This document shows, piece after piece, positions 1 to 64,000 of a DNA stretch of 64,000 nt (positions are counted from its first letter, which is position 1; every line of letters starts with the position of its first letter). The notes under the pieces are model-generated. The model searched no databases. It worked only from the letters and a program-made list of their open reading frames with translations, and was not told the origin of the DNA. The translations under genes were made by a program, and so were the position numbers. The DNA is taken from assembly GCA_031387665.1 (NCBI GenBank), contig JANNDL010000195.1:113-64112 (forward strand), written 5' to 3'. The stretch comes from Chamaesiphon sp. OTE_75_metabat_95. GTDB taxonomy: Bacteria; Cyanobacteriota; Cyanobacteriia; Cyanobacteriales; Chamaesiphonaceae.

Positions 1-716
1 TGCTGTTGATAGGTATCATACAAACTCAATTCCTGTTTGAGGACGAACAGATGTTCCACTCGGTAATCTCCGACTAGTGCTGCGGCGATCTCTTCAATAC
101 TCCGTTTGGCACGAGGATCTTTCAATGATGCCAGTCGCTGTGGGTCGCGCTCACCAGACAAGATGGCTCGAATAATTGCCATTCCAGTTACGCCAGTGAC
201 ATCACTGACTACTCGATGCAGTTGCACATTCATTTCCGTTAATGCTTTTTGCATCCGCTGAATATGGACACTGGCACTTTTGGTTAAGCGGTCGCGCTGT
301 CGGATGTAGCTGCGAAATACGCATACTTGGTCGTCTGGGCGAAAAGAACCAGATAGTAATCCATAGCTGTGTAGCCTTTGCAGCCACTGACAATCTAGGA
401 CATCGCTCTTGCGACCAGGTACTGTTTTAACAAAACGAGCATTTACCAGCCGGACTTCTAATCCACTGGTTTCCAAGATTTGGAATAACGGAATCCAGTA
501 TACTCCGGTTGATTCCATTGCTACTGTGGTAATCCCTCGCGATTTTAGCCATTCGGCGATGGCGTACAGGTCGGCTGTGAAGCAGCTAAATTTACGAATT
601 GGTTCTGGATCTAGTTCTGCGGGGATACTCACCCAATGCTCCGAGGCTCCAATATCTATCCCTGCTGCTTGGGGATGAACTTGTGTCAGTTCCGGTTCTG
701 CTGGTAGTCGAACCAT
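1..716 (-). mobile_element. IS110-family transposase gene, 5' part (continues past the left edge of the window)
   Basis: Reverse-strand translation starts at ATG 716-714, with AAGGAGG just upstream. It reads MVRLPAEPELTQVHPQAAGIDIGASEHWV...AMESTGVYWIPLFQILE...GRKSDVLDCQWLQRLH...RAILSGERDPQRLASL and stays open to position 1. The GIDIG, METTG-like and K-S-D-x-x-D motifs are typical of IS110/IS1111 DEDD transposases. It is absent from the ORF track because no stop lies in the window. Confidence 0.85.
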
Positions 717-957
717 TTTTTCCTCCTTGTGGGTGAAGAATGAGTGCTCTGACCTGAGTGGGTCGCTGTAAAATCTTCTAAACGGGATAGGATGATTATT
801 CCTTCGCCAATCTCATCACCACGTAACTCAGAACCATGCTCGGATTCGGGCTGCTATCGCACCAGTGAGGCTTCGGTCTTGGCTGTCAGAACACATATCT
901 AGCATAATCGCTTGTGAGTGTCCTAGAGCAGTTTCTTTCATCCTTTAAACGACGTAA
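717..957 (-). other. Non-coding end of the IS110-family element upstream of its transposase (candidate guide/bridge-RNA region); the outer boundary is approximate
   Basis: About 240 nt with no plausible ORF lie between the transposase start and the point where the truncated receiver-domain frame opens (about 958). Confidence 0.35.
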
Positions 958-1239
<282 letters not shown>

Positions 1240-1579
1240 CCGATCGATCTATTTTTTGTGATAATTGCTACTAAAATCTTTGATTCGATCTTCAATTTAT
1301 GGATGATCGATCAATGCTTAGTATGTTTTTTTACATTGTATTTAGCTTTCTTCTTACTTGTGCTGTCCCTAGCAAAACTCCAGCTAGCTCTTGCGATTGG
1401 AGGTTGAATCCTCATCACTAATCCGATCAAAGAACTCTAGTTAACACGGAGGCTAAATACGATTAATGTAACAAAAAATATTAGCTTGTTATTTTTTGTG
1501 TTCATATGCTAACATTAGGCAAAGTATCGTAACGCTCTGTAAAGAAACAAGAAATTATCTACCAAAATCGAGGATTTTA

Positions 1580-3514
1580 ATGACTAATTTTGATGATATC
1601 GCTACAGTATCAGAGCTAACCGATCTACCTGAAAGTATTTCTAATAATCCGGCACACCTGGAAAATCAAGTTTCAATTGAGCGTCATTCTCAAGCTGGAT
1701 TCGATCCAGAACAATTAGTCCCCAACCAAACATATGTAGATTGTGGAGTTGAGAAACTAACTGCTCTGTGTGAATCAGTTGGCTTAAATCACAAAATTGA
1801 CCAAATTATTGCGATATTTCGATCGATCTCCACTTCCTGGGGTGATAAAACCGTTGGCGATACAACCTGGCAATCAGATGTTTCTGATGATGCCACTCCA
1901 TTTGAGTTTTCGATCGCTTTAGATCCAGATAAAGTAGAACTCCGCGTATTAGTAGAAGCTCAAGGTAGTGAGGCAAATCTCCAATCCAACTGGCAAGCTG
2001 GACTAGAATTAAATCAATATTTAGCTGCAAACTATAGCGTTAATCTCGATCGATTCGAGCAGATTGCTGACCTCTACGCACCGACTAATTCAACTGCAAA
2101 ATTCTCAATTTGGCACGCTGTTTGCTTCTATCCTGACAAAGAGCCAGCGTTTAAACTCTATCTCAACCCCCAATCCCAATCCCAGAGCCGCTCCGCCGCA
2201 ATCGTTGAAGAATCACTAGTCCGCCTGGGATTCACCCACGCTTGGCCGACATTGGCTGAGACATCCGCTCAACGTGGCCCCGACAAGGACGAATTTGTCT
2301 ACTTCTCCCTCGATCTCGCCGCTCATGCTCAAGCACGAGTCAAAGTCTATCTCCGCCATCATGATGCCACCCCAGCCGAGCTAGAATCAGCTCTGAGTGC
2401 TGCTCAGAACTATGTCTCTGGTGATGCGATCGAATTCTGCCAAGCAATGGCACCAGACCAAACCTCATTCTCCGCGAAATCCGCGATTACTTGTTTTTCC
2501 TTCATCGCCGGAGATGATGACGCGCCTTCAAATGGGACGCTGTACATACCAGTTTCCAACTATGCCAATGACGATCGAGCTGTCTGCGACAGGCTCGATC
2601 TATACTTTATTCAACATGGTCTACCCGTTTCCAGATATCAGTCCGCAATCCAATCCTTTGCAACTCGCAGCCTAGAGTCAGGAATTGGGATGCATTCTTA
2701 TGTCTCGTTCCGTCGAGAACAACACCAACGTCGCATCAGCCTCTATCTAAATCCAGAAGCAAATACCGTTCGCGCTCCAGGAACGATACCTGCAATAAAA
2801 TCAAAACATTCTTTAACTTCCGTCGAAGAGATGGTGTGGAAATATTATGAAGAAAATACACTAGCACATCATCCATTTTTACAACGATTGCAGCGAGAGC
2901 CAGTGAATCCACAACACCTTTGGCTAGTGTTCATGAATTTTCACGAAGCAGTCAATCACTTTACTCGCCGACTCGCTGTTATTATCGCCAGAGTTGATGA
3001 TGAAAGAATTCGTTGTCTTCTTGCCAGTCAGTTAAATGAAGAGTTAGGTAGTGGAAACATTGAGCACAATCACAAAAAACTTTTCGATCGATTAATAGTT
3101 AATATCGAGCCTTGGAAAATAGAATCTTTTACTGAAGAGATGTTGATTCCAGGTAAAGAATTTAGTCAAAGTTTAGATAAGATTTATTCAGCCCCAGATT
3201 CAGATCCCTATGGAGGTGTGGGTGCAGGGATCCTAATGGAAATTCAAGCGGAACAATTCGATCGATGTTTGGCTAATGAATGCCGGAAGACTGATATAGA
3301 TCTTTCAGCCATTACATGGCTGATACTTCACGAGGAAATAGAAGCCGATCATGCTGATGAATCAGTTGTTATTGCTCGATTAGCTGATGATTCATCAGGA
3401 GGATTAGCCGCTATTGAAGGATCGCGGAATGCACGCACAGCCTCATGGAAGCTATTAAACGATTTATATCGACTCTGTTATTGTGCAATCCCATTGAATG
3501 TATCCTCTATCTAA
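1580..3514 (+). CDS. Fusion protein: DMATS-type (ABBA) aromatic prenyltransferase domain plus a C-terminal heme-oxygenase-like di-iron (iron-containing redox enzyme, PF14518-like) domain
   Basis: The ATG at 1580 is preceded by GAGGA; the ORF track starts earlier at a TTG (1496). The N-terminal ~430 aa carry PT-barrel strand motifs: TPFEFSIALD, FKLYLNP, ARVKVYLRH (R-x-K-x-Y), GTLYIPV and RISLYLNP. The C-terminal ~230 aa are helical with paired E/H motifs (NEELGSGNIEHNHKKLF and LHEEIEADHADE). Confidence 0.6.
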   Translation: MTNFDDIATVSELTDLPESISNNPAHLENQVSIERHSQAGFDPEQLVPNQTYVDCGVEKLTALCESVGLNHKIDQIIAIFRSISTSWGDKTVGDTTWQSDVSDDATPFEFSIALDPDKVELRVLVEAQGSEANLQSNWQAGLELNQYLAANYSVNLDRFEQIADLYAPTNSTAKFSIWHAVCFYPDKEPAFKLYLNPQSQSQSRSAAIVEESLVRLGFTHAWPTLAETSAQRGPDKDEFVYFSLDLAAHAQARVKVYLRHHDATPAELESALSAAQNYVSGDAIEFCQAMAPDQTSFSAKSAITCFSFIAGDDDAPSNGTLYIPVSNYANDDRAVCDRLDLYFIQHGLPVSRYQSAIQSFATRSLESGIGMHSYVSFRREQHQRRISLYLNPEANTVRAPGTIPAIKSKHSLTSVEEMVWKYYEENTLAHHPFLQRLQREPVNPQHLWLVFMNFHEAVNHFTRRLAVIIARVDDERIRCLLASQLNEELGSGNIEHNHKKLFDRLIVNIEPWKIESFTEEMLIPGKEFSQSLDKIYSAPDSDPYGGVGAGILMEIQAEQFDRCLANECRKTDIDLSAITWLILHEEIEADHADESVVIARLADDSSGGLAAIEGSRNARTASWKLLNDLYRLCYCAIPLNVSSI

Positions 3515-3732
3515 AATTTGACACTTTCCGCTCTAAACTTAACACTAGTCATTGAATTGAGACGTTACCGATGTAAATTACAGTTTGTACGCTGGGAAAG
3601 CTAGATCATAGGTGATAGAACAGCTAGTAAATTTACCCTCAACTATCTAATTGCTATGCATAGCTTAGTGATTCTATATTGAAGGTTATTTACTAGGCAT
3701 CTTCACTATAGTCGCAGATTGGGAGCTAGAAC

Positions 3733-6700
3733 ATGAAGACGATCAGATGTGTGCCAGGGTATCGGATTACTGAAGAAGCTCACGTTGGTACTCGTACCAT
3801 CATCTATCGCGGGATCAGAGAGTGCGATCTATACCCAGTCACGATCGAATTGTTGCGAAATCCATTTCCTAGCTCCCAAGAGCTACTGACGTTCAGAAAT
3901 AAATATGATATTGGCAAAGATCTCGATCTGCCCCATGTTGTCAAAACCCTCGCATTAGAACCCTATCAAAACGCCTACGCACTCGTGCTGGCAGATGGTG
4001 GGGGTATTTTATTGGAATCCTATTTAGAACAAGTCGGAGCTTTTGGAAGCCAGCCAGAATCACAAGTTAGATTTATTCAGATTGCCATTCAGATTGCCGA
4101 AGCCTTAGAAGGGTTGTATTGTCAGCGCGTAATTCATAAGGATATCAAACCTGCCAATATTCTGATCCAACCAGAAACACAGCAGATTGAGCTGACTAAT
4201 TTTGGTATTTCCTCACGATTGCCGAAGGAAACCCAAGAAATAAAAAATGCCAATATGTTAGCCGGAACGCTGGCATATATGGCTCCAGAACAGACGGGGC
4301 GGATGAATCGTGGGATTGACTATCGGTGTGATTTTTATACACTCGGAGTGACTTGCTACCAACTGTTGACGGGACAATTACCCTTTATTTCCAATGATCC
4401 GATGGAGTTGGTGCATTGTCATCTTGCCAAACAGCCAATTCCAGTTCATCAAGTCCAGTCAACTATTCCGCCAATGCTCTCAACAATTGTCAGCAAGTTG
4501 ATGGCAAAAAATGCCGAAGATCGCTATCAAAATGCACTGGGATTGAAGCACGATCTTCAGATTTGTCTGGCTCAGTTGCAGCAGACAGGCAAGATTGAAT
4601 CATTTACACTTGCAGAGCAAGATCCTAGCGATCGTTTTCTCATCCCCGAACAACTGTATGGGCGGGAGCCAGAAGTTTCTACTCTACTCAATGCCTTTGA
4701 GCGAGTCAGTAAGGGTATCGCCGAAATCGTTCTAGTAGCGGGATCTTCTGGGATTGGCAAGACTGTTGTAGTCCAAGAAATCCACAAACCAATTGTGCGG
4801 CAACGAGGATACTTTATTAGAGGAAAGTACGATCAGTTTCAACGCAACATTCCATTTTCAGCTTTTGTCCAAGCTTTCGGCGATTTAATGGAGCAATTGC
4901 TATCAGAATCAGATTCCCAACTTCAAACTTGGAAGACGCAAATTCTCGCAGTTGTTGGTGAAAATGGACAAATATTGATTGATGTAATTCCTGAATTGGA
5001 GCGGATCATCGGGCAGCAGCAACCAGCTCCAGAATTATCTGGCGGTGCGGCACAGCAGCGATTCAATCTCTTGATTCAGAAATTTGTACGGTTGTTTACA
5101 ACTGCGGCACATCCACTGGTGCTGTTTCTTGACGATCTCCAATGGGCAGATTTGGCATCTTTGAATTTACTCCAATTGTTGATGCAAGATGCGGGCTATT
5201 TTTTAATTATCGGAGCTTATCGCGACAATGAAGTTTCGCCAATTCACCCGTCAATATTGGCATTTGAGGAAATTGAAAAAACTGGAGTAGTAATCAATAC
5301 GATCGAACTTACACCCCTAACTCAGACTGATCTGAATCGGTTAGTAGCTGATACCTTAAATTGTGATCTAGTTGTCGCTCAACCACTAGCAGAATTAGTA
5401 GAACTCAAAACGCAAGGCAATCCCTTTTTTGTAACTCAATTCCTCAAGGCGTTATATGAAGATGGACTGATTCATTTTAATCGCTTGAGTCAGGATGGAA
5501 TCGGTGGATGGAGTTGCGATCTTGCCCAAATCAAATCTGTAGCTGTCACCGATGATGTGGTGGAATTTATGGCATTGCAACTTCAAAAACTGCCGATCAG
5601 AACTCAATATGCACTCACTTTAGCTGCATGTATTGGATCGCAATTCGATTTGGATACTCTAGCGATTATTTCAGAGCAGTCGCCAGCGGATACAGCCGCA
5701 GCACTGTGGGCAGGATTAGAGGAAAATTTACTAATCCCCACTTCTGAAACCTACAAATTATTTACTAATGTCGATCTCCGATCGACATCAACGGCAGAAA
5801 CTAATCCCGTTTATCGCTTTCTCCACGATCGAATCCAACAAGCGGCTTATTCGCTTATTTATGACGATCGAAAGCAAGAAACTCATTTTAAAATTGGACA
5901 GCTACTCTATCAAAATTCTTCAGAGGTTGCCAGACAAGAAAGACTATTTGATATTGCAGGACATTTGAATGTAGCTCGATCGTTAATTACGCAATCAAAA
6001 GATCGATCTGCACTAGCTCGACTGAATCTCAATGCAGGGAAGAAAGCTAGATCTGCGACTGCATATGCAGCCGCAAGTGCTTATTTACAAACAGGGATCG
6101 AAATCTTGGCTAGTAATTGCTGGGAAACTGATTACCAGCTAACTTTAGATCTTCATGTTGAAGCCGCTGGAACTGCCTACCTAGAAGGAAATTTAGTCCA
6201 GATGGAAGAGATTGCCGCTACTGTATTGCGATCGGCACGAACAATTTCAGATAAAGTTGAAATCTATAGAATCCAAATTGCTGCACTAACAGTAAACGGT
6301 AAAATGTTAGAAGCAGTTATTATTGGTAAAAGCGCATTAAGCCAATTAGATATTGAACTGCCCAATACATTTGATGAAATTGAAAATGATAAAACGCTTT
6401 CAAATCTTGCAAATCAAATGGAAGGCAGACAAATTGAAGATCTATTAGATTTACCATTGATGAGCAATCTTTCCGCAGAGTTGACAATGAAACTGTTGAC
6501 GGATTTATGTGCGCCTATTTTTATTGCAATGCCAAGCTTATATCCTATTATTAGTGCAAGGATGGTAAGTCTATCACTTCTATTTGGTAATACATCTGCA
6601 TCAACATTAGGGTATGTAAATTATGGACTAGTATTGAGCAGTTTTTCAGGCGATGTAGAAAGGGGCTACCGCTTTGGAAATTTGGCATTGAATTTAACAG

Positions 6701-9096
6701 ATAGTTTGAATTCGGGTGAATTCAGAAGTAGAAATCTGTTTCTATTTGCTAACTGGATTCAACATCGCAGTCAATCTATTCGTAAGGTAATGCCAATTTT
6801 AAAAGATGGTTATATGTCTTGCTTAGAGACTGGAGATTTTTTAAATATCGGATACAGTATTAGTTGCTACTTTGATACCAAGTTACTTTGCGGAATAGAA
6901 TTAAGCAGTTGGGAATCTGAAATATCACTTTATATCAAAGAAATAGAACAAATTAAACAGTATTCTGCACAAGCCTATCTAGCAATGAAACAGCAGATAG
7001 CAAAGAATCTTATCGTCAATGGTAGTCAGTCAAATCATCTAATTGGTAGTGCTTATGATGAAAGAGAGATGATTCCCAAGCATCTTGAGACTGGAGATCT
7101 TACTGCTCTTGCTTACGTGTATATCTATAAATTGATGCTGGCTTATTTATTTGGCGATCATCTGGCGGCAAGAGAGAATGTTACTCAAGGTGAAAAGTAT
7201 TTGATGGCGGTTTCAGGGATGATTCCGATTCCAGTATTTCACTTTTATGCAGCATTGACGCAGTTAGCACTGTTTTCCAGTCAGTCAGCATCAGAGCAGA
7301 TTGAAACCTTGGTTCAAGTAGATATCCACCAAGGGACGATCGATCTATGGGCACAAACTGCACCAATGAATTATCGTCACAAATGGGATTTGATTGAGGC
7401 TAAAAAACAGCGGGTACTTGGAAATAAAGCAGCCGCAATCGAACATTACGATCGAGCAATTGCAGGTGCAAAGGAACATCAGTTTGTCAATGAAGAAGCC
7501 TTAGCCAATGAACTAGCTGCCAAATTCTATCTAGATTGGGATAAAGAAAAATTAGCTCAAGCTTACATGATGGAAGCATATTACTGTTATGCTCGTTGGG
7601 GTGCAAACGCAAAAGTTGAGCATTTGAATACACTCTATCCTCAACTTTTGTCGCCAATTCTGCAACCAGATCCGTTGAATTTCTCTGCGCCAGAAAACAC
7701 CGATCTGAGTAGTTCTTTGATGCGTGACTCCACATTTTTAGATTTGGATACTTTGCTCAAAGCTTCGCGAACTATTTCCCAAGAAATTGGACTCGATCGA
7801 TTAATTGCCAATCTATTGGAGATGGTGATTGCCAATGCTGGTGCCGATCTGTGTGTGCTAGTTCTGAACAAAGACGATGATTTGCAGGTAGTTGCCAAGG
7901 CAAAAGTAGGTCAAAAGCCCCAGTTGTTACCGCCGATTTCTTTCGATCGAAGTACCGATTTGGCAGTTAGTTTGGTAAACAGAGTTGCCCGTAGTCTAGA
8001 GCCAATTTTGCTTGGCTCTGGCGATCCGATCCGGTTTGCTGGAGATATTTACCTGGAAACATATCAACCAAAGAGTGTTTTGTGTACTCCCATTCTCAAG
8101 CGAGGTAGATTGATTGGAATCTTATATCTCGAAAACCAATTTACCACTGGTGCCTTTACTCGCGATCGAATTGAAACGCTGGAAGTCCTAATGGCTCAAG
8201 CGGCAATCAGCATCGAAAACGCCAAACTGTACACCGAGTTGCAAGCATCATTTGCAGATCTCGAACTAAAAATCGAAGCCCGCACGATCGAACTCAAAGC
8301 CGCCAAAGAACTGGCAGAATCAGCCGAGCGCACCAAGACTAGTTTCTTTAATAATATGAGTCACGAACTCCGCACGCCGCTAAATGCGATCCTGGGGATG
8401 TCAGAAGGATTGATTGAACAGGTGCATGGTGCTCTCAATCCCAAACAACTCCGATGCAGCCAAGTCATCAATAGCAGCGGCACTCATCTACTGGGATTAA
8501 TCGATGATATTCTGGACTTGGCAAAAATAGAAGCTGGGAAGCTAGAGCTAGATTGTGCCCTGACGAATATTTCGCAGCTCTGTGATGCCAGTATTTTATT
8601 TGTCGAACCCCAGGCTCACAAGAAACAGATTCAAGTAGCCATAAATATCTCCGCTGATTTGCCAGATCTCCTCATTGATGAACGTCGGATTCGCCAAGTT
8701 TTGATTAATTTACTTGGTAATGCGGTCAAATTCACGCCAGAACATGGTCGGATCGACTTGGAAATCACCCACATTGTCACCGCCCAAAATGATTGGATTC
8801 AAATGACGGTGATTGATACAGGGATTGGCATTGCTGCCGCAGATCTCGATCGATTATTTCAGCCCTTTGTCCAAGTTGATAGTACCTTGAGTCGCACGGC
8901 GCAAGGGACAGGGTTGGGCTTAAATCTCGTCCGGGAGCTAGTGGAACTGCATGGTGGGAGAGTTGGTGTCACTAGCGAGATTGGTGTTGGTAGTCGATTT
9001 ACTGTCGATTTGCCCTGTGGGAATACGCCATTTATCTTTCCACTCGCCACTGGGAAGCTTGGATACTCACGTCTTGAACCAGTACAAGAAGATTAG
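3733..9096 (+). CDS. Multidomain sensor: Hanks Ser/Thr kinase, AAA/STAND-like ATPase, TPR-like helical region, GAF, HisKA and HATPase_c
   Basis: 1787-aa ORF. Kinase motifs are HKDIKPANIL, TLAYMAPE and the conserved AEDRYQ segment. The P-loop is VAGSSGIGKT, with LFLDDLQWAD as Walker B. A GAF region spans 7.7-8.2 kb. The H-box is NMSHELRTPLN, and N/G boxes are LLGNAVKFT, DTGIGI and GTGLGLNLV. Confidence 0.9.
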   Translation: MKTIRCVPGYRITEEAHVGTRTIIYRGIRECDLYPVTIELLRNPFPSSQELLTFRNKYDIGKDLDLPHVVKTLALEPYQNAYALVLADGGGILLESYLEQVGAFGSQPESQVRFIQIAIQIAEALEGLYCQRVIHKDIKPANILIQPETQQIELTNFGISSRLPKETQEIKNANMLAGTLAYMAPEQTGRMNRGIDYRCDFYTLGVTCYQLLTGQLPFISNDPMELVHCHLAKQPIPVHQVQSTIPPMLSTIVSKLMAKNAEDRYQNALGLKHDLQICLAQLQQTGKIESFTLAEQDPSDRFLIPEQLYGREPEVSTLLNAFERVSKGIAEIVLVAGSSGIGKTVVVQEIHKPIVRQRGYFIRGKYDQFQRNIPFSAFVQAFGDLMEQLLSESDSQLQTWKTQILAVVGENGQILIDVIPELERIIGQQQPAPELSGGAAQQRFNLLIQKFVRLFTTAAHPLVLFLDDLQWADLASLNLLQLLMQDAGYFLIIGAYRDNEVSPIHPSILAFEEIEKTGVVINTIELTPLTQTDLNRLVADTLNCDLVVAQPLAELVELKTQGNPFFVTQFLKALYEDGLIHFNRLSQDGIGGWSCDLAQIKSVAVTDDVVEFMALQLQKLPIRTQYALTLAACIGSQFDLDTLAIISEQSPADTAAALWAGLEENLLIPTSETYKLFTNVDLRSTSTAETNPVYRFLHDRIQQAAYSLIYDDRKQETHFKIGQLLYQNSSEVARQERLFDIAGHLNVARSLITQSKDRSALARLNLNAGKKARSATAYAAASAYLQTGIEILASNCWETDYQLTLDLHVEAAGTAYLEGNLVQMEEIAATVLRSARTISDKVEIYRIQIAALTVNGKMLEAVIIGKSALSQLDIELPNTFDEIENDKTLSNLANQMEGRQIEDLLDLPLMSNLSAELTMKLLTDLCAPIFIAMPSLYPIISARMVSLSLLFGNTSASTLGYVNYGLVLSSFSGDVERGYRFGNLALNLTDSLNSGEFRSRNLFLFANWIQHRSQSIRKVMPILKDGYMSCLETGDFLNIGYSISCYFDTKLLCGIELSSWESEISLYIKEIEQIKQYSAQAYLAMKQQIAKNLIVNGSQSNHLIGSAYDEREMIPKHLETGDLTALAYVYIYKLMLAYLFGDHLAARENVTQGEKYLMAVSGMIPIPVFHFYAALTQLALFSSQSASEQIETLVQVDIHQGTIDLWAQTAPMNYRHKWDLIEAKKQRVLGNKAAAIEHYDRAIAGAKEHQFVNEEALANELAAKFYLDWDKEKLAQAYMMEAYYCYARWGANAKVEHLNTLYPQLLSPILQPDPLNFSAPENTDLSSSLMRDSTFLDLDTLLKASRTISQEIGLDRLIANLLEMVIANAGADLCVLVLNKDDDLQVVAKAKVGQKPQLLPPISFDRSTDLAVSLVNRVARSLEPILLGSGDPIRFAGDIYLETYQPKSVLCTPILKRGRLIGILYLENQFTTGAFTRDRIETLEVLMAQAAISIENAKLYTELQASFADLELKIEARTIELKAAKELAESAERTKTSFFNNMSHELRTPLNAILGMSEGLIEQVHGALNPKQLRCSQVINSSGTHLLGLIDDILDLAKIEAGKLELDCALTNISQLCDASILFVEPQAHKKQIQVAINISADLPDLLIDERRIRQVLINLLGNAVKFTPEHGRIDLEITHIVTAQNDWIQMTVIDTGIGIAAADLDRLFQPFVQVDSTLSRTAQGTGLGLNLVRELVELHGGRVGVTSEIGVGSRFTVDLPCGNTPFIFPLATGKLGYSRLEPVQED

Positions 9097-9350
9097 TAAT
9101 TAGCGTAGATCTTAGGGTTTTAGCAGTAATAGTATCTATGCATCGGTACAAGTCGTGAGCATATCAGCCCAACTTATAATCTGAATCAAAAAGTATAATT
9201 GTGTACTATATTGCCAAATTGAACCGCGCAACTGTATTCTGGATTGTAGAGTTTGCGAGAGTCTAATTGTTTTACTCAAGACAGATGAGTCAGTGATGCA
9301 GTTAAACAGGCTCAATAGTCGTAATGCACTTTAATATAAGGATTTAGATC

Positions 9351-11033
9351 GTGGCAGTACTCCAGAATAATGTTACCGCTTCTCCACTTACCCCGTGGTC
9401 GCAGAACTTGGTAGAGCCAACTATTCACCATACTGCTTACGTTCACGCTTTTTCCAACATTATCGGCGATGTCCGAATCGGTGAGAATGTAATGATCGCG
9501 CCAGGGATATCGATCCGAGCGGATGAGGGGGATCCATTCTCGATCGGTGCAAATACTAATATTCAAGATGGTGTAGTCATTCACGGGCTAGAACAGGGGC
9601 GGGTAAGCGGCGATGATGGCAAGCCTTACTCGGTGTGGATTGGCAACAATAGTTCGATCACCCACATGGCTCTGATTCACGGCCCTGCATACGTGGGCAA
9701 TGATTGCTTTATTGGCTTTCGATCGACAGTCTTCAATGCCACAGTCGGCAACGGTTGCGTGATCATGATGCACGCGCTGATTCAGGATGTCAAAATTGCG
9801 CCTGGTAAATATGTGCCATCAGGTGCAATCATCACCAACCAAGAGCAAGCAGACAGGCTCTCCGATGCCCAGCCAGACGATCGCGCCTTTGCCTCTCATA
9901 TCATTAGCATCAACGATTCATTACGGGCTGGCTATCGCTGTGTTGATGATGTTGAGTGCGTTGCACCTGACTACAACAACAGCCACGCTCATACTGGCCC
10001 CACCACACTAGATCTGCCGCTCAAACAAAATACGCAACATTCAAGCCTCCACCCAGACATCGTTAGCAGCGTTCACAACCTCCTGTCCCAAGGCTACCAA
10101 GTGGGCACCGAACATGCCAACAAACGTCGCTTCCAGACTAGTTCTTGGACTAGCTGTGCATCGTTTAATTCTCATAACGAAGGCGAAGTGCTCAAGCATC
10201 TCGAAAGTTGTCTCCAAGATCACCAGGGCGAATACGTGCGCCTAATCGGCATCGATACCAATGCCAAGCGACGGGTGCTGGAAACCATCATTCAACGCCC
10301 CACAGATCATCCTGGACAGTTTGAAGTTACCACTATTGGTCAGAAAGTCAGTTCGCCTAGTTCTAGTCCTGCTGTGAGCCATGCAGCTACCACTAGTGCG
10401 AGTTCCGACCTAGCCGCAACCATTCGGCAACTCCTCAACCAGGGCTGTAAAGTCGCGATCGAACGTGCCGATAAACGCCGATTCCAAACTAGTTCCTGGA
10501 CTAGCTGTGCTGCAATTGATTCCCAATCCGAATCCGCAATTCTTGCCGCAATTTCTGACTGTATTGCCAATCATCCTAATGATTATATCCGTGCGATCGG
10601 CATCGATACCCACGCAAAACGGCGCGTATCCGAACAAATCGTCCATCGCCCAGGACAATCGACTAGTGCTAGCAGCAGTACCAGCACTGCCAGCACTAGC
10701 TCTAGCACTACCAGCAGTAGCTTTAATACCAGCAGCAAAAGCACTCCAGCGAACACTACTAGCTCAGTCTTAGACCTCGATGCGATCGAGACAATATCCC
10801 GTCTCGTCGCCCAAGGTTGCGCGATCTTCACCGAATTTGCCGATGAACGCCGTAAAAAGAGCAACGCCTGGGAAACTGGCGGACAAGTCTCTGGACACAA
10901 TGCCGCTGAGGTGGTGAAATCTCTGGAATCGATCGTTCGTGATCGCTCCAAGTCATACGTCCGTGTCATCGGCGTAGATCAACAAGCCAAGAAGCGCGTA
11001 GCAGAAAAAATCATTCATCGCCCAGGCAAGTAA
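9351..11033 (+). CDS. ccmM: Carboxysome assembly protein CcmM (gamma-carbonic-anhydrase-like domain plus three RbcS-like SSUL repeats)
   Basis: GTG start. The N-terminus [60 protein letters not shown] is a left-handed beta-helix gamma-CA fold. Three ~85-aa repeats follow ([23 protein letters not shown]...[15 protein letters not shown] and so on), joined by Ser/Thr-rich linkers. Confidence 0.93.
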
Positions 11034-11036
11034 CCT

Positions 11037-11176
11037 AAAATCCCCTCTTGGGAGGGGTGCCTGAAAGGCGGGGTGGGTAGATCTGCGCTTTTATCAAAGA
11101 TCTTAGAATACCTGGAGTTCGATCGTAGATCTTTACCCACCCCGCCCTACGGGCACCCCTCCGAGGAGGGGATTTC
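11037..11176. repeat. About 140-bp near-perfect palindromic element (MITE-like, possibly also the ccmM terminator)
   Basis: The left arm is AAAATCCCCTCTTGGGAGGGGTGCCTGAAAGGCGGGGTGGGTAGATCT. The right arm, AGATCTTTACCCACCCCGCCCTACGGGCACCCCTCCGAGGAGGGGATTT, is its reverse complement with a few mismatches. A related CCCCTCTCCCAACATTGGGAGAGGGG hairpin lies at about 18068-18093. Confidence 0.7.
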
Positions 11177-11260
11177 TCGGATCATTACTAAAAGTAGATC
11201 GATCGACCAAATTTGGGCAACCTAAAGCAATAGTAGTAGCACAAATTTTGGTCATCGATC

Positions 11261-12439
11261 ATGGTAAACTCCCGTAACTTTCCGGCACCACCGCCACCTG
11301 CACCGAGCTTATCCACACACTTTCCACCTGCCCCAGCCCCCGCCAAAGCTGCCCCCGTCAGCTACCCCCTCCCACCAGGACAGCCCACGATTGGTGAACT
11401 AGTAGCGGAAGCTTTTGATGCTGGCTATTCAGACGTACACGTAGGTGTCGGTGAAATTCCCAGGTTTCGGAATCGGGGTGAAATTCAAACCACTGAATAC
11501 CCCGAAACAGATCTAGCAACTTTCATGGCATGGCTGCATGAAGTCCTAAACGAGGAAGAGATTCGCAAATTCCGTGAGAATTTAGACTTTGATGGTGCTA
11601 CCCAGTATGAATTTGCACGGGTGCGGATCAATTTATTTGACTCGCTGTACGGCTATGGGATGGTGATGCGACTGATTCCGATGCAGATCGCTACCTTGGA
11701 GGAGTTGCGCTTGCCCGCCGTCTTCCGCGATGTCTGCCATCAGCACAAAGGCTTAATTCTCGTCACTGGGCCAACGGGTTCGGGTAAATCGACGACAATG
11801 GCGGCGATGGTGGATTATATGAACAAGGAGATGCCGCGTCACATTATCACGATCGAAGATCCGATCGAATTTATCCACAAAAGTAGACGCGCACTGATTA
11901 AGCATCGGGAAGTTGGCTCGAATACGCTGTTTTTTGATACTGCTCTCAAAGCAGCTCTGCGGGAAGATCCTGACGTGATCCTCGTCGGGGAAATGCGCGA
12001 TCGGGAAACGGTCAATACCGCCCTCAAAGCCGCTCAGACTGGTCACTTAGTCATCGGCACTCTGCACACCAACAGCGCGATCAAAACGATCGAGCGGATC
12101 CTCAACCTGTTCAAGCCAGAAGAACAATCTGTCATGCGGGTATCGATCGCTGAATCCCTGGTGGGGATTATCTCCCAAGGATTATGCCGAACTACCGACG
12201 GCAAACGAGCGGCTTATCACGATATCTTGATCAATACCGAAACAGTCAAAGACTATATTCGGGACGGTAAATATGATGACATCGCGCCACTGATGACAGA
12301 TGGCGAGTTTGATGGGATGCTCACCATGAACAAATCCTTATTTGCACTTTACCAAGAAGGTCGGATTACTGAAGAGACAGCTCTCGAACTCTCACCCACC
12401 CCAAATGAAATGGCAATGATGTTGCGTGGCAAGATCTAG
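11261..12439 (+). CDS. pilT: Type IV pilus retraction ATPase, PilT family, with a Pro/Ala-rich N-terminal extension
   Basis: Walker A is GPTGSGKSTT. ITIEDPIEF, the Asp box VILVGEMRD and the His box GHLVIGTLHTNSA are typical of PilT/PilU. Confidence 0.88.
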   Translation: MVNSRNFPAPPPPAPSLSTHFPPAPAPAKAAPVSYPLPPGQPTIGELVAEAFDAGYSDVHVGVGEIPRFRNRGEIQTTEYPETDLATFMAWLHEVLNEEEIRKFRENLDFDGATQYEFARVRINLFDSLYGYGMVMRLIPMQIATLEELRLPAVFRDVCHQHKGLILVTGPTGSGKSTTMAAMVDYMNKEMPRHIITIEDPIEFIHKSRRALIKHREVGSNTLFFDTALKAALREDPDVILVGEMRDRETVNTALKAAQTGHLVIGTLHTNSAIKTIERILNLFKPEEQSVMRVSIAESLVGIISQGLCRTTDGKRAAYHDILINTETVKDYIRDGKYDDIAPLMTDGEFDGMLTMNKSLFALYQEGRITEETALELSPTPNEMAMMLRGKI

Positions 12440-12537
12440 CTAAGATTTTTAATTGCAACTGCGATCGGGAACACAAAACTTAATTAAAAGTCATAAGCTA
12501 TATATCAGTGCTTATCCTTATTAATTAAGTTTTTCCC

Positions 12538-13191
12538 ATGTCTAGATCTATCTTCCAAAAATCAATCGCCGCAACTCTGGGTGTAGCGATTGTTTCAACA
12601 GGTTTATTCTCCGGTATTTCTAGCAATGCTCAGGCACCAACTCCCTCCGCCAGCCCCATGCCTGCTGGTGGTACGATGACTAAGCCTGCTGGTGGTACGA
12701 TGACCAAGCCTGCTGATGGTACAATGACCAAGCCTGCTGAAACCATGACCAAGCCTGCAAAAGCTGGCAAAACCATCGTCGATCTTGCTGTTGGTAACAA
12801 GTCTTTCTCCACCTTAGTTGCTGCGCTGAAAGCGGCAGATCTAGTAGATACCCTAGCTGGTGAAGGTCCTTTCACCGTATTTGCACCAACAAATGCAGCA
12901 TTTGCAAAATTACCTAAAGCTACTCTAGCTAACTTGCTCAAGCCTGAAAACAAAGAGCAACTCAAAAAAATCTTGACTTACCATGTGGTTTCTGGCGCAG
13001 TTACCGCCAAAATGCTCAAGTCAGGCCCAGTTGATTCCGTCGAAGGTAGTAAAATTGCTGTCAAAGTAGCTAAAAAAGGCTCAAAAATGAGCGTTAGAGT
13101 TAACAACGCTAACGTCATTCAAGCTAATGTTAAAGCTAGCAATGGTTATATTCATGCGATCGATACCGTGATCATGCCTCCTGCAAACTAG
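12538..13191 (+). CDS. Secreted fasciclin (FAS1) domain protein with an N-terminal tandem peptide repeat
   Basis: A signal peptide is followed by (A/P)(A/G)GGTMTKP repeated about four times. A FAS1 domain follows ([28 protein letters not shown]...[11 protein letters not shown]...LTYHVVSG...[13 protein letters not shown]). Confidence 0.85.
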
Positions 13192-13266
13192 TGGTTAGGA
13201 TTTCCGATCACACTTTTGTGCTAAGACTATATAAATATTTATTACGTTAACTTAGCATCTGCAAAG

Positions 13267-13296
13267 AAGGGTACTTGTTATGAGTACTCTTTTTTG
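13267..13296 (+). terminator. Probable rho-independent terminator downstream of the fasciclin gene
   Basis: An AAGGGTACT / AGTACTCTT stem with one mismatch is followed by a T-run. Confidence 0.45.
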
Positions 13297-13685
13297 ATCT
13301 GGTTATAGCTTCTTGATTGAGATCAACGACTAGTCCCTAGACTCATCAGTCTTATTTATAATTGTGAGTAAATATACTTATTAAATTATGAACTTCTCAA
13401 GCCATTCTCGACCTCAAGTAATTTGTGACGATCTACCGAAACATTGATAAATAAGCACTTTCCGCAAGATATCTAGATCGTCAAAAACTTCCAATTATTA
13501 ACAGATTTCGATCGACATTGATGAGTCGTTAGATTAATAATAATGTAAAGTTTTTTGAACATAATCACTTTTTTCCGGATGGATTAATTATATTGATAGC
13601 AACAGGTTAAATTGATCCCCGATATGGGATTGACCAAAACACATCAGTTTTAGCCAGTATCCATCTAGTAGCCGGAGTCACCAAA

Positions 13686-14060
13686 ATGCAATTAACTCAA
13701 AACCGTGCCATTCACAAAAGCCGTTACGTCGCTATGGCTAAGAGCTTCTTGATTTGGTGCTTCGCGCTGACAGTAACCCTATTAGTCGTTGGCTTCCCAT
13801 TAGTTGTCTTGATGGCTACGATTGGAGCATTGCTCTCTATTACCTTGCACCCGATTCTCCCTGTGAGCGCGGTCTTGCTCGTAGCTGGCGGTACAATCGC
13901 CCTCAATATTCTCGCTGTAATCGTTGGAGCCGCAGTTCTAACAACTAAAGGCATTCACCCTCATGAAGTTCGCTGGTTGAGCTGGTTGCACGGTGACGCA
14001 AATCCCGTCAGCACCACTACTTATGCCACTTGCCCACTCACCTGTGACATTGATTCCTAA
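13686..14060 (+). CDS. Hypothetical small integral membrane protein
   Basis: 124-aa ORF with three hydrophobic helices. An internal ATG (MAKSFLIW) is a possible true start. A clear terminator lies downstream. Confidence 0.5.
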   Translation: MQLTQNRAIHKSRYVAMAKSFLIWCFALTVTLLVVGFPLVVLMATIGALLSITLHPILPVSAVLLVAGGTIALNILAVIVGAAVLTTKGIHPHEVRWLSWLHGDANPVSTTTYATCPLTCDIDS

Positions 14061-14102
14061 GCAATTAGTTTCGGCTCACTCATTTTAAGTATTCTCATCT
14101 AG

Positions 14103-14127
14103 GCTCGGCTAAACACCGAGCTTTTTT
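14103..14127 (+). terminator. Rho-independent terminator
   Basis: GCTCGG-CTAAACA-CCGAGC followed by TTTTTT. Confidence 0.7.
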
Positions 14128-14230
14128 GTATTCTGTTTGAATGCAGAAGTACGGCGATCGTCATGAGATAATCAGAATGTACGAGTTTTAAATTAAAATT
14201 CAACTATCGATCGTTCAGATGTGGTGTTTC

Positions 14231-14267
14231 TCCCCCATCTCCCCATCTCCCCATCTCCCTATCCCCC
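14231..14267 (+). repeat. G-free tandem octamer array (CCCCATCT)n abutting the wecB start codon
   Basis: TCCCCCATCTCCCCATCTCCCCATCTCCCTATCCCCC lies immediately before ATG 14268. The period is 8 and the 37 nt contain no G. Confidence 0.85.
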
Positions 14268-15371
14268 ATGATCCGCATCTGTTTCACCCTGGGAACTCGT
14301 CCTGAAGCGATTAAATTAGCCCCTGTCATACGGGCATTCAAAGCATCGCCCAAATTTACCACCCAGGTAGTGTTAACTGGACAGCACCGAGAGATGGTAG
14401 CGCAGGTGATGGAGATTTTTGGGTTGACAGCCGATCGAGATTTGGATATCATGCAGCATCAGCAAACGCTGACAGATATTACCTACCGCAGCCTCCAGGG
14501 GCTAGAGCGGCTGTTTCAAGAGATTAGCCCGCAACTCGTCATCGTCCAAGGTGACACTACTACCGCCTTTGCAGCAGCCTTAGCCGCATTCTACCAGCAA
14601 ATTCCGATCGGACATGTTGAAGCGGGACTGAGAACAGACAATCTCTTCAATCCCTATCCAGAAGAAGCCAACCGGAGATTGATATCCCAAATCGCTCAGT
14701 TACATTTCGCGCCGACTAGTCTCGCTGTGGAAAATCTCCAGAAATCAGGCGTAACAGGCAAAATTTACGAGACTGGCAATACCGTCATTGATGCACTGCT
14801 AACTGTCGCCAAATCTCAGCCTGCTTGCGATATCCCTGGTTTAGACTGGCACAAGTATCGAACTATTCTCGCCACCGTTCACCGTCGCGAAAACTGGGGC
14901 GAACCATTGCAAAGTATCGCAGCAGGAATGCTCCAAATTCTGGAACAGTTTCCCGATACGGCACTGTTACTACCTCTACATCGAAATCCAACGGTAAGAG
15001 AGCCGCTCACACAAATTTTGGGCAACCATCCTCGTGTATTTTTGACTGAGCCGCTCGACTATACTCAGCTCGTCGGTGCCATTCAACGTAGTTATTTAGT
15101 ACTTTCTGATTCTGGTGGGCTACAGGAAGAAGCTCCCAGCTTGGGCAAACCTGTGTTGGTATTGCGAGATACTACCGAGCGTCCTGAAGCCGTCACTGGT
15201 GGCACGGCAAAGTTGGTTGGTACTGATGCTGCAACTATTTTTGCCGCTGCGAGTGAATTACTCAGCAATTCAGGAGCTTACCAAGCGATGGCAACTGCGA
15301 TTAATCCATTCGGAGATGGAACTGCTTCAACGCAGATTTTAGCGGCTGTAGAGAAGTTGTTTGGAGTGTGA
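14268..15371 (+). CDS. wecB: UDP-N-acetylglucosamine 2-epimerase (non-hydrolysing)
   Basis: MIRICFTLGTRPEAIKLAPV...LTGQHREM...QGDTTTAFAAALAAFY...GHVEAGLRT...HRRENWG...SDSGGLQEEAPSLGKPVLVLRDTTERPE. Confidence 0.92.
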   Translation: MIRICFTLGTRPEAIKLAPVIRAFKASPKFTTQVVLTGQHREMVAQVMEIFGLTADRDLDIMQHQQTLTDITYRSLQGLERLFQEISPQLVIVQGDTTTAFAAALAAFYQQIPIGHVEAGLRTDNLFNPYPEEANRRLISQIAQLHFAPTSLAVENLQKSGVTGKIYETGNTVIDALLTVAKSQPACDIPGLDWHKYRTILATVHRRENWGEPLQSIAAGMLQILEQFPDTALLLPLHRNPTVREPLTQILGNHPRVFLTEPLDYTQLVGAIQRSYLVLSDSGGLQEEAPSLGKPVLVLRDTTERPEAVTGGTAKLVGTDAATIFAAASELLSNSGAYQAMATAINPFGDGTASTQILAAVEKLFGV

Positions 15372-15484
15372 CTATAGAACCCATTTGAGATCTTTTTAGA
15401 TCCTAGTGAAGGAGGGTAGGTTTTGTTTAAGACCTAACAGTAAGATCGATATTAGGTTGCATGAACCTACCCCTACAGATCCAT
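15372..15484. repeat. About 113-bp dispersed hairpin-forming element, copy 1
   Basis: CTATAGAACCCATTTGAGATCT...GGAGGGTAGGTTTTGTTTAAG...AACCTACCCCTACAGATCCAT. A near-identical copy lies at 49091-49202 and an inverted half-copy at about 49381-49436. An internal GGGTAGGTT/AACCTACCC stem is present. Confidence 0.8.
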
Positions 15485-15516
15485 ATCATTCCTAACTCCC
15501 AACTCCCAACGACTAG

Positions 15517-16764
15517 ATGCTATTCCTGATCTTTGTTTGCTGTCTGGCTATTTATGTCGCCTGTAATCTAGGCGCGAATGATGTTGCCAATTCGATGGGG
15601 ACTTCGGTTGGCTCGAAGGCTGTTACCCTGACTCAAGCGATTGTGATTGCGGGGGTGCTGGAATTTGCAGGTGCAGTATTATTTGGGCGACAAGTATCTT
15701 CGACATTGGCAATCAGTATTGCTAATCCCGATTTATTTGTTAGTCAGCCTCAAACCTTGATGTTGGGGATGATTGCGGTGTTAATTAGCTGTGGAGTGTG
15801 GTTGCAAATTGCTACTGCCAAACAATTGCCTGTCGCATCTTCCCATGCTGTTGTCGGCGCAATTGCTGGATTTAGCTGGGTGGCTGCGGGTGCAGATGCG
15901 GTAAAATGGTCGGCATTAGGGACGATTTCGATCGCGTGGATAGTTACGCCTGTCGTGAGTGGGCTGGTGGCTGCTGGATTTTACTTGGTGATTAAACACT
16001 GGATTGTGGAGCAACCACAGCCGTTGTTGCAGCTAGATCAATGGATGCCGTGGCTATCATTGATTCTGGTAAGTGTGTTTGGAGTGATTGTTTTACCAAC
16101 TGTGGTAGAAACATTACCCACAGGATTTTTACCTGATGTGCCCCGCCATGATTTCGCCTTGGGGTTGGGCGGAATTGCTGCGTTGTCGATTACATTGGTA
16201 GGCTGGCAAAGATTAGCGCGCGAGACTGTCTCGGTTGATTCTGAAGCTAATCTAGCGGTTGAAAAGGAACTCGCAAGATTTCAACTGTTGAGTGCTTGCT
16301 GTGTGGCATTTGCTCATGGTTCAAATGATGTGGGCAATGCCATCGCTCCACTCGCGACAATTCTCTATATTCAAAGTACTGGAACTGTGCCCCAGTCTAG
16401 TCTAGAAATTCCGCTCTGGGTACTAGTGCTGGGTGGAGTCGGAATCGTGACTGGACTGGCGATTTGGGGTAAGCAAGTAATCGAGACGATTGGCGAGGGC
16501 ATCATCAAGCTCGAACCTAGTAGTGGTTTCGCAGCAGAACTAGCAACTGCTGCGACAATTCTAATTGCTTCGAGCTATGGGTTGCCTGTCTCTACTTCTC
16601 ACGCTCTCGTGGGAGCGGTGGTTGGAGTTGGTGCTGTCAAAAACTGGCGATCGGTTAATCTAAATACGCTAAGATCGATCGGTATGGCTTGGATTGTCAC
16701 GATTCCGATCGCTACCATACTTAGTGCTAGTATTTTTTCAATCCTGCGGTACTTGTTTGACTAA
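15517..16764 (+). CDS. Inorganic phosphate transporter, PiT (PHO4) family
   Basis: The signature is duplicated: GANDVANSMGTSVGS near the N-terminus and GSNDVGNAIAPL in the second half. The protein is polytopic. Confidence 0.9.
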   Translation: MLFLIFVCCLAIYVACNLGANDVANSMGTSVGSKAVTLTQAIVIAGVLEFAGAVLFGRQVSSTLAISIANPDLFVSQPQTLMLGMIAVLISCGVWLQIATAKQLPVASSHAVVGAIAGFSWVAAGADAVKWSALGTISIAWIVTPVVSGLVAAGFYLVIKHWIVEQPQPLLQLDQWMPWLSLILVSVFGVIVLPTVVETLPTGFLPDVPRHDFALGLGGIAALSITLVGWQRLARETVSVDSEANLAVEKELARFQLLSACCVAFAHGSNDVGNAIAPLATILYIQSTGTVPQSSLEIPLWVLVLGGVGIVTGLAIWGKQVIETIGEGIIKLEPSSGFAAELATAATILIASSYGLPVSTSHALVGAVVGVGAVKNWRSVNLNTLRSIGMAWIVTIPIATILSASIFSILRYLFD

Positions 16765-16813
16765 CCCACAAGACTAGCCATGCTAGCTTTGCTTCAACCC
16801 CAGAGCTGCTTAC

Positions 16814-16993
16814 TTATTTTCTGCCAAACTGGTGGAATCGGGTATCCAAGTTACATTCCAGACAGTAATACGGGTAAAGATTCACCTGTGATAGCAGATG
16901 ATCTAATTTGCCAACGCGATGTGTCCGGCGAACTTTGTCTGTTCCACATTTTGGACAGTTGTGAACAGCTTCCGATTTACTGACTGAGTTCAT
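16814..16993 (-). CDS. Small zinc-ribbon protein (59 aa), paralog 1
   Basis: MNSVSKSEAVHNCPKCGTDKVRRTHRVGKLDHLLSQVNLYPYYCLECNLDTRFHQFGRK. It has two CxxC pairs and is below the ORF-track size cut-off. The paralog at 17143-17319 supports it being real. Confidence 0.6.
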   Translation of the reverse strand: MNSVSKSEAVHNCPKCGTDKVRRTHRVGKLDHLLSQVNLYPYYCLECNLDTRFHQFGRK

Positions 16994-17142
16994 GGGTGTA
17001 ACACCTAGCTAATATAGAAAACCTATCTGCCTATGGTACCCATGAAATCAGCATACATAACGTAGTGTGTCCGCCATTTAACTTAAATCAATTGTTTCTC
17101 GATAAACTAGTAGTAGGTCTTTAGTGAGTCTAAATACCTCAA

Positions 17143-17319
17143 CTATTTTCTTCCAAAACAATGAAAGCGAACATCACAATCTTGGCAATAAAAGGGATAT
17201 AAATTCATTTTCGAGAATAATGTATCTCTTTTAGAACTCCGGTGAGTCCGACGAACTTGATTAGATCCGCAGTTAGAACAAGTACGAACAATTGCAATAT
17301 TATTTTCTGAACTTATCAT
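17143..17319 (-). CDS. Small zinc-ribbon protein (58 aa), paralog 2
   Basis: MISSENNIAIVRTCSNCGSNQVRRTHRSSKRDTLFSKMNLYPFYCQDCDVRFHCFGRK, with GGAG 8 nt upstream of the ATG. Both paralogs share the pattern CxxCG..(K/Q)VRRTHR...NLYP(Y/F)YCxxC..RFHxFGRK. Confidence 0.6.
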   Translation of the reverse strand: MISSENNIAIVRTCSNCGSNQVRRTHRSSKRDTLFSKMNLYPFYCQDCDVRFHCFGRK

Positions 17320-17524
17320 GGATGTTACTCCGAGAGAATAGAATGCTTTTATAGCTCCATGCTATCCAAGAATTATCGAAACCGTCTCCGCCATCTTGCT
17401 GAAATTATTTTTTAATTGTAAACTATTGACTATTTTATGCTTGTATAAATTGCAACAAAATTATTCAAAGGCTTGAGCAGCCAATGTTACAGCACGCACA
17501 TCGCACGTACATCAATCGAAAACA

Positions 17525-17926
17525 ATGTATCATAACCTAATTTTATTTGACGGGGTTTGCAATTTTTGCAACGCAGCAGTCCAGACAACGATTAAATTGG
17601 ACGAGAAAAAAACCTTTAAATTTGCAGCGATTCAGTCAAAATTGGGACAACAGCTCTATCATCAACATGGACTAGATCCCGTTGATATTCAAACGCTGAT
17701 GTTCGTTGACGGCGATAGGATTTTGACTAAGAGTGATGCTGTACTGGAAGTATTGGCGCGGCTCGATGGTGGCTGGCAATTATTGACTGGGTTTAGAGCG
17801 ATGCCAAAGCCATTCAGAGATTGGGCATATACTGAATTTGCACGTCAGCGGTTCTTACTATTTGGACGGCAAGAAACTTGTATGGTTCCCACTCCAGAAG
17901 TGCAGGAGCGGTTTATTGTGGACTAG
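17525..17926 (+). CDS. DCC1-like thiol-disulfide oxidoreductase (DUF393)
   Basis: The N-terminus LILFDGVCNFCNAAV carries the DxxCxxC motif. Confidence 0.8.
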   Translation: MYHNLILFDGVCNFCNAAVQTTIKLDEKKTFKFAAIQSKLGQQLYHQHGLDPVDIQTLMFVDGDRILTKSDAVLEVLARLDGGWQLLTGFRAMPKPFRDWAYTEFARQRFLLFGRQETCMVPTPEVQERFIVD

Positions 17927-18138
17927 GGGGACTTTGAATTCTAGAATTCGATCTTAGCCCCCTTCTTAAGGCAGGGTAGTTTCATACAAGAAAATAAAAA
18001 TGCACAAACCCCAGTGCTTAGTCTTCAACCCGTCGCCCTCACCCCGCCAGATCCTGCGGCTCCGGCTCCCCTCTCCCAACATTGGGAGAGGGGTTGGGGC
18101 CTACGCATAAAAAGTGGAATGCTCCCCTGTCTGTGTGT

Positions 18139-19698
18139 CTAAACTTTCGCGAGTTGTTTCACCTCAACTGGAGCGGTGAGAGCTTCTTCTAGCTCCGATT
18201 TACCCAGCCGTGCTTCGAGAATATTCATCACTTCGCGCCCAAAATCATTGGGATTGTCGCGGAAGGCTTGGAGACAAACTTCACCAAAGAATGAACCGAG
18301 TGGTTCGGGATTCCAGAGCAGTTTCTTGGCTACCCAGGGCATGTGACTCATGGGGTTGTAGCCTGGTTTAATTACATTATTTTTGAAGGCGTATTCTTCG
18401 AGGTGAGTATGGGGTTGTAAGCCGATAAAAAAGATCGCTGGTTCAACTTTATCTACGCCAAAGATTTTCTCCATTTCACGATGGTACGCGATCGTTTGAC
18501 GAATAGTTTCAAACCGTTCATCGATCACATTAAAGGAGTAATTGATCGATACCATATCTTCAAATCCAGCCGCTTTGAGATCGCGGCAATTTTGAAGGAC
18601 AGTGCGGAGATTATAGCCCATCCGCATTTTCCGAACTAATTCTTGAGAACCGCTGGTAATGCCAATCTCGAAGTAATTCATCCCTGTTTTAACCATCAAC
18701 TCACAGAGTTCGGGGGTGACATTATCAGCCCGAATATAGGCTGCCCATTTAATATCATCCATCCCACTAGCGATGATCTTTTGGAGTAGCTCGATCGCAT
18801 CGTCCATGTATTTCCGCGCTGGGATAAACTGAGCATCAGTAAACCAGAAATTCCGAATCCCGCGATCGTATAGTTGCCGCATTTCAGCTACTACTTCATC
18901 AGCCGGATTGATCCGTACCTGTTTACCTTCAATTACGGTATAAACACAGTAGCAACAGTTGTGAGGACAGCCGCGTTTTGTCTGGACACCGACATAGAAA
19001 TCTCGATCTTGGAGATAGTAGCTAAATTCTGGCCAGATTGTCTCAATATAATCATAGTTGCAGGCGGTCTTCTCGATCGGAGCTGGCGGCTCATGTACCA
19101 AGCCTTTGCGCGGTGCTTCCCCAACGACGTAGCAGCGTTCATGAGTCAGATCTTCAGCTCTGATAATCTTCTCCAGCAGGGCTTCACCTTCACCAATAGA
19201 GACGATCGATCCTTTTGGTAAACTTTTGGATAACTGCTCGTAGAAGACGCTGACAGCCCCACCACCGACGACTAATTTACTCTCAGGATTATACTTCTTG
19301 GCACGTTTGAGTCCCCGCTTAATCAAGGACATATTCCGCCACAGCTCGGTATAGTGACTACTGAGCATTCTCGCGCCACCTAATGCCCCCCGCAGCTTCT
19401 TGAGCGGGTTGCGATCGTAAAATACCTCAAACGAGTTCTGGAGCGGATTACCGCCCCTTCCACCGACGGGTGCGTAGATCTGGATATCCCGCCACGAGTA
19501 TACCAATAAATTGGGCTGGAACTCATCGATCGCCGCTTCCATTGCCGCCCCATAATCTAGTGGTGGTACTGCTCCTAAGTCAAATATTCGCTGCTGGACA
19601 TCAGGAAACTGTTTATGAACGTGGTCAGACAAGTATACAACCCCGATCGGGAAAATCGGATTACAGGGCAGGCGACAATAGAGAATTTTGGTAGTCAT
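18139..19698 (-). CDS. B12-binding-like / radical SAM domain protein (resembles the cyanobacterial Slr0320-type PSII high-light acclimation radical SAM family)
   Basis: The radical SAM motif CPHNCCYCVY lies in GVQTKRGCPHNCCYCVYTV. An N-terminal Rossmann-like region precedes it. The protein is 519 aa. Confidence 0.7.
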   Translation of the reverse strand: MTTKILYCRLPCNPIFPIGVVYLSDHVHKQFPDVQQRIFDLGAVPPLDYGAAMEAAIDEFQPNLLVYSWRDIQIYAPVGGRGGNPLQNSFEVFYDRNPLKKLRGALGGARMLSSHYTELWRNMSLIKRGLKRAKKYNPESKLVVGGGAVSVFYEQLSKSLPKGSIVSIGEGEALLEKIIRAEDLTHERCYVVGEAPRKGLVHEPPAPIEKTACNYDYIETIWPEFSYYLQDRDFYVGVQTKRGCPHNCCYCVYTVIEGKQVRINPADEVVAEMRQLYDRGIRNFWFTDAQFIPARKYMDDAIELLQKIIASGMDDIKWAAYIRADNVTPELCELMVKTGMNYFEIGITSGSQELVRKMRMGYNLRTVLQNCRDLKAAGFEDMVSINYSFNVIDERFETIRQTIAYHREMEKIFGVDKVEPAIFFIGLQPHTHLEEYAFKNNVIKPGYNPMSHMPWVAKKLLWNPEPLGSFFGEVCLQAFRDNPNDFGREVMNILEARLGKSELEEALTAPVEVKQLAKV

Positions 19699-20051
19699 TT
19701 AGATTAGGCTTTAGGATTTAGGACTAGGGTGGATAGGTTCCAGCGACTAGATTTGGGCTTAGTAGTTAAAAATATATATAGTATTTCGACCGTCTCATTC
19801 AGGAGATGATCTCTAGAAGAGATTCCACTGGCAAAGTTTATTAATGTCTTTAATATAACTTTACACAAATTTTTACCGGAAAGGTAGTGTCAGAATCAGA
19901 TTCGATTAATGGTATTTGCACCCAACTAACCAAAAGTAGAGAGTCTAAATCCCCACACCATACAACCCAATTCTCAATTCTCAATTCTCAATTAATTTAA
20001 CGATCCCCAGCTCGGTGAAAAAGTAGTATATCTTACAGCTTTGAACTAAAT

Positions 20052-20429
20052 ATGAGTGATACCTTAGTGAGGTCAATCTTTCTCTGGGCACCAGATGAAC
20101 TCCTCATTATGGCTCACGCACTCGATCCGTTACCATCAGATCATGATAGTGATGACATTTGTTGTTGCTATGTCAACAGCACCAGCCAGATTCAAGTTGC
20201 CAGAATTACCAATGTCCATAACTGGTATTTTGAGCGAGTTGTTTTTCCTGGACAACGACTAATCTTTGAGGCTCCGAGCTATGGCTATCTGGAAATTCAT
20301 ACTGGGATGATGGCGAGTTCGATTTTGTCTGACAAAATTCCTTGTCAACAGTTGACTGTGATGGGCGGCTGTGAACCAGTTGGTTTATTAACTCTAGCGA
20401 CAGCACCCCAGTTAGAATATGCTAGTTGA
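20052..20429 (+). CDS. DUF1830 domain protein
   Basis: CCCYVNSTSQIQVARITNVHNWYFERVVFPGQRLIFEAPS matches the conserved DUF1830 core. The true start is probably an internal ATG (MAHALDP). Confidence 0.7.
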   Translation: MSDTLVRSIFLWAPDELLIMAHALDPLPSDHDSDDICCCYVNSTSQIQVARITNVHNWYFERVVFPGQRLIFEAPSYGYLEIHTGMMASSILSDKIPCQQLTVMGGCEPVGLLTLATAPQLEYAS

Positions 20430-20526
20430 TCGATCGGGTAGACGGCTTGAGATCGCCCCGATCCCCAGACATGGTATAATCTCTGTCAACTATAATAACC
20501 GTGTTGGAAACAAGGATTAATAAAAT

Positions 20527-20664
20527 ATGGACGCAGCTCTAGTCATTGCTAAATTGCCAGAAGCATATGCCATCTTCGATCCGTTAGTCGATGTGCTCCC
20601 AATCATTCCAGTTCTATTTCTAGCCTTAGCCTTTGTTTGGCAAGCTGCTGTTGGTTTTCGCTAA
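20527..20664 (+). CDS. psbK: Photosystem II reaction centre protein K
   Basis: The 45-aa [48 protein letters not shown] is the canonical PsbK sequence. It is too short for the ORF track. Confidence 0.95.
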
Positions 20665-20701
20665 ATTTGGTTTTTGCTGAACATTGAAATTTTTGCGAAT
20701 C

Positions 20702-20734
20702 AGACATCCTCAAGTTGAGGGTGTCTATTTTTTT
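20702..20734 (+). terminator. Rho-independent terminator of psbK
   Basis: An AGACATCCTCAA / TTGAGGGTGTCT stem with one G-U pair is followed by ATTTTTTT. Confidence 0.7.
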
Positions 20735-20885
20735 GCAAAAGTCTGCGATCAAAGATCGGTTTACACAATTTTTTGGGCATATTAATAGTGCGAGCAACAC
20801 ATAGCATCGATCAATCTACAGTCAGCAGTGACTAGATTGTGAATGGAGCACCAGTCGTTGAGATCTGTATATTAGATTAGCATTC

Positions 20886-23582
20886 ATGTCGAAACCATTA
20901 CCAGATCATTCCTTGCTTTATTCGGTCTTGCGGGCACAGTATCTCTACCAAAGAGAGTCGATGCGTGCAGATGGTGGCTATGCAATGATGACCGTATCGA
21001 TCATCACTGTGATGATCTTCAGCTTGTTGGCTGCATCTCTAGCTATTAGCAATATTAGTCGATCGGCGACCAATGCTTACACCGAAGGTAATAGTACCTT
21101 CTATGCGGCAGAGTCAGGACTCAATCAAAGATCCAATGCCGTCCGTCAAAAGTTTGACAACTATGCAACTCCGACGGGAACTAGTCCTGGCGCAATTGCT
21201 GGGGTAATTGCTGGACCTGAAAATATGGCAGCATGTCTGGATGTACCTACAGCGAATGACGGGAGTGGTGATTTTGCCTGTCAGAAATTGGAACTCAACT
21301 ATCGCCAATCAACTGGTGCAACTGTCAGCAGCAGCGCGACGACAGAGTATAACAACATCATTAAATATAACGCCTATACCTTTACGAGCGATCGAACTAC
21401 ATATAGCGATCCTGTCCGCAGGATTCCCCAAGTACAGACGATTCCATCTGGACAACCATATGCTGGATTGAGTGCTCAGGAATACCGCTACACCGTCTAT
21501 AGTCTGGCGACTAGTAAGCAGCCAGGAGATCTGGATGCCAGAGCAACGACAGTTCTAGAGATGACCTTCAAGAATCTGAATATTCCGCTATTTCAGTTTG
21601 CGGCATTTTATGATGGCGATCTCGAAATGAACTCGACCTCCCAAATGGATATCAACGGGCGAGTCCATACCAATCGAAATCTCTATGTTCAACCAACTCC
21701 AAACGCCACACCTGCCAGTACCAGACTACTAGGTCAAGTAACAGCGGCAAACAATATCTACAATCGAGTCGATGCCAGTAATATCAACAGATATGGAGTC
21801 ACCAATGTATTTATAACTGGAGATGCAAATAATCCGAATGCCTCAACGAATGTATACTTACCATTTCCTGCTTTTGTTGCCAGTCGTGAAACTCCACTAG
21901 ATCCAACAGAAATAGCGACATTTCAGCGCAGAGTGCTAGATGGAACCGCAGGTGCAAGTCCGCTCAGAGTTCCTCCGGTAGGTTTCCTCCGGAAACGAGA
22001 TCCAAGTGGAGATATTGGTGAATATTATGGCAAAGCCGATCTCCGCCTAGAGATGGTGCCCAAACGGGCAGCGGGAAATGTCCCGTTCAACTTTGCCTCC
22101 ATCCGAAGTGGCGGCACTGGTGGCGTTAGCTGTGCCACATTTGAAATTTCGGCGGGGCGACAAGGCACGATCAATTGCAATCAGTTCAATGAAGGGCAAC
22201 GCCGGAGTTTGCTGCAACCTGTGATGTTGAAGGTATTGAATAATGATGAACGTACTCGGTTCTGCCCAGGGCTGACCAAAAATCACGATCCCACTAAGTC
22301 TGGCGAACGTAAAGTGTTGCGTGCGCTCCAAGTCGGCATTGCCGCGCAGAATACACCAGTATCCCTAGCTCAACTTGCCTTACCACTAGAAAATTCTGCC
22401 AATGCGAGTATCTTTGCCATTGCTGATGGTTTGAAAGGTCTAGATGATAAGAAATCACCAATCACACTTGCAGCAGACGAAGGTGCTTGCTTCTTACCCG
22501 CACCGATTCAATTATTGACAGGTACTGGTAGCGGCACGAATGCTAATTATAGCTGGGAGTCGAATTATTTCGATCGCCGTGAAGAGCGGTGGATTGGGAT
22601 GTTGCAGACAAATATCGCCAGTATGACCATCTGGAATCGGGATGGTTTGTATGTGGGCAGAGATGATGTCATTTCAACCAATGATAATCCCACTACTGCT
22701 CAAAATACAGCCGCCTTCAATAGTGGCAATAATGCCTCTGCCTACGATACCGATAGTATCTTGTTTGAACGTTCAGATCCAACTACTGCCGCGAATGTCG
22801 CCGCACCAGCTAGAAGTTTCCGGCGACTCGGACTAGGCGCAAAGGACACCACAGAGGGCGGGCTGGTCTTTCATGCCACTGTCAATGATGATTTTGATGA
22901 TAATGGCACGCCCGACATTACCATCAATGGGGACGATTTGCGGGTCTATCCTGATGGTATCAAGAAGAGTCCTTACGGCTTTGCCTTTAGTGCTGGTGCT
23001 GATTTACCTGCACCACTCAGCATTGTGACCGATCGAGGATTGTACCTTCAAGGGGACTACAATAATTTTGCGGCAAATGTCGGCAAACAACCAGCGGCGA
23101 TTATCGGTGACACGATTACAGCGTTATCGAATAGCTGTGCCAGCCTTACGACTGGGATGATTGATTGTGGCGTAATAGCGGTAACTAATGTTGCTACCGC
23201 AACTAGTGTTAATGCCGCGTTTCTCTCCTATACAGATTTCAGTGATGGCAATATTGGTTCGAGCGGATTTACCAGCTCTCCCAAAGTCCAGAAGTATAGT
23301 GGTGGCTTGAATAACTATATGCGAATGGTGGAAGATTGGACTGGTCAAAACTTCAACTACACTGGCTCATTCGTGAGTTTAGGTGCGCCCCAGGAGTATA
23401 GTGGTAGGTACAGATCTGGTAGTAGCAATAATACTTCATTTTTGCCTGACGGTAGCTATTATGACGTACCAATTCGTAATTTTAACTACGATCTAGATTT
23501 CAATGCCTTTGATAGATTACCACCCCTGACTCCCAAGGTGGTTTATCTCCAGCAAGAGACGTTTAAGCGATCGTACAAATAG
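20886..23582 (+). CDS. Large secreted protein with a PilX-N-like (type IV minor-pilin-like) N-terminal hydrophobic segment
   Basis: GGYAMMTVSIITVMIFSLLAASLAISNISRSATNAYTEGNSTFYAAESGLNQ resembles the PilX N-terminal domain. I recognise no family in the remaining ~800 aa. Confidence 0.55.
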   Translation: MSKPLPDHSLLYSVLRAQYLYQRESMRADGGYAMMTVSIITVMIFSLLAASLAISNISRSATNAYTEGNSTFYAAESGLNQRSNAVRQKFDNYATPTGTSPGAIAGVIAGPENMAACLDVPTANDGSGDFACQKLELNYRQSTGATVSSSATTEYNNIIKYNAYTFTSDRTTYSDPVRRIPQVQTIPSGQPYAGLSAQEYRYTVYSLATSKQPGDLDARATTVLEMTFKNLNIPLFQFAAFYDGDLEMNSTSQMDINGRVHTNRNLYVQPTPNATPASTRLLGQVTAANNIYNRVDASNINRYGVTNVFITGDANNPNASTNVYLPFPAFVASRETPLDPTEIATFQRRVLDGTAGASPLRVPPVGFLRKRDPSGDIGEYYGKADLRLEMVPKRAAGNVPFNFASIRSGGTGGVSCATFEISAGRQGTINCNQFNEGQRRSLLQPVMLKVLNNDERTRFCPGLTKNHDPTKSGERKVLRALQVGIAAQNTPVSLAQLALPLENSANASIFAIADGLKGLDDKKSPITLAADEGACFLPAPIQLLTGTGSGTNANYSWESNYFDRREERWIGMLQTNIASMTIWNRDGLYVGRDDVISTNDNPTTAQNTAAFNSGNNASAYDTDSILFERSDPTTAANVAAPARSFRRLGLGAKDTTEGGLVFHATVNDDFDDNGTPDITINGDDLRVYPDGIKKSPYGFAFSAGADLPAPLSIVTDRGLYLQGDYNNFAANVGKQPAAIIGDTITALSNSCASLTTGMIDCGVIAVTNVATATSVNAAFLSYTDFSDGNIGSSGFTSSPKVQKYSGGLNNYMRMVEDWTGQNFNYTGSFVSLGAPQEYSGRYRSGSSNNTSFLPDGSYYDVPIRNFNYDLDFNAFDRLPPLTPKVVYLQQETFKRSYK

Positions 23583-23650
23583 CAAGACTCTGGTTCTGGC
23601 TGTCCAAAAGCGATTTACAATCAAAGGTGTAACGCTCGATAAAATAAGCC

Positions 23651-25096
23651 GTGACAGTCAGAGTTCGCATCGCTCCTAGTCCTACTGGAAATCTCCACAT
23701 TGGTACCGCCCGTACCGCTGTTTTCAACTGGTTATTTGCCCGTCATAATGATGGAAAATTTATCCTCCGAGTTGAAGATACTGATACCGAACGTTCCAAA
23801 CCTGAATATACCCAAAATATCCTCGATGGGATGAAATGGTTGGGTTTAAATTTTGATGAAGGGCCATTATTTCAGTCCCAACGCCTGGATTTGTACCGCA
23901 AGTCGATCCAAACTTTAATCGATAATGGTAGTGCCTATCGTTGCTATACCAGCACCGCCGAACTTGAGCAGCTCAGAGCCACCCAAGAAGCCAGCAACCA
24001 AGCTCCCCGCTACGACAATCGCCACCGCAATCTTACTCCAGAGCAGGAAGCCGCATTTATTTCCGAAGGTCGCCGTCCGGTAATTAGGTTTAAGATTGAA
24101 GACGATCGAGAAATTAGCTGGTTGGATTTAGTACGGGATCAAGTCACCTGGAAGGGTACTGACTTGGGCGGAGATATGGTGATTGCCCGCGCCGCTGATG
24201 GTGAAGAATTGGGACAACCGCTCTACAATCTGGCTGTAGTCGTAGACGATATCGACATGCAAATCACCCATGTAATTCGCGGTGAAGATCATATCGCCAA
24301 TACCGCCAAACAAATCTTGCTGTATGAAGGCTTGGGTGTACCCGTCCCCATATTTGCCCACACGCCGCTGATTTTGAGTCCTGAGGGCAAGAAACTCTCC
24401 AAACGTGATGGTGTGACTTCGATCGATGATTTCAAGCAGATGGGCTATATTGCCCCAGCTTTGGTCAATTATATGACGCTGTTGGGTTGGTCAGCTCCTG
24501 ATGCTCAGGAATTATTTACCCTGGATGTGGCTGCTGGGATGTTTGATTTCGATCGAGTCACCAAAGCTGGTGGTAAATTTGATTGGGACAAGCTCAACTG
24601 GATCAATAGTCAGTACATCCATGCGATGCCTGCGGAAGAGTTGATGCCTCAACTGATTCCCTATTGGCAAGCCGCTGGTTTCCCACTCAATCCCGATACA
24701 GATCGCGAGTGGTTGCTGCAACTGACTAGCCTCATCGGTGCCAGCCTCGAACGTCTCGACGGCTGCGTCGAAATCAGCCGCACCTTCTTTACACCTACTG
24801 CAACCCTGAATGAGGAAGCCACCGCCAAAGTCACTCAGCCTGGAGCTAAAGAGGTTTTAAGTAGTTTGTTAACTGCTCTCAAAGCCACTCCAGAATTGAG
24901 TGCGATCGAAGCCACAGAGCTAATCAAACAGGTGACAAAGGAGCAAGGGGTCAAAAAAGGTCTAGTGATGCAAAGTCTCCGTGCTGCCCTCACAGGGGAA
25001 GTTCACGGTCCCGATCTGATTCAGTCGGTGCTACTACTACACCAACATCAGTTAGCGGTGGCGCGGATCGAACAAGTTCTAGCATCATTGAATTAA
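23651..25096 (+). CDS. gltX: Glutamate--tRNA ligase
   Basis: GTG start. [18 protein letters not shown] is the HIGH motif and KLSKRDG the KMSKS motif. Confidence 0.95.
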
Positions 25097-25182
25097 TTGA
25101 GAATTGAGAATTGAGAATTAAATCAGCCGTCAGATTAGTTGGGACACAAACCCGACTTTTCTGGTCGGCCGATCGATCTGAG

Positions 25183-26343
25183 TTAGAACCGCAGAATTTC
25201 TCGATCGAATAGTTCAGATTTTGGCTCTGTTTCCCACACCAATCCATCCCCAGGACTAACTTGGACATCGAGAAATAGCCTGTCAGTTGCGGTGAGCGCG
25301 ATATCCTCATTATTGGCAAAAGCTAATAAATCTTCCGTGAGTAGGCGCAGCTTGACCCCAGCCGGAATATTATTACTGGTGGTACTGTGGAGTTCAAATC
25401 GCCACAAATCGCCACCTTTAGGCAGCACGCGCAATTCATAAGGTTGTCCGGCGATTGTTAGTTGCCGCAGCAGAATTTTGGTGGTGGAGCTATACTCGCC
25501 CCGCGCTGCCACTAGAGCGGGTTCCATTGTCATCATCTCCCAGCCTAACTGTTGCCCCAGGGTGGAGATTTCCGACTGAAACCACTTGGACATTGACCAT
25601 TGTTCGGGTAGATTTGCCCGATGGCGATATAACTGTTGTCTCCAGCCGCTATGCTCGATCAACGCGCCCCACAGGGGGAAGGGAACAGCTAGGCGTGTCC
25701 TGAGTTGGCTGGCATTGCCGAGTCGCTCGATTAGGTTTTCTGCTTGGGCGAGGGGAATTGCGGGTAATGGATCGATCTGGGCGCGGAGAATTGTATTAGG
25801 GCAAAGTTTGCGAGATAGCCACAGGACATTTAGATCGGGAATCAAGTCATCACCATCGCAACTATAGGTGCGATCGGTTGGATTATAATGTCCCTGCTGT
25901 TTTAATTGCTGATGGGTAGTGTAGCCTAATACCTGAATTTCGCTGTCGTCTAAGTTGACATAGATCGAGAGGTAATAATCACCCGCCCAGGTGGGGAGAT
26001 CGATCCATTCTTGCGGGACACGTAATTCGGCAAAATCAATTGCTGTAGTTGGAATTAACACCAATCGACTGCCGTTTAGCTCAATTGCCGCCCCGTTGAC
26101 GATTTCCCAAAAACTGGGACGGCTAGCCGCCTTAACCCAGGCTTGCGCCTTGGGGTCGCGTTCGGCTTGGATCCACGGCAAAAAGCTTTCTAAGCAAGCT
26201 TGGTTGAGTGCGGCTTGCCAGCGGCTGCCCACACTAGAGTAAGCCGCTTCAGCTTGGTGCCAAAATTGGGATGGGAAATTAGCCGCGATTGGCAACTGTA
26301 ATTGGGGGATGGCAAGCATCGATAATCCAGACGGGGCGTTCAT
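25183..26343 (-). CDS. DUF1822 family protein
   Basis: 386 aa. It lies immediately downstream of a sigma-70 gene (5-nt gap), which is the recurrent cyanobacterial sigma/DUF1822 arrangement. The family call from sequence memory is moderate. Confidence 0.6.
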   Translation of the reverse strand: MNAPSGLSMLAIPQLQLPIAANFPSQFWHQAEAAYSSVGSRWQAALNQACLESFLPWIQAERDPKAQAWVKAASRPSFWEIVNGAAIELNGSRLVLIPTTAIDFAELRVPQEWIDLPTWAGDYYLSIYVNLDDSEIQVLGYTTHQQLKQQGHYNPTDRTYSCDGDDLIPDLNVLWLSRKLCPNTILRAQIDPLPAIPLAQAENLIERLGNASQLRTRLAVPFPLWGALIEHSGWRQQLYRHRANLPEQWSMSKWFQSEISTLGQQLGWEMMTMEPALVAARGEYSSTTKILLRQLTIAGQPYELRVLPKGGDLWRFELHSTTSNNIPAGVKLRLLTEDLLAFANNEDIALTATDRLFLDVQVSPGDGLVWETEPKSELFDREILRF

Positions 26344-26348
26344 AACAA

Positions 26349-27614
26349 TTACCTCTGTGATGGTTCGGCGTGTAGATCTGGGTGACTATAATGTACCTTC
26401 AACCACTCCTCGATCGTTACGCTCAAATCACTCATTACGATGGGGTCTAAAGTTTTATGCAGTGTGGTTTGACTCCAGGTACATAAAGCAGTCAGCAGTG
26501 TATCCCGTGCATTAGTCAGGCGGCGGGATACAGTATATTGTTTAGTTTCTAATTGACTGGCAATTTCTTTTTGAGTCAAGCCTTGACCATAGTACATTTG
26601 CAGTAGTCGTTGGGACTCGACGTTGAATTTGACCAGTGCCCGCAGCAAGATTTTTTGTAATTGAGATCGCTGATCTTCTCGATCGATTTCGTCTTCTTGG
26701 TCGATCTTCTGAGTCAACAGCGAGTCCTGAACAGTCAGCTCAAAATCATCCAAAAATTCAGTATTATCACTAGCTGATTTGGGCTGGGATGCCGAAACAA
26801 TCGTGGGATAGAGAAAGGAACGCACTGCCGCCCCAAAGGTAGTCAACCACTGCAAGATGGTGTCCCCATTGCAGTGGGCTGGTGGATGACCCAGGCTACC
26901 ACGTTCGCGATTGAATAGATCGGAGATCGCTGTTAATGTCTCTACATCTGGCTTGTCTAGCTTCCGCAAGCCCTGTCCACTCGTCGGCGCGTAGATAGTT
27001 TTGAAGCATTCCCAGGCTAATATATAGACAGAAATCGCTTCAGGATTCAGACCTAACTGCTGCAAGGATTCGATCGCGCGTTTGTGACTGACTTTGTGTA
27101 GTAATGCCCAATCAGTACAGATTTCGACTTCTTGTCGCTGGCGTAAGGTATCCTTGATCGCATTAGTAAAAGCTAGGCTAGCATAACTTTTTAACTCCGT
27201 ACCTCGATCGGCTTTGAAACCCTGAATCACTCGATCGAGCTTGATAATTGCAATTTGAAAAAAATCAGAAATTAACTGTTTCTTTGATAGATCCGCAGCT
27301 AGTTTCTGCGCTGACCAATAGCAGACTTCTTGTAAGTAAGCAGCTAAATGATTTGCGGCGATCTTGCCCCGTGGTGACGATCCTCCAGTGGAGTTGCTAC
27401 GGGAACGATCGGAAGCCGATTCTGATTGCCAAATCTGATGCCAGTATAGTGCCCAGAACCTGGGCGAATCTTCATCCTTTCGACTTGCTTCCAGGCAAAT
27501 CTGAATACTTCTTCGCAATCTACCATCAACGATCCATCTCGTGATAATATCGTCTTCAAAACACAAAAATGTGGAAAATATTTCGAGAGTGTTTTGACGA
27601 GAACGCATGAGCAA
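26349..27614 (-). CDS. Sigma-70 family RNA polymerase sigma factor (divergent, extended)
   Basis: The region 4 helix-turn-helix is LLQMYYGQGLTQKEIASQLETKQYTVSRRLTNARDTL. A region 2-like segment is KSYASLAFTNAIKDTLRQ. Confidence 0.75.
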   Translation of the reverse strand: MLMRSRQNTLEIFSTFLCFEDDIITRWIVDGRLRRSIQICLEASRKDEDSPRFWALYWHQIWQSESASDRSRSNSTGGSSPRGKIAANHLAAYLQEVCYWSAQKLAADLSKKQLISDFFQIAIIKLDRVIQGFKADRGTELKSYASLAFTNAIKDTLRQRQEVEICTDWALLHKVSHKRAIESLQQLGLNPEAISVYILAWECFKTIYAPTSGQGLRKLDKPDVETLTAISDLFNRERGSLGHPPAHCNGDTILQWLTTFGAAVRSFLYPTIVSASQPKSASDNTEFLDDFELTVQDSLLTQKIDQEDEIDREDQRSQLQKILLRALVKFNVESQRLLQMYYGQGLTQKEIASQLETKQYTVSRRLTNARDTLLTALCTWSQTTLHKTLDPIVMSDLSVTIEEWLKVHYSHPDLHAEPSQR

Positions 27615-27761
27615 AAGCCGAGTTTATTATAAGTTAAAGAATAGTGAAGATAATAAATTATTATCTATTATTTGTTGTTTAGATTAAGCTAATTTGTCGA
27701 GATCTAATTTAAAATAATTCTTGTCTCAGTCCTGTTTTCCAATATTGCAACTAAATTATTA

Positions 27762-28694
27762 TTGCTGCTACATATGCGCTTGACAACTTCCCGTCGGTTA
27801 TTTCTAGCTTCGTTATTTTTAGCAAGCTGTGGAGTTAGACGATCCTCAACTGGCTCGCCCACATCTACAATTGTGCAGAGTGACAGTTCTAGTGACGGTG
27901 AGCAGTTGGCAATCGGCACCCTGAGCTACGGCTCCGGCAAGCAACCGAGCGCGCAATATGACGGTGTGAAACAGTATTTAGAGCAAAAACTGCGCTCCCT
28001 CGTTCAAATCGAACCTACTTTCAACGAAACCAAAGCATTAGAACGGATTAAAGCTAAAGCATGGTCATTGGTATTTGCACCACCAGGATTAGCAGCAATT
28101 GCTATTTCACAATATCAGTATACGCCGATCCTGCCGCTGGAAGGTATTAACAATTTACGTTCGATTTTGGTAGTCAAAAAAGATAGTACCTATCAGGATC
28201 TAAAATCCCTGACGGGGAAAAAACTGGCAATTGGTCAACCAGGTTCAGCAACTGGATATTATTTACCAATCTATAATTTACATGGGCTAACCCTCGCCGA
28301 ACTAATTGTGTCCCCGACACCGAAATCAATTTTGGAAGCTGTTGCTCAAGGTAGTGCCGATGTTGGCGCGTTGTCCCTAACTGAATTCAATACCTACAAG
28401 AGCGAAATCCCCCAAGCCGAATTTCGGATTGTGTTTACCGATCCCCATAAAGTACCCCCAGGTGCAATTCTGGTCAGTTCGGAGATCGAGCTGAAACTGC
28501 AAGACTCCATTCGTCAGATTCTCAAAGATAGCCCTTCGACAGTCTCCCAAGAAGCTGGTTTTATCCCCAGTGGCACTGTCCCTGATTATAAATATATGAT
28601 CGCCGTTGTCGATCGAGTTCGATCGATCTTCCCCGCCGACCAAGCTCAAACAGCGGCTCTGTTGACTCAGAAGCCAGTTAGGTTGTTTAAGTAG
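27762..28694 (+). CDS. PhnD-like phosphate/phosphonate ABC transporter substrate-binding lipoprotein
   Basis: The lipobox is LFLASCG. A type 2 periplasmic binding fold is suggested by KKLAIGQPGSATGYYLPIY...GSADVGALS. Confidence 0.65.
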   Translation: MLLHMRLTTSRRLFLASLFLASCGVRRSSTGSPTSTIVQSDSSSDGEQLAIGTLSYGSGKQPSAQYDGVKQYLEQKLRSLVQIEPTFNETKALERIKAKAWSLVFAPPGLAAIAISQYQYTPILPLEGINNLRSILVVKKDSTYQDLKSLTGKKLAIGQPGSATGYYLPIYNLHGLTLAELIVSPTPKSILEAVAQGSADVGALSLTEFNTYKSEIPQAEFRIVFTDPHKVPPGAILVSSEIELKLQDSIRQILKDSPSTVSQEAGFIPSGTVPDYKYMIAVVDRVRSIFPADQAQTAALLTQKPVRLFK

Positions 28695-28733
28695 TTGATA
28701 GTTGATAGTTGATAGCTGATAGTTGATAGCTAA
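28693..28733. repeat. Tandem heptamer array (GTTGATA)x6
   Basis: GTAGTTGATAGTTGATAGTTGATAGCTGATAGTTGATAGCTAATGG overlaps the stop codon of the PhnD-like gene. Confidence 0.85.
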
Positions 28734-28745
28734 TGGTGGTTAGGC

Positions 28746-30143
28746 TTGATCCCAGTCTCCCACACTCCCCACACCCCCATCCCCCTGCATAAACCACCCC
28801 AACCCTCCGTATCTACCAACAGAGGTGCTGCTTTAGTCGTAGCAAGTGAGGGCAAAATGGTGGAGTCGAGAACTGATGAATCTTTCGTACAGATTGTTTA
28901 TGCCAAGGTTACGGCTAATGGCAAAACGGAACTAGTACCGATGAAATTATATATCGATCGAGATGGCACACGTCTCGATCGAGAACTGACAACTCCACCA
29001 GCCATTAGTGGCGGTAAAAGATTATTGGCAAATCGATATGAGTTGCAACAAGTATTAGGTCAAGGTGGTTTTGGTAAAACTTATCTGACATTCGATCGAC
29101 ATCGGTTTGATGAACCGTGTGTGGTGAAAGAGTTTCTGCCCCAAGGTCGGGGTAATTATGAGTCCCAAAAATCCCGTGAATTGTTTGAACGGGAAGCCAA
29201 AATTCTGCATCAAATCGATCGACCTCAAATCCCCAAATTCTTCGCTTTTTTTGAAGAGAATCAGCAATTATTTCTCGTTCAAGAGTATATCAAAGGTCAA
29301 ACTTATGCGACTTTACTGCGGGAACGTCAGCAAGCTGGAGCTACTTTTTCCGAACATGAAATTATTAAATGGTTGAGAGATTTACTGCCAGTCTTGGGCT
29401 ATCTTCACGATCGACAAATTGTCCATCGCGATATTTCTCTAGACAATATCATGCTTCAGGAAGGCAGCAATCTTCCTGTGTTGATTGACTTTGGGATCGG
29501 CAGATCCGATCTAGTTCAACGCCAAAATCAACCGGAACATGCGGCAATACCAAATAGAGCTGCGGCTGCTCAATCGATCGTTGGTAAAGTTGGTTATGCA
29601 CCCTACGAACAAATCTGGCTGGGACAAAGTTTTCCGAGTAGCGATCTCTATTCCTTGGCAGTAACGGCAGTCGTCATGTTGACGGGTATCGATCCCCAAA
29701 CTCTCACCAGTCAAGCATCTTTTAGAGAGCAATGGCCACTCAAAGCATCTGTTAGCAATGATTTGGTAAACATCCTCAATCGAATGTTGCAGGACGCTCC
29801 AGCCAACCGCTATCAATCTGCGGCGGCAGTTTTAGCTGATTTGGATCGGTTTACCAAAGCTGATTTTCAATGTCCAATTACTAAATTGAGTGCGCCACCC
29901 ACAACCATCGCGCAACCACAGACATCGATCGGAAATTACTTAACCGGACGTAAATTAGCAGCAACATTCATTGCAAAATGTGAACAAGAGTTGACAAAAT
30001 ATATCGGACCGATCGCCAAAATTCTTGTCAATACTACCTGTAGCAAACATCCAGATCTCGAACCAGCCGAATTGATTGAGCTACTGGCACAACAAATTCC
30101 GCAACATTTTCCAGCAGAAGCATTTCGTCGTGATTGCCTTTGA
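28746..30143 (+). CDS. Hanks-type Ser/Thr protein kinase
   Basis: GQGGFGKTY, VVKEF, HRDISLDNIM, DFG and GYAPYEQ are present. The likely true start is ATG 28857 (GAGGG upstream), because the TTG-initiated N-terminus crosses the repeat array. Confidence 0.88.
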   Translation: MIPVSHTPHTPIPLHKPPQPSVSTNRGAALVVASEGKMVESRTDESFVQIVYAKVTANGKTELVPMKLYIDRDGTRLDRELTTPPAISGGKRLLANRYELQQVLGQGGFGKTYLTFDRHRFDEPCVVKEFLPQGRGNYESQKSRELFEREAKILHQIDRPQIPKFFAFFEENQQLFLVQEYIKGQTYATLLRERQQAGATFSEHEIIKWLRDLLPVLGYLHDRQIVHRDISLDNIMLQEGSNLPVLIDFGIGRSDLVQRQNQPEHAAIPNRAAAAQSIVGKVGYAPYEQIWLGQSFPSSDLYSLAVTAVVMLTGIDPQTLTSQASFREQWPLKASVSNDLVNILNRMLQDAPANRYQSAAAVLADLDRFTKADFQCPITKLSAPPTTIAQPQTSIGNYLTGRKLAATFIAKCEQELTKYIGPIAKILVNTTCSKHPDLEPAELIELLAQQIPQHFPAEAFRRDCL

Positions 30144-30257
30144 TCGTATTTTTAGGCGGAGGGTGATCGCCGATCGATTGCATAAATAAATTAACCAGTC
30201 GTAATTAGATTCAGATGGATAAACAACCTTGATTTCGGACAGAAGGGGATTAGAATC

Positions 30258-30707
30258 ATGCTCGATCAAATTAAAAAAACAGTTCAAATTGGTTGTATTT
30301 CGGCATTTTTATTAAATACTGCTACTTGGAATAGCCGACCTGCTCAAGCCGTCGATGCGTCCCAAATATTAGGCGGGAATTTGACTTGGGAATGCGATCT
30401 ATCCGCAACTGTCGAATCGACGATCCGTTCCAATCAGAAAAATAGTCAGCATGGTTTATCCTGCAAATCGACTCAATCCGCCGCAGACCCAGCCGCCGTG
30501 AATGGACTAGTCCAGCAGGGAATCCAACTGCTCCAGCAAGCTCAAACAATGGCTGCCGCAGACCCTGCCGCGATGGAGCAATTAGTTCAACGTGGTCTGC
30601 AACTACTTCAGGCTGCAAAACCAGAAACAACCAGCGATCCAGCCGTACAGCAATTAATTCAAAAAGGTCTGCAATTACTCCAGCCAAAGCAACAACCCTC
30701 ACCCTAA
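30258..30707 (+). CDS. Secreted Gln/Leu-repeat protein, paralog 1
   Basis: A signal peptide is followed by three DPAA..LVQxGxQLLQ repeats. The N-terminal 60 aa align with the next ORF. Confidence 0.6.
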   Translation: MLDQIKKTVQIGCISAFLLNTATWNSRPAQAVDASQILGGNLTWECDLSATVESTIRSNQKNSQHGLSCKSTQSAADPAAVNGLVQQGIQLLQQAQTMAAADPAAMEQLVQRGLQLLQAAKPETTSDPAVQQLIQKGLQLLQPKQQPSP

Positions 30708-30813
30708 ATCCGGTGCATAGATCAATTAAGTCGATCGTAATCACCAATAGAGAGATGATCGAACTCATCGATCGCCACAAATACATTTAATTTAAAATCA
30801 GGAAGTTAAGATC

Positions 30814-31221
30814 GTGCTCAACCATATCAAAAAATCGATTCAAATTACTGGTCTTTTAGCTATTGTTTTCGGCACTGCTATTTTCCAGCAACCTTCCGCT
30901 CAAGCTGCGGATATTTCTCAATTATTTGGTGCAGATCTAACTTGGCAATGCGGGATGACACCCACGATCAAACCTCGGATTCGGTTGACTGCCAACGAAG
31001 CGAGTCAAGATAGCGTTCGGTTCAACGTTTTGCCCTGCGAACCACCTCAAGAAGCAAAACCCGCGCCAAAACCCCCTGAAGCTCCAATTACCCAATTGAT
31101 TCAACAAGGAGTCCAAATGCTCCAAACGGCGCAACCATTGATCCAACAATTGGTACAACCACTGACGGCTGTTGGTGCGCCCCCAGCACAACAAACCCAA
31201 CAAACCCAACCATCAAGATAG
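30814..31221 (+). CDS. Secreted Gln-rich protein, paralog 2
   Basis: GTG start. MLNHIKKSIQITGLLAIVFGTAIFQQPSAQAADISQLFGADLTWQC aligns with MLDQIKKTVQIGCISAFLLNTATWNSRPAQAVDASQILGGNLTWEC of the preceding ORF. Confidence 0.6.
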   Translation: MLNHIKKSIQITGLLAIVFGTAIFQQPSAQAADISQLFGADLTWQCGMTPTIKPRIRLTANEASQDSVRFNVLPCEPPQEAKPAPKPPEAPITQLIQQGVQMLQTAQPLIQQLVQPLTAVGAPPAQQTQQTQPSR

Positions 31222-31411
31222 TCGATTAGTTTACAGCCAATCGGACTTCTGGCGAAAGTAAAAATATCATTTTCGCTAGTATCGTCTTGGCTACAGTTTC
31301 CCCTAGAGCCTAAAGTTTAAAGTCTGACTCTCTACGAAATTCAATTGCATAACCCCCTAATTTGAATCGTAATAAAAGACAAGAATACTTTAGTGAAGGG
31401 GAGTCAAGATT

Positions 31412-31585
31412 ATGAACGGGCAAGCCAGACACTGGGTGTTCAATCTAATTCTTTCGGTTGTTGTCGAAATTATTTTTACGATTGTCGGGATTGATGATTT
31501 AGCTAGCTACAGTGAGTTTCTATTTGAGCAGCCAATCCATATTCAAGTTATTGCTGTGAATCATACTGCTCAACCGATCGGATAA
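31412..31585 (+). CDS. Possible small membrane protein (57 aa)
   Basis: The ATG is preceded by GAAGGGGAG. The sequence is MNGQARHWVFNLILSVVVEIIFTIVGIDDLASYSEFLFEQPIHIQVIAVNHTAQPIG. It ends 27 nt before the FHA-ABC gene. Confidence 0.35.
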   Translation: MNGQARHWVFNLILSVVVEIIFTIVGIDDLASYSEFLFEQPIHIQVIAVNHTAQPIG

Positions 31586-31612
31586 TAAGAACAGCATCCT
31601 TCGATCGATCTT

Positions 31613-34033
31613 ATGTCTCAAACGACCCTCGTTAGTAGTCCCACTCCATTTATCGAACTAAATAATCAAGGTCAAATTTTGCGGTTTCGACTAGAACAAG
31701 ACTGCTGGCAATTGGGGCGAGATCGGGACTGGACAAATGCGGAAATTCCCCCTGTGGGATGGGAGGTTTTGTCGAGACGACAGGCGGTGCTGGAGCGAGA
31801 GGGGGCGGACTATCGGATCTACGATGGAGATCGCATGGAGCCAAGTCGGAATGGGTTATTTCTCAGTCATACGCGGATCGATCGATCTCAGGGTTATTTA
31901 CTCCAGGATGGGATCCAATTAGCAATTGGTCAAAATAATCACAATCAGATCTTGCTCACCTATTTCAATCCCACCGCTAGCAATACCAATCGGCTCAGTA
32001 AGTTAAAGCTAAATCTCCAAAGTGTCACCAAATTTCCAGTCGAACTGGGTCGAGAAATTGATGTTGCCAACTATGGGGGGATGCAGCTAGATTCGCCTGT
32101 GGTTTCTCGTCGTCACGCCACCATTTCAGTTCACAAAGATGGCTCACACACGATCGAGGATTGGAGTACTAATGGTACTTTTGTCAACGATCTGCGGGTG
32201 AATCGATCGATCGAATTGCACTCTGGAGATCGCATTAGAATTGGGCCATTTATTTTACTATATCAACCTGGCATCCTCGAACTTGCCGATCGCGGTAATC
32301 AGATTCGCCTTGATGCCGCCCATTTGGTGCGCCAGGTGACAGATAAAAGTGGTGAACTACGGACAATATTAAATGATGTCTCGCTCTCGATCGATCCAGG
32401 TCAATTAGTCGCCCTGGTGGGTGGTAGTGGTGCGGGCAAATCAACCTTGATGAAAACACTACTCGGCATCGAACCAACCACGTCTGGCGCGGTTTATCTC
32501 AACGGTGATAATCTCCATCAGCATTTTAATCTCTATCGATCGCATATCGGTTACGTGCCCCAAGACGATATTATTCACCAGGATTTAACCGTCGAGGAAG
32601 TCTTAATGTATGCCTGTAAATTGCGACTACCGCCCGATACTAATCTGCGTCAAGTTCTCCACCACACCTTAGCCCAAATTAAACTCACTCATGTCGCCCA
32701 CACCTTCATTCGCGATCTCAGCGGTGGACAGCGCAAACGGGTCAGCATCGGGGTGGAATTGCTCGCCGACCCCAAATTGTTCTTTCTGGATGAACCGACC
32801 TCTGGACTCGATCCAGGACTCGATCGGGAGCTGATGAAACTGCTACGGGAACTTGCAGATCAAGGGCGGACAGTGATTTTAGTTACCCATGCGACTGCTA
32901 ATCTGGAAGTATGCGATCGAGTGGCATTTATGGCGCGGGGCGGTACTCTGTGCTACTTTGGTACGCCCACTGCTGCCTTAGCTTTTTTTGAACTACCCAG
33001 CCATGATTTCAAATATTTTGCTGATATTTATCTCAAACTCGATCGCGGTAGCACCAAGCAAGAATTGCAGGCAATTGTTGCAGAATGGGCAAGCAAATTT
33101 CAACAGTCTGCGGCATATATTGCGCCATCAGCAGACCAACTGAGTGGAGGATTGTCATCGTTGACAACCGAACGAGTCAAGAGTTCATTGTGGCAGCAAT
33201 TATCGATTCTCAGTCATCGTTATTGGCAATTAGGCGTGCGAGATCGGACTAGTTTAATCCTGGCACTATTGACGGGACCGATCGGGATTATCCTGATTCG
33301 ACTGGCAATTCAGGGTCAAGATCCCTTAGTCCAAGTTAACCCCGCTTCCGCACTACAGGCTGCATTAACCCTCAAAACATTATTTATTTTCAGTTGTGTG
33401 GGGATCTGGGTGGGTATTTCCTGTTCCGCCCAAGAAATCGTCAAAGAAAGAGCTATTTATGCCCGCGAACGCCTAGTAAATCTGGGTCTAGTTCCCTATC
33501 TTGGCTCCAAAATATTCGTGCGATCGGGCATTGCGATCGCGCAAACTAGCTTACTGGTAGTGGTAATCTCGATCGCATTTCCCGCCCCAATTTCTCCGCT
33601 GCTACCCTGGACAGTGGGCTTATTCATCACCAATTTCTGCACCCTCATCAGCAGTATTTGCTTGGGATTATTACTGTCAACTTTTGTCAATAATGAAAAT
33701 GAAGCTAACAATTCACTGCCATTGATTATGATTCCCCAAATCATTTTTTCAGGCGTATTATTCGATCTCGATGGGATCTCGACTCAGATTTCCTGGTTGA
33801 TGCTCAGTCGCTGGTCAGTTAGTGCTTATGGGACATTGGTAGATGTTAATGCGATGATTCCTAGTTCGATCGTCATCCCTGGACTACCACCCATCCCCCA
33901 GCCGATTCAAGCTAATCCGATCTACGCGCCGACCTGGGAAAAGTTGGGATTAGACTGGGGGGCATTGTTACTAAGTGCGATGATTTATTTAGTTATTGCC
34001 CTCTATCTCCAAAAGCGCAAAGATGTAGTTTAA
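31613..34033 (+). CDS. FHA-FHA-ABC transporter (two FHA domains, ABC ATPase and ABC-2 type permease in one polypeptide)
   Basis: FHA cores are LGRD...SRRQAVLE...SRNGLFL and LGRE...VSRRHATISV...STNGTFVN. Walker A is GGSGAGKST, the signature LSGGQRKRV and Walker B FFLDEPTSGLD. Six C-terminal hydrophobic helices follow. Confidence 0.9.
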   Translation: MSQTTLVSSPTPFIELNNQGQILRFRLEQDCWQLGRDRDWTNAEIPPVGWEVLSRRQAVLEREGADYRIYDGDRMEPSRNGLFLSHTRIDRSQGYLLQDGIQLAIGQNNHNQILLTYFNPTASNTNRLSKLKLNLQSVTKFPVELGREIDVANYGGMQLDSPVVSRRHATISVHKDGSHTIEDWSTNGTFVNDLRVNRSIELHSGDRIRIGPFILLYQPGILELADRGNQIRLDAAHLVRQVTDKSGELRTILNDVSLSIDPGQLVALVGGSGAGKSTLMKTLLGIEPTTSGAVYLNGDNLHQHFNLYRSHIGYVPQDDIIHQDLTVEEVLMYACKLRLPPDTNLRQVLHHTLAQIKLTHVAHTFIRDLSGGQRKRVSIGVELLADPKLFFLDEPTSGLDPGLDRELMKLLRELADQGRTVILVTHATANLEVCDRVAFMARGGTLCYFGTPTAALAFFELPSHDFKYFADIYLKLDRGSTKQELQAIVAEWASKFQQSAAYIAPSADQLSGGLSSLTTERVKSSLWQQLSILSHRYWQLGVRDRTSLILALLTGPIGIILIRLAIQGQDPLVQVNPASALQAALTLKTLFIFSCVGIWVGISCSAQEIVKERAIYARERLVNLGLVPYLGSKIFVRSGIAIAQTSLLVVVISIAFPAPISPLLPWTVGLFITNFCTLISSICLGLLLSTFVNNENEANNSLPLIMIPQIIFSGVLFDLDGISTQISWLMLSRWSVSAYGTLVDVNAMIPSSIVIPGLPPIPQPIQANPIYAPTWEKLGLDWGALLLSAMIYLVIALYLQKRKDVV

Positions 34034-34085
34034 ACTAAATTTGATTGTCTTTTAAGATTACTAATATACAACACCCAATTAGCCA

Positions 34086-35063
34086 ATGAAAACTGGAGGA
34101 TCGAGTTCTCAACTTGCAACTATCCCATCAAATAATCACTATTCACACTCCAAAACCCAGATGTTGATTAAAAATCTGAAATTAGAATCAAAGTTTAATA
34201 CTTTTTTATTGCTCATATTTATTATCGGATCTATTTTGACCAGTTCTCTACTATTCCAGCTTCTGGAACAGAATGCTGAAACCGAAATAGCCGATCGAGC
34301 TAAACTAATTGTGCAAACGATGAACTCGGTCAGAGACTACACGAGCAATAATATTCAACCATTACTCAACGACAGACTGGAAACCGACGCAGCTTTTATT
34401 CCCGAAACTGTTCCAGCATTTTCAGCAACTGAGGTATTTCAGAAATTAAGAAAGAATCCAGCCTATCGGAGTTTCTTTTATAAAGAAGCAACTCTAAATC
34501 CGACCAACCTGCGGGATAAAGTTGATAGCTTTGAAACTACTCTAGTCGAAAAGTTTAGAAGCGAAGCCGCTGTCAAAGAGCTATCCGGCTTTCGAGATCT
34601 GCCGAGTGGCAAAGTGTTCTACATCGCCCGCCCCCTCAGCATCAAAAAAGATAGCTGTCTGCGCTGTCACTCTACACCCGATCGAGCACCCAAGAGTCAG
34701 ATTGCGACCTATGGATCGGAAAATGGTTTTGGCTGGAAGCTGAACGAAATTGTTGCTGCTCAGGTGATTTCTGTCCCGGCAGATGAGATTTTAGCTAATG
34801 CTCAAGACGCACTCAAGGTGGTGATGGCGGTTTTATTAGCGGTGTTTGGAGCAATTTTATTAGCAATCAATTATTTGTTGCGCCGAACGGTGATTCAACC
34901 CATTAAAAATATGGTTAAAACGGCTGAAGCAGTCAGTTTGGGGGATATGGATGCAGAATTTCAACATCAGAGTCAAGATGAAGTTGGGCTGCTCTCGGCG
35001 GCTTTTGGTCGGATGAAATCGAGCTTGCAAATTTCGATGGATTTGCTCAAGCAATTGGAATAG
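34086..35063 (+). CDS. DUF3365 (Tll0287-like heme-c sensor domain) - TM - HAMP protein lacking an output domain
   Basis: The CxxCH heme motif CLRCH lies in SIKKDSCLRCHSTPDRAP. A TM helix (VVMAVLLAVFGAILLAINYLL) and a HAMP domain (RRTVIQPIKNMVKTAEAVSLGDMDAEF...EVGLLSAAFGRM) follow. The stop comes about 20 aa after HAMP. The likely start is ATG 34161. Confidence 0.7.
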   Translation: MKTGGSSSQLATIPSNNHYSHSKTQMLIKNLKLESKFNTFLLLIFIIGSILTSSLLFQLLEQNAETEIADRAKLIVQTMNSVRDYTSNNIQPLLNDRLETDAAFIPETVPAFSATEVFQKLRKNPAYRSFFYKEATLNPTNLRDKVDSFETTLVEKFRSEAAVKELSGFRDLPSGKVFYIARPLSIKKDSCLRCHSTPDRAPKSQIATYGSENGFGWKLNEIVAAQVISVPADEILANAQDALKVVMAVLLAVFGAILLAINYLLRRTVIQPIKNMVKTAEAVSLGDMDAEFQHQSQDEVGLLSAAFGRMKSSLQISMDLLKQLE

Positions 35064-35118
35064 TTTGATGCTTTAATGATTTCTATAGTAGAGAGGAATC
35101 GATCGACTTGTAGGATTC

Positions 35119-35152
35119 AGAAACCCGACTTTTCCGAAAAAGTTGGGTTTCT
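35119..35152. terminator. Bidirectional hairpin between convergent genes
   Basis: AGAAACCCGACTTTTCCGAAAAAGTTGGGTTTCT forms a 14-bp stem with one wobble pair, and T-runs lie on both strands. Confidence 0.65.
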
Positions 35153-35172
35153 TTGCGAAGCTATTCCGCAAT

Positions 35173-35928
35173 CTAGCTCTTGAGCTTAATCTCAACATTC
35201 TCTAAGGCTGACAAACCTACGTCCACACTAGATTTACCATCATATTCAAATGGATTATCTAGATCCTCAATCAAGAATAATAAATAGACAAATAGCGTAA
35301 ACATAAAAGTCGAGACAGTTAAATTCTCGCTAAACCGTTCGGCATCAATTAGTAACAATGCACAAATCGAACCGCCCAGAAATAGCCAGAGTAGCACATA
35401 AGCAGCTCCGAGAAAATCCGTATCCCGATTACCACGCATTTGTCTAGAGATCGATCGAATCCTGGCTTGCTCGGTATGAATGTAAGTGACAAATCCGCTG
35501 CAATTATCGAGATTTAAAATCTTGGCGAGGAGCGGATTAAGTCGATCGATCGCATCATCAACCACCGTAAATTCTTTATTCTCCTTGAGCCAATCTAAGA
35601 TCGATCGACTGATATTTCCCAGAGCTTGTTTGAGCGGTTCTGGTTGATATTCTGGATATCTATTCGCGATAATTTGGTTGGTATCCTCGATCGTTTCTAG
35701 GGCATTGGCGATTTGAGATGGCATCCCTTCACAGGCGCGATAATCGCTGAGTGTGCCGCTCAAAATCAAGGCAATCACGAATGTTGCCGCACTGAATAAC
35801 GCACCTGTGAGCGCGTCAAATGCCCAGGGTTCCCAGTCGAGCCAGTGCATCATCAGCTTAACAACACAAAATAAACCTGTCCACGGCAAAACCTTTGCCA
35901 GAATACCCCACTTGACTAAATCAAACAC
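35173..35928 (-). CDS. Hypothetical integral membrane protein (possibly bestrophin-like/DUF4239-like)
   Basis: 251 aa with two N-terminal and two C-terminal hydrophobic helices around a soluble core. The family is not recognised securely. Confidence 0.5.
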   Translation of the reverse strand: MFDLVKWGILAKVLPWTGLFCVVKLMMHWLDWEPWAFDALTGALFSAATFVIALILSGTLSDYRACEGMPSQIANALETIEDTNQIIANRYPEYQPEPLKQALGNISRSILDWLKENKEFTVVDDAIDRLNPLLAKILNLDNCSGFVTYIHTEQARIRSISRQMRGNRDTDFLGAAYVLLWLFLGGSICALLLIDAERFSENLTVSTFMFTLFVYLLFLIEDLDNPFEYDGKSSVDVGLSALENVEIKLKS

Positions 35929-35960
35929 GATCGTACTTTTATCAGAATAATTACTGGGTA

Positions 35961-36791
35961 TTATTTTACACTCTTGGGTGTCGGAACTAGGTTTAGTTGA
36001 TATTTGTATAAGGCAACCGGACGACTTTGCAGTTTATCGATTGTTTTGAAGTAGTTGGGGTCTTTTGGTGATAGATAGATTGCTGAAATCTGCGTTGCGG
36101 TAATTGATGGTGTAGGTGTGGGGGAGAACTGATAACTAGTCGTAGTTTCGACAGTATTGAGATAAATCGTCGAGCTAGTCCGAAAAATCTGTTGGGAAAG
36201 TTCGGTGGAAATAAACCGATTTGGTTGGGCAGTTTCCAGATTGAATCCAGTTACAAAAGCCTCTAATTCTCGATCTTGGGTTAATTGGGTGATTTGTTTA
36301 GTGGGATTTTGGGGATCTATTTTGACGGAGGTAACATTGGCTGCACCTAAATAAGCAGTGGCAATATTTAATCCATTAAAAGCTCGATCGGCTACAATTT
36401 GCGGTGCAGGTGAACTTGATTTTAATCTAGGTAAATTTAGCGGGGAAAACTTGGCAGCTTTCGCGGGTTTATTCGGTACAAATTGCACGGTGAACTCGAT
36501 CGGTTTGTCAATATACTGGCGATTGCTTTCAAATCCAGGTGTGACGACATCTGGAGCCAAGGGTGCAATCTGTTCGAGCAGCGTACTAGTTGCTACCCAC
36601 TGCCCCTGAAACCACTCAGGATAGGTCAATTCGCCCTCATGCCGTGCCACTTGTGCCACACCATTCCAATTGGGGAATCGATCGATCCTGTCGCTCAACG
36701 CGCCTGCTAGGGCACTGGGTGCGATCGATAGGCAGACGGCGATCGCCCAGAGGCAAGCTACAATTTTGAAAACTACTGTGCTGATGCTCAT
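35961..36791 (-). CDS. Hypothetical exported protein
   Basis: 276 aa with an N-terminal signal-like helix (VVFKIVACLWAIAVCLSIAPSALA). I recognise no motifs. Confidence 0.5.
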   Translation of the reverse strand: MSISTVVFKIVACLWAIAVCLSIAPSALAGALSDRIDRFPNWNGVAQVARHEGELTYPEWFQGQWVATSTLLEQIAPLAPDVVTPGFESNRQYIDKPIEFTVQFVPNKPAKAAKFSPLNLPRLKSSSPAPQIVADRAFNGLNIATAYLGAANVTSVKIDPQNPTKQITQLTQDRELEAFVTGFNLETAQPNRFISTELSQQIFRTSSTIYLNTVETTTSYQFSPTPTPSITATQISAIYLSPKDPNYFKTIDKLQSRPVALYKYQLNLVPTPKSVK

Positions 36792-36891
36792 TAATTAACT
36801 GTCACAAATAAGATTTTGATTAGCATCCCGATTAAAATAGAAATATCCAGCGAACCAGAAACATAACGCTGTTTCAGATCTAGCAAGAACC

Positions 36892-37119
36892 ATGACACAG
36901 GCACAAGATACAGACCTTAAAGAAATTAGGAATTTAATCCAGGGACTCGATCAAAAAATCGATATCATGGACACTCGCTTGGTAGAAGTTGAGAAGAAAA
37001 TTGACAAACTAGATACCAAGATCGACAAGCAGGATAATCGGCTGTGGCTGTTTATGAGCTTGATTCTGACCACTGCATTTGCTACGATTTTCAAGTTATT
37101 AGCTTTCCCTAATCTCTAG
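36892..37119 (+). CDS. Small coiled-coil, C-terminally anchored membrane protein (XhlA-like architecture)
   Basis: 75 aa. A heptad-rich region (DQKIDIMDTRLVEVEKKIDKLDTKIDKQDNRL) is followed by one TM helix. Confidence 0.4.
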   Translation: MTQAQDTDLKEIRNLIQGLDQKIDIMDTRLVEVEKKIDKLDTKIDKQDNRLWLFMSLILTTAFATIFKLLAFPNL

Positions 37120-37128
37120 TTAAAATCG

Positions 37129-38223
37129 CTAGCCTTGCAATACCTTACACTGCCCATAATGACGCAACAGGTGATCGCACAACACTAGTGCCACCATTGC
37201 TTCCACCATTGGCACCGCACGGGGTAATACACAAGGATCGTGCCTGCCCTTCGCCGCCAGCGTTGTTTCCTCACCCGCCTGCGTCACCGTATTCTGCTCC
37301 TTCCGAATTGTCGCAGTTGGTTTAAACGCGACGCGGATGATAATATTCTCACCATTGGAAATGCCACCTTGGGTGCCGCCAGATCGATTGGTGCGTGTCC
37401 GAATTTCACCCTGTTCGTCGGTATAGAACTCATCATTATGTTCACTTCCAGTTAGCAATGTTCCGGCAAAACCCGAACCGATTTCAAAACCTTTGGTGGC
37501 TGGGAGCGACATTACCCCTTTAGCGATATCTGCTTCCAATCGATCGAATACGGGCATTCCTAGACCCTTGGGGACGTTTCTCACGACACATTCTACTACC
37601 CCACCGATCGAGTCGCCCTCTCTGCCGATGGCTTCAATTCGATCGATCATCGTATCTGCACAAGTCAGATCGGGACAGCGGACAATGTTACTTTCGACTT
37701 GATCCAGGGTGACAGTATTGGGATCGACGGTTGCTTCGATATCTTGAATTCGTTTCACATAGCCGATTACTTCGACGTTATTAAAAATTTGGAGTACCTT
37801 CTTGGCAATAGCTCCAGCCGCAACTCGCCCAATTGTTTCCCGCGCGGAAGATCTGCCGCCACCTTGCCAGTTGCGAATGCCATACTTAGCATCGTAAGTA
37901 GCATCAGCATGAGATGGGCGATAGGTTTGCACCATTTCACTATAGTCTTGGGATCTAGCATCTTGATTCCGCACCAGGATACTAATTGGTGTCCCAGTGG
38001 TTTTACCTTCAAACACCCCTGATAAGATTTCGCAGGTATCTGTTTCCTTGCGAGGCGTGGTAATCTTGCTCTGTCCTGGACGACGGCGATCGAGTTCAAC
38101 TTGGATTTCGGCTGCTGTAATCTCGACTAGGGGCGGACAACCATCGATAATCACCCCGACACCACCTCCATGTGATTCGCCATAGGTGGTAATTCTAAAT
38201 AAATGCCCAAAGGTGTTTCCCAT
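37129..38223 (-). CDS. aroC: Chorismate synthase
   Basis: [31 protein letters not shown]...[10 protein letters not shown]...GRHDPCV. Confidence 0.95.
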
Positions 38224-38526
38224 CGTGTCTGCAAAAGTCGATCGTCAGTGATTAATTACTAGTTTACCCTGCTGCCAGGGGTGATTCGATCAGATCTGGC
38301 CGATCGAAGTATTTGTGCATTATTACTGGATCTAAATTTGATTAGTTTCCGGATCACTGACAAGATCGAGTGTAAATGTATAAACAAGCTTACAACGGAA
38401 TTAATTGACGATTCCGCATGGCGGACGCTCCGCGTTGGCAACGCCTGCGCTTTGCGCTTACGAGACGAGCAGTAATAGTTCAGTTGTCATCACCTCACTA
38501 CTTTGAAATTGCATCACAGAGATATC

Positions 38527-38757
38527 ATGAATCAATCCAATTTACTTTGCGCATTTGCCCGCTATCAAGGCGAATTCACACCTGCAAATCTCGCCTTCAA
38601 TGCCAATCTTCAAGAATTTTCCCAGAAAGTGAGTTTTATCGTCGCACTAGAAACAGGCGGTAAGCTTTCTACGCGGGCTGCTTATGAGCAGATTGAAGCA
38701 CTACAGGAACTGCTATCCAAATCAAAGCAACAACTGGGAATTACCAATAATAATTAG
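38527..38757 (+). CDS. Hypothetical small protein
   Basis: MNQSNLLCAFARYQGEFTPANLAFNANLQEFSQKVSFIVALETGGKLSTRAAYEQIEALQELL. The ORF track begins at an upstream TTG (38503). Confidence 0.45.
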   Translation: MNQSNLLCAFARYQGEFTPANLAFNANLQEFSQKVSFIVALETGGKLSTRAAYEQIEALQELLSKSKQQLGITNNN

Positions 38758-38950
38758 TGTATTGCCGCACTTTCTACTACTCTCTTTCCGCTCTAGGACT
38801 ATAGATTAGTCTTTTCGTCTGGAGAAGAAGAGTCACGATTTGACATCGTGACTATAAAATTGGTCTTTTCAATGATTTATCTACATAAATTTCCAGAATG
38901 ATCTCAATTTAGTTTTAGTGTCAACTAAAAACCCATAATTGAGGACTGTT

Positions 38951-41074
38951 ATGGAAATCGTCAATCTATCAGTGGGAAGTATTCTCGCAGCACGTTATCA
39001 AATCGCCGAACTGCTGGGTGAAGGTGGTAGCGGTAGCACCTACCGAGCGACTCGCCTTGAAGACGGCACATCCGTAGCCATCAAAGTTCTGTCCCTGCGC
39101 CATCTCAACGACTGGAAACAGCTTGAACTATTTGAGCGGGAAGCAAAAGTATTATCCCAACTCAATCATCCCCAGATTCCTGAATACCTGGAATATTTTC
39201 ACGTCGATACACCTGACAATCGCGCCTTCTACATCGTCCAACAACTTGCACCTGGAAAGCCACTCACCGCTTGGGTGCAATCTGGCTGGCGTAGCACCGA
39301 AATTGAAGTGCGAGATATCGCCAGTCAGTTGCTCGAAATCTTACAATATCTCCACCAACAGTCCCCACCGCTGATTCATCGCGATCTCAAGCCTCACAAT
39401 ATCATCCGCAATGACGATGGACGAATCTTTCTCGTCGATTTTGGCGCGGTGCAGAATGTCTACAACAATACGATGCTCAAAGGCTACACGGTTGCCGGAA
39501 CCTATGGCTATATGGCTCCAGAACAGTTTCGGGGTGCCGCAGTACCCGCAAGTGATTTGTATGGCTTGGGTGCAACTATACTGTATCTCTTGACTCATCG
39601 ATCGCCAGCAGATTTACCTCAAGAACGCTTGAAGCTGAGTTTTCGCACTCATGTGAATATCTCTAACCATTTTGCCGACTGGTTAGAAATGATGCTGGAG
39701 CCAGATACTGCTGACAGATTCTCATCAGCAGATGTAGCTTTGAATGCTTTGAAGAAACAACATCAATTCCGCATTCAAACGGGGACTAAAATTGGGTTTC
39801 CGTGGCGGGGTACTGCACTAACAGCCGCAATTTTGGTAATCCTTGCACCACTAATTTATCGATATCGTTATGCTCTTTTGACTAGTATTGGCATAACATC
39901 TCACGAACCTTGTGAATTAATTGGGGAGAATAATCGAAAATCACTGGATGAGTACCTTGCTCATGGTGTCAGTATTAATGCCAGTGTTGGAGTTGGTGAA
40001 TTTATTGAATTTGGTAAATATAGAATTGGTGGAACTGGTTCGTTATTACACTGTGCAATTCAATCTGAGCAGACTGAAATCATGGCGGATTTAATCAGAA
40101 AAGGTGCAGATATTCACATACTTAACAGTGCTGGATACTCTCCATTAATGGTTGCAGTACAAAATTCTAATGCCTCAGCAGTGAGAAATCTACTTCAAGC
40201 TGGAGCAGACCCACATGCTGTTGATCGAAAAGGACTTTCATTATGGCATTTTCTAAATTGGAATAATTCCGATCGAGAAGAAAACAAAGTAAAAACCCAG
40301 TCAATTCCTAAAGAATTGATCGCCAAAAAAGTAGATATTAATAAGCAAGATATCGAAGGGAATACTCCTTTGCATTTAGCACTTAAAAATTCTAATGATC
40401 TGGCAACTTATATGCTATTGAATTATAAAGCCAAAACCGATGTTAGCAACAATCGAGGGCAAACCACTTTGATGACTGCGGTTATTAGTCAAAATTTTGA
40501 TATGGTAAAACTGTTAATATCACAGGGTGGTGGAGTTAATATTGCAGATAACTATGGTACAACACCACTAATGGCGACAATTACAGGTAATACGGGTGAA
40601 TATAGTGATATCTTTACGATTGAACATATTGTACCAATGTTTACTAGAGGTGAAGTTAAATCAATAGATACCACACTCCCGATTCCTAAGATTATCAATT
40701 TGTTAATAGATAAAGGTGCTAGTCTAAATCTTGTCAATCTAGATGGAGATACAGCCTTACATTTGTTGGTAAATCTTGAAACTATTGCTAAGAATGATAT
40801 TGGATGCGCTCAAAATAGGTCTCTGGCAATATATATACTGGATTTACTAATCAAGCATCAAGCGGATCTAAGCATAGTTAACAAGAATGGTGATACTGCT
40901 TTACATGTATTAGCTAAAAAAGACTTCTTTCCTGTAACTGATCGAATGATTCAATATGGCGCAAACCCACTTCATCAAAATGCTAAAGGTAAAAATGCTG
41001 TAGAGTTAGCTAGCGCGGTAGGGAATAGACAACAGAGATGTCCGCCGCGACGACAACGTGAAAGTGTTAGATAG
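38951..41074 (+). CDS. Hanks-type Ser/Thr kinase - TM - ankyrin-repeat protein
   Basis: The ATG at 38951 is preceded by GAGGA. Kinase motifs are GEGGSGSTY, AIKVL, HRDLKPHNII, DFG and GYMAPEQ. One TM helix lies near residue 290. At least five ankyrin-like repeats are present (GYSPLMVAVQNSNASAVRNLLQAGADP, GNTPLHLALKN, GQTTLMTAV, GDTALHLL, GDTALHVLAK). Confidence 0.88.
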   Translation: MEIVNLSVGSILAARYQIAELLGEGGSGSTYRATRLEDGTSVAIKVLSLRHLNDWKQLELFEREAKVLSQLNHPQIPEYLEYFHVDTPDNRAFYIVQQLAPGKPLTAWVQSGWRSTEIEVRDIASQLLEILQYLHQQSPPLIHRDLKPHNIIRNDDGRIFLVDFGAVQNVYNNTMLKGYTVAGTYGYMAPEQFRGAAVPASDLYGLGATILYLLTHRSPADLPQERLKLSFRTHVNISNHFADWLEMMLEPDTADRFSSADVALNALKKQHQFRIQTGTKIGFPWRGTALTAAILVILAPLIYRYRYALLTSIGITSHEPCELIGENNRKSLDEYLAHGVSINASVGVGEFIEFGKYRIGGTGSLLHCAIQSEQTEIMADLIRKGADIHILNSAGYSPLMVAVQNSNASAVRNLLQAGADPHAVDRKGLSLWHFLNWNNSDREENKVKTQSIPKELIAKKVDINKQDIEGNTPLHLALKNSNDLATYMLLNYKAKTDVSNNRGQTTLMTAVISQNFDMVKLLISQGGGVNIADNYGTTPLMATITGNTGEYSDIFTIEHIVPMFTRGEVKSIDTTLPIPKIINLLIDKGASLNLVNLDGDTALHLLVNLETIAKNDIGCAQNRSLAIYILDLLIKHQADLSIVNKNGDTALHVLAKKDFFPVTDRMIQYGANPLHQNAKGKNAVELASAVGNRQQRCPPRRQRESVR

Positions 41075-41130
41075 TAATTGATGTAAACATTGTTTGTTTA
41101 AATAATATATTTGCAGAAATAAATAAAAGA

Positions 41131-42534
41131 TTGGTATTTCTAATTCTGTCCTATGATTATCGTAAATTAATGAAAGATATTATTCTAGTCGATCGATATC
41201 GAATTATAGATATACTCGGTGAAGGTGGTAGCGGCAAAACCTATCGTGCTGTCGATGAGTACGATCGATCTGAAGTAGCAATTAAGATTTTGAGTCTGTG
41301 GGGAATGAAAGATTGGAAAACACTGGAATTGTTCGATCGAGAGGCTAAAATTCTCGCGCAGTTAGCACATCCAGCAATTCCACGCTATTTAGATTATTTT
41401 CAGACTGAGGTAGCTGGCAAAGAGGCTTTTTGTCTAGTGCAAGCGATCGCGCCAGGTCGATCTTTGACAGCTTGGATTCAGTCTGGATATCTATTTAGTG
41501 AAATAGAAACTCGCCAGATTGCCACACAAATCTTGGATATTCTAATTTATCTTCAGACATTTACACCGCCAATTATTCATCGCGATCTCAAGCCGCAAAA
41601 CTTATTATTGAGCGAATCCGGTAATATTTCCTTAGTAGACTTTGGAGCCGTGCGCGATACATATCATTTGACCATTACAGGCGGCAGTACGATCGTTGGA
41701 ACTTACGGTTATATGGCTCCTGAACAATTTCGCGGACAAGCAGTATTAGCGACAGATCTATATGGCTTAGGGACGACATTATTATATCTGATCTCTGGTC
41801 AAGATCCGGCGGATTTGCCAGTCAGACAGATGAAAATAGATTTTCGCCAACGTGTCAAAACATCACCTGATTTTGCGAATTGGATCGATCGATTATTGGA
41901 GCCGATACCAGAGGATCGTTATCGTAATGCGACTCAAGCTTTATCATTCCTAAACGGTAAAGTTTGTGCGAGAGTACCTCGCCCTAAACATCCGATTTCT
42001 CGCATTTATCAACAGGGTAACAATCTAAAGATAGTTATCCCACCAATTTGGTTAGCGACACGCAGCAGCCAAATAACTTTTTTTACTGCGACATTCTTGC
42101 TGCTATCAGCACTCTTTGGTTGGTGGCTGATGAGAATAGCTATTTTAGACGAAAGATCATGGTGGCTATTCTTACTTGGTGGAATTGTTGTTATTCCCTG
42201 GATGATACGAGTGCTGTGGCATTATTTTGCTGCTGTTACTTGTCAGAGTGAAATAGAAGTAATCAGCAGAGAATTAATTTGCAAGACTAAAATAGCAGGG
42301 ATGTCAGTTAAACATATCATAAAAATTGAGGATATCAAAAGTATTAGACATCAAGAAGTAAGCATACTAAGCTTGAAAGATAGTATTCAATTCAAGATAT
42401 CTGGGCAACAATATTATCCTTACAATTTTGGCAACTATTTAGAGTACACTGAACAGCGGTGGTTAATCAGTGAGATTTTAGAGCATTTACGGCTTTGTCC
42501 TGAGATTGAAGAAATTGATAGACCTTACCTATAG
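41131..42534 (+). CDS. Hanks-type Ser/Thr kinase with a C-terminal two-TM plus soluble domain (paralog of the preceding kinase)
   Basis: [63 protein letters not shown] and GYMAPEQ are present. The kinase domain aligns along its length with the previous gene. The likely start is ATG 41170. Confidence 0.88.
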
Positions 42535-43236
42535 TTTTTCTCCTGTTGACTCTTCATGTAGTGATGTAGCTAACAGATCAACGCCAAAAACTTCGCTAAA
42601 TACTTTGACGATCTGTTGACGGACTAAATTAGGCTTAATATCAGGAATAAACTCTGCCATACTGCCAACAGATCGATCGGCAATCCCGCAAGGTACGATC
42701 CGATCGAATCCAGTTAGATCTGGGCAAACATTCAGTGCAAAACCGTGCATTGAAATCCATTTAGTAACTTTAATCCCGATCGCGGCGACTTTGCGACCTT
42801 CAATCCAGACACCAGTTAAACCGTCAATCCGTTCACCAGTTAAATGATTTAGAGCTAAAACTTGAATTACAACTTCTTCTAACTGCCGCAAATACCAATG
42901 TAAATCTTGCTGATAATACTTAAGATTGAGGATCGGATAAACAATCAATTGTCCAGGACAATGATAGGTAACTTCACCACCGCGCTCAACTCGATACAAT
43001 TCGTATTCATTTTCAAGGTGGTCGAATTTCAAGAATTCTAAGCTAGAACCAGTACCAAGTGTGTAGACAGGTGGATGTTCAAGAATCACCAGGGCATCGG
43101 ATAACTGGGGATCTTTGATTCGTTCCTGTTGGAGCGACTTCTGCCAAATCCAAGCAGATTGATAGTCGATTTCACCGCAATTATATAATAGGCATTGGCG
43201 GTTTATTTGAGATATCTTCTCAGGGTAAATTACCAT
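42529..43236 (-). CDS. lipB: Octanoyltransferase (lipoyl(octanoyl) transferase)
   Basis: [10 protein letters not shown]...[14 protein letters not shown]-type motif ([17 protein letters not shown])...KVAAIGIKV...HGFALNV...PCGI. Confidence 0.92.
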
Positions 43237-44101
43237 TAGTTTGAGAAAGCTTGAGATTTAGCAGCGATAAAGTAAACACGATTAGAAACAAGACTAACCC
43301 GATCGTACAAGCATAGCTGAGATCGGGATTACTCGATCCAAATCCTTGTTGATAGAGGTAATAAACTACCGTTTTAGAGCTATTGCGCGGGCCACCTTGA
43401 GTCATCACATAGACTTCTTCAAAGATCTTGGTAGCTGCAATCGCTGAAATCACCGCAACGAGCAACATATAGGGACGCATCAGCGGAATTGTAATGTCCC
43501 AGTGCTTAGTATAGCTATCCGAACCATCGATCGCTGCTGCTTCATACAAGTCAGCCGGAATCGATTGCAATCCCGCCAAATAAATCGTCATATAGTAGCC
43601 TAGTCCCTTCCAAATCGTCACCAGCATCACGCTAAATAACGCCAGTCCAGGACTAGTTAGCCAGGGAATCGGCGGAATCCCCACCACTTTCACTAGTTGA
43701 TTGAGCAACCCATTCTCAGCATAGATAAACTTCCAAGCAATCCCCGCCACTACCATCGAGATAATCACAGGCACATAATAAGCCGCTCGAAAGAAACTCA
43801 TTCCTTTGAGCTTTTGATTGACCAAAATTGCCAACAGCAAGGGTGCAAATACCAAAATTGGCACGACTCCACACAGATACACCACCGTATTGCGAATTGT
43901 CTGCCAGAATACTTGGTCTTTGAGCAATCGATCGAAATTATTCAATCCTTGCCAATTTGCGGTGCCTGCGATCAGGTCATAATTGGTAAAGCTCAAATAA
44001 AATGCCTGCAATGCGGGCAAAAATACCGTTAAACCCAGCAATAGTAGCGCGGGTGCCAGAAATAAATAGGGTGTCCAATTGAGCTGACGGAGACGAATCA
44101 T
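43220..44101 (-). CDS. Carbohydrate ABC transporter permease (MalF/UgpA type)
   Basis: Six TM helices. The EAA loop is [25 protein letters not shown]. Confidence 0.85.
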
Positions 44102-44299
44102 AGCGGGGCGAGAAAAGAGGGGGTCTAAAAACAGCCGAAAAACAACCGAAAATTCCAGTAAGTAACCAACAACTTACATCCAACAAGCGATCCCCTCGTC
44201 CCTGTTTTGTACTATTGTGTAAAAGGATCGATTTAACTCTTGAATGTCATTCGACGATCCTCATATCTTTGCTCAACAGGCACTACGAGTAGAATCTTC

Positions 44300-45331
44300 A
44301 TGTTTGGTCTTATCGGTCATCTTACCAGCTTAGAACATGCCCAAGCCGTCGCTAAAGACTTAGGCTTTCCAGAATACGCGGATCAAGGGCTGGACTTCTG
44401 GTGCAGTGCTCCACCGCAAATCGTAGACCACATTAAGGTCACAAGTATTACCGGACAACAGATTGAAGGCTACTATGTTGAGTCCTGCTTTCTACCCGAA
44501 ATGCTAGCAACTAGACGCATCAAAGCTGCCATCCGCAAGATTCTCAATGCGATGGCTCATGCTCAGAAGCAGGGAATTAATATCACCGCCCTGGGCGGAT
44601 TTTCCTCGATTATTTTTGAAGAATTCGACCTCCAGCAAAATAAACAGGTTCGCAATGTCGAGTTAGATTTTGAGCGGTTTACAACCGGAAACACCCATAC
44701 AGCTTACATTATCTGTAAGCAGGTACAAGAGGGTGCAGCCAAGCTGGGTATAGATCTGAGCAAAGCCACGATCGCAGTTGTCGGTGCTACTGGTGATATT
44801 GGTAGTGCCGTCTGTCGCTGGATTGACAAGCGAACCGATACTGCCGATCTATTACTGGTAGCACGCAACCAGGAACGCCTCCAAAACCTCCAATCTGAGC
44901 TGGGGCGCGGGAAAATAGCAACTCTAGAAGAAGCACTGCCCCAAGCTGATATCGTCGTCTGGGTAGCAAGTATGCCCAAAGGTGTCGAAATTGATGCAAC
45001 CAGTCTCAAGCAACCTTGCTTGCTAATTGACGGCGGCTATCCTAAAAATCTGGGGACGAAGGTTCAGGCTCCAGGTGTGCATGTGATGAATGGCGGGATT
45101 GTCGAACATTCCCTCGATATCGATTGGAAAATCATGGGAATCGTGGCAATGGATACTCCGGCTCGACAGTTGTTTGCCTGCTTCGCGGAAGCGATGCTGC
45201 TAGAGTTTGAGAAGTTGCATACGAATTTCTCATGGGGGCGCAATCAGATTACGATCGAAAACATGGATCGCATCGGTGCAGCCTCCCTCAAACACGGTTT
45301 CCGCCCTCTATTGTCATTCGTTGGAGGATAA
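44300..45331 (+). CDS. aar: Long-chain acyl-[acyl-carrier-protein] reductase (alkane pathway AAR)
   Basis: [43 protein letters not shown]...[13 protein letters not shown]...[15 protein letters not shown] is the canonical cyanobacterial AAR sequence. The ORF track begins at an upstream TTG (44240). Confidence 0.93.
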
Positions 45332-45460
45332 CGTATTGATTGAAATCTCCACATGTCAACTCTGCTAGTGGGGTTGGGCGGGTTCAAATTACATTGCTGG
45401 CTACGTTTTGGGCAATAGTATAAACCCTCCCCTACAGATCTCTTCTCCGTTGCCCCCGCG

Positions 45461-45499
45461 CCCCCACACCCCCACACTCCCACACTCCCACACCCCCTC
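45461..45499 (+). repeat. G-free tandem octamer array (YCCCACAC)n abutting the accA start codon
   Basis: CCCCCACACCCCCACACTCCCACACTCCCACACCCCCTC lies immediately before ATG 45500. Confidence 0.85.
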
Positions 45500-46474
45500 A
45501 TGGCTGCTCCCAACGAAAAAAAACCATTTCTCCTAGAATTTGAGAAGCCGCTAGCTGAACTACAACAGCGGATCGATCAGATTCGCGAACTTGCGGAAGA
45601 AAGTAGCGTCGATGTCTCCAGTAAGATCCAACAATTGGAGACTAAATACGTGCAACTGCGGGACGAGATTTTTAGCAGCTTGACTCCATCCCAACGGCTC
45701 CAGCTAGCCAGACATCCCCGTCGCCCCAGCACGCTTGACTATATTCAGGCAATTTGTGATGAGTGGATTGAGCTGCATGGAGATAGGCGTGGTAAGGATG
45801 ATCCGGCGTTAGTTGGCGGAGTGGGCAAGCTTGCTGGGATTCCAGTCGTGCTATTGGGACATCAAAAAGGACGGGATACCAAGGATAATGTAGCGCGAAA
45901 TTTTGGGATGGCGGCTCCAGGTGGCTACCGCAAGGCGATGAGACTGATGGATCATGCCAATCGGTTTGGGATGCCAATTATTACTTTTATCGATACCCCT
46001 GGGGCTTGGGCAGGGCTTGAGGCGGAGGAATTGGGGCAGGGTGAAGCGATCGCGTACAATCTACGAGAGATGTTTAGATTGGAAGTGCCGATTATTTGCA
46101 CTGTAATTGGTGAAGGTGGCTCTGGGGGAGCATTAGGGATTGGGGTTGGCGATCGACTGATGATGTTTGAACATGCGGTATATTATGTCGCTAGTCCTGA
46201 AGCTTGCGCCTCGATTCTGTGGAAGGATGCCAAGAAAGCTGCTCAAGCTGCGGAAGTGTTGAAAATTACGGCTAAAGATTTAAAGAATTTGGGAATTCTC
46301 GATCAGATTTTGCCGGAGCCATTAGGCGGCGCACATGCTGATTCGGTGCGGGCGGCGGAAGTACTCAAAAATGCAATTGTTAAGAATATTCAGGAGTTGC
46401 AATTACTCGAACCGAGTAAACTGCGATCGCTTAGATATGATAAATTCCGCCAGATGGGAGTTTTTAGTGAATAG
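45500..46474 (+). CDS. accA: Acetyl-CoA carboxylase carboxyltransferase subunit alpha
   Basis: LDFEKPL-type N-terminus ([10 protein letters not shown])...[12 protein letters not shown]...[23 protein letters not shown]...[14 protein letters not shown]. Confidence 0.95.
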
Positions 46475-46507
46475 GTTAGTTTAATGCACAGCTTCAATAA
46501 GTATGAT

Positions 46508-47031
46508 TTAGCTGATTTCCAGAAAATCGCTGGGACTGACAATCATATATTGATATTCAGGTTCCGACTTGAGAATTAACAGATCTTTATCTCCTGTTAC
46601 CAAGAATTTTGCATTGGAGTCGATCGCTAGTACTGAGCGGCATAAATAGGGTGGGTGTTCACTTCGACTTCGCTCAGTGAGCGGAGCCGAATTGAGCGGT
46701 GGAAAAGCAAGGGGAAACTTCCGCCGTCTAGTACTAGCTCCAGAAATTTGTTACCATCAGAATCTAGACAGATAGTGATTTGAGGTATTGTTTTGATAAA
46801 TCTACTTTTACTTTGAATGAGATTTAGGAATTCTGCTCGTCTTTCGTTCGAGATATATCTGTCAAATTTAGTCTTGTAAAGGCGACTGGCTATTTCTTGA
46901 TAAGTTTCCTCACTGTAAACTATCGTGAATTCTTGGACAGCTTTTGTCAGTGCCTGATACGCAGTTCCTCTAGGACTCAGTGGTGCGCTGATAAAGATAT
47001 TCGTATCAATGACAATATATCTAAGACTCAT
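46508..47031 (-). pseudogene. PIN-domain toxin gene (TIGR00305-like) interrupted by a 93-bp insertion
   Basis: The ORF MSLRYIVIDTNIFISA...DSDGNKFLELVL runs into foreign sequence and stops at 46627. The displaced frame continues AIDSNAKFLVTGDKDLLILKSEPEYQYMIVSPSDFLEIS to a stop at 46508-46510. Removing 46627-46727 (101 nt) rejoins the two parts in frame. Confidence 0.85.
46635..46727. mobile_element. 93-bp MITE-like insertion flanked by the 8-bp direct repeat CTAGTACT
   Basis: CTAGTACT occurs at 46627-46634 and at 46728-46735. The insert contains a CGCTCAGTGAGCG hairpin and three GAGCGG motifs. Confidence 0.75.
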
Positions 47032-47296
47032 CAGCCAACAACTCTTCTAGAATTTCTGATGTTAGCCCCTTTGCTTGAGCTTCCTTGCCAATCGAATCCA
47101 TTAGTGCCAACAAATCATCTTTAGTAGTTTCAATAGTGACATCAACTACCATGTTTTGGTTTAAATTCATCTGTTTCACGATATCAGAGAGTTCACTAAT
47201 TCTTATTTGTTTAATGACTTGTTTCATTTTTTTATCAACAATTTCAGATGTCGCATCCCTATCAACAATTATAGCTATCAATACCGATCGTATCAT
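47021..47296 (-). CDS. Putative antitoxin of the PIN toxin
   Basis: This small acidic ORF ends 11 nt inside the PIN start codon region. The likely start is ATG 47227 (MKQVIKQIRISELSDIV...). I do not recognise the family. Confidence 0.5.
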   Translation of the reverse strand: MIRSVLIAIIVDRDATSEIVDKKMKQVIKQIRISELSDIVKQMNLNQNMVVDVTIETTKDDLLALMDSIGKEAQAKGLTSEILEELLADES

Positions 47297-47494
47297 AGCT
47301 ATCCGCTACCATCAGTGATAACAGCACCTGTGCGACGCTTGAGTAGTACTATTTTGTTCAACAATTGATCGATCGAGATTTGAAATTTACAGATTGGATT
47401 ACTCTCTGCGAAACCGACAACTTAAATCGATGCTATAATAAATTCGTAACAAAAATTTACATATTGGTCGAATACGGGCTAATTCCTGGACTAG

Positions 47495-48226
47495 ATGGAT
47501 CCGAGCACAACAACTAATCGAACGGCGTTGATTACAGGCGCAAGCAGTGGGATTGGCAAAGCCACCGCTCTAGCCTTTGCCAAAGCAGGTATCAACCTGG
47601 CATTGGTAGGGCGTAATCAAGATAAATTAACAGCAGTGGCACAAGCAGCGGAAGCTGTGGGCGTAACGGCAAAAACTTATGTGGTAGATTTGTCCAAACT
47701 CGATCGAGTTTCAGCCACAATTGCGGAGATTGCGGCAGAACATGAGAATTTAAACATCCTCGTCAATAATGCAGGAATGGCTTACACGGGGTCGATTGCG
47801 GACAGTCCGCTGGCTGATTGGCAAAAAGTCATCGACCTAAATCTAACCAGCGTTTTTCAGTGTGTACAGGGGATCTTACCCCACATGCGCCAGCGAAAAT
47901 CTGGGGTGATTGTAAATGTTTCTTCGATCGCTGCCAAGCAGGTATTTCCCAATTGGGGCATCTATTCCGTCAGCAAATTTGGCTTGATGGCACTCACCCA
48001 AGCTATCGCCGGAGAAGAGCGCGGGAATGGAATTCGCGTTACGGCAGTCTGTCCAGGATCGGTTAATACTCCCCTGTGGGACACTGACACCGTACAAGCT
48101 GACTTCGATCGGTCTGCTATGCTGACACCTGAGATTGTGGCTGAAGGCATCCTCTACGCCGTGCTAGCTCCCGCTGGTGCAGTAGTTGAAGAACTGACGA
48201 TTATGCCTAGTGGCGGTGCTCTGTAG
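47495..48226 (+). CDS. Short-chain dehydrogenase/reductase (SDR) family oxidoreductase
   Basis: TGASSGIGKA, NNAG and S...YSVSK catalytic motifs are present. Confidence 0.9.
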   Translation: MDPSTTTNRTALITGASSGIGKATALAFAKAGINLALVGRNQDKLTAVAQAAEAVGVTAKTYVVDLSKLDRVSATIAEIAAEHENLNILVNNAGMAYTGSIADSPLADWQKVIDLNLTSVFQCVQGILPHMRQRKSGVIVNVSSIAAKQVFPNWGIYSVSKFGLMALTQAIAGEERGNGIRVTAVCPGSVNTPLWDTDTVQADFDRSAMLTPEIVAEGILYAVLAPAGAVVEELTIMPSGGAL

Positions 48227-48280
48227 TTCGTCTACCGATTCAATTGTCTTTATTTATTTCTAAATCTATTCAGATCAAAC

Positions 48281-48943
48281 ATGACTATTAGCAACGATAA
48301 ACTCAATATCAATCCTAGACCCGATCGCAACACCCACAACGGCGAGCCAGTAAAAATTCACGAGCCAGAAGTCAGCCTCGAAGACATGATGGACTCGGTG
48401 CGCCAAATTATTTTAGGTGTGGGTGAAGATCCAGATCGAGAGGGTTTGCTCAAGACTCCAAAGCGAGTAGCTGAATCGATGCGGTTCCTGACTAGTGGCT
48501 ACAACCAGTCCCTCGACGATATCATCAATGGTGCGATTTTTGATGAAGGGCACAATGAGATGGTGCTGGTGCGAGACATCAACTTCTTCAGCATGTGCGA
48601 ACACCATATGCTCCCGTTTATGGGTAGAGCGCATGTTGCTTACATCCCCAACCAAAAAGTAGTCGGATTGAGCAAACTGGCGCGGATTGTCGATATGTAT
48701 TCCCGTCGGATGCAAGTCCAAGAAAGACTGACGCGCCAAATCGCCGAAGCACTTCAGGAAGTACTAGAGCCTAGAGGCGTAGCTGTAGTCATGGAAGCCA
48801 GCCACATGTGCATGGTGATGCGCGGGGTGCAGAAGCCTGGAGCTTGGACTGTGACTAGTTCAATGCTGGGTGCATTCCAAGAGGATCAGCGCACGAGAGA
48901 AGAGTATCTCAGTTTGATTCGTCATCAACCATCGTTTTCGTAA
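48281..48943 (+). CDS. folE: GTP cyclohydrolase I
   Basis: [17 protein letters not shown]...[12 protein letters not shown]...QVQERLT. Confidence 0.95.
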
Positions 48944-49090
48944 GAAGTGGATGGTGAATAGCTTGTCGGGTGAGCACTGCCCACCATCTAGTTTCTATAC
49001 TTTTCACGGTAATAATTTGAGCTATTGTAGCATACGTTTTGCATACTCACAAATTGTTTGTGGCAAAAACGCAAGCTTTGCCCGCGCAAA

Positions 49091-49202
49091 GTATAGAACC
49101 CATTTGAGATCTTCTTAGCTTCTAGTGGAGGAGGGTAGGTTTTGTTTAAGGTCGAATATAGCATCGACATTGGTTAGCATAAACCTACCCCTACAGATCC
49201 AT
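49091..49202. repeat. About 113-bp dispersed hairpin-forming element, copy 2
   Basis: It aligns end to end with 15372-15484, with scattered substitutions. Confidence 0.8.
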
Positions 49203-49269
49203 CGACGAATCGATGACGCATTTTGTGAGCCAACCGTAGGGGCTGGTGTCTTGTCGTTTTTTTATATCT

Positions 49270-49325
49270 CCTGACGGAGAGGCTACGCCAACGGGGGGAA
49301 CCCCCGTTGGCGGAAGCCCGCTCCC
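49270..49325. repeat. Palindromic small dispersed repeat pair
   Basis: CCTGACGGAGAGGCTACGCCAACGG-GGGGAACC-CCCGTTGGCGGAAGCCCGCTCC. The left arm matches the 25-nt insertions in the two long uvrA fragments (55140-55164 and 61774-61798). Confidence 0.75.
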
Positions 49326-49439
49326 CCAGGAGAATAAAAACGCCGCTTCATGCCAGTAATTGTCGCCTAACACCATTATCTTCAAACAAAACCTGCCCTC
49401 CCTCACTAGAAAGTCTCAAATGGGTTCCATCCGCTAATT

Positions 49440-49595
49440 CTATTCCTTCACCGTTGACTTTCGGTTGCGGCATCTATCGGAGCAGTATTTGACTTCATCC
49501 CAACAACCTTCCCACTTTTTGCGCCAAGTGAACGAAAGTTGACAGACGGTGCAGATTTTGGTGGGAAGATCGGATTTCGATCGATGTTTGGGCAT
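49440..49595 (-). CDS. DUF2256 domain protein (51 aa)
   Basis: [51 protein letters not shown] carries the conserved DUF2256 pattern CxxC..FxWRKKW....W..VKYCS.RCR. It is too short for the ORF track. Confidence 0.75.
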
Positions 49596-49627
49596 ATAGT
49601 TTAGTTGTCGATCGCTAAATATCTTTT

Positions 49628-50380
49628 GTGAGTAACTCTCTTCATCATATTCGGATTGTCCTGGTCGAGCCAGCAGGTGCCCTAAATGTCGGCTCGATTG
49701 CGCGGGTGATCAAAAATATGGGATTGTCGCAACTAGTAATTGTCAATCCCCAGTGCGAAGTCGATGGTGAAGAAGCAACCAGGATGTCAGTACATGCGAT
49801 CGATCTATTGCAGTCAGCCAAAATTACCCCCGACTTACCCACCGCATTAGCAGGCTGTACCAGAGTAATTGCCACTACAGCCAGAGAACGCGCAATTCCC
49901 ACATTATTAGAAACACCCAGACAAGTCTTGCCGTGGTTGGTAGAAACCAATGAACCAACAGCCTTGATCTTTGGGCGAGAAGATAGCGGTTTGACGAATG
50001 CGGAATTAAATTATGCCACCCGCTATCTGCGGATTCCAGTTGGTTCTGAATACAGTTCGCTGAATTTGGCTCAAGCCGTGGGAGTTTGCGCCTATGAATT
50101 GCAAGTGTGCTCGAGTGAGATTGGATTAGAGCAGACAACAATCCGTTCGCAGATGCCTCAGTCATCAGATATTGCACCTGTAGAATTAGTCGAAGGATAT
50201 TATCAGCAGTTAGAAACTTTATTATTAGAAATTGGTTATCTGCTGCCCCATACCGCTGCACACCGGATGGAGAAAATCAGGCGGTTATACAATCGCAGCC
50301 AACTTTCGCCGAATGAAGTGGCTTTGCTGCGCGGCATTTTGCGTCAAGTTGGTTGGGCAATCGATCCTAAATCCTCATGA
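49628..50380 (+). CDS. SpoU/TrmH-family RNA 2'-O-methyltransferase (TrmJ-like)
   Basis: GTG start. [23 protein letters not shown]...[15 protein letters not shown]...[16 protein letters not shown]. Confidence 0.85.
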
Positions 50381-50472
50381 TTTACAGCAAGATATTTAAC
50401 CCAAGTGCTACCTATAACCTCAGCGGTTTCAGTCGTAGGCGTTCTACAGGTAGCAACTTAGGTTATTCAAAC

Positions 50473-50506
50473 AAAAAAACCATACCCCAAAAGGTATAGC
50501 TTTTTT
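50473..50506. terminator. Bidirectional hairpin between the methyltransferase gene and tRNA-fMet
   Basis: AAAAAAACCATACC-CCAAAA-GGTATAGCTTTTTT has an A-run and a T-run flanking the stem. Confidence 0.5.
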
Positions 50507-50510
50507 AAAA

Positions 50511-50587
<77 letters not shown>

Positions 50588-50746
50588 GTCATGTGTTGTT
50601 TTTCTCAACTTGTCTAATATAACACCACTTACTGATAAATAGCAAGCCCCTTTTCTAACAGGATATTTAGGGTGAGTCGAGAGGGATGCACAAACTCTCA
50701 AAAAATCTTAAAATCTGTAAAGACACCTAAAAATAACGATAGAGAT

Positions 50747-52216
50747 ATGCGGGTTGCAATTGTTGGCGCGGGATTGGCAGGCATGACTACAGCGATCGAT
50801 TTAGTCGATGCTGGGCATGAGGTAGAGATCTTTGAATCGCGCCCCTTTGTCGGCGGTAAGGTGGGTAGCTGGGTGGATCCAGATGGCAATCATATTGAGA
50901 TGGGTTTGCATGTCTTTTTCAATAACTACGCCAATCTCTTTGCGCTGATGCAGCGCATTGGTGCTGTGGATATCTTTCTACCGAAGGAGCATGTTCATAA
51001 TTTTGTCAATGCTGGCGGTGACATTGGCAAGCTAGATTTTAGATTCTTTCTGGGCGCACCTTTTCATGGCTTGAAGGCATTTTTTACCACCCAACAACTA
51101 ACGATCGTGGATAAGCTGCGAAACGCTCTAGCACTGGGTACTAGTCCAATCGTTCCAGGCTTGGTCAGCTATGAGACAGCGATGAAGATGATTCGCGATC
51201 TCGATCGAGTTAGTTTTGCCGATTGGTTTCGATCGCATGGTGGTAACAATCATAGCTTGCGGCGGATGTGGGATCCGATCGCGCTAGCACTAGGATTTAT
51301 CGATACGGAGAATATCTCAGCGCGGTGTATGCTGACGATTTTTATGATGTTTGCGTCCAAAACCGAAGCATCCAAGCTGAATATGTTGATCGGTTCACCT
51401 GCCGACTATCTGCACAAACCGATCGTTGAGTACCTAGAATCAAAAGGTGCTAAAATTCATACCCGTCGCCAACTTCGCGAAATTAAGTACAGTGGTGAAG
51501 GCGATAATATTCACATCACTGGATTTGAAGTTGCCAGTGGCGATACTGTCGAGACTATTACGGCTGATGCCTATGTCTGCGCCTGCGATGTGCCAGGGAT
51601 TCAGCGGATTGTGCCAGCGGATTGGCGTACATCAACTTTCTTTGACAATATCTTCAAGCTGGAAGCTGTCCCTGTTGCCACTGTCCAACTACGGTTCGAT
51701 GGTTGGGTAACGGAAATGAAAGATAGTGCCGAGCGGAGCCAACTAGATCATGCTGCGGGCATGGATAACTTGCTGTACAGTGCGGATGCAGACTTCTCCT
51801 GTTTTGCCGATCTCGCCCTCACCAGCCCCGCCAATTTCTATAAAGAGGGAGAAGGTTCATTACTTCAAGTCGTGCTGACTCCTGGCGAAAAATTCATTCC
51901 GATGAAGAATGAAGATATCGTCGAACACGTCATCAAACAAGTTCAGACTCTATTCCCTTCTGCCCGTGAACTCAATGTTACCTGGTCGAGTGTCGTTAAA
52001 CTCGCCCAATCACTCTATCGTGAGCAACCTGGAATGGATCCATTCCGCCCTACCCAATCGACACCTGTTGATAATTTCTTCTTAGCTGGAAGCTACACCG
52101 CGCAAGATTATATTGATAGTATGGAAGGAGCTGTGATTTCTGGCAAGCAAGCCGCTGAAGCAATTTTAGGCAGTGCGGATAAGCTAAATCCAGCCGCACA
52201 GTTAGCGAGTGTATGA
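50747..52216 (+). CDS. zds: Zeta-carotene desaturase
   Basis: [58 protein letters not shown] matches the ZDS/CrtQb N-terminus. The ORF track starts at an upstream GTG (50672). Confidence 0.9.
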
Positions 52217-52433
52217 GAGCTAGAATTTAGCTGAGGTCTGAGTCGTTGGCTAGAATTCACCCAGAGTCTAGCTGGTGGGCAGTGCCCACCCTACGCGCTA
52301 CAGATCTACTGGTGGGAACTGCTCACCCTACATACTTCCCATTGGTGAGTTGTGTGTGTTGGGTTGTTTCCTTCTCTTCGAGACGCTTCGCGAACGGAAA
52401 GGCTTCGCCAACATTCTTCAACCCAACCTACAG

Positions 52434-52473
52434 ATCTAAACCACTAACAACTAAACCACTAAACCACTAAATT
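52434..52473 (+). repeat. G-free tandem 7-8-mer array (TAAACCAC)n abutting a start codon
   Basis: ATCTAAACCACTAACAACTAAACCACTAAACCACTAAATT lies immediately before ATG 52474. Confidence 0.85.
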
Positions 52474-52941
52474 ATGTCCGAATGGTTAGAACATAGCGTC
52501 CAGATTGAAGTTTCTGCACCGATCGATCTCGTGTGGAGTTTATGGCAAAATCTGGAACTGATGCCACGTTATTTTAAGTGGATCGAATCAGTTGAAATTC
52601 TTGAAGACACGCCCGAACTATCGCGGTGGAAGCTGGCGGTGAAGGCGTTTGAGTTTACGTGGCTGGCGCGGAGCTTGCAGGAAGTGCCCAATCAACTGAT
52701 TCAGTGGGAGTCAGTAGATGGATTGCCAAATAAGGGAGGCATTAGATTTTACGATCGCAAAGAGACTAGTATTGTCAAACTAACTGTCGCTTACGCCGTG
52801 CCAGGATTTTTGGCAGTATTGATGAACAATGACTTTGTACGCAATGCGGTAGAGTCTACGCTCCAAGCTGACATGGAAACATTTAGACAATACGCGCTCA
52901 ATGAAGTCAGCGCGAGGAGGAATGCCCCAGAGGTGCTATAG
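52474..52941 (+). CDS. SRPBCC (START/cyclase-dehydrase-like) family protein
   Basis: 155 aa. HSVQIEVSAPIDLVWSLWQNLELMPRYFKWIESVE is typical of the polyketide_cyc2/SRPBCC fold. Confidence 0.75.
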   Translation: MSEWLEHSVQIEVSAPIDLVWSLWQNLELMPRYFKWIESVEILEDTPELSRWKLAVKAFEFTWLARSLQEVPNQLIQWESVDGLPNKGGIRFYDRKETSIVKLTVAYAVPGFLAVLMNNDFVRNAVESTLQADMETFRQYALNEVSARRNAPEVL

Positions 52942-52968
52942 TCACTAATTACCGCTCGTTAGTTGCAA

Positions 52969-53757
52969 ATGTGCCGTTTACTCGCTTATCAGGGGATTCC
53001 CCAGTCACTCGATCGATTAATTGCTCAACCAGAACATTCATTAGTCGTCCAGAGCTATCAGCCCCGTGAAATGACCGCCGGAATTATCAATGCTGATGGT
53101 TTTGGGTTGGGTTGGTATCATCCCCACCAAGAGACAGATCCATTTATTTATAAGCACACTCAACCAATTTGGACGGATATTAATCTACCCTATCTGAGCC
53201 GATATGTAGAAACTGGTTGTATGTTGAGCTATGTTCGTAGTGCTACTCCTGGACAGTGCATCAGTTTGAACAATTGTCAACCATTTCGGGACGGTAAACT
53301 ATTATTTATCCACAATGGATTTATCGATAAATTCCGCAGTGGTTTGTACAAGCAAATTCGGGACAAATTGCATCACCACATCTATCAATCGATCGATGGT
53401 ACTACTGATTCCGAACACATCTTCGCGCTATTTTCCAATGAGCTACACACTCAGCCAGATCTGCCATTAGCAACTGCCCTTCAGCGGACTTTGCACATCT
53501 TACGCGACTTAGTAGACCATGAGCGCACCACGATTTCGGCAAATATTGTAATTAGCGATGGTGAACAATTAATTGCTTCCCGTTTTGCTCACAGAGCGAC
53601 TGTACCGACGCTATATTGGATTAAAAATAGTATTGATTATCCAGACTCCGTAATTCTAGCATCCGAGCCAATCTTTGCAGGTGATTGGCAAGTTTGCCCG
53701 ATGCAAACCATCATTACTGTCAACAAGGATTTAGATGTCCAAATCACACCAATTTAG
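52969..53757 (+). CDS. Class II (Ntn) glutamine amidotransferase, EgtC-like
   Basis: The start MCRLLAYQG has Cys2 as the nucleophile. GFGLGWY...NCQPF...HNGFI motifs are present. The ORF track starts 6 nt upstream at a TTG. Confidence 0.8.
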   Translation: MCRLLAYQGIPQSLDRLIAQPEHSLVVQSYQPREMTAGIINADGFGLGWYHPHQETDPFIYKHTQPIWTDINLPYLSRYVETGCMLSYVRSATPGQCISLNNCQPFRDGKLLFIHNGFIDKFRSGLYKQIRDKLHHHIYQSIDGTTDSEHIFALFSNELHTQPDLPLATALQRTLHILRDLVDHERTTISANIVISDGEQLIASRFAHRATVPTLYWIKNSIDYPDSVILASEPIFAGDWQVCPMQTIITVNKDLDVQITPI

Positions 53758-53762
53758 GTAAA

Positions 53763-53912
53763 TATTTTCCAGTATGGGACATTGGATTCTTCACCACCTG
53801 TTCCGCGCTACTAATTCACCACCCTTATTCCCACCTTCTGAACCCGATCATTGGCGATAGCGGAGCGCGTTGGGCTTCAACGCCGAAGAGGGTGGGGGCG
53901 GTTTGTCCGAGA
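53763..53912 (-). pseudogene. uvrA: uvrA 3' fragment C (about 150 nt, heavily degraded, internal deletions)
   Basis: TATTTTCCAGTATGGGACATTGGATTCTTCACCACCTGTTCC...CTTATTCCCACCTTCTGAACCCGATC aligns with 54671-54770 of fragment A. CGCGTTGGGCTTCAACGCCGAAGAGGGTGGGGGCGGTTTGTCCGAG aligns with the LSGGEAQRV-coding part. Confidence 0.7.
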
Positions 53913-53915
53913 GGC

Positions 53916-54313
53916 TCAAGGCTGAAAACGTAAATGTTGAAGAGATCGCACTTTTGCAATCGTTTCAAAATCACGATCGTTATGAATTAAAGTAAATTAT
54001 TTTCTAGGGCAGCTTGAGCAATACAGCAGTCAATTGAACTACGAACGGTGAGTCCTTTTCGGCGCAGATTGTAGTAAACACGGGCGGCTGCTTGCCAGGA
54101 ATGATTAGTAGGTTCGATATAGTCTTGCGTGTCGAGATAGGTGGAAAGGAGATTCCACTCTTTTTCGTCCAAACTTCCTTGGAGTAGTTCGAGTTGAGTG
54201 AAGCGTGTGAGTAAAACTTCCCGACCATCGATGAGAACTTCGAGTTTTTGGCGTACTTGTCCAGTCCGATCTCGAAAAACAGTAATCCAAACGGAGGTAT
54301 CAATCAACAACAT
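53916..54313 (-). pseudogene. vapC: VapC (PIN-domain) toxin with a -1 frameshift near the 3' end
   Basis: MLLIDTSVWITVF...SSIDCCIAQAALENNLL stops at 53987. The next frame continues LIHNDRDFETIAKVRSLQHLRFQP to a stop at 53916-53918. The shift lies in the A/T run at 53989-53991. Confidence 0.75.
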
Positions 54314-54512
54314 GATGATTCTCGCGCATAGCTTTATAGTCGAAGTCTTCTGTAAATTGAATTTGTCCGGCCAGATCGAGGAGATTTTTCTTGCGACGGG
54401 AACGCACGAGTTCTTGTAGAGCCAAATTCATTAGTTCTTCCTGGGTGCTGAATTTGGTGAGTTGGAGAGCTTCTTCTAGGAGGGATTCATCTAGGTTAAG
54501 AGTTATTTGCAT
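54300..54512 (-). CDS. vapB: VapB-family antitoxin (DUF2191-like)
   Basis: MQITLNLDESLLEEALQLTKFSTQEELMNLALQELVR. It overlaps the vapC start by 14 nt. Confidence 0.8.
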   Translation of the reverse strand: MQITLNLDESLLEEALQLTKFSTQEELMNLALQELVRSRRKKNLLDLAGQIQFTEDFDYKAMRENHHVVD

Positions 54513-54625
54513 GGGATAACGGCACGATTGTGAGTTTTGAGCCTACACTTCAATTATATCCGCACAATTGAACCTACTCTTCGTTCGCGAAGCGTTCACT
54601 CGTGAAATCTACTCCAGATTGATGC

Positions 54626-55428
54626 TCAAGTTTTCACCGCTGCTGAATGTTGTTTCAATACTTGCTTGAGATACTTCCCAGTATGCGACTTAGGATTCTT
54701 CGCCACCTGTTCCGGTGTCCCGACAGCGACTAATTCTCCCCCTTTATTACCACCTTCTGGCCCCAGATCGATCGTCCAGTCGGAGCAGCGAATCACGTCG
54801 AGGTTGTGTTCGATCGCGAAGTGTGGGCTTTGCCCAATCGCAATCACGGAGTTTCCCTTATCGACTAGTCGCTGAAGCACATCTAAGAGCTTATGGACAT
54901 CGTAGAATGACAGTCCGGTAGTGGGTTCGTCGATTAGATATAGGGTTTTGCCTGTGGCGCGTTTGGAGAGTTCGGTGGCGAGTTTGACTCGTTGGTCTTC
55001 ACCACCGGAGAGGGTGGGGGCGGTTTGTCCGAGTTTGACGTAGCCGAGTCCGACATCGAGGAGGGTGGCGGCGCGGGGGATATTTAAAGAAGAATTCTAA
55101 GCCTTCTTCGACAGTCATATTCAGGACATCGGCTATTCTCTTTACAGAGAGGCTCCGCCAACGATTTACCCTTATATTTAACTTGGAGGGTTTCGCGATT
55201 GTAGCGTTCGCCTTTGCAGACATCGCACTGGACGTAGACATCGGGGAGGAAGTTCATCAAAGGTGGTGTTTACCCCTTGTCCGCTACAGGCTTCACAGCG
55301 TCCACCTTTGACGTTAAAGGAAAATTGTCCGGCTTTATAGCCACGTGTTTTGGCTTCGATGGTTTGGGTGAAGACTTCGCGGATGGTGTCGAATACGCCT
55401 GTATGGGTGACGGGATTCGATTCCCCAT
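54626..55428 (-). pseudogene. uvrA: uvrA 3' fragment A (about 0.8 kb; C-terminal ABC module remnant with frameshifts and insertions)
   Basis: Three broken frames read [50 protein letters not shown], ...[16 protein letters not shown]..., and ...[14 protein letters not shown][GQSPHFAI][37 protein letters not shown]. It starts exactly at the stop codon of the S8 protease gene. Confidence 0.85.
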
Positions 55429-58362
55429 CTAGCTTATCCGTAATGCTCCACCCCCAGAAATAACAACAGCATAATCTTGTTCTCCCATCTGAACATCGGC
55501 AACAATCTCGATTCTCCACTCGCCAATTTCAGGCGATTTTACAACGACTCCTTCGACATTATTAATGTTATCTGGACTGCCAGTTTCCTCAAAATCATTA
55601 CCCAGATAGTGTTTACCACTGGGACTGCGGAAGACTAAATTAAGATTGTTAATTAAGTTTTCGCCTGGGTAGTCTGTATAAACAAGGGTGACTTTGAGTG
55701 GAATTGAGGAATCGGTAATTTTCACTTTATGCTCATGTTTTTCACCTGTGATTAAACCATTTGCTTCATCAATCAAGATTGCTTGAGTTGTTGTTGCTGG
55801 TTTTAAAACTTTCTGCAAGTCCACTCTACCCCATCCTTGCTCGTTATCTGCCCAAGGTGCTGAAGCCGGATGAGCATGACGATAGTTGATGTATTGGGCT
55901 GAGTGGATTAGTATTGCTTTAACCAAAGCAGCACTGGGATTGAATATAGATGGCTGATGGTTTTCGCGCAGATATTGGCGAACTAATGCGGCACATCCAG
56001 CAACCAAGGGTGTTGCCATCGAAGTTCCATGCATATACATGTAATGATATCTCGCTGGGGGATAAGCTCCATCAGCAAAATTATTACTGGCAATCTGAGA
56101 GGAACGAGTAGAAAGAACAAAAGTACCTGGAGCAACTACATCGGGTTTGCGACGACTTGGTTGATAATATCGATCTAAACAAGGTCCTCGACTGCTAAAA
56201 GGTGCAATATCATCAATTGAATCAGCTATATTAACAGACTTGAAAGGTTCATATGGAAAGTTGTCTGGATTTTGATTTCCATACGTATCAGAAAATTGAC
56301 CGCTACGATCGTTTTCAGATGCGCCAATGGTCAAGCAGTTTTTAGCCGTTCCAGGAGTATTGACATTGCTTTGTTCTATACCATTCCCTGAAGATCGATG
56401 TTTACCATTATTTCCAGCAGCAACTACTACTAAGAAATCTTTCTGACCCCAGACAAATTCATCTAGTTTTTGACACCTAAAGTCATAGAATCCGTCACCT
56501 CCTCCTCCCCAGGAGTTAGAATGAATTCGCGCACCCTTTTCGTAAGTATATTGAAATAATTCTGTCAGATCTTCAGGAATCCCGAATAATGCTGATGGCG
56601 GTGGCATAACATCAAAATTTTCTATATAGAACAAAGAGCCTTCTAGAGTCCATTTTGTAGTTTGTTCAACAGCTTGAAAAATTAATTTCGCCTCAGAAGC
56701 TGTACCTGCGGGAATGGAAGAAATTTTTAATTCTTTTGCTTGTGTTCCATCACCCAAAGCACTTCCAGCTACATGGGTTCCATGTCCTGAGAATTTGTCA
56801 GATGCTCCATCATCATCTCCCATATTTTGTAGATAGGTTTCCCACCATCCTTTTGTGATCGGATAACTTTTAATATCGATAACTCGTCCTTGTAAATCAG
56901 GATGCAGAAACTCTCGATCGCCTGTATCCAGTCCAGTATCTGCGATCGCAATAATTTCGTCCCTACCCGTTAAGCCAAGGGTTGGGATAGGATTAGAAGG
57001 AATAACACCTTTAGCAATTACACAACCAGCTTTTTCGTTAAATATTCTGGGGATAGTTTTTTCTTCTAAGGAGCGCAGTCCTTCCTGTGAGCTGATTATT
57101 TTAAAGAGATCGAGTGCATTAGTAGCAGCACTAATATCTACGATCAACAAATCTTTTCCTGGAAGATCACCAATACGAATCCCTGGAATAGATTCTAAAT
57201 TTTGTGCAGCCAGATCGCGATCTTTTGTTGTAAAGAAAACAGCTACTAAAATTCCTGGAAGTGTCAGGTTTCGAGGCGGAGAATTATTAGTATTTCTGGC
57301 AGCATTTAACCTAGCCGCCGAGATCGCTTCTTTGGTAGCTGGTTGACCTAGATTTTGAAGTGATTGTGTTTGAACTCGAATATTGGGAACGTAAGCAGTG
57401 ACTTGGGCTACTTCTTCAAAATCCCTAATTTGGTTCGCAATATCTTCACTAGGAACGGCAACTACAAATTCTAACCTACCTAAAGGCTGTAGTATTTTTG
57501 AACCTGTGTCCTCTATTCTTTGTTTCCAACTTTCTAGCACAGGAGCGTTAAATCTTATCACTCGATCTCTTGTATTCACGTCAGAGCCTCCACTGAGGGG
57601 ATTGGATTCTTGTAATGATTCAATTTTTTCAACTCGACAACATTTTTTGATTTCGGATATCGTATCTTGAGTTGCCCCTGTGACAAAACTGTATGCAGAA
57701 TAAGATTGTATAATATCTATCTTTTCTCGAAAACGATTTAAGTCCTTACCAGCCGTATAATAAACCTTGTATCTAACTTTTTTTGCCTGAATACGTTGCT
57801 CGATCTCATTTTTAGCACGAACAACTAAGTTTTGTATTGTGGGAGTCAGAGGTGCATCATAACCCGATCGATCGATATCTGTTTGTATAGTCCGTAACTT
57901 TTGTAAAGTCCGTAGCTTGTCAATCGTATCTAGCTCAATTTCTTCGCCTTGAGCTAAAGCCCACCTTAATGTAGCTTCAAAATCAGAATCGCTAGGGGAT
58001 AAAAGGACAGTAAGTCGCCACATTTTTTCCGCCTTATTCTTGGAGTTTAGTAATTCATCTGACTCATTCGGACGTATATCTGTATTTTCGAGACTGATTT
58101 GTTCGATTGAATCCAGGTTGTTAGCCAAAATAGTAGCCACGGGAGGCATTAATTCAAGAATTTCTTCATATGAGTCTTGCATTTTTATTAATAAATTTAA
58201 TGCCTTTTCTATATTTTTTCTGATCTGCGGATCTATTTTTGATAATGAGTCTTTTTCATTTCTAATGAAATCGATAATTTTGCTATTCATTTCTGTTGTT
58301 TTTACACGACCAATGTATTTTATTGATTGCGGCAATGATGTTAAAGTTAAATCAAACGTCAA
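55429..58362 (-). CDS. Intracellular S8 (subtilisin-like) serine protease with a ~450-aa N-terminal region of unknown family and a C-terminal beta-rich domain
   Basis: The catalytic residues are intact: Asp in [13 protein letters not shown], His in [13 protein letters not shown], Asn in VVVAAGNNG and Ser in [19 protein letters not shown] see no signal peptide or TM helix. The TTG start lies 3 nt after the receiver stop, and ATG 58290 is an alternative start. Confidence 0.85.
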
Positions 58363-58365
58363 TTC

Positions 58366-58764
58366 TCAATTATCCGCGAGTATTCTATCCACATTGCTTG
58401 CCAATTCAAATGGAAGTACTCCATCTTTGTGAAATACTAGTGTTTTTTCTGATTCGATATTTGTCAGCTCATTGTTTCGGAAATTAGTAAATATAATCAC
58501 AGGAATATTTCGATTTAATTGCCTAACTTTTTGGTAGAAACAAATCCCTGTTCTTAAACCATCATTTGTTTGTTCGTCATCAAAACTATTTCCAGTTGGC
58601 ATCATAACATCTAGAATTAAAAGCTTTAATTGATCGCAATTCTTCTCGAAAAAATTAAGAGCATCATCAACATCAGATTCAAATTTCACTTGGTAATGAG
58701 ATAATTCTATTGCTTCGACATAACTCCTCATCCTTCTTCTCTCATCATCTACGAATAATATCAT
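58366..58764 (-). CDS. Stand-alone response-regulator receiver (no output domain)
   Basis: MILFVDDERRRM...LLILDVMMPTGN...VIIFTN...FHKDG carries the DD pocket, the phospho-acceptor Asp, and the T and K. Its ATG overlaps the kinase stop as ATGA. Confidence 0.85.
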   Translation of the reverse strand: MILFVDDERRRMRSYVEAIELSHYQVKFESDVDDALNFFEKNCDQLKLLILDVMMPTGNSFDDEQTNDGLRTGICFYQKVRQLNRNIPVIIFTNFRNNELTNIESEKTLVFHKDGVLPFELASNVDRILADN

Positions 58765-61052
58765 CGATTATCTCCAGAAATGTGTTTTGGTAAAATCAGT
58801 TGAAATTCAGTGGGATTCGCATTGCGTACTAATTTTAAGTCCCCACCTAACTGTTTCATAATTGTTGCAGAAATATTCAATCCTAATCCAGAACCACCTA
58901 CTTTAGCAATGGCTTCAGATGAACGGAACCCTTCTTTGAAAATATTGTTTGAATCATCTTCTTTAATCCCTATTCCCCCATCTTGGAATTTAATAATAAA
59001 ATTATTTCTGTCTTGTTCAACTTCGATAGATAGATTAAAGTCCTTTGGACTTCTTTTCGCGTATTTGAATGCATTCATTAAAATATTGAACACCACTTGA
59101 TTGAGCTTAATTCTATCAGTAAAGACAATAATTTTATTTGCATCATCTTTGTTAAATTTTATTCTATCAAAAGAGAAATTATACTCTTCATTAATGTATG
59201 ATTTAAGCTGATAAATAGTTTTCATGATAATATCTCTAAAAACAACAACCTCTTCTAACTTAATTGTTTCTAAAGAACTTTTGCCTAACAAATATTCAAT
59301 TTGTCCCACTTGATAAAAAAGTAATTCGCAATCTGTCTGAATATCTTCGAGTTTAATTGTTGTTTTTTGTGGACTATACCTAACATCATCAAAAGTTCGC
59401 TGAACAAAGCTTGCGTGTCCTCTTATCGCTACTATTGGAGATCTCAATTCATGAGTAATTCTATCGATTAATCTTGCTTTTTCACGCTCGATAGCATGAG
59501 CAGCACAATCAACAAGACTTTTGAGTATTGTTACATCTTGTTCATATATATGTTGTCGGCATTCTCTTGGATAACCAGCTTCAACAGTCCCAATTACTTG
59601 ATTACTAGAAGGTTCAATAATTGGCAAGAAAACCCTGATAAATTTTTCATGACCATATTTTTTGTAAATTAATCGATCAAAGCGTTTATCTTCTGGATCT
59701 GGAACTTCAATTTCTTTACTTCTAACAATATTTGATTGGATATCATCATCACCTAAATCATGCTCTGCATCCTGTTTAAACTCTTTACTTAATTTTTCTT
59801 CTAGTCCTGATGTACGTTCGGAGCTTATAGTGTTTGCTTCTATATTTACTCGTGATATGTTGACCCATTCAAACCCAAGTATTTTGATGATAGCATCAAT
59901 AATTTGATTCATTATAAAATCATAATCTTGACTCTTGCTTATTTTTTGCTCTACAACTCTAATTTTCTTGCCTTTCTCGTAGAAAATAAGCCTTTCAATT
60001 CTGATACTTGCATCATCCGCCAACAACAAAATTCTCTTTTTATGAGTATCTGAGAATGCATTAAGAGCAGAGCTTTCAATATTTATTACCCCAATGCATT
60101 TTTTCGATCCTTTTTTAAATTCTTTACCCTCCATTATCTGTGCTTTATCTACTATTGGAATTGCGATCTCAGATCGTGCATTTTTCCATATATCAGAAAC
60201 AAAATCTCCGGTCTTGAAAGCATTATTAGCTTCAACAATTCTCTGTTCTCTAATTGCCTGTCTAGTGATTCCTTGACCTAGCTCCCAATGCAGTTTATCA
60301 TCATAACCTTTTTCTTCAGTTTTTCTAACAACTTTTAAGTTACCACTTGCATAATTAATCTTAGCCAATAGAATATGGATGTCTTTCTTGCAATCACTTT
60401 CCAAAATTTCCGAGACACCATTGTATAGTGCATCCCATATCTCTTCTGTTGTAGTAGCATCATTCATTTCCCTCATCGTATTCATCATACTTTCAATCCG
60501 AGATCGATCTTTTTCAATTTCCTGACTAGCAACAATAGATCGATCCTTTCCTAAAAATACTGTTATTCGATCGACTAGAATCTTAAATAAGTTCTTTTCC
60601 CATAGTTGAAAGTGACGAGTCTCTGTGGTGAAAATATTGAGTGCGCCTACAGCCTCTCCATTAGCTTCTAATACTGTACTCATTAGTGAAACCCATTTTC
60701 TTGCTTTAATATCATCTATTTCAACCAATCGATATTTTGATTGGCTTACATCAGGCAAACACCAAATTTTATCTCCGCTAGATAAATTTTGCTGAATCGA
60801 TGGATGTGCCGTATCTAGCTCAAGTTGCTTATACTCTTTATCTACCTCTCCATGAGTCGCCACAATTTTAAATTTTGACTCCCCTGGCTGTTTTTCCCAG
60901 AGAATACAAATAGGTACTTCGAGTAATTGACAGACTCCTGCTAGAAAAACTTGTCGAAATTCACTCTGCGATGCTGAACCCAATCTTTCTGACAACTGAC
61001 CTAACTCAGATAGCTTTTGGCTAAAATCGACATTATTACTGGGATCTTCCAT
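58761..61052 (-). CDS. Cytoplasmic histidine kinase with three GAF-like domains
   Basis: 763 aa with no TM helix. Three ~170-aa GAF-like modules are followed by the H-box ITHELRSPIVAIRGHASF, the N-box NILMNAFKYA, and G-boxes DGGIGI and GGSGLGLNIS. Confidence 0.85.
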   Translation of the reverse strand: MEDPSNNVDFSQKLSELGQLSERLGSASQSEFRQVFLAGVCQLLEVPICILWEKQPGESKFKIVATHGEVDKEYKQLELDTAHPSIQQNLSSGDKIWCLPDVSQSKYRLVEIDDIKARKWVSLMSTVLEANGEAVGALNIFTTETRHFQLWEKNLFKILVDRITVFLGKDRSIVASQEIEKDRSRIESMMNTMREMNDATTTEEIWDALYNGVSEILESDCKKDIHILLAKINYASGNLKVVRKTEEKGYDDKLHWELGQGITRQAIREQRIVEANNAFKTGDFVSDIWKNARSEIAIPIVDKAQIMEGKEFKKGSKKCIGVINIESSALNAFSDTHKKRILLLADDASIRIERLIFYEKGKKIRVVEQKISKSQDYDFIMNQIIDAIIKILGFEWVNISRVNIEANTISSERTSGLEEKLSKEFKQDAEHDLGDDDIQSNIVRSKEIEVPDPEDKRFDRLIYKKYGHEKFIRVFLPIIEPSSNQVIGTVEAGYPRECRQHIYEQDVTILKSLVDCAAHAIEREKARLIDRITHELRSPIVAIRGHASFVQRTFDDVRYSPQKTTIKLEDIQTDCELLFYQVGQIEYLLGKSSLETIKLEEVVVFRDIIMKTIYQLKSYINEEYNFSFDRIKFNKDDANKIIVFTDRIKLNQVVFNILMNAFKYAKRSPKDFNLSIEVEQDRNNFIIKFQDGGIGIKEDDSNNIFKEGFRSSEAIAKVGGSGLGLNISATIMKQLGGDLKLVRNANPTEFQLILPKHISGDNR

Positions 61053-61266
61053 ACTGCTTACACCTATACTGACGGCAAGGAACGCTTAATCACCCGATCG
61101 ATTCATCACAAGTCTCGTCGTCTCAAACAAGCTTGCCTTATACATTATGTGATAATTGTAACAAATACCGAAGATCCATCTCAACAACTTGTAATATTTT
61201 TTGACTGGCAGTAAATACCATCTCGTTTAGAGAAAATGTACCCTAGACGAACAAAACCTGCTTCCT

Positions 61267-62030
61267 CTACAAGTAAGTTTTTCCAGATGGCGCGTGTTGT
61301 TTCAACACCTGTTTCAAATACTTTCCCGTATGTGAAATCGGATTTTTCGCCACCTGTTCCGGTGTCCCCACAGCTACTAATTCTCCCCCCTTATTACCAC
61401 CTTCTGGCCCCAGATCGATCGTCCAGTCGGAGCAGCGAATCACGTCTAGGTTGTGTTCGATCGCAATCACCGAATTACCTTTATCTACTAGTCTTTGCAG
61501 CACGTCTAGGAGCTTGTGGACATCGTAGAATGAGAGTCCGGTGGTGGGTTCATCGATGAGATACAAGGTTTTGCCAGTGGCGCGTTTGGAGAGTTCGGTG
61601 GCGAGTTTGACGCGCTGGGCTTCACCGCCGGAGAGAGTGGGGGCAGTTTGTCCGAGTTTGACGTAGCCGAGTCCGACATCGAGTAGGGTTTGGAGGCGGG
61701 TGGCGGCGCGGGGGATATTTTGGAAAAATTCTAAGCCTTCTTCGACGGTCATATTTAGGACATCAGCGATTCTCTTGACAGAGAGGCTACGCCAACGATT
61801 TGCCCTTATATTTAACTTGGAGGGTTTCACGGTTGTAGCGTTCGCCTTTGCAGACATCGCACTGGACGTAGACATCGGGGAGGAAGTTCATCTCGATGAT
61901 GTTCACACCTTGTCCGCTACAGGCTTCACAGCGTCCACCTTTGACGTTGAAGGAAAATTGTCCCGCTTTATAGCCGCGTGTTTTGGCTTCGATGGTTTGG
62001 GTGAAGACTTCACGGATGGTGTCGAATACG
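61267..62030 (-). pseudogene. uvrA: uvrA 3' fragment B (about 0.76 kb; C-terminal ABC module remnant carrying a 25-nt insertion)
   Basis: The frames read [76 protein letters not shown], then the 25-nt insert, then [64 protein letters not shown]...[11 protein letters not shown]...IEHNLDVI...GPEGG. The N-terminal two thirds of UvrA are absent. Confidence 0.88.
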
Positions 62031-62126
62031 TCGAATAATAATTTGAGATCGATGTGTAACTTTGTTCAGACAAGGGAATCATGGGTATATCCGATATATT
62101 CCCAAACTATTTCCCTCGATATATCC

Positions 62127-64000
62127 ATGAGTTACTGCCTAAACTCTAATTGCCAAGCTCCAGCCAATAATCCCGCCCGTACCAGCTTTTGTTTATCTTG
62201 CGGAGCTTGGGTACTGCTTAAAGATCGCTATCGCGCCCAGAAGCTATTAGGACAAGGCGGATTTGGCAAAACGTTCAAAGCAGTAGATGAACACCAACCC
62301 AGTCAGCCGTTGTGTGTAATTAAGCAGTTTGAATTTGGTAGCAATAATCCTCAAATCAGGGAGACGGCTCTAAAACTATTTTATGATGAGGCACGACATT
62401 TAGAGTCATTGGGGAAACATCACAATATTCCAGAACTACTAGCTTATTTTGATATTGAAGGTCAACCTTATTTGATTCAGCAGTTTATTGATGGGCAAGA
62501 TCTAGAGCAGGAACTAGCGACAGCAGGTGTATTCGACCAAAGCAAGATCCGCAAACTACTTCTTTCATTTCTACCAGTTTTAGATTTTTTACATAAAAGA
62601 TCGATACCAGTGATTCATCGAGATATTAAGCCTGCCAATATTATTCGGCGGTGCAGCGATGACAGTTTGGTATTAGTCGATTTTGGTGCGGCAAAACAAG
62701 CAACGAAGACAATATTAGGGAAAACAGGTACTCTTATCGGTAGTCCAGAATATACGGCACCAGAGCAACTAAGAGGTAAACCAACATTTGCTAGTGACAT
62801 TTATAGTTTGGGAGTGACTTGCATCTATTTACTTACCCAAGTTTCACCGTTTGACTTATTTGATATCAATCAAGACGCTTGGGTCTGGAGAGATTATCTG
62901 ATTAATAATCCAGTCGATGCAGAGTTGGGTCGAGTATTAGATCGAATGATTTCTAATTCCCTTCCTCAACGATATCTGTCAGCAACAGATGTGTTAGCAG
63001 CATTAGGGAATTATCAGCCAATAGTTACTCAAAATTCTATTTCACAAAATTTAAAGACACTCGATCTGGCTAGCCCATATGGAAATCTAAATTTTGACAA
63101 CTTCACTAAAGTTCAAGCGAAACCTCTGAATAATCAACATCCTCTTCAACCTCTCGATCCTGAAATAGCTAAAATACAACTCGATAATTCTACTGAAACT
63201 CAAGCCAAACTCCCCCACAATTCTCCTCCCCTCAAATCGTTTGAGTTTGAGACAGCTAAAATACGCATTGAAGAGCTAGGCGGCTTGTGGGGACATACTA
63301 AAGTTGTCATTAAAAAATCGCGTGGACAATCTAAAAAATTTATCGAATATTTTGGAGGTGGAGTAAACCTAGAAATGGTTGCAATCCCAGGTGGAAGTTT
63401 CTTGATGGGGGCACCAAAATTAGAGCCACAAAGCTATGATAACGAAAGACCACAGCATCAAGTACAAATACCACCATTCCACATGAGTAAGTATGTAATC
63501 ACGGTGGCTCAATATCAGACAGTAATGAGAGACAAATCCTATAGTAAAGATGAAGCAGATTTACCTATGACGTGTTCATGGCAAGGAGCAGTATCATTCT
63601 GTGAGAAGTTATCGAAAGGCTTGAAGCTAAATTATCGACTTCCATCTGAGGCAGAGTGGGAATATGCTTGTAGGGCAAGAACAACAACACCTTTTTATTT
63701 TGGAGAAACTATTGATAAAGAGCTTGCTTACTATGATTCAACGATGGCTTATGGAAGAGGTCAGAAGGATGAAAAGTCTAGTCGTATATCAGGAAAGAAG
63801 GTCGGAAGTCATCCAGCTAAAGATTTTGGTTTATACGACATGCATGGAAATGTGGAAGAATGGTGCGCTGATTCTTGGCATCCAAATTACATAGATGCCC
63901 CGACAAATAGTATTGCTTGGGTTTCAAGTAATAGCAATGAACGTGTCGTTCGGGGTGGTTGTGGAACAACTGATCCCTGGCTTTGTCGCTCGGCTGCACG
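62127..64000 (+). CDS. Zinc-ribbon - Hanks Ser/Thr kinase - formylglycine-generating-enzyme (FGE/SUMF1) domain protein, 5' part (continues past the right edge)
   Basis: The ATG is at 62127. The sequence is MSYCLNSNCQAPANNPARTSFCLSCGAW...LGQGGFGKTFKAVD...VIHRDIKPANII...DFGAAK...GSPEYTAPEQ, then GGSFLMGAP...ERPQHQVQIPPFHMSKYVITVAQY...LPSEAEWEYACRA...YDMHGNVEEWC. It stays open to position 64000 and is absent from the ORF track because it has no stop. Confidence 0.88.
   Translation, partial: MSYCLNSNCQAPANNPARTSFCLSCGAWVLLKDRYRAQKLLGQGGFGKTFKAVDEHQPSQPLCVIKQFEFGSNNPQIRETALKLFYDEARHLESLGKHHNIPELLAYFDIEGQPYLIQQFIDGQDLEQELATAGVFDQSKIRKLLLSFLPVLDFLHKRSIPVIHRDIKPANIIRRCSDDSLVLVDFGAAKQATKTILGKTGTLIGSPEYTAPEQLRGKPTFASDIYSLGVTCIYLLTQVSPFDLFDINQDAWVWRDYLINNPVDAELGRVLDRMISNSLPQRYLSATDVLAALGNYQPIVTQNSISQNLKTLDLASPYGNLNFDNFTKVQAKPLNNQHPLQPLDPEIAKIQLDNSTETQAKLPHNSPPLKSFEFETAKIRIEELGGLWGHTKVVIKKSRGQSKKFIEYFGGGVNLEMVAIPGGSFLMGAPKLEPQSYDNERPQHQVQIPPFHMSKYVITVAQYQTVMRDKSYSKDEADLPMTCSWQGAVSFCEKLSKGLKLNYRLPSEAEWEYACRARTTTPFYFGETIDKELAYYDSTMAYGRGQKDEKSSRISGKKVGSHPAKDFGLYDMHGNVEEWCADSWHPNYIDAPTNSIAWVSSNSNERVVRGGCGTTDPWLCRSAA

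What the first reader, a model, noticed from the sequence alone, without database searches (positions are those of the whole stretch)
53763..62030. Three diverged 3' fragments of uvrA in direct orientation partition the locus into cargo units (vapBC, and the kinase-receiver-protease cassette)
Seen in sequence: on the minus strand the order is uvrA'B, HK-RR-S8, uvrA'A, vapB-vapC, uvrA'C. B (61267-62030) and A (54626-55428) cover the same last ~260 codons of UvrA (from ...[11 protein letters not shown] to the C-terminus). By eye they differ at roughly one position in ten (not computed). A additionally has a 24-nt in-frame insertion (54818-54841), a ~12-nt deletion and a +1 frameshift. C keeps only ~150 nt. 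No fragment has the N-terminal two thirds of UvrA. A begins exactly at the S8 stop codon. B ends at a TCGAATA-CG-TCGAATA microduplication (about 62020-62037). The whole stretch, and the kinase-FGE gene to its right, looks more A+T-rich than the core genes on the left. Inference: islands may have accreted serially at a uvrA-derived site, each bringing or duplicating a uvrA 3' segment. Alternatively, circular DNA carrying a uvrA fragment integrated Campbell-type. The direct repeats would also allow the cassette to be lost by recombination. No integrase is visible in the window.
Basis: partly seen in the sequence, partly recalled or inferred. Interest (0 to 1): 0.65.

Follow-up and report, generated by a model that had tools for sequence, protein, structure and literature searches.

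The report
Stacked uvrA-tail scars in defence island
Three dead copies of the last quarter of the DNA-repair gene uvrA mark where accessory gene modules (a toxin-antitoxin pair, a kinase-receiver-protease cassette and a defence-type kinase) were added one after another next to uvrA in a Chamaesiphon cyanobacterium, probably by ordinary homologous recombination and not by an integrase.

Summary
Minus-strand order is B (62029-61267), HK-RR-S8, A (55421-54626), vapBC, C (53911-53760). A and B are 90% identical.

The organism is a Chamaesiphon. The fragments are Chamaesiphon-type uvrA: repaired B is 98-99% identical in protein to native UvrA of related genomes. In relatives, a full-length uvrA sits beside variable toxin-antitoxin and defence modules separated by similar uvrA fragments.

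Each window fragment is a chimera. Its 5' junction travels with the cargo upstream of it; its tail and flank travel with the cargo downstream. The S8-stop/codon-700 junction and the uvrA-tail/HK junction recur in three diverged copies of the cassette.

Fragment divergence is almost all synonymous (dN/dS about 0.05), so each was part of a working gene until displaced. Decay rises B < A < C.

No integrase or transposase was found in the window's large ORFs or in the downstream flanks scanned in relatives.

Best reading: stacked insertion-duplication alleles at the uvrA 3' end, moved by homologous recombination using uvrA as arms. Serial accretion is supported. The enzyme mechanism, and the position of the native uvrA beyond the contig, are inferred.

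The parts
53760..53911 (-). uvrA' fragment C. It is the oldest scar: two patches (about residues 815-830 and 905-938) joined over a remnant of an inverted mini-element. Its end is cut off at the stop codon of the GATase_4 gene.
   Evidence: The same joined form is seen in run X1 at depth 17. The spacer between vapC and C is shared with L084.
53987..54512 (-). vapB (54300-54512) and vapC (53987-54313), a type II toxin-antitoxin pair. This is cargo unit 1.
   Evidence: Pfam VapB_antitoxin E 4.8e-16 and PIN E 8e-08. In L081 vapB follows the native uvrA stop with the same intergenic DNA.
54626..55421 (-). uvrA' fragment A (residue 700 to the stop), a pseudogene with five lesions. Its 5' junction belongs to the HK-RR-S8 cassette. 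Its tail (KQHSAAVKT*) and downstream flank match the native uvrA-vapB arrangement of L081.
55137..55161 (-). 25-nt small dispersed repeat (TTGGCGGAGCCTCTCTGTAAAGAGA) inserted at a TCG^ATCG site. It shifts the reading frame of A.
   Evidence: The same variant occurs at eight or more non-uvrA loci.
54820..54843 (-). 24-nt insert in A (contains GGGCAAAGCCCACACTTCG) at a GCGATCG site. It is a second kind of mini-element.
   Evidence: It is present at the same site in L081f and at an unrelated L084 locus.
55429..61266 (-). Cargo unit 2. It comprises S8 subtilase (55429-58362), a receiver-only response regulator (58366-58764), a GAF histidine kinase (58761-61052) and the conserved upstream spacer (61053-61266). 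It is A+T-rich.
   Evidence: Pfam and GC. The three-gene cassette is conserved in Nostoc, Tolypothrix, Crocosphaera and Chloracidobacterium. The same uvrA junctions occur in L192, L194 and L196.
61267..62029 (-). uvrA' fragment B (residue 707/708 to the stop), the youngest scar in the window, with a single lesion. Its 5' junction is shared with the kinase module of L162, L163, L164, L182 and L184. Its tail and spacer are shared with the HK cassettes of L194 and L196.
61771..61795 (-). 25-nt small dispersed repeat in B, at the same site as in A. It is absent from the orthologous fragment in L162/L163 and present in L184.
62127..64000 (+). Ser/Thr kinase fused to an FGE-sulfatase domain, running off the window (the closest full-length relative, P0001, is 646 aa). 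It is part of cargo unit 3 and resembles the PD-T4-6 defence kinase.
   Evidence: PADLOC PD-T4-6 E 3e-121 over residues 1-314. It is followed by YopA_C in L162 and L184, or by a HipA-like gene, a HIRAN gene, AbiL and then a uvrA 3' end in L164; in L082 AbiL lies between a full-length uvrA and this kinase.

Best explanation
**What it is**
- The stretch is the outer part of a variable toxin-antitoxin and defence island that grows from the 3' end of uvrA in Chamaesiphon.
- Each module exists as an 'insertion-duplication allele': uvrA up to its stop, then cargo, then a second copy of the uvrA 3' part.

**How it spreads (inferred)**
- DNA of this form enters a cell whose uvrA is intact.
- One crossover upstream in uvrA, and a second crossover further downstream in the same gene, install the cargo.
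- The incoming uvrA end becomes the working one. The resident end is pushed outward as a promoterless, startless fragment.

**How the window arose (inferred)**
- Three rounds of this gave native uvrA (beyond the contig), the kinase-FGE unit, B, HK-RR-S8, A, vapBC and C.
- The displaced ends then decay through frameshifts, deletions and hits by 24-25-nt mini-elements that prefer CGATCG-type sites.
- The repeats remain substrates for further recombination (gain, loss, swaps). No dedicated integrase is involved.

**Shown**
- The fragments, junctions and lesions.
- The junctions shared with relatives.
- The selective signature in the fragments.
- The absence of recombinase genes in the window ORFs of 150 aa or more and in the downstream flanks of relatives that were scanned.

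**Inferred**
- The recombination route.
- The order of arrival.
- The position of the native uvrA relative to this contig.
For: **1. Native gene beside such islands**
- L081, L082, L083 and L084 have a full-length uvrA directly followed by vapB', by AbiLi/AbiLii, or by an antitoxin-PIN pair. L081, L083 and L084 also carry further uvrA fragments.
- L082 has a full-length uvrA, then AbiL, then the kinase-FGE gene. L164 has a uvrA 3' end at its contig edge, then AbiL, the kinase-FGE gene and a B-type fragment.
- The antitoxin-upstream DNA of L162 matches the DNA after the native uvrA stop in L083 and L084.

**2. Chimeric fragments**
- B's 5' junction is identical in L162, L163 and L164, and B-type fragments starting at residue 707-712 lie next to the kinase gene in L182 and L184.
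- B's tail and the roughly 210-nt spacer are shared with L194 and L196.
- A's 5' junction (S8 stop + 8 nt + ATCGAAT) is shared with L192, L194 and L196, whose HK is only 65-83% identical.
- A's tail and flank match the native uvrA-vapB of L081.
- The spacer upstream of C is shared with L084.

**3. Fragments were functional until displaced**
- dN/dS is 0.057 for A vs B (55 synonymous, 13 non-synonymous changes).
- dN/dS is 0.043 for window B vs L162 B (18 vs 3; binomial p 1.7e-8).
- Native-to-native pairs give 0.03-0.10.

**4. Three different alleles in one genome**
- In run X1, three uvrA 3' ends sit at equal depth (15.8, 17.1, 17.2).
- They differ from each other by about 13% over the last 120 nt.
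- uvrA 5' and middle contigs are present at depth about 17.

**5. Arms are younger than cargo**
- Cargo dS is 0.57-1.7. The adjacent arm has dS 0.22-0.33 and dN 0.01-0.02.
- Private changes in the arms are enriched in the first 36 nt after the junction (10/180 vs 8/440, p 0.017).
- L194 and L196 share a private change 22 nt from the junction.
- This is expected if crossovers fall inside the arm.

**6. Decay gradient**
- B has 1 lesion, A has 5, and C is shredded.

**7. A fresh example of the same process**
- In L196, a Gp49/HigB-type toxin gene is inserted upstream of the cassette. It leaves a 25-codon stub with the B-type tail.
- Nostoc L123 has uvrA, two small genes, then a uvrA' fragment 96.5% identical to the native end.

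**8. No recombinase**
- None among the window ORFs of 150 aa or more.
- None in the scanned flanks of L083, L084, L085, L162 and L164.
- No uvrA' on viral contigs, and no Chamaesiphon-like uvrA fragment among the plasmid matches (best 68.5% identity; the listed ones are non-cyanobacterial uvrA genes).
Against: - The native uvrA of this genome was not linked to the window. The contig ends about 0.5 kb past the window.
- The third uvrA 3' end in X1 lies on a 3.3-kb contig whose content I could not read.
- Fragment 5' starts cluster at residues 688 or less, 697, 700 and 707, next to a HIP1-like CCCGCGATCGAA. That would also suit a site-specific enzyme.
- How the very first duplication of each allele formed is unknown.
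- A shares the 25-nt and 24-nt inserts with L081f, and the 25-nt insert with B, but shares no private substitutions with them. Some exchange between copies, or repeated hits at the same site, must be added to the model.
- Old fragments (L083f, L084f1, C) are 20-30% diverged, so refreshing is not universal.
- Natural competence of Chamaesiphon is assumed, not shown.
Confidence: 0.6

Rival explanations
1. The modules are site-specific integrative elements, or integrase-less elements mobilised in trans. They target uvrA near codon 700 and carry a replacement 3' end, in the manner of tRNA-targeting islands, e14/phage 21 in icd, or tycheposon arrays. The integrase would be lost or encoded elsewhere.
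For: - Direct repeats of the target's 3' end separate the cargo units.
- Independent fragment starts cluster within about 20 codons: residues 688 or less, 697, 700 and 707.
- The A junction falls at the same phosphodiester (GCG^ATCG) where a mini-element sits in L084f2.
- The cargo is of a mobile-element kind.
Against: - No integrase, transposase or resolvase domain in the window ORFs of 150 aa or more, or in the scanned flanks of relatives.
- The repeats are 750-800 nt, far longer than att identity blocks as I know them.
- Other starts lie at residues 784, 855 and about 898.
- The A and B junctions are inherited with their cargo, not re-made. This is shown by the shared junction-proximal private change in L194 and L196 and by the identical odd 8-nt linkers.
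- No uvrA'-bearing phage was found, and no Chamaesiphon-like uvrA fragment among the plasmid matches.
Confidence: 0.2
2. The fragments arose in place. uvrA's 3' end was duplicated by unequal crossing-over or replication slippage in an ancestor. Cargo later landed between the copies, and the copies are kept gene-like by gene conversion from the native uvrA. No DNA was imported.
For: - dN/dS is low even between the orthologous B fragments of the window and L162.
- The 25-nt insert is present or absent among orthologous B copies.
- L083f is closer to its own native gene than to its orthologue L084f1.
Against: - A, B and the third copy in one genome differ by about 13% from each other, so they are not homogenised.
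- The HK-RR-S8 cassette is A+T-rich and has relatives in other phyla, so it was imported.
- Tails of different allele types co-occur in one genome.
Confidence: 0.12
3. The uvrA fragments are functional. They would be expressed as truncated UvrA C-terminal proteins or as RNA that serves the neighbouring defence modules, and so are kept by selection.
For: - The substitution pattern is codon-like.
- The 25-nt insert creates an ATG-started 202-aa ORF in B at 61267-61875.
- The Nostoc L123 fragment is an intact 77-aa ORF.
Against: - A has four frameshifting lesions (two +1 insertions, the 25-nt insert and a further in-frame pair of indels), and C is shredded.
- Read directly from the sequence returned: there is no in-frame start codon upstream of B in the window, and a TGA lies 12 codons before it.
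- The fragments lack the Walker A motif of the second ATPase domain.
- Older fragments decay freely.
Confidence: 0.03
4. The arrangement is an assembly artefact produced by collapsed or chimeric repeats.
For: - The repeats break short-read assemblies: L161, L162, L163 and L194 all end inside uvrA copies.
- The source contig ends just past the kinase gene.
Against: - Every junction is covered by 100%-identical contigs from public runs at an even depth of 15-17x.
- The same junctions occur in independent assemblies from other samples.
Confidence: 0.02

Closest known systems
Tycheposon arrays and tRNA-anchored islands of Prochlorococcus (bioRxiv 10.1101/2020.12.28.424599)
   Same: - Successive arrivals at one site push older elements outward.
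- Units are separated by partial copies of the target gene's 3' end.
- Degenerate remnants lie further into the island.
- The cargo includes defence genes.
   Different: - There the target is a tRNA gene, the partial copies are short att sites, and each element carries a tyrosine recombinase.
- Here the target is a protein gene, the copies are up to 800 nt, and no recombinase was found.
e14 and phage 21 integration into icd of E. coli (from my own knowledge)
   Same: The element brings a replacement 3' end for a housekeeping gene. The displaced original end is left as a pseudogene on the far side.
   Different: - There the replaced end is about 165 nt and integrase-mediated, with one prophage.
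- Here the replaced end is 750-800 nt, three layers are stacked, there are no phage genes, and junction-linked polymorphism points to crossovers inside the repeat.
ICE/CIME accretion at the 3' end of fda in Streptococcus thermophilus (from my own knowledge)
   Same: Tandem stacking of units that share a target-derived repeat. Some units lack their own integrase.
   Different: There the repeats are short att sites and a resident ICE integrase acts in cis or trans. None was identified here.
Flexible or replacement islands and minimal mobile elements exchanged by homologous recombination in conserved flanks (López-Pérez et al. 2014, as cited; the Neisseria MMEs are from my own knowledge)
   Same: - There are no mobility genes.
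- Exchange depends on conserved flanking sequence and DNA uptake.
- Diverged cargo alleles sit in a conserved frame.
   Different: Those systems use two different flanking core genes and replace cargo. Here both arms are copies of one gene, so insertion is additive and leaves a countable scar.
Very small mobile repeated elements (SDR) of cyanobacteria (Elhai et al. 2008, Genome Res 18:1484; cited via PMC3116915; paper not held)
   Same: - The 24-27-nt hairpin-containing inserts are dispersed over many loci.
- They have conserved ends and sub-families.
- They sit in a fixed short target context.
   Different: I could not compare them with the published SDR families. Here they mark and break up uvrA pseudogene copies. 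They are a side feature, not the cause of the duplication.

Membership tests
Site-specific integrative island at the 3' end of a gene | Cargo is flanked by direct repeats derived from the target gene's 3' end. | tested here: met
   A, B and C lie in direct orientation around vapBC and HK-RR-S8.
Site-specific integrative island at the 3' end of a gene | An integrase or recombinase gene lies within or next to the element. | tested here: not met
   Pfam scans of all window ORFs of 150 aa or more, and of island ORFs in L083, L084, L085, L162 and L164, found none.
Site-specific integrative island at the 3' end of a gene | Independent insertions share the same short crossover core. | tested here: inconclusive
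   Starts cluster at residues 688 or less, 697, 700 and 707, but others lie at 784, 855 and about 898. The A and B junctions are inherited, not recurrent.
Site-specific integrative island at the 3' end of a gene | Excised circle or empty-site junctions can be detected. | tested here: inconclusive
   Only contigs were available. The one A-to-B 'joint' in X1 carries 31 unrelated letters and is not a clean recombinant.
Defence / toxin-antitoxin island (hotspot between conserved genes) | The cargo is dominated by known or candidate defence and TA genes. | tested here: met
   vapBC; a PD-T4-6-like kinase (E 3e-121); AbiLi/AbiLii; PDC-M03A; PIN, ParE, YoeB and Gp49 toxin domains with Phd/YefM, BrnA and HTH_37 antitoxin domains; and DRT UG19 in the Nostoc example.
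Defence / toxin-antitoxin island (hotspot between conserved genes) | Content varies between close relatives at the same anchor gene. | tested here: met
   Seven or more different contents occur downstream of uvrA in Chamaesiphon genomes. L085 and L086 have no fragments.
Functional uvrA | A full-length open frame of about 950 aa with both ATPase domains. | tested here: not met
   Only residues 700 onward are present, and all three copies are frameshifted or deleted.
Type II VapBC toxin-antitoxin | An adjacent VapB antitoxin and a PIN-domain toxin with overlapping genes. | tested here: met
   PF09957 E 4.8e-16 and PF01850 E 8e-08, with a 14-nt overlap. Activity was not tested.
Small dispersed repeats of cyanobacteria (SDR) | Very short (about 21-27 nt) repeats with conserved ends, dispersed over many loci, in a fixed insertion context. 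| tested here: met
   The variant TTGGCG.AGCCTCTCTGT.AAGAGAAT occurs at 14 loci in the genome collection, always in a ..TCG^CG.. context. Other loop sub-families were also seen.
Small dispersed repeats of cyanobacteria (SDR) | Sequence belongs to one of the published SDR families. | not testable with these tools
   The Elhai et al. 2008 paper is not held.

The most novel reading that the evidence does not exclude
Partial copies of a universal, slowly evolving housekeeping gene act as portable homology arms. A 'uvrA-end / cargo / uvrA-end' unit could then install itself additively, in one recA-dependent step, into any related genome that has uvrA. That would be an integrase-free, cassette-stacking system for defence genes, with the scars giving a readable order of arrival. 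CGATCG/HIP1-type sites may serve as the preferred break points for both the mini-elements and the cassette junctions.
Probability: 0.3. Interest if true: 0.75.

Novelty: new variant of a known kind. Interest (0 to 1): 0.55.

Why it matters
**Why it would matter if the reading holds**
- It shows how defence and toxin-antitoxin modules can accumulate and move between strains of a cyanobacterium without any mobility gene. They would borrow a conserved repair gene as recombination arms.
- The scars give a built-in stratigraphy of the island: the order of arrival can be read off.
- The scars also explain why short-read assemblies break here.

**By-products**
- A conserved HK-receiver-subtilase cassette is flagged as a candidate accessory or defence module found across phyla.
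- Mini-elements are documented that hit CGATCG-type sites.

**Testability**
- Transform a uvrA-cargo-uvrA' fragment into a naive strain, with and without recA.

Tried and rejected
**Searches that found nothing**
- An exact-match search for B in the genome collection.
- Two metagenome scans, one with the window's right end and one with the B junction.
- A viral-contig search for uvrA'-bearing elements. The plasmid search returned uvrA matches at no more than 68.5% identity and no Chamaesiphon-like fragment.
- Literature searches for uvrA as an integration site gave nothing relevant. The Elhai 2008 paper is not held.

**Attempts to see beyond 64 kb**
- The source contig is only 64,548 nt.
- The window's kinase protein is not on record. 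The best hit, P0001, is 93% identical.

**Attempts to reconstruct the genome's native uvrA end from Logan contigs**
- Unitigs are too short and several strains are mixed.
- Only the depth of a third copy and its distance from A and B over 120 nt could be obtained.

**Ideas rejected or weakened**
- Foreign origin of the fragments: rejected, because repaired B is 98-99% identical in protein to Chamaesiphon UvrA.
- Continuous gene conversion from the native copy as the sole cause of low dN/dS: weakened, because the three copies in one genome differ by about 13% from each other.
- Orthology of A and L081f from shared inserts: not supported by any shared private substitution. The mini-elements also hit the same site repeatedly, since two sub-families occur at site iii.
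- The 'microduplication' at B's start as a target-site duplication: weak, because relatives differ there.
- A tRNA-based att site: the only tRNA is tRNA-Met at 50512-50588, outside the island.

Full report
**1. What is there**

On the minus strand the region reads as follows:

| Element | Coordinates | Note |
|---|---|---|
| uvrA' B | 62029-61267 | |
| spacer | 61266-61053 | 214 nt |
| GAF histidine kinase | 61052-58761 | |
| receiver-only regulator | 58764-58366 | |
| S8 subtilase | 58362-55429 | |
| uvrA' A | 55421-54626 | |
| vapB | 54512-54300 | |
| vapC | 54313-53987 | |
| uvrA' C | 53911-53760 | runs into the stop codon of a class-II glutamine amidotransferase gene (52963-53757, + strand) |

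To the right of B, on the + strand, a Ser/Thr kinase fused to an FGE-sulfatase domain starts at 62127 and runs off the window.

A tblastn search with a full-length Chamaesiphon UvrA finds only residues 700 onward (A), 708 onward (B) and scraps (C) in the whole window.

**2. State of the fragments**

- B becomes a perfect 245-codon frame once a 25-nt insert (61771-61795) is removed.
- A carries the same insert at the same site (55137-55161). It also has two +1 insertions (55261, 55088), a 12-nt deletion and a 24-nt insert.
- C is two short patches.
- A and B are 90.0% identical.

**3. Composition and assembly**

- HK, RR and S8 are A+T-rich (GC 0.32-0.39 against 0.46 for the core). The uvrA fragments are not (0.51-0.53).
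- The assembly is sound. Contigs of public metagenome runs match the window at 100% across every junction, at an even depth of 15-17x.

**4. Organism and origin of the fragments**

- Core genes place the window in Chamaesiphon, with 97% protein identity and about 88% nucleotide identity to the closest MAG.
- Repaired B is 98-99% identical in protein to the native UvrA of Chamaesiphon genomes, against 82-87% for other cyanobacteria.
- The fragments therefore come from within the genus.

**5. What relatives show at uvrA**

In Chamaesiphon genomes the DNA just downstream of a full-length uvrA is a variable island.

| Locus | Arrangement |
|---|---|
| L081 | uvrA - truncated vapB - uvrA fragment |
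| L083 | uvrA - antitoxin/PIN - uvrA fragment - Gp49/HTH_37, BrnA and Phd-YoeB toxin-antitoxin genes |
| L084 | uvrA - antitoxin/PIN remnant - fragment - ParE toxin - vapC remnant - fragment |
| L082 | uvrA - AbiLi/AbiLii - kinase-FGE |
| L164 | uvrA 3' end (contig edge) - AbiLi/AbiLii - HIRAN gene - HipA-like gene - kinase-FGE - B-type fragment - carA |
| L162, L163, L184 | (antitoxin-PIN in L162/L163) - YopA_C - kinase-FGE - B-type fragment |
| L190 | MotA/MotB-like genes (my reading, not tested) and toxin-antitoxin genes beside a fragment starting at residue 697 |
| L085, L086 | no fragments |

- A Nostoc (L123) has uvrA, two small genes, a fragment 96.5% identical to its own uvrA end, and then a defence reverse transcriptase.
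- No integrase, transposase or resolvase domain was found in window ORFs of 150 aa or more, or in the flanks scanned.
- No uvrA fragment was found on viral contigs, and the plasmid matches were uvrA genes at no more than 68.5% identity.

**6. The decisive comparison**

Diverged versions of the HK-RR-S8 cassette occur in L194, L192 and L196, with HK 83%, 71% and 65% identical. They keep the same two junctions as the window:

- On the left, in L194 and L196, a uvrA tail of the type ...KQH..SGKT* followed by a conserved spacer. L192 keeps the spacer but has no uvrA copy upstream of it.
- On the right, in all three, the S8 stop, about 8 nt, then ATCGAAT, which is uvrA codon 700.

The other junctions behave the same way:

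- B's 5' junction (TTATTC|GGCGTATTCGA) is shared with the kinase module of L162, L163 and L164, and B-type fragments adjoin the kinase gene in L182 and L184.
- A's tail (KQHSAAVKT*) and the DNA after it match the native uvrA-vapB of L081.
- The spacer between vapC and C is shared with L084.

Every fragment is therefore a chimera. Its start belongs to the cargo on its upstream side, and its end belongs to the cargo on its downstream side. That is the pattern expected if each incoming unit recombined into the then-working uvrA end and displaced it.

L196 shows a further round. A Gp49/HigB-type toxin gene is inserted upstream of the cassette, leaving a 25-codon stub with the B-type tail.

**7. 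Selective signature**

| Comparison | Result |
|---|---|
| A vs B | dN/dS 0.057 (55 synonymous, 13 non-synonymous) |
| B vs its orthologue in L162 | dN/dS 0.043 (18 vs 3; p 1.7e-8 against neutrality) |
| native vs native | dN/dS 0.03-0.10 |
| cassette genes between lineages | dS 0.57-1.7 |
| adjoining uvrA arm | dS 0.22-0.33, dN 0.01-0.02 |

- Private changes in the arms are concentrated in the first 36 nt after the junction (p 0.017).
- L194 and L196 share one such change.
- I read this as follows. A short junction-proximal stub travels with the cargo. The rest of each arm is replaced by sequence from a working uvrA whenever the unit recombines.
- In run X1, three uvrA 3' ends at equal depth (A, B and a third) differ by about 13% from each other over the last 120 nt. 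uvrA 5' and middle contigs are present at the same depth.
- The genome therefore holds a full uvrA plus ends of three different allele types, which argues for import over in-place homogenisation.
- Older fragments (L083f, L084f1, C) are 20-30% diverged, as expected for abandoned scars.

**8. Mini-elements**

- The 25-nt insert belongs to a dispersed family (TTGGCG.AGCC + short hairpin + AT).
- It sits in ..TCG^CG.. contexts at 14 loci in the genome collection, mostly in Chamaesiphon, with two in other filamentous cyanobacteria.
- A full palindromic relative lies at 49265-49340.
- Three sites in uvrA fragments are hit, at about residues 699, 784 and 903. Site iii carries two different sub-families in different genomes.
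- The 24-nt insert is a second such element.
- Several fragment truncations coincide with these inserts: A's start, L081f's start, and the break inside C.
- They resemble the small dispersed repeats described by Elhai et al. 2008 (cited; paper not held).

**9. Mechanism**

Shown:
- Stacked units separated by displaced uvrA ends.
- Junctions inherited with their cargo.
- No recombinase genes found in what was scanned.
- Arms that track functional uvrA.

Inferred:
- Units spread as insertion-duplication alleles by two homologous crossovers in the recipient's single uvrA, with the left crossover upstream of the right one.
- This installs cargo plus a duplicate in one step.
- How each first duplicate was made is unknown. 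Illegitimate joining, template switching, or a break at a CGATCG site are all possible.

The main rival is a site-specific recombinase acting in trans near codon 700. The clustering of starts at residues 688-707 favours it. The missing enzyme, the 750-800-nt repeats, the other start points and the junction-linked polymorphism count against it.

**10. Verdict**

It is a new variant of a known kind: island accretion with target-end scars. The differences are a protein-gene anchor, very long repeats and no integrase.

The position of the native uvrA relative to this contig, and the recombination route, remain inferences. A long-read assembly and a transformation test would settle both.

Noticed in passing
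window 49265-49340 (minus strand): A palindromic element of about 76 nt (TCTCCTGGGGGAGCGGGCTTCCGCCAACGGGG / CCCCGTTGGCGTAGCCTCTCCGTCAGGAGA) lies in the intergenic DNA before the SpoU methylase gene. Its right half is the same family as the 25-nt inserts in A and B.
   Followed up: partly
window 50512-50588 (minus strand): A tRNA-Met gene sits exactly where nucleotide synteny with the closest relatives (L001-L004) begins, at about 50467-50508. The DNA to its left (at least 44000-50470) has no counterpart in those loci, so this may be a second variable region anchored on a tRNA.
   Followed up: no
window 55429-61052; loci L165-L173, L192-L196: HK (GAF) - receiver-only regulator - S8 subtilase with a long N-terminal region of about 465 aa is a conserved three-gene cassette. 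It occurs in Nostoc, Tolypothrix, Crocosphaera and Chloracidobacterium, and S8 relatives occur in Chloroflexia. Its interior is mosaic (57-95% nt identity in 150-nt windows) while its ends are better conserved. S8 weakly matches PADLOC 'subtilase' and IetS. It may be an undescribed defence or signalling module.
   Followed up: partly
L192 13399-15465: In this Chamaesiphon-like MAG the cassette's right-hand uvrA stub (residues 700-737) is followed directly by uvrC on the opposite strand. This is probably a rearrangement, but it is an odd coincidence of two excision-repair genes.
   Followed up: no
window 62127-64000: The kinase-FGE protein matches the PADLOC PD-T4-6 models very strongly (E 3e-121) over its kinase half. 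More than 5,000 relatives, mostly annotated as FGE/kinase, exist in metagenomes, and Chamaesiphon carries many paralogues.
   Followed up: partly
window 61267-61875 (minus strand): The 25-nt insert in B shifts an out-of-frame ATG into the uvrA frame. This creates a 202-aa ORF that would encode UvrA residues 785-950. It is probably accidental.
   Followed up: partly
window 53757 / loci L001-L018: The DNA after the amidotransferase stop codon differs in every one of the 17 relatives inspected. The far border of the island is thus itself a synteny break. The borders seen elsewhere are carA (L164), a large glycosyltransferase-like ORF that I read as sucrose synthase (L182, not tested), and a phosphomannomutase-like gene (L081).
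   Followed up: partly
window 3733-9096, 28746-30143, 38939-42534: The window is rich in Ser/Thr kinases. One is a 1787-aa kinase-AAA_16-GAF-histidine kinase fusion. Two adjacent kinases (one with ankyrin repeats) lie in a low-GC stretch (39-43 kb, GC 0.38-0.41) that may be another acquired segment.
   Followed up: no
window 61767-61800 in runs X1, X5 and X6: Many metagenome contigs match only the 25-nt insert and then run on into unrelated DNA on both sides. This shows that the mini-element is abundant in these communities.
   Followed up: no

Follow-up and report, generated by a model that had tools for sequence, protein, structure and literature searches.

A subtilase-bearing cassette in Chamaesiphon: a candidate modular signalling system of three genes

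The window analysed here (64,000 nt of contig JANNDL010000195.1, Chamaesiphon sp. OTE_75_metabat_95) carries three adjacent genes coding for a sensor histidine kinase (HK), a stand-alone receiver (REC) and a subtilisin-like (S8) protease. This cassette is a member of a larger family, in which the same kinase-receiver pair is found beside varied cell-damaging enzymes by way of a common helical domain, and no published description of such a family was found. The best explanation, with a probability of roughly 0.55, is a modular system of three signalling genes that moves as a unit and comes here with a subtilase; its receiver would release the effector post-translationally via the helical domain. 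The helical domain and the swapping of effectors are the main new result. The initial annotation, which proposed a relay from a GAF kinase through REC to a self-inhibited intracellular protease, is supported as a whole.

The kinase and the receiver

58761..61052, minus strand: cytoplasmic sensor histidine kinase, 763 aa, with three GAF-like segments, DHp/HisKA and HATPase_c (ORF, Pfam)
60561..60947, minus strand: GAF-like segment 1, HK residues 36-164 (Pfam GAF, E 1.9e-3 scanned alone; below the curated threshold)
59994..60308, minus strand: GAF-like segment 2, HK residues ~249-353 (Pfam GAF_2, E 3.8e-4 scanned alone; below the curated threshold)
59487..59927, minus strand: GAF domain 3, HK residues 376-522 (Pfam GAF_2, 43 bits, E 6.6e-11; above the curated threshold)
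59376..59480, minus strand: HisKA/DHp H-box region, HK residues 525-559 (Pfam HisKA, weak)
58785..59117, minus strand: HATPase_c catalytic domain, HK residues 646-756 (Pfam, 64 bits, E 1.9e-17)
58366..58764, minus strand: stand-alone receiver, 132 aa (Pfam Response_reg, E 1.6e-8; predicted phospho-acceptor D52)

The genes follow the order HK, REC, S8 protease, all on the minus strand and tightly packed, with ORFs exactly as first annotated. HK ends and REC begins within a shared ATGA, and a single GAA triplet separates the TGA of REC from the TTG that opens the protease gene, leaving a gap of 3 nt; these junctions confirm the operon-like packing. The predicted phospho-acceptor of the kinase, H534, sits in the motif ITHELRSPI. 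This residue, N656, the G1 residues D691, G693 and G695, and the G2 residues G720, G722 and G724 are invariant in 11 orthologues, and the H, N and G boxes were correctly described as intact. Three GAF modules had been proposed; one passes the Pfam threshold, but the other two match GAF models below it.

REC is a member of a distinct subfamily whose long beta3-alpha3 loop bears an invariant GLRTG motif (alignment of 12 orthologues). Residues D6, D7, E8, D52 and K113 are also invariant in 12 orthologues, position 93 is T or S, and the earlier description of a receiver with all its phosphorylation residues and no output domain agrees with this. Among the best 120 of the 266 clusters of the subfamily, lengths range from 129 to 151 aa, save for one of 219 aa. 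In the favored scheme, the soluble multi-GAF kinase would sense an intracellular cue, autophosphorylate on H534 and pass the phosphate to D52 of its dedicated receiver, which, being without an output domain, would act by protein-protein contact on a helical domain of ~170 aa in the third protein.

The protease and its N-terminal region

55429..58362, minus strand: multi-domain S8 protease, predicted to be intracellular, 977 aa from the TTG start (ORF; 26 homologous clusters; AlphaFold2 models)
57778..58290, minus strand: N-terminal helical domain, residues ~25-195 (AlphaFold2, all-helical)
57622..57774, minus strand: ferredoxin-like domain 1, residues 197-247 (AlphaFold2 secondary structure)
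57376..57567, minus strand: ferredoxin-like domain 2, residues 266-329 (AlphaFold2, pLDDT ~90)
57052..57267, minus strand: ferredoxin-like domain 3, residues 366-437 (AlphaFold2, pLDDT ~90)
55828..56967, minus strand: S8 subtilase catalytic domain, residues 466-845 (Pfam Peptidase_S8, 149 bits, E 2.4e-43)
55432..55800, minus strand: C-terminal beta-sandwich domain, residues ~855-977 (AlphaFold2, all-beta, pLDDT 80-93)

The true start of the protease may be the ATG at 58290 (residue 25) instead of the TTG; the homologue P0003 begins at the matching position, and residues 1-23 are modelled as disordered. D475, H530, N651 and S781 are invariant in 20 homologues, consistent with the intact Asp/His/Asn/Ser set noted earlier. 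Among solved structures KP-43 matches best (1wmd; E 2e-30, TM 0.80, 34% identity), and the matches to KP-43 and SubHal span 518-520 alignment columns. Both are secreted alkaline proteases with a C-terminal beta domain.

That these two are the closest solved structures, that distant Brevibacillus relatives bear signal peptides, and that relatives without kinase or receiver adjoin S-layer, CarboxypepD_reg and adhesin-like giant proteins would fit a secreted or surface nutritional protease that merely neighbours a two-component system, with an N-terminal region serving only as a folding chaperone for export. Such a role is very improbable, however, as a simple hydropathy scan revealed no signal peptide or membrane helix in any of the three proteins, in agreement with the initial annotation and with a protease that is not exported. 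The peak Kyte-Doolittle means over 19 residues (1.74, 0.61 and 1.56 for the three proteins) fall within folded domains, and the protease homologues in the alignment likewise start with polar, helical N-termini. Nor does any of the loci encode a DNA-binding regulator that would give the two-component system control of transcription, extending what had been observed in the window, and the link between helical domain and receiver also holds for payloads other than proteases (see below).

Residues 1-465 have no Pfam domain match, matching the ~450 aa left unassigned at first. AlphaFold2 models them as the ~170-aa helical domain plus three beta-alpha-beta-beta-alpha-beta domains, with no receiver domain. 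The latter three have no significant mutual sequence similarity and correspond to the stretches previously likened to subtilisin propeptides, a likeness upheld by Foldseek, which aligns part of the N-terminal model with the subtilisin propeptide 1scj_B (local match; prob 1.00, TM 0.68, rmsd 2.1 A, 63 columns). This match was obtained with the N-terminal model as a whole and probably belongs to ferredoxin-like domain 3, judging by position, as that domain lies directly N-terminal of the catalytic domain, where a subtilisin I9-type propeptide is found; Inhibitor_I9 itself was not detected in the protease by Pfam. Regulation had been placed in the propeptide-like stretches, and the helical domain had been missed; neither corresponds to a known non-regulatory domain. 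The three ferredoxin-fold domains, fused to the helical domain, would hold the KP-43-like protease as an intracellular zymogen until the receiver signal releases the block or triggers its removal, whereupon the protease would cut cytoplasmic targets. The full-length model is mediocre (pLDDT 67.7) and positions the propeptide differently from solved pro-subtilisins (rmsd ~20 A on superposition), which leaves autoinhibition a hypothesis.

The helical domain and effector swapping

Profile searches of the protease N-terminus, as initially proposed, gave no match for the helical domain in Pfam, NCBIfam, PADLOC or PDB sequences. Its conserved core (residues ~105-195) includes R116, W134, G139 and L144; the only near-invariant residues are R, W, G, L and R, with no conserved His or Asp able to take phosphate. 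An exhaustive profile search with the domain alone recovered 233 representative proteins, and the partner domains in the best 148 of these were DUF5678 (23), Xre_MbcA_ParS_C (18), HEAT (15), S8 (7) and TIR_2 (5). Modules fused to the helical domain comprise TIR, DUF5678, HEAT, a further S8, an antitoxin domain of Xre/ParS type and a trypsin-like motif. The TIR domains are closest to defence TIRs, the Xre/ParS carrier precedes a RES toxin gene, and one carrier precedes a CHAT protease gene, the payload at that locus being CHAT plus Pepco. Ferredoxin-like domain 1 is shared with the variant P0033, whose gene is followed by one for CHAT.

Directly upstream of the helical-domain protein lies a receiver of the REC subfamily (133-136 aa) in all eight diverse carriers examined, seven of which also have a homologous GAF kinase upstream, and the same synteny is recovered when the search starts from the receiver. 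Protease relatives of 763-830 aa that start at the first ferredoxin-like domain, and so are without the helical domain, have no kinase or receiver nearby. The helical domain is the predicted partner of the receiver, and could instead mediate oligomerisation. Because it travels with this stand-alone receiver whatever the effector, the proposal of a post-translational two-component output is strengthened. Sister loci keep the same kinase, receiver and helical domain, and their payload is instead TIR, a different serine protease or a RES-toxin antitoxin; alternatively, a CHAT caspase-like protease gene is set beside the helical-domain carrier.

The closest known system is Detocs, a defensive two-component system, so that the composition of the cassette, for which the initial annotation knew of no described counterpart, is not entirely without precedent; unlike in Detocs, the effector of the cassette has no receiver domain. 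The stand-alone receiver of Detocs, DtcB, is a proposed buffer or phosphate sink, and the order kinase, receiver, effector is compatible with the Detocs layout. REC might likewise merely buffer stray kinase activity, with the effector activated by another route, such as direct contact between kinase and helical domain, or phosphorylation of that domain. This is unlikely, given that the cassette encodes no receiver besides REC, that the helical core offers no conserved phosphate acceptor, and that a helical-domain TIR protein (locus L086) is found with a receiver but no adjacent kinase. Since the TIR locus keeps the receiver without the kinase, the receiver-helical domain pair is the tighter link.

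Distribution, role and genomic context

The trio occurs in the same order and on the same strand in 15 loci of Nostoc, Tolypothrix, Nostocales, Crocosphaera, Chloracidobacterium, Blastocatellia and other Acidobacteriota. Only the genes for HK, REC and protease are common to these loci, and their flanks are mostly unrelated, differing except among close relatives. Conservation on this scale excludes chance, and co-occurrence outside the strain, on which the original proposal depended, holds for both cyanobacteria and Acidobacteriota.

Orthologous kinases lie upstream of the receiver whether a locus carries the trio or a different effector, and the strong conservation of their sensor region across effector variants (E down to 1e-264) suggests one conserved cue, fitting a physiological cue as well as a phage cue. 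The cassette could be a physiological module for regulatory proteolysis. Its GAF kinase would respond to metabolism or development, for instance to redox state, a cyclic nucleotide or nutrient status, and through the receiver would turn on the protease, which would serve protein turnover or differentiation in its cyanobacterial and acidobacterial hosts. CpdR, a single-domain regulator that directs proteolysis by ClpXP, would be a parallel. The flanks consist mostly of housekeeping genes (glmS, psaC-like and htrA in L001; a cbb3 oxidase cluster in L004), viral contigs gave no match and plasmids no full-length match, and no named PADLOC system was matched beyond generic domain similarity. A purely physiological role is nevertheless rather unlikely. 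The protease and receiver families are rare and patchily spread, with 26 clusters of the former and, at E<=1e-15, 266 of the latter among 5.8 billion, the genome position varies, and GC content is below that of the flanks in the window and in 10/10 other loci tested. The payload swaps are also hard to square with a single housekeeping role: TIR, the antitoxin domain with its RES toxin gene, and CHAT plus Pepco are typical conflict effectors. Since the sister loci carry such payloads, and proteases, the most likely role is in conflict or cell suicide, for example through abortive infection or programmed cell death, and the cassette may act against phage.

54628..55397, strand unassigned: uvrA' 3'-fragment repeat, copy b, degenerate and frameshifted (broken ORFs); direct repeat families D1-D4
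61275..62030, strand unassigned: uvrA' 3'-fragment repeat, copy a, with a 202-aa ORF matching ABC_tran
53987-54512: PIN/VapB pair
61155..61184, minus strand: best promoter-like site, TTGAGA, 18 nt spacer, TG-TACAAT, ~100 nt upstream of the kinase start

The promoter-like site scores 10/12 in a consensus scan, which is weak evidence, as the region has no more such sites than expected by chance. Cassette GC is 0.365, compared with 0.449 +/- 0.018 (minimum 0.409) in segments of the same size elsewhere, and GC3 is 0.24-0.27 against 0.33-0.54, bearing out the A+T-richness remarked on initially. The adjoining vapBC pair was also verified and agrees with the defence-island-like context suggested for the window, but no consistent defence island was found across loci, some of which have toxin-antitoxin or IS genes next to the cassette. 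The uvrA' direct repeats bracket the cassette as reported, with copy b bounding the protease side and copy a the kinase side. They are 86-95% identical in four blocks, and a third, short copy is found at 53760-53911.

Cassette anatomy and surroundings

The initial annotation had placed three genes at one end of the window, and minus-strand open reading frames were found at exactly those positions. The features of the cassette are:

58761–61052, minus strand: histidine kinase (763-aa ORF)
58366–58764, minus strand: stand-alone receiver (132-aa ORF), lying between the kinase and protease genes
55429–58362, minus strand: S8 protease (977-aa ORF, counted from a TTG start)
Protease residues 197–247, 266–329 and 366–437: three beta-alpha-beta-beta-alpha-beta (ferredoxin-like) domains in the AlphaFold2 model

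The tight packing described for these genes is also present: the kinase stop and the receiver start share an ATGA (4-nt overlap), and the receiver stop is followed by GAA (the 3-nt gap) and then by the TTG start of the protease. An alternative protease start, an ATG, lies 72 nt further downstream at residue 25. Since the homologue P0003 begins at this ATG, and residues 1–23 are disordered in the AlphaFold2 model, the start is uncertain by 24 codons.

The cassette had been described as AT-rich, and its GC content is 0.365, compared with 0.449 ± 0.018 in equal-sized windows elsewhere, with GC3 values of 0.24–0.27 in its genes. A stretch at 40–43 kb of the window is likewise AT-rich (GC 0.35–0.41). 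The direct repeats said to bracket the cassette are copies of a diverged uvrA 3' fragment (uvrA') at 54628–55397 and 61275–62030 (86–95% identity), and a third, short copy was found at 53760–53911, on the far side of a PIN/VapB pair. This is the vapBC pair previously noted beside the cassette (PIN toxin of 108 aa and VapB antitoxin of 70 aa, overlapping by 14 nt; 53987–54512, minus strand), and it sits between two uvrA' fragments, adjoining the cassette. The three uvrA' copies separate an amidotransferase-like gene, the vapBC pair, the kinase–receiver–protease trio and a Ser/Thr kinase gene, an arrangement that looks like the serial insertion of small islands at one site. No integrase is visible, however. 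The uvrA' copy at 61275–62030 keeps a 202-aa ORF, the copy at 54628–55397 is frameshifted, and the body of a uvrA gene is absent from the window.

Just past the uvrA' copy upstream of the cassette begins a long plus-strand ORF (61983–64000, at least 672 aa) that runs past the end of the window and encodes a Ser/Thr protein kinase with an FGE-sulfatase domain. Further eukaryote-like kinases are encoded on the plus strand at 3733–9096 (1787 aa, combining Pkinase, AAA_16, GAF, HisKA and HATPase_c), 38939–41074 (Pkinase with ankyrin) and 41131–42534 (another Pkinase protein).

The three proteins and their conservation

The kinase matches HATPase_c (64 bits), GAF_2 and, weakly, HisKA in Pfam. Three GAF modules had been proposed, and each of the three corresponding pieces does match GAF models, but two of the three fall below the Pfam threshold, so that a triple-GAF sensor is plausible and only partly backed. 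The kinase boxes are intact, as claimed: H534, N656, D691/G693/G695 and G720/G722/G724 are invariant in 11 orthologues, giving the phospho-acceptor His of a DHp domain and the N, G1 and G2 ATP-binding boxes of a HisKA-type kinase. The receiver matches Response_reg, and its phosphorylation residues are likewise complete, with D6, D7, E8, D52 and K113 invariant and T or S at position 93 in 12 orthologues. The orthologue alignment assigns it to a subfamily of its own, marked by a lengthened beta3-alpha3 loop that carries an invariant GLRTG motif. This subfamily comprises 266 clusters at E ≤ 1e-15, and the best 120 of these are all about 130–150 aa long except for one of 219 aa; the named hosts are Nostoc, Tolypothrix, Crocosphaera, Blastocatellia and Thermoanaerobaculia. 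The 4-nt gene overlap and strict co-occurrence support the kinase and receiver as a probable cognate pair.

The best PADLOC match of the receiver is the N-terminal part of the Shedu SduA model PDLC00405 (positions 9–131 of 323), with E-values of 2e-7 for the receiver at 58366–58764 of the window and 1e-9 for that at 3304–3714 of L088, a related locus discussed below. The match is a hint that some defence loci encode a Shedu nuclease fused to a related receiver.

In the protease, Peptidase_S8 is matched at residues 466–845 (149 bits). The Asp/His/Asn/Ser set recognized earlier corresponds to D475, H530, N651 and S781, all invariant in homologues, so that a catalytic triad and an oxyanion Asn are present in a Peptidase_S8 fold. 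A hydropathy scan revealed no signal peptide or membrane helix in any of the three proteins, in agreement with the cytoplasmic location first suggested. Residues 1–465 have no match in Pfam. An AlphaFold2 model of residues 25–455 (pLDDT 78) shows a helical domain at residues ~27–194 followed by the three ferredoxin-like domains, the last of which (residues 366–437) lies directly N-terminal to the S8 domain; hhalign found no significant sequence repeat among the three. Foldseek returned no significant global match for this N-terminal model. Locally it matched the propeptide of subtilisin (1scj_B; probability 1.00, TM 0.68, rmsd 2.1 Å) as well as other ferredoxin-like folds, and because of the match to 1scj_B the earlier impression of propeptide-like stretches is correct at the level of the fold. 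At the level of sequence, Inhibitor_I9 has no Pfam match in the protease even at E ≤ 1.

Confidence is lower for the full-length model (pLDDT 67.7), in which the catalytic and C-terminal part resembles the KP-43/SubHal subtilases (1wmd; E 2e-30, TM 0.80, 34% identity). In this poor model the placement of the propeptide does not superpose on that of solved pro-subtilisins (rmsd ~20 Å), and propeptide autoinhibition therefore stays a proposal. Two other candidates for the N-terminal region were rejected: a hidden receiver is ruled out by the AlphaFold2 model together with the lack of a Response_reg match in Pfam, and an HPt-like phosphotransfer function of the helical domain by the lack of a conserved His or Asp.

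Homologues of the protease are rare, forming only 26 clusters among 5.8 billion proteins. Loci were collected by look-ups and by a scan of one genome per species with an N-terminal sub-alignment. In every locus encoding the long N-terminus (n = 15), kinase, receiver and protease genes occur in the same order and on the same strand, so the association extends well beyond this strain. The hosts are several Nostoc, Tolypothrix, Nostocales LEGE 12452 and four Crocosphaera, together with Chloracidobacterium, Blastocatellia, another Acidobacteriota MAG and one unassigned metagenomic contig. When the flanking ORFs were clustered all against all, these three proved to be the only genes common to the trio loci, with no fourth gene (such as one for a substrate) shared by the 15; the flanks differ between loci except among close Nostoc relatives. 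The GC content of the trio is below that of its flanks in 10 of 10 other loci tested. No full-length match to a plasmid was found, and no viral contig was matched in searches from the receiver side.

Shorter relatives of the protease (763–830 aa) start directly at the first ferredoxin-like domain, without the helical domain, and no kinase or receiver gene lies nearby. They occur in Caldilinea and other Chloroflexota, Planctomycetota, a deltaproteobacterium and methanogenic archaea. Relatives without the helical domain (loci L020, L021 and L024–L029) also seem to lack signal peptides; in most of these loci the protease lies at about 9.6–12 kb, and upstream are genes for very large surface-type proteins with CarboxypepD_reg, S-layer, DUF6519, matrixin or Cleaved_Adhesin domains. 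Taken together, the features of this branch, which is without helical domain, kinase and receiver, suggest that it has a different role.

The helical domain family

With the helical domain as the only query, an exhaustive profile search over 1.84 billion representative proteins returned 233 carriers at E ≤ 1e-3 (154 at E ≤ 1e-10), most of which are 150–700 aa long and are not proteases. Among the best 148 of the 233, the partner domains recognized by Pfam were DUF5678 (23), Xre_MbcA_ParS_C (18), HEAT (15), Peptidase_S8 (7) and TIR_2 (5). The helical core itself (residues ~105–195) has no match in Pfam, NCBIfam, PADLOC or PDB sequences, and a word-indexed protein search with the core alignment gave nothing at E ≤ 1e-5. 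This domain, without a match among existing models, and the wider modular family that it brings to light are the most valuable addition made by the analysis.

The genomic context was looked up for eight diverse carriers, whose payloads are TIR (two), a trypsin-like domain with GDSG, an antitoxin-like domain, DUF5678, HEAT, a pre-CHAT form and a second type of S8 protease. All eight are encoded directly downstream of a stand-alone receiver of 133–136 aa, and seven also follow a multi-GAF kinase. In these sister loci the receivers are orthologous to that of the window (own profiles, E ~1e-48 to 1e-59), as are the kinases (own profiles, E down to 1e-264 and below), and a metagenome search from the receiver side recovered the same synteny wherever the contig allowed. 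A GLRTG receiver is found directly upstream of the helical core (R...W....G....L...R) in the window, in the 15 S8 loci and in 11 loci with other payloads, and a multi-GAF kinase lies directly upstream of the receiver wherever upstream sequence exists, the window included, with L086 as the exception. The key result is that the helical domain goes with the receiver.

Several sister payloads extend into neighboring genes. The antitoxin-like variant (L088) is followed by a gene for a RES-domain toxin, one variant by genes for a CHAT caspase-like protease and a Pepco protein, and others by 2H phosphoesterase-like genes and a gene for a 615–631-aa protein. The TIR domains of sister loci resemble those of defence systems (pAgo-associated, SAVED-TIR, Thoeris and retron types). 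Such a set of payloads is typical of the effector repertoire of bacterial conflict systems.

Described systems, proposed mechanism and additional genes

The literature searched for a kinase-receiver-protease/TIR/CHAT system gave only Detocs, Ambrosia and conflict-system papers from the Aravind laboratory. Ambrosia has a two-component pair with a DNA-binding regulator, and exerts transcriptional control of a restriction-modification-like system. The closest described system is Detocs, which consists of the DtcA kinase, the DtcB stand-alone receiver and the DtcC receiver-effector; its sensor has TPRs, its effectors (mainly PNP ATP nucleosidases) are swappable between operons, and its anti-phage role has been demonstrated (Rousset et al., bioRxiv 10.1101/2023.01.24.525353). 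Like Detocs, the cassette is an operon of three genes, for a cytoplasmic sensor kinase, a stand-alone receiver and an effector that is an enzyme rather than a DNA-binding protein; effectors are swappable, and the output is post-translational in Detocs and predicted to be so here. The receiver is encoded between kinase and effector as DtcB is, a resemblance of architecture only. DtcC, however, has its own N-terminal receiver, whereas the protease has none and carries the helical domain instead. The canonical Detocs effector layout is therefore ruled out, and membership of Detocs with it. The two also differ in their sensors (TPRs versus GAF domains) and effectors (PNP versus S8, trypsin-like and TIR, with CHAT or RES toxin genes adjacent in some loci), and the anti-phage role demonstrated for Detocs would be a candidate role only for the cassette. 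PADLOC matches were limited to PDC-M43B, SduA, PDC-M60B/C, subtilase and IetS; none was to a Detocs-named model, and the release may hold none.

Single-domain response regulators acting through protein partners include CheY with FliM, CpdR, which primes ClpXP and so couples phosphorylation state to proteolysis, and Spo0F. The receiver of the cassette, also without an output domain, must similarly signal by protein-protein contact, but its partner appears to be a dedicated, effector-fused domain encoded beside it rather than a shared cellular machine, and it belongs to a subfamily with a long beta3-alpha3 loop and GLRTG. Its similarity to the CpdR model is generic only (E 0.0036; cut-off 180 bits).

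Pro-subtilisin, Tk-subtilisin and Tk-SP are subtilases made as propeptide-inhibited zymogens. The protease shares with zymogen subtilases and KP-43 an intact S8 triad, a KP-43-like catalytic domain (518–520 aligned columns, TM 0.80) and an upstream ferredoxin-fold domain matching the subtilisin propeptide fold. It differs in having three tandem propeptide-like domains plus the helical domain, no signal peptide, no Inhibitor_I9 by sequence and, as proposed, two-component control. In IetAS, an anti-phage system of the IetS S8 protease and the IetA ATPase, an S8 protease is again the presumed effector of an accessory module, but the regulatory partners differ, being a kinase and a receiver here. 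The match to the NCBIfam model IteS_antiphage reaches 44 bits (cut-off 900) and covers residues 714–823 only, the PADLOC IetS match is confined to the catalytic core, and no IetA-like ATPase is conserved with the protease across the trio loci; membership of IetAS thus fails on both the family score and the missing partner.

A small helical domain common to many effectors (TIR, caspase-like, trypsin, subtilisin) and enrichment in cyanobacteria recall the adaptor-domain (EAD, Death-like) conflict systems of multicellular bacteria, which, in the excerpted text of two papers, have NTPase or vWA-MoxR cores and homotypic adaptor pairing (Kaur et al., eLife 2020, PMC7159879; 2021, PMC8195603). The same excerpts report that no histidine kinases were found among the vWA-associated effectors (2020) and describe receivers that occur independently of histidine kinases (2021); they do not describe the architecture of the cassette, in which the partners are, by contrast, a kinase and a receiver that both lack the helical domain. 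Since the helical domain has no Pfam match of any kind, it has none to any EAD models that Pfam may hold. Antitoxins of the Xre-RES/ParST/MbcTA type have an Xre helix-turn-helix at the N-terminus. The L088 variant resembles them in that an antitoxin with a toxin-binding C-terminus precedes the gene for a RES toxin, but the helical domain takes the antitoxin N-terminus and the pair comes after kinase and receiver genes. This variant is absent from the window itself.

In the literature searched we could not find this layout described. The cassette is presented as a candidate two-component-based conflict/effector system of a different design. The GAF kinase would sense an intracellular cue and phosphorylate the stand-alone receiver. 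The receiver, in either its phosphorylated or its unphosphorylated form, would act on the helical domain and so alter any partner fused or bound to that domain. In the window, where the helical domain and three propeptide-like domains precede an intact intracellular S8 protease, a caged protease would be released; by the same logic, the RES variant would release its toxin from the antitoxin-like domain. This is the simplest model that fits the anatomy, and we put its probability, as a full statement for the cassette, at roughly 55%. The initial interpretation as a whole survived every test run, and what it picked out is genuine and not trivial. The nature of the payloads, a distribution that is both patchy and rare, low GC and occasional toxin-antitoxin or IS neighbors favour a role in conflict or suicide; the cassette may instead serve physiological proteolysis.

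Extended to all carriers, effector release would describe a family of two-component switches in which the helical domain (~100–170 aa) docks a dedicated receiver, and one conserved GAF kinase unleashes interchangeable cell-killing payloads post-translationally: a caged subtilase, a trypsin-like protease or TIR, or a CHAT or RES toxin encoded alongside. Whether this generalization holds is, in our judgement, evenly balanced; if it does, it is a second, architecturally distinct phosphorelay route after Detocs to immunity or programmed cell death, with its main occurrence in cyanobacteria and Acidobacteriota. Almost always, two-component systems are interpreted as switches of transcription. From Detocs it is clear that they can be immune systems, and the cassette points to a different design, with a separate receiver and a new adaptor-like domain linking it to many effectors. 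If confirmed, it would provide a new protein domain and receiver-partner interface, an intracellular subtilase zymogen gated by phosphorylation and amenable to study, a compact, modular switch from kinase to enzyme that synthetic biology could use, and a further family of candidate systems for defence or cell death in cyanobacteria, in which such systems are poorly charted.

Additional genes lie beside helical-domain carriers. The 615–631-aa protein, with only a weak ADP_PFK_GK-like match, is encoded downstream of carriers in L093 (9470–11314) and in the locus of the protein P0072; a gene for a 2H (LigT-like) phosphoesterase comes next in L093, and L089 has a similar 2H gene downstream. The two may form another multi-gene payload. 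Genes of ~170 aa after the DUF5678 variant (L089, 3228–3737; L094, 1821–2321) share an LDTG.D motif, which by itself, with no Pfam match, is reminiscent of retropepsin-like aspartic proteases. Adjoining the TIR-variant system of L114 is a divergently oriented gene (1–2753, minus strand) of at least 1273 aa with many GAF domains, which matches the sensor part of that system's kinase profile (E 8e-179).
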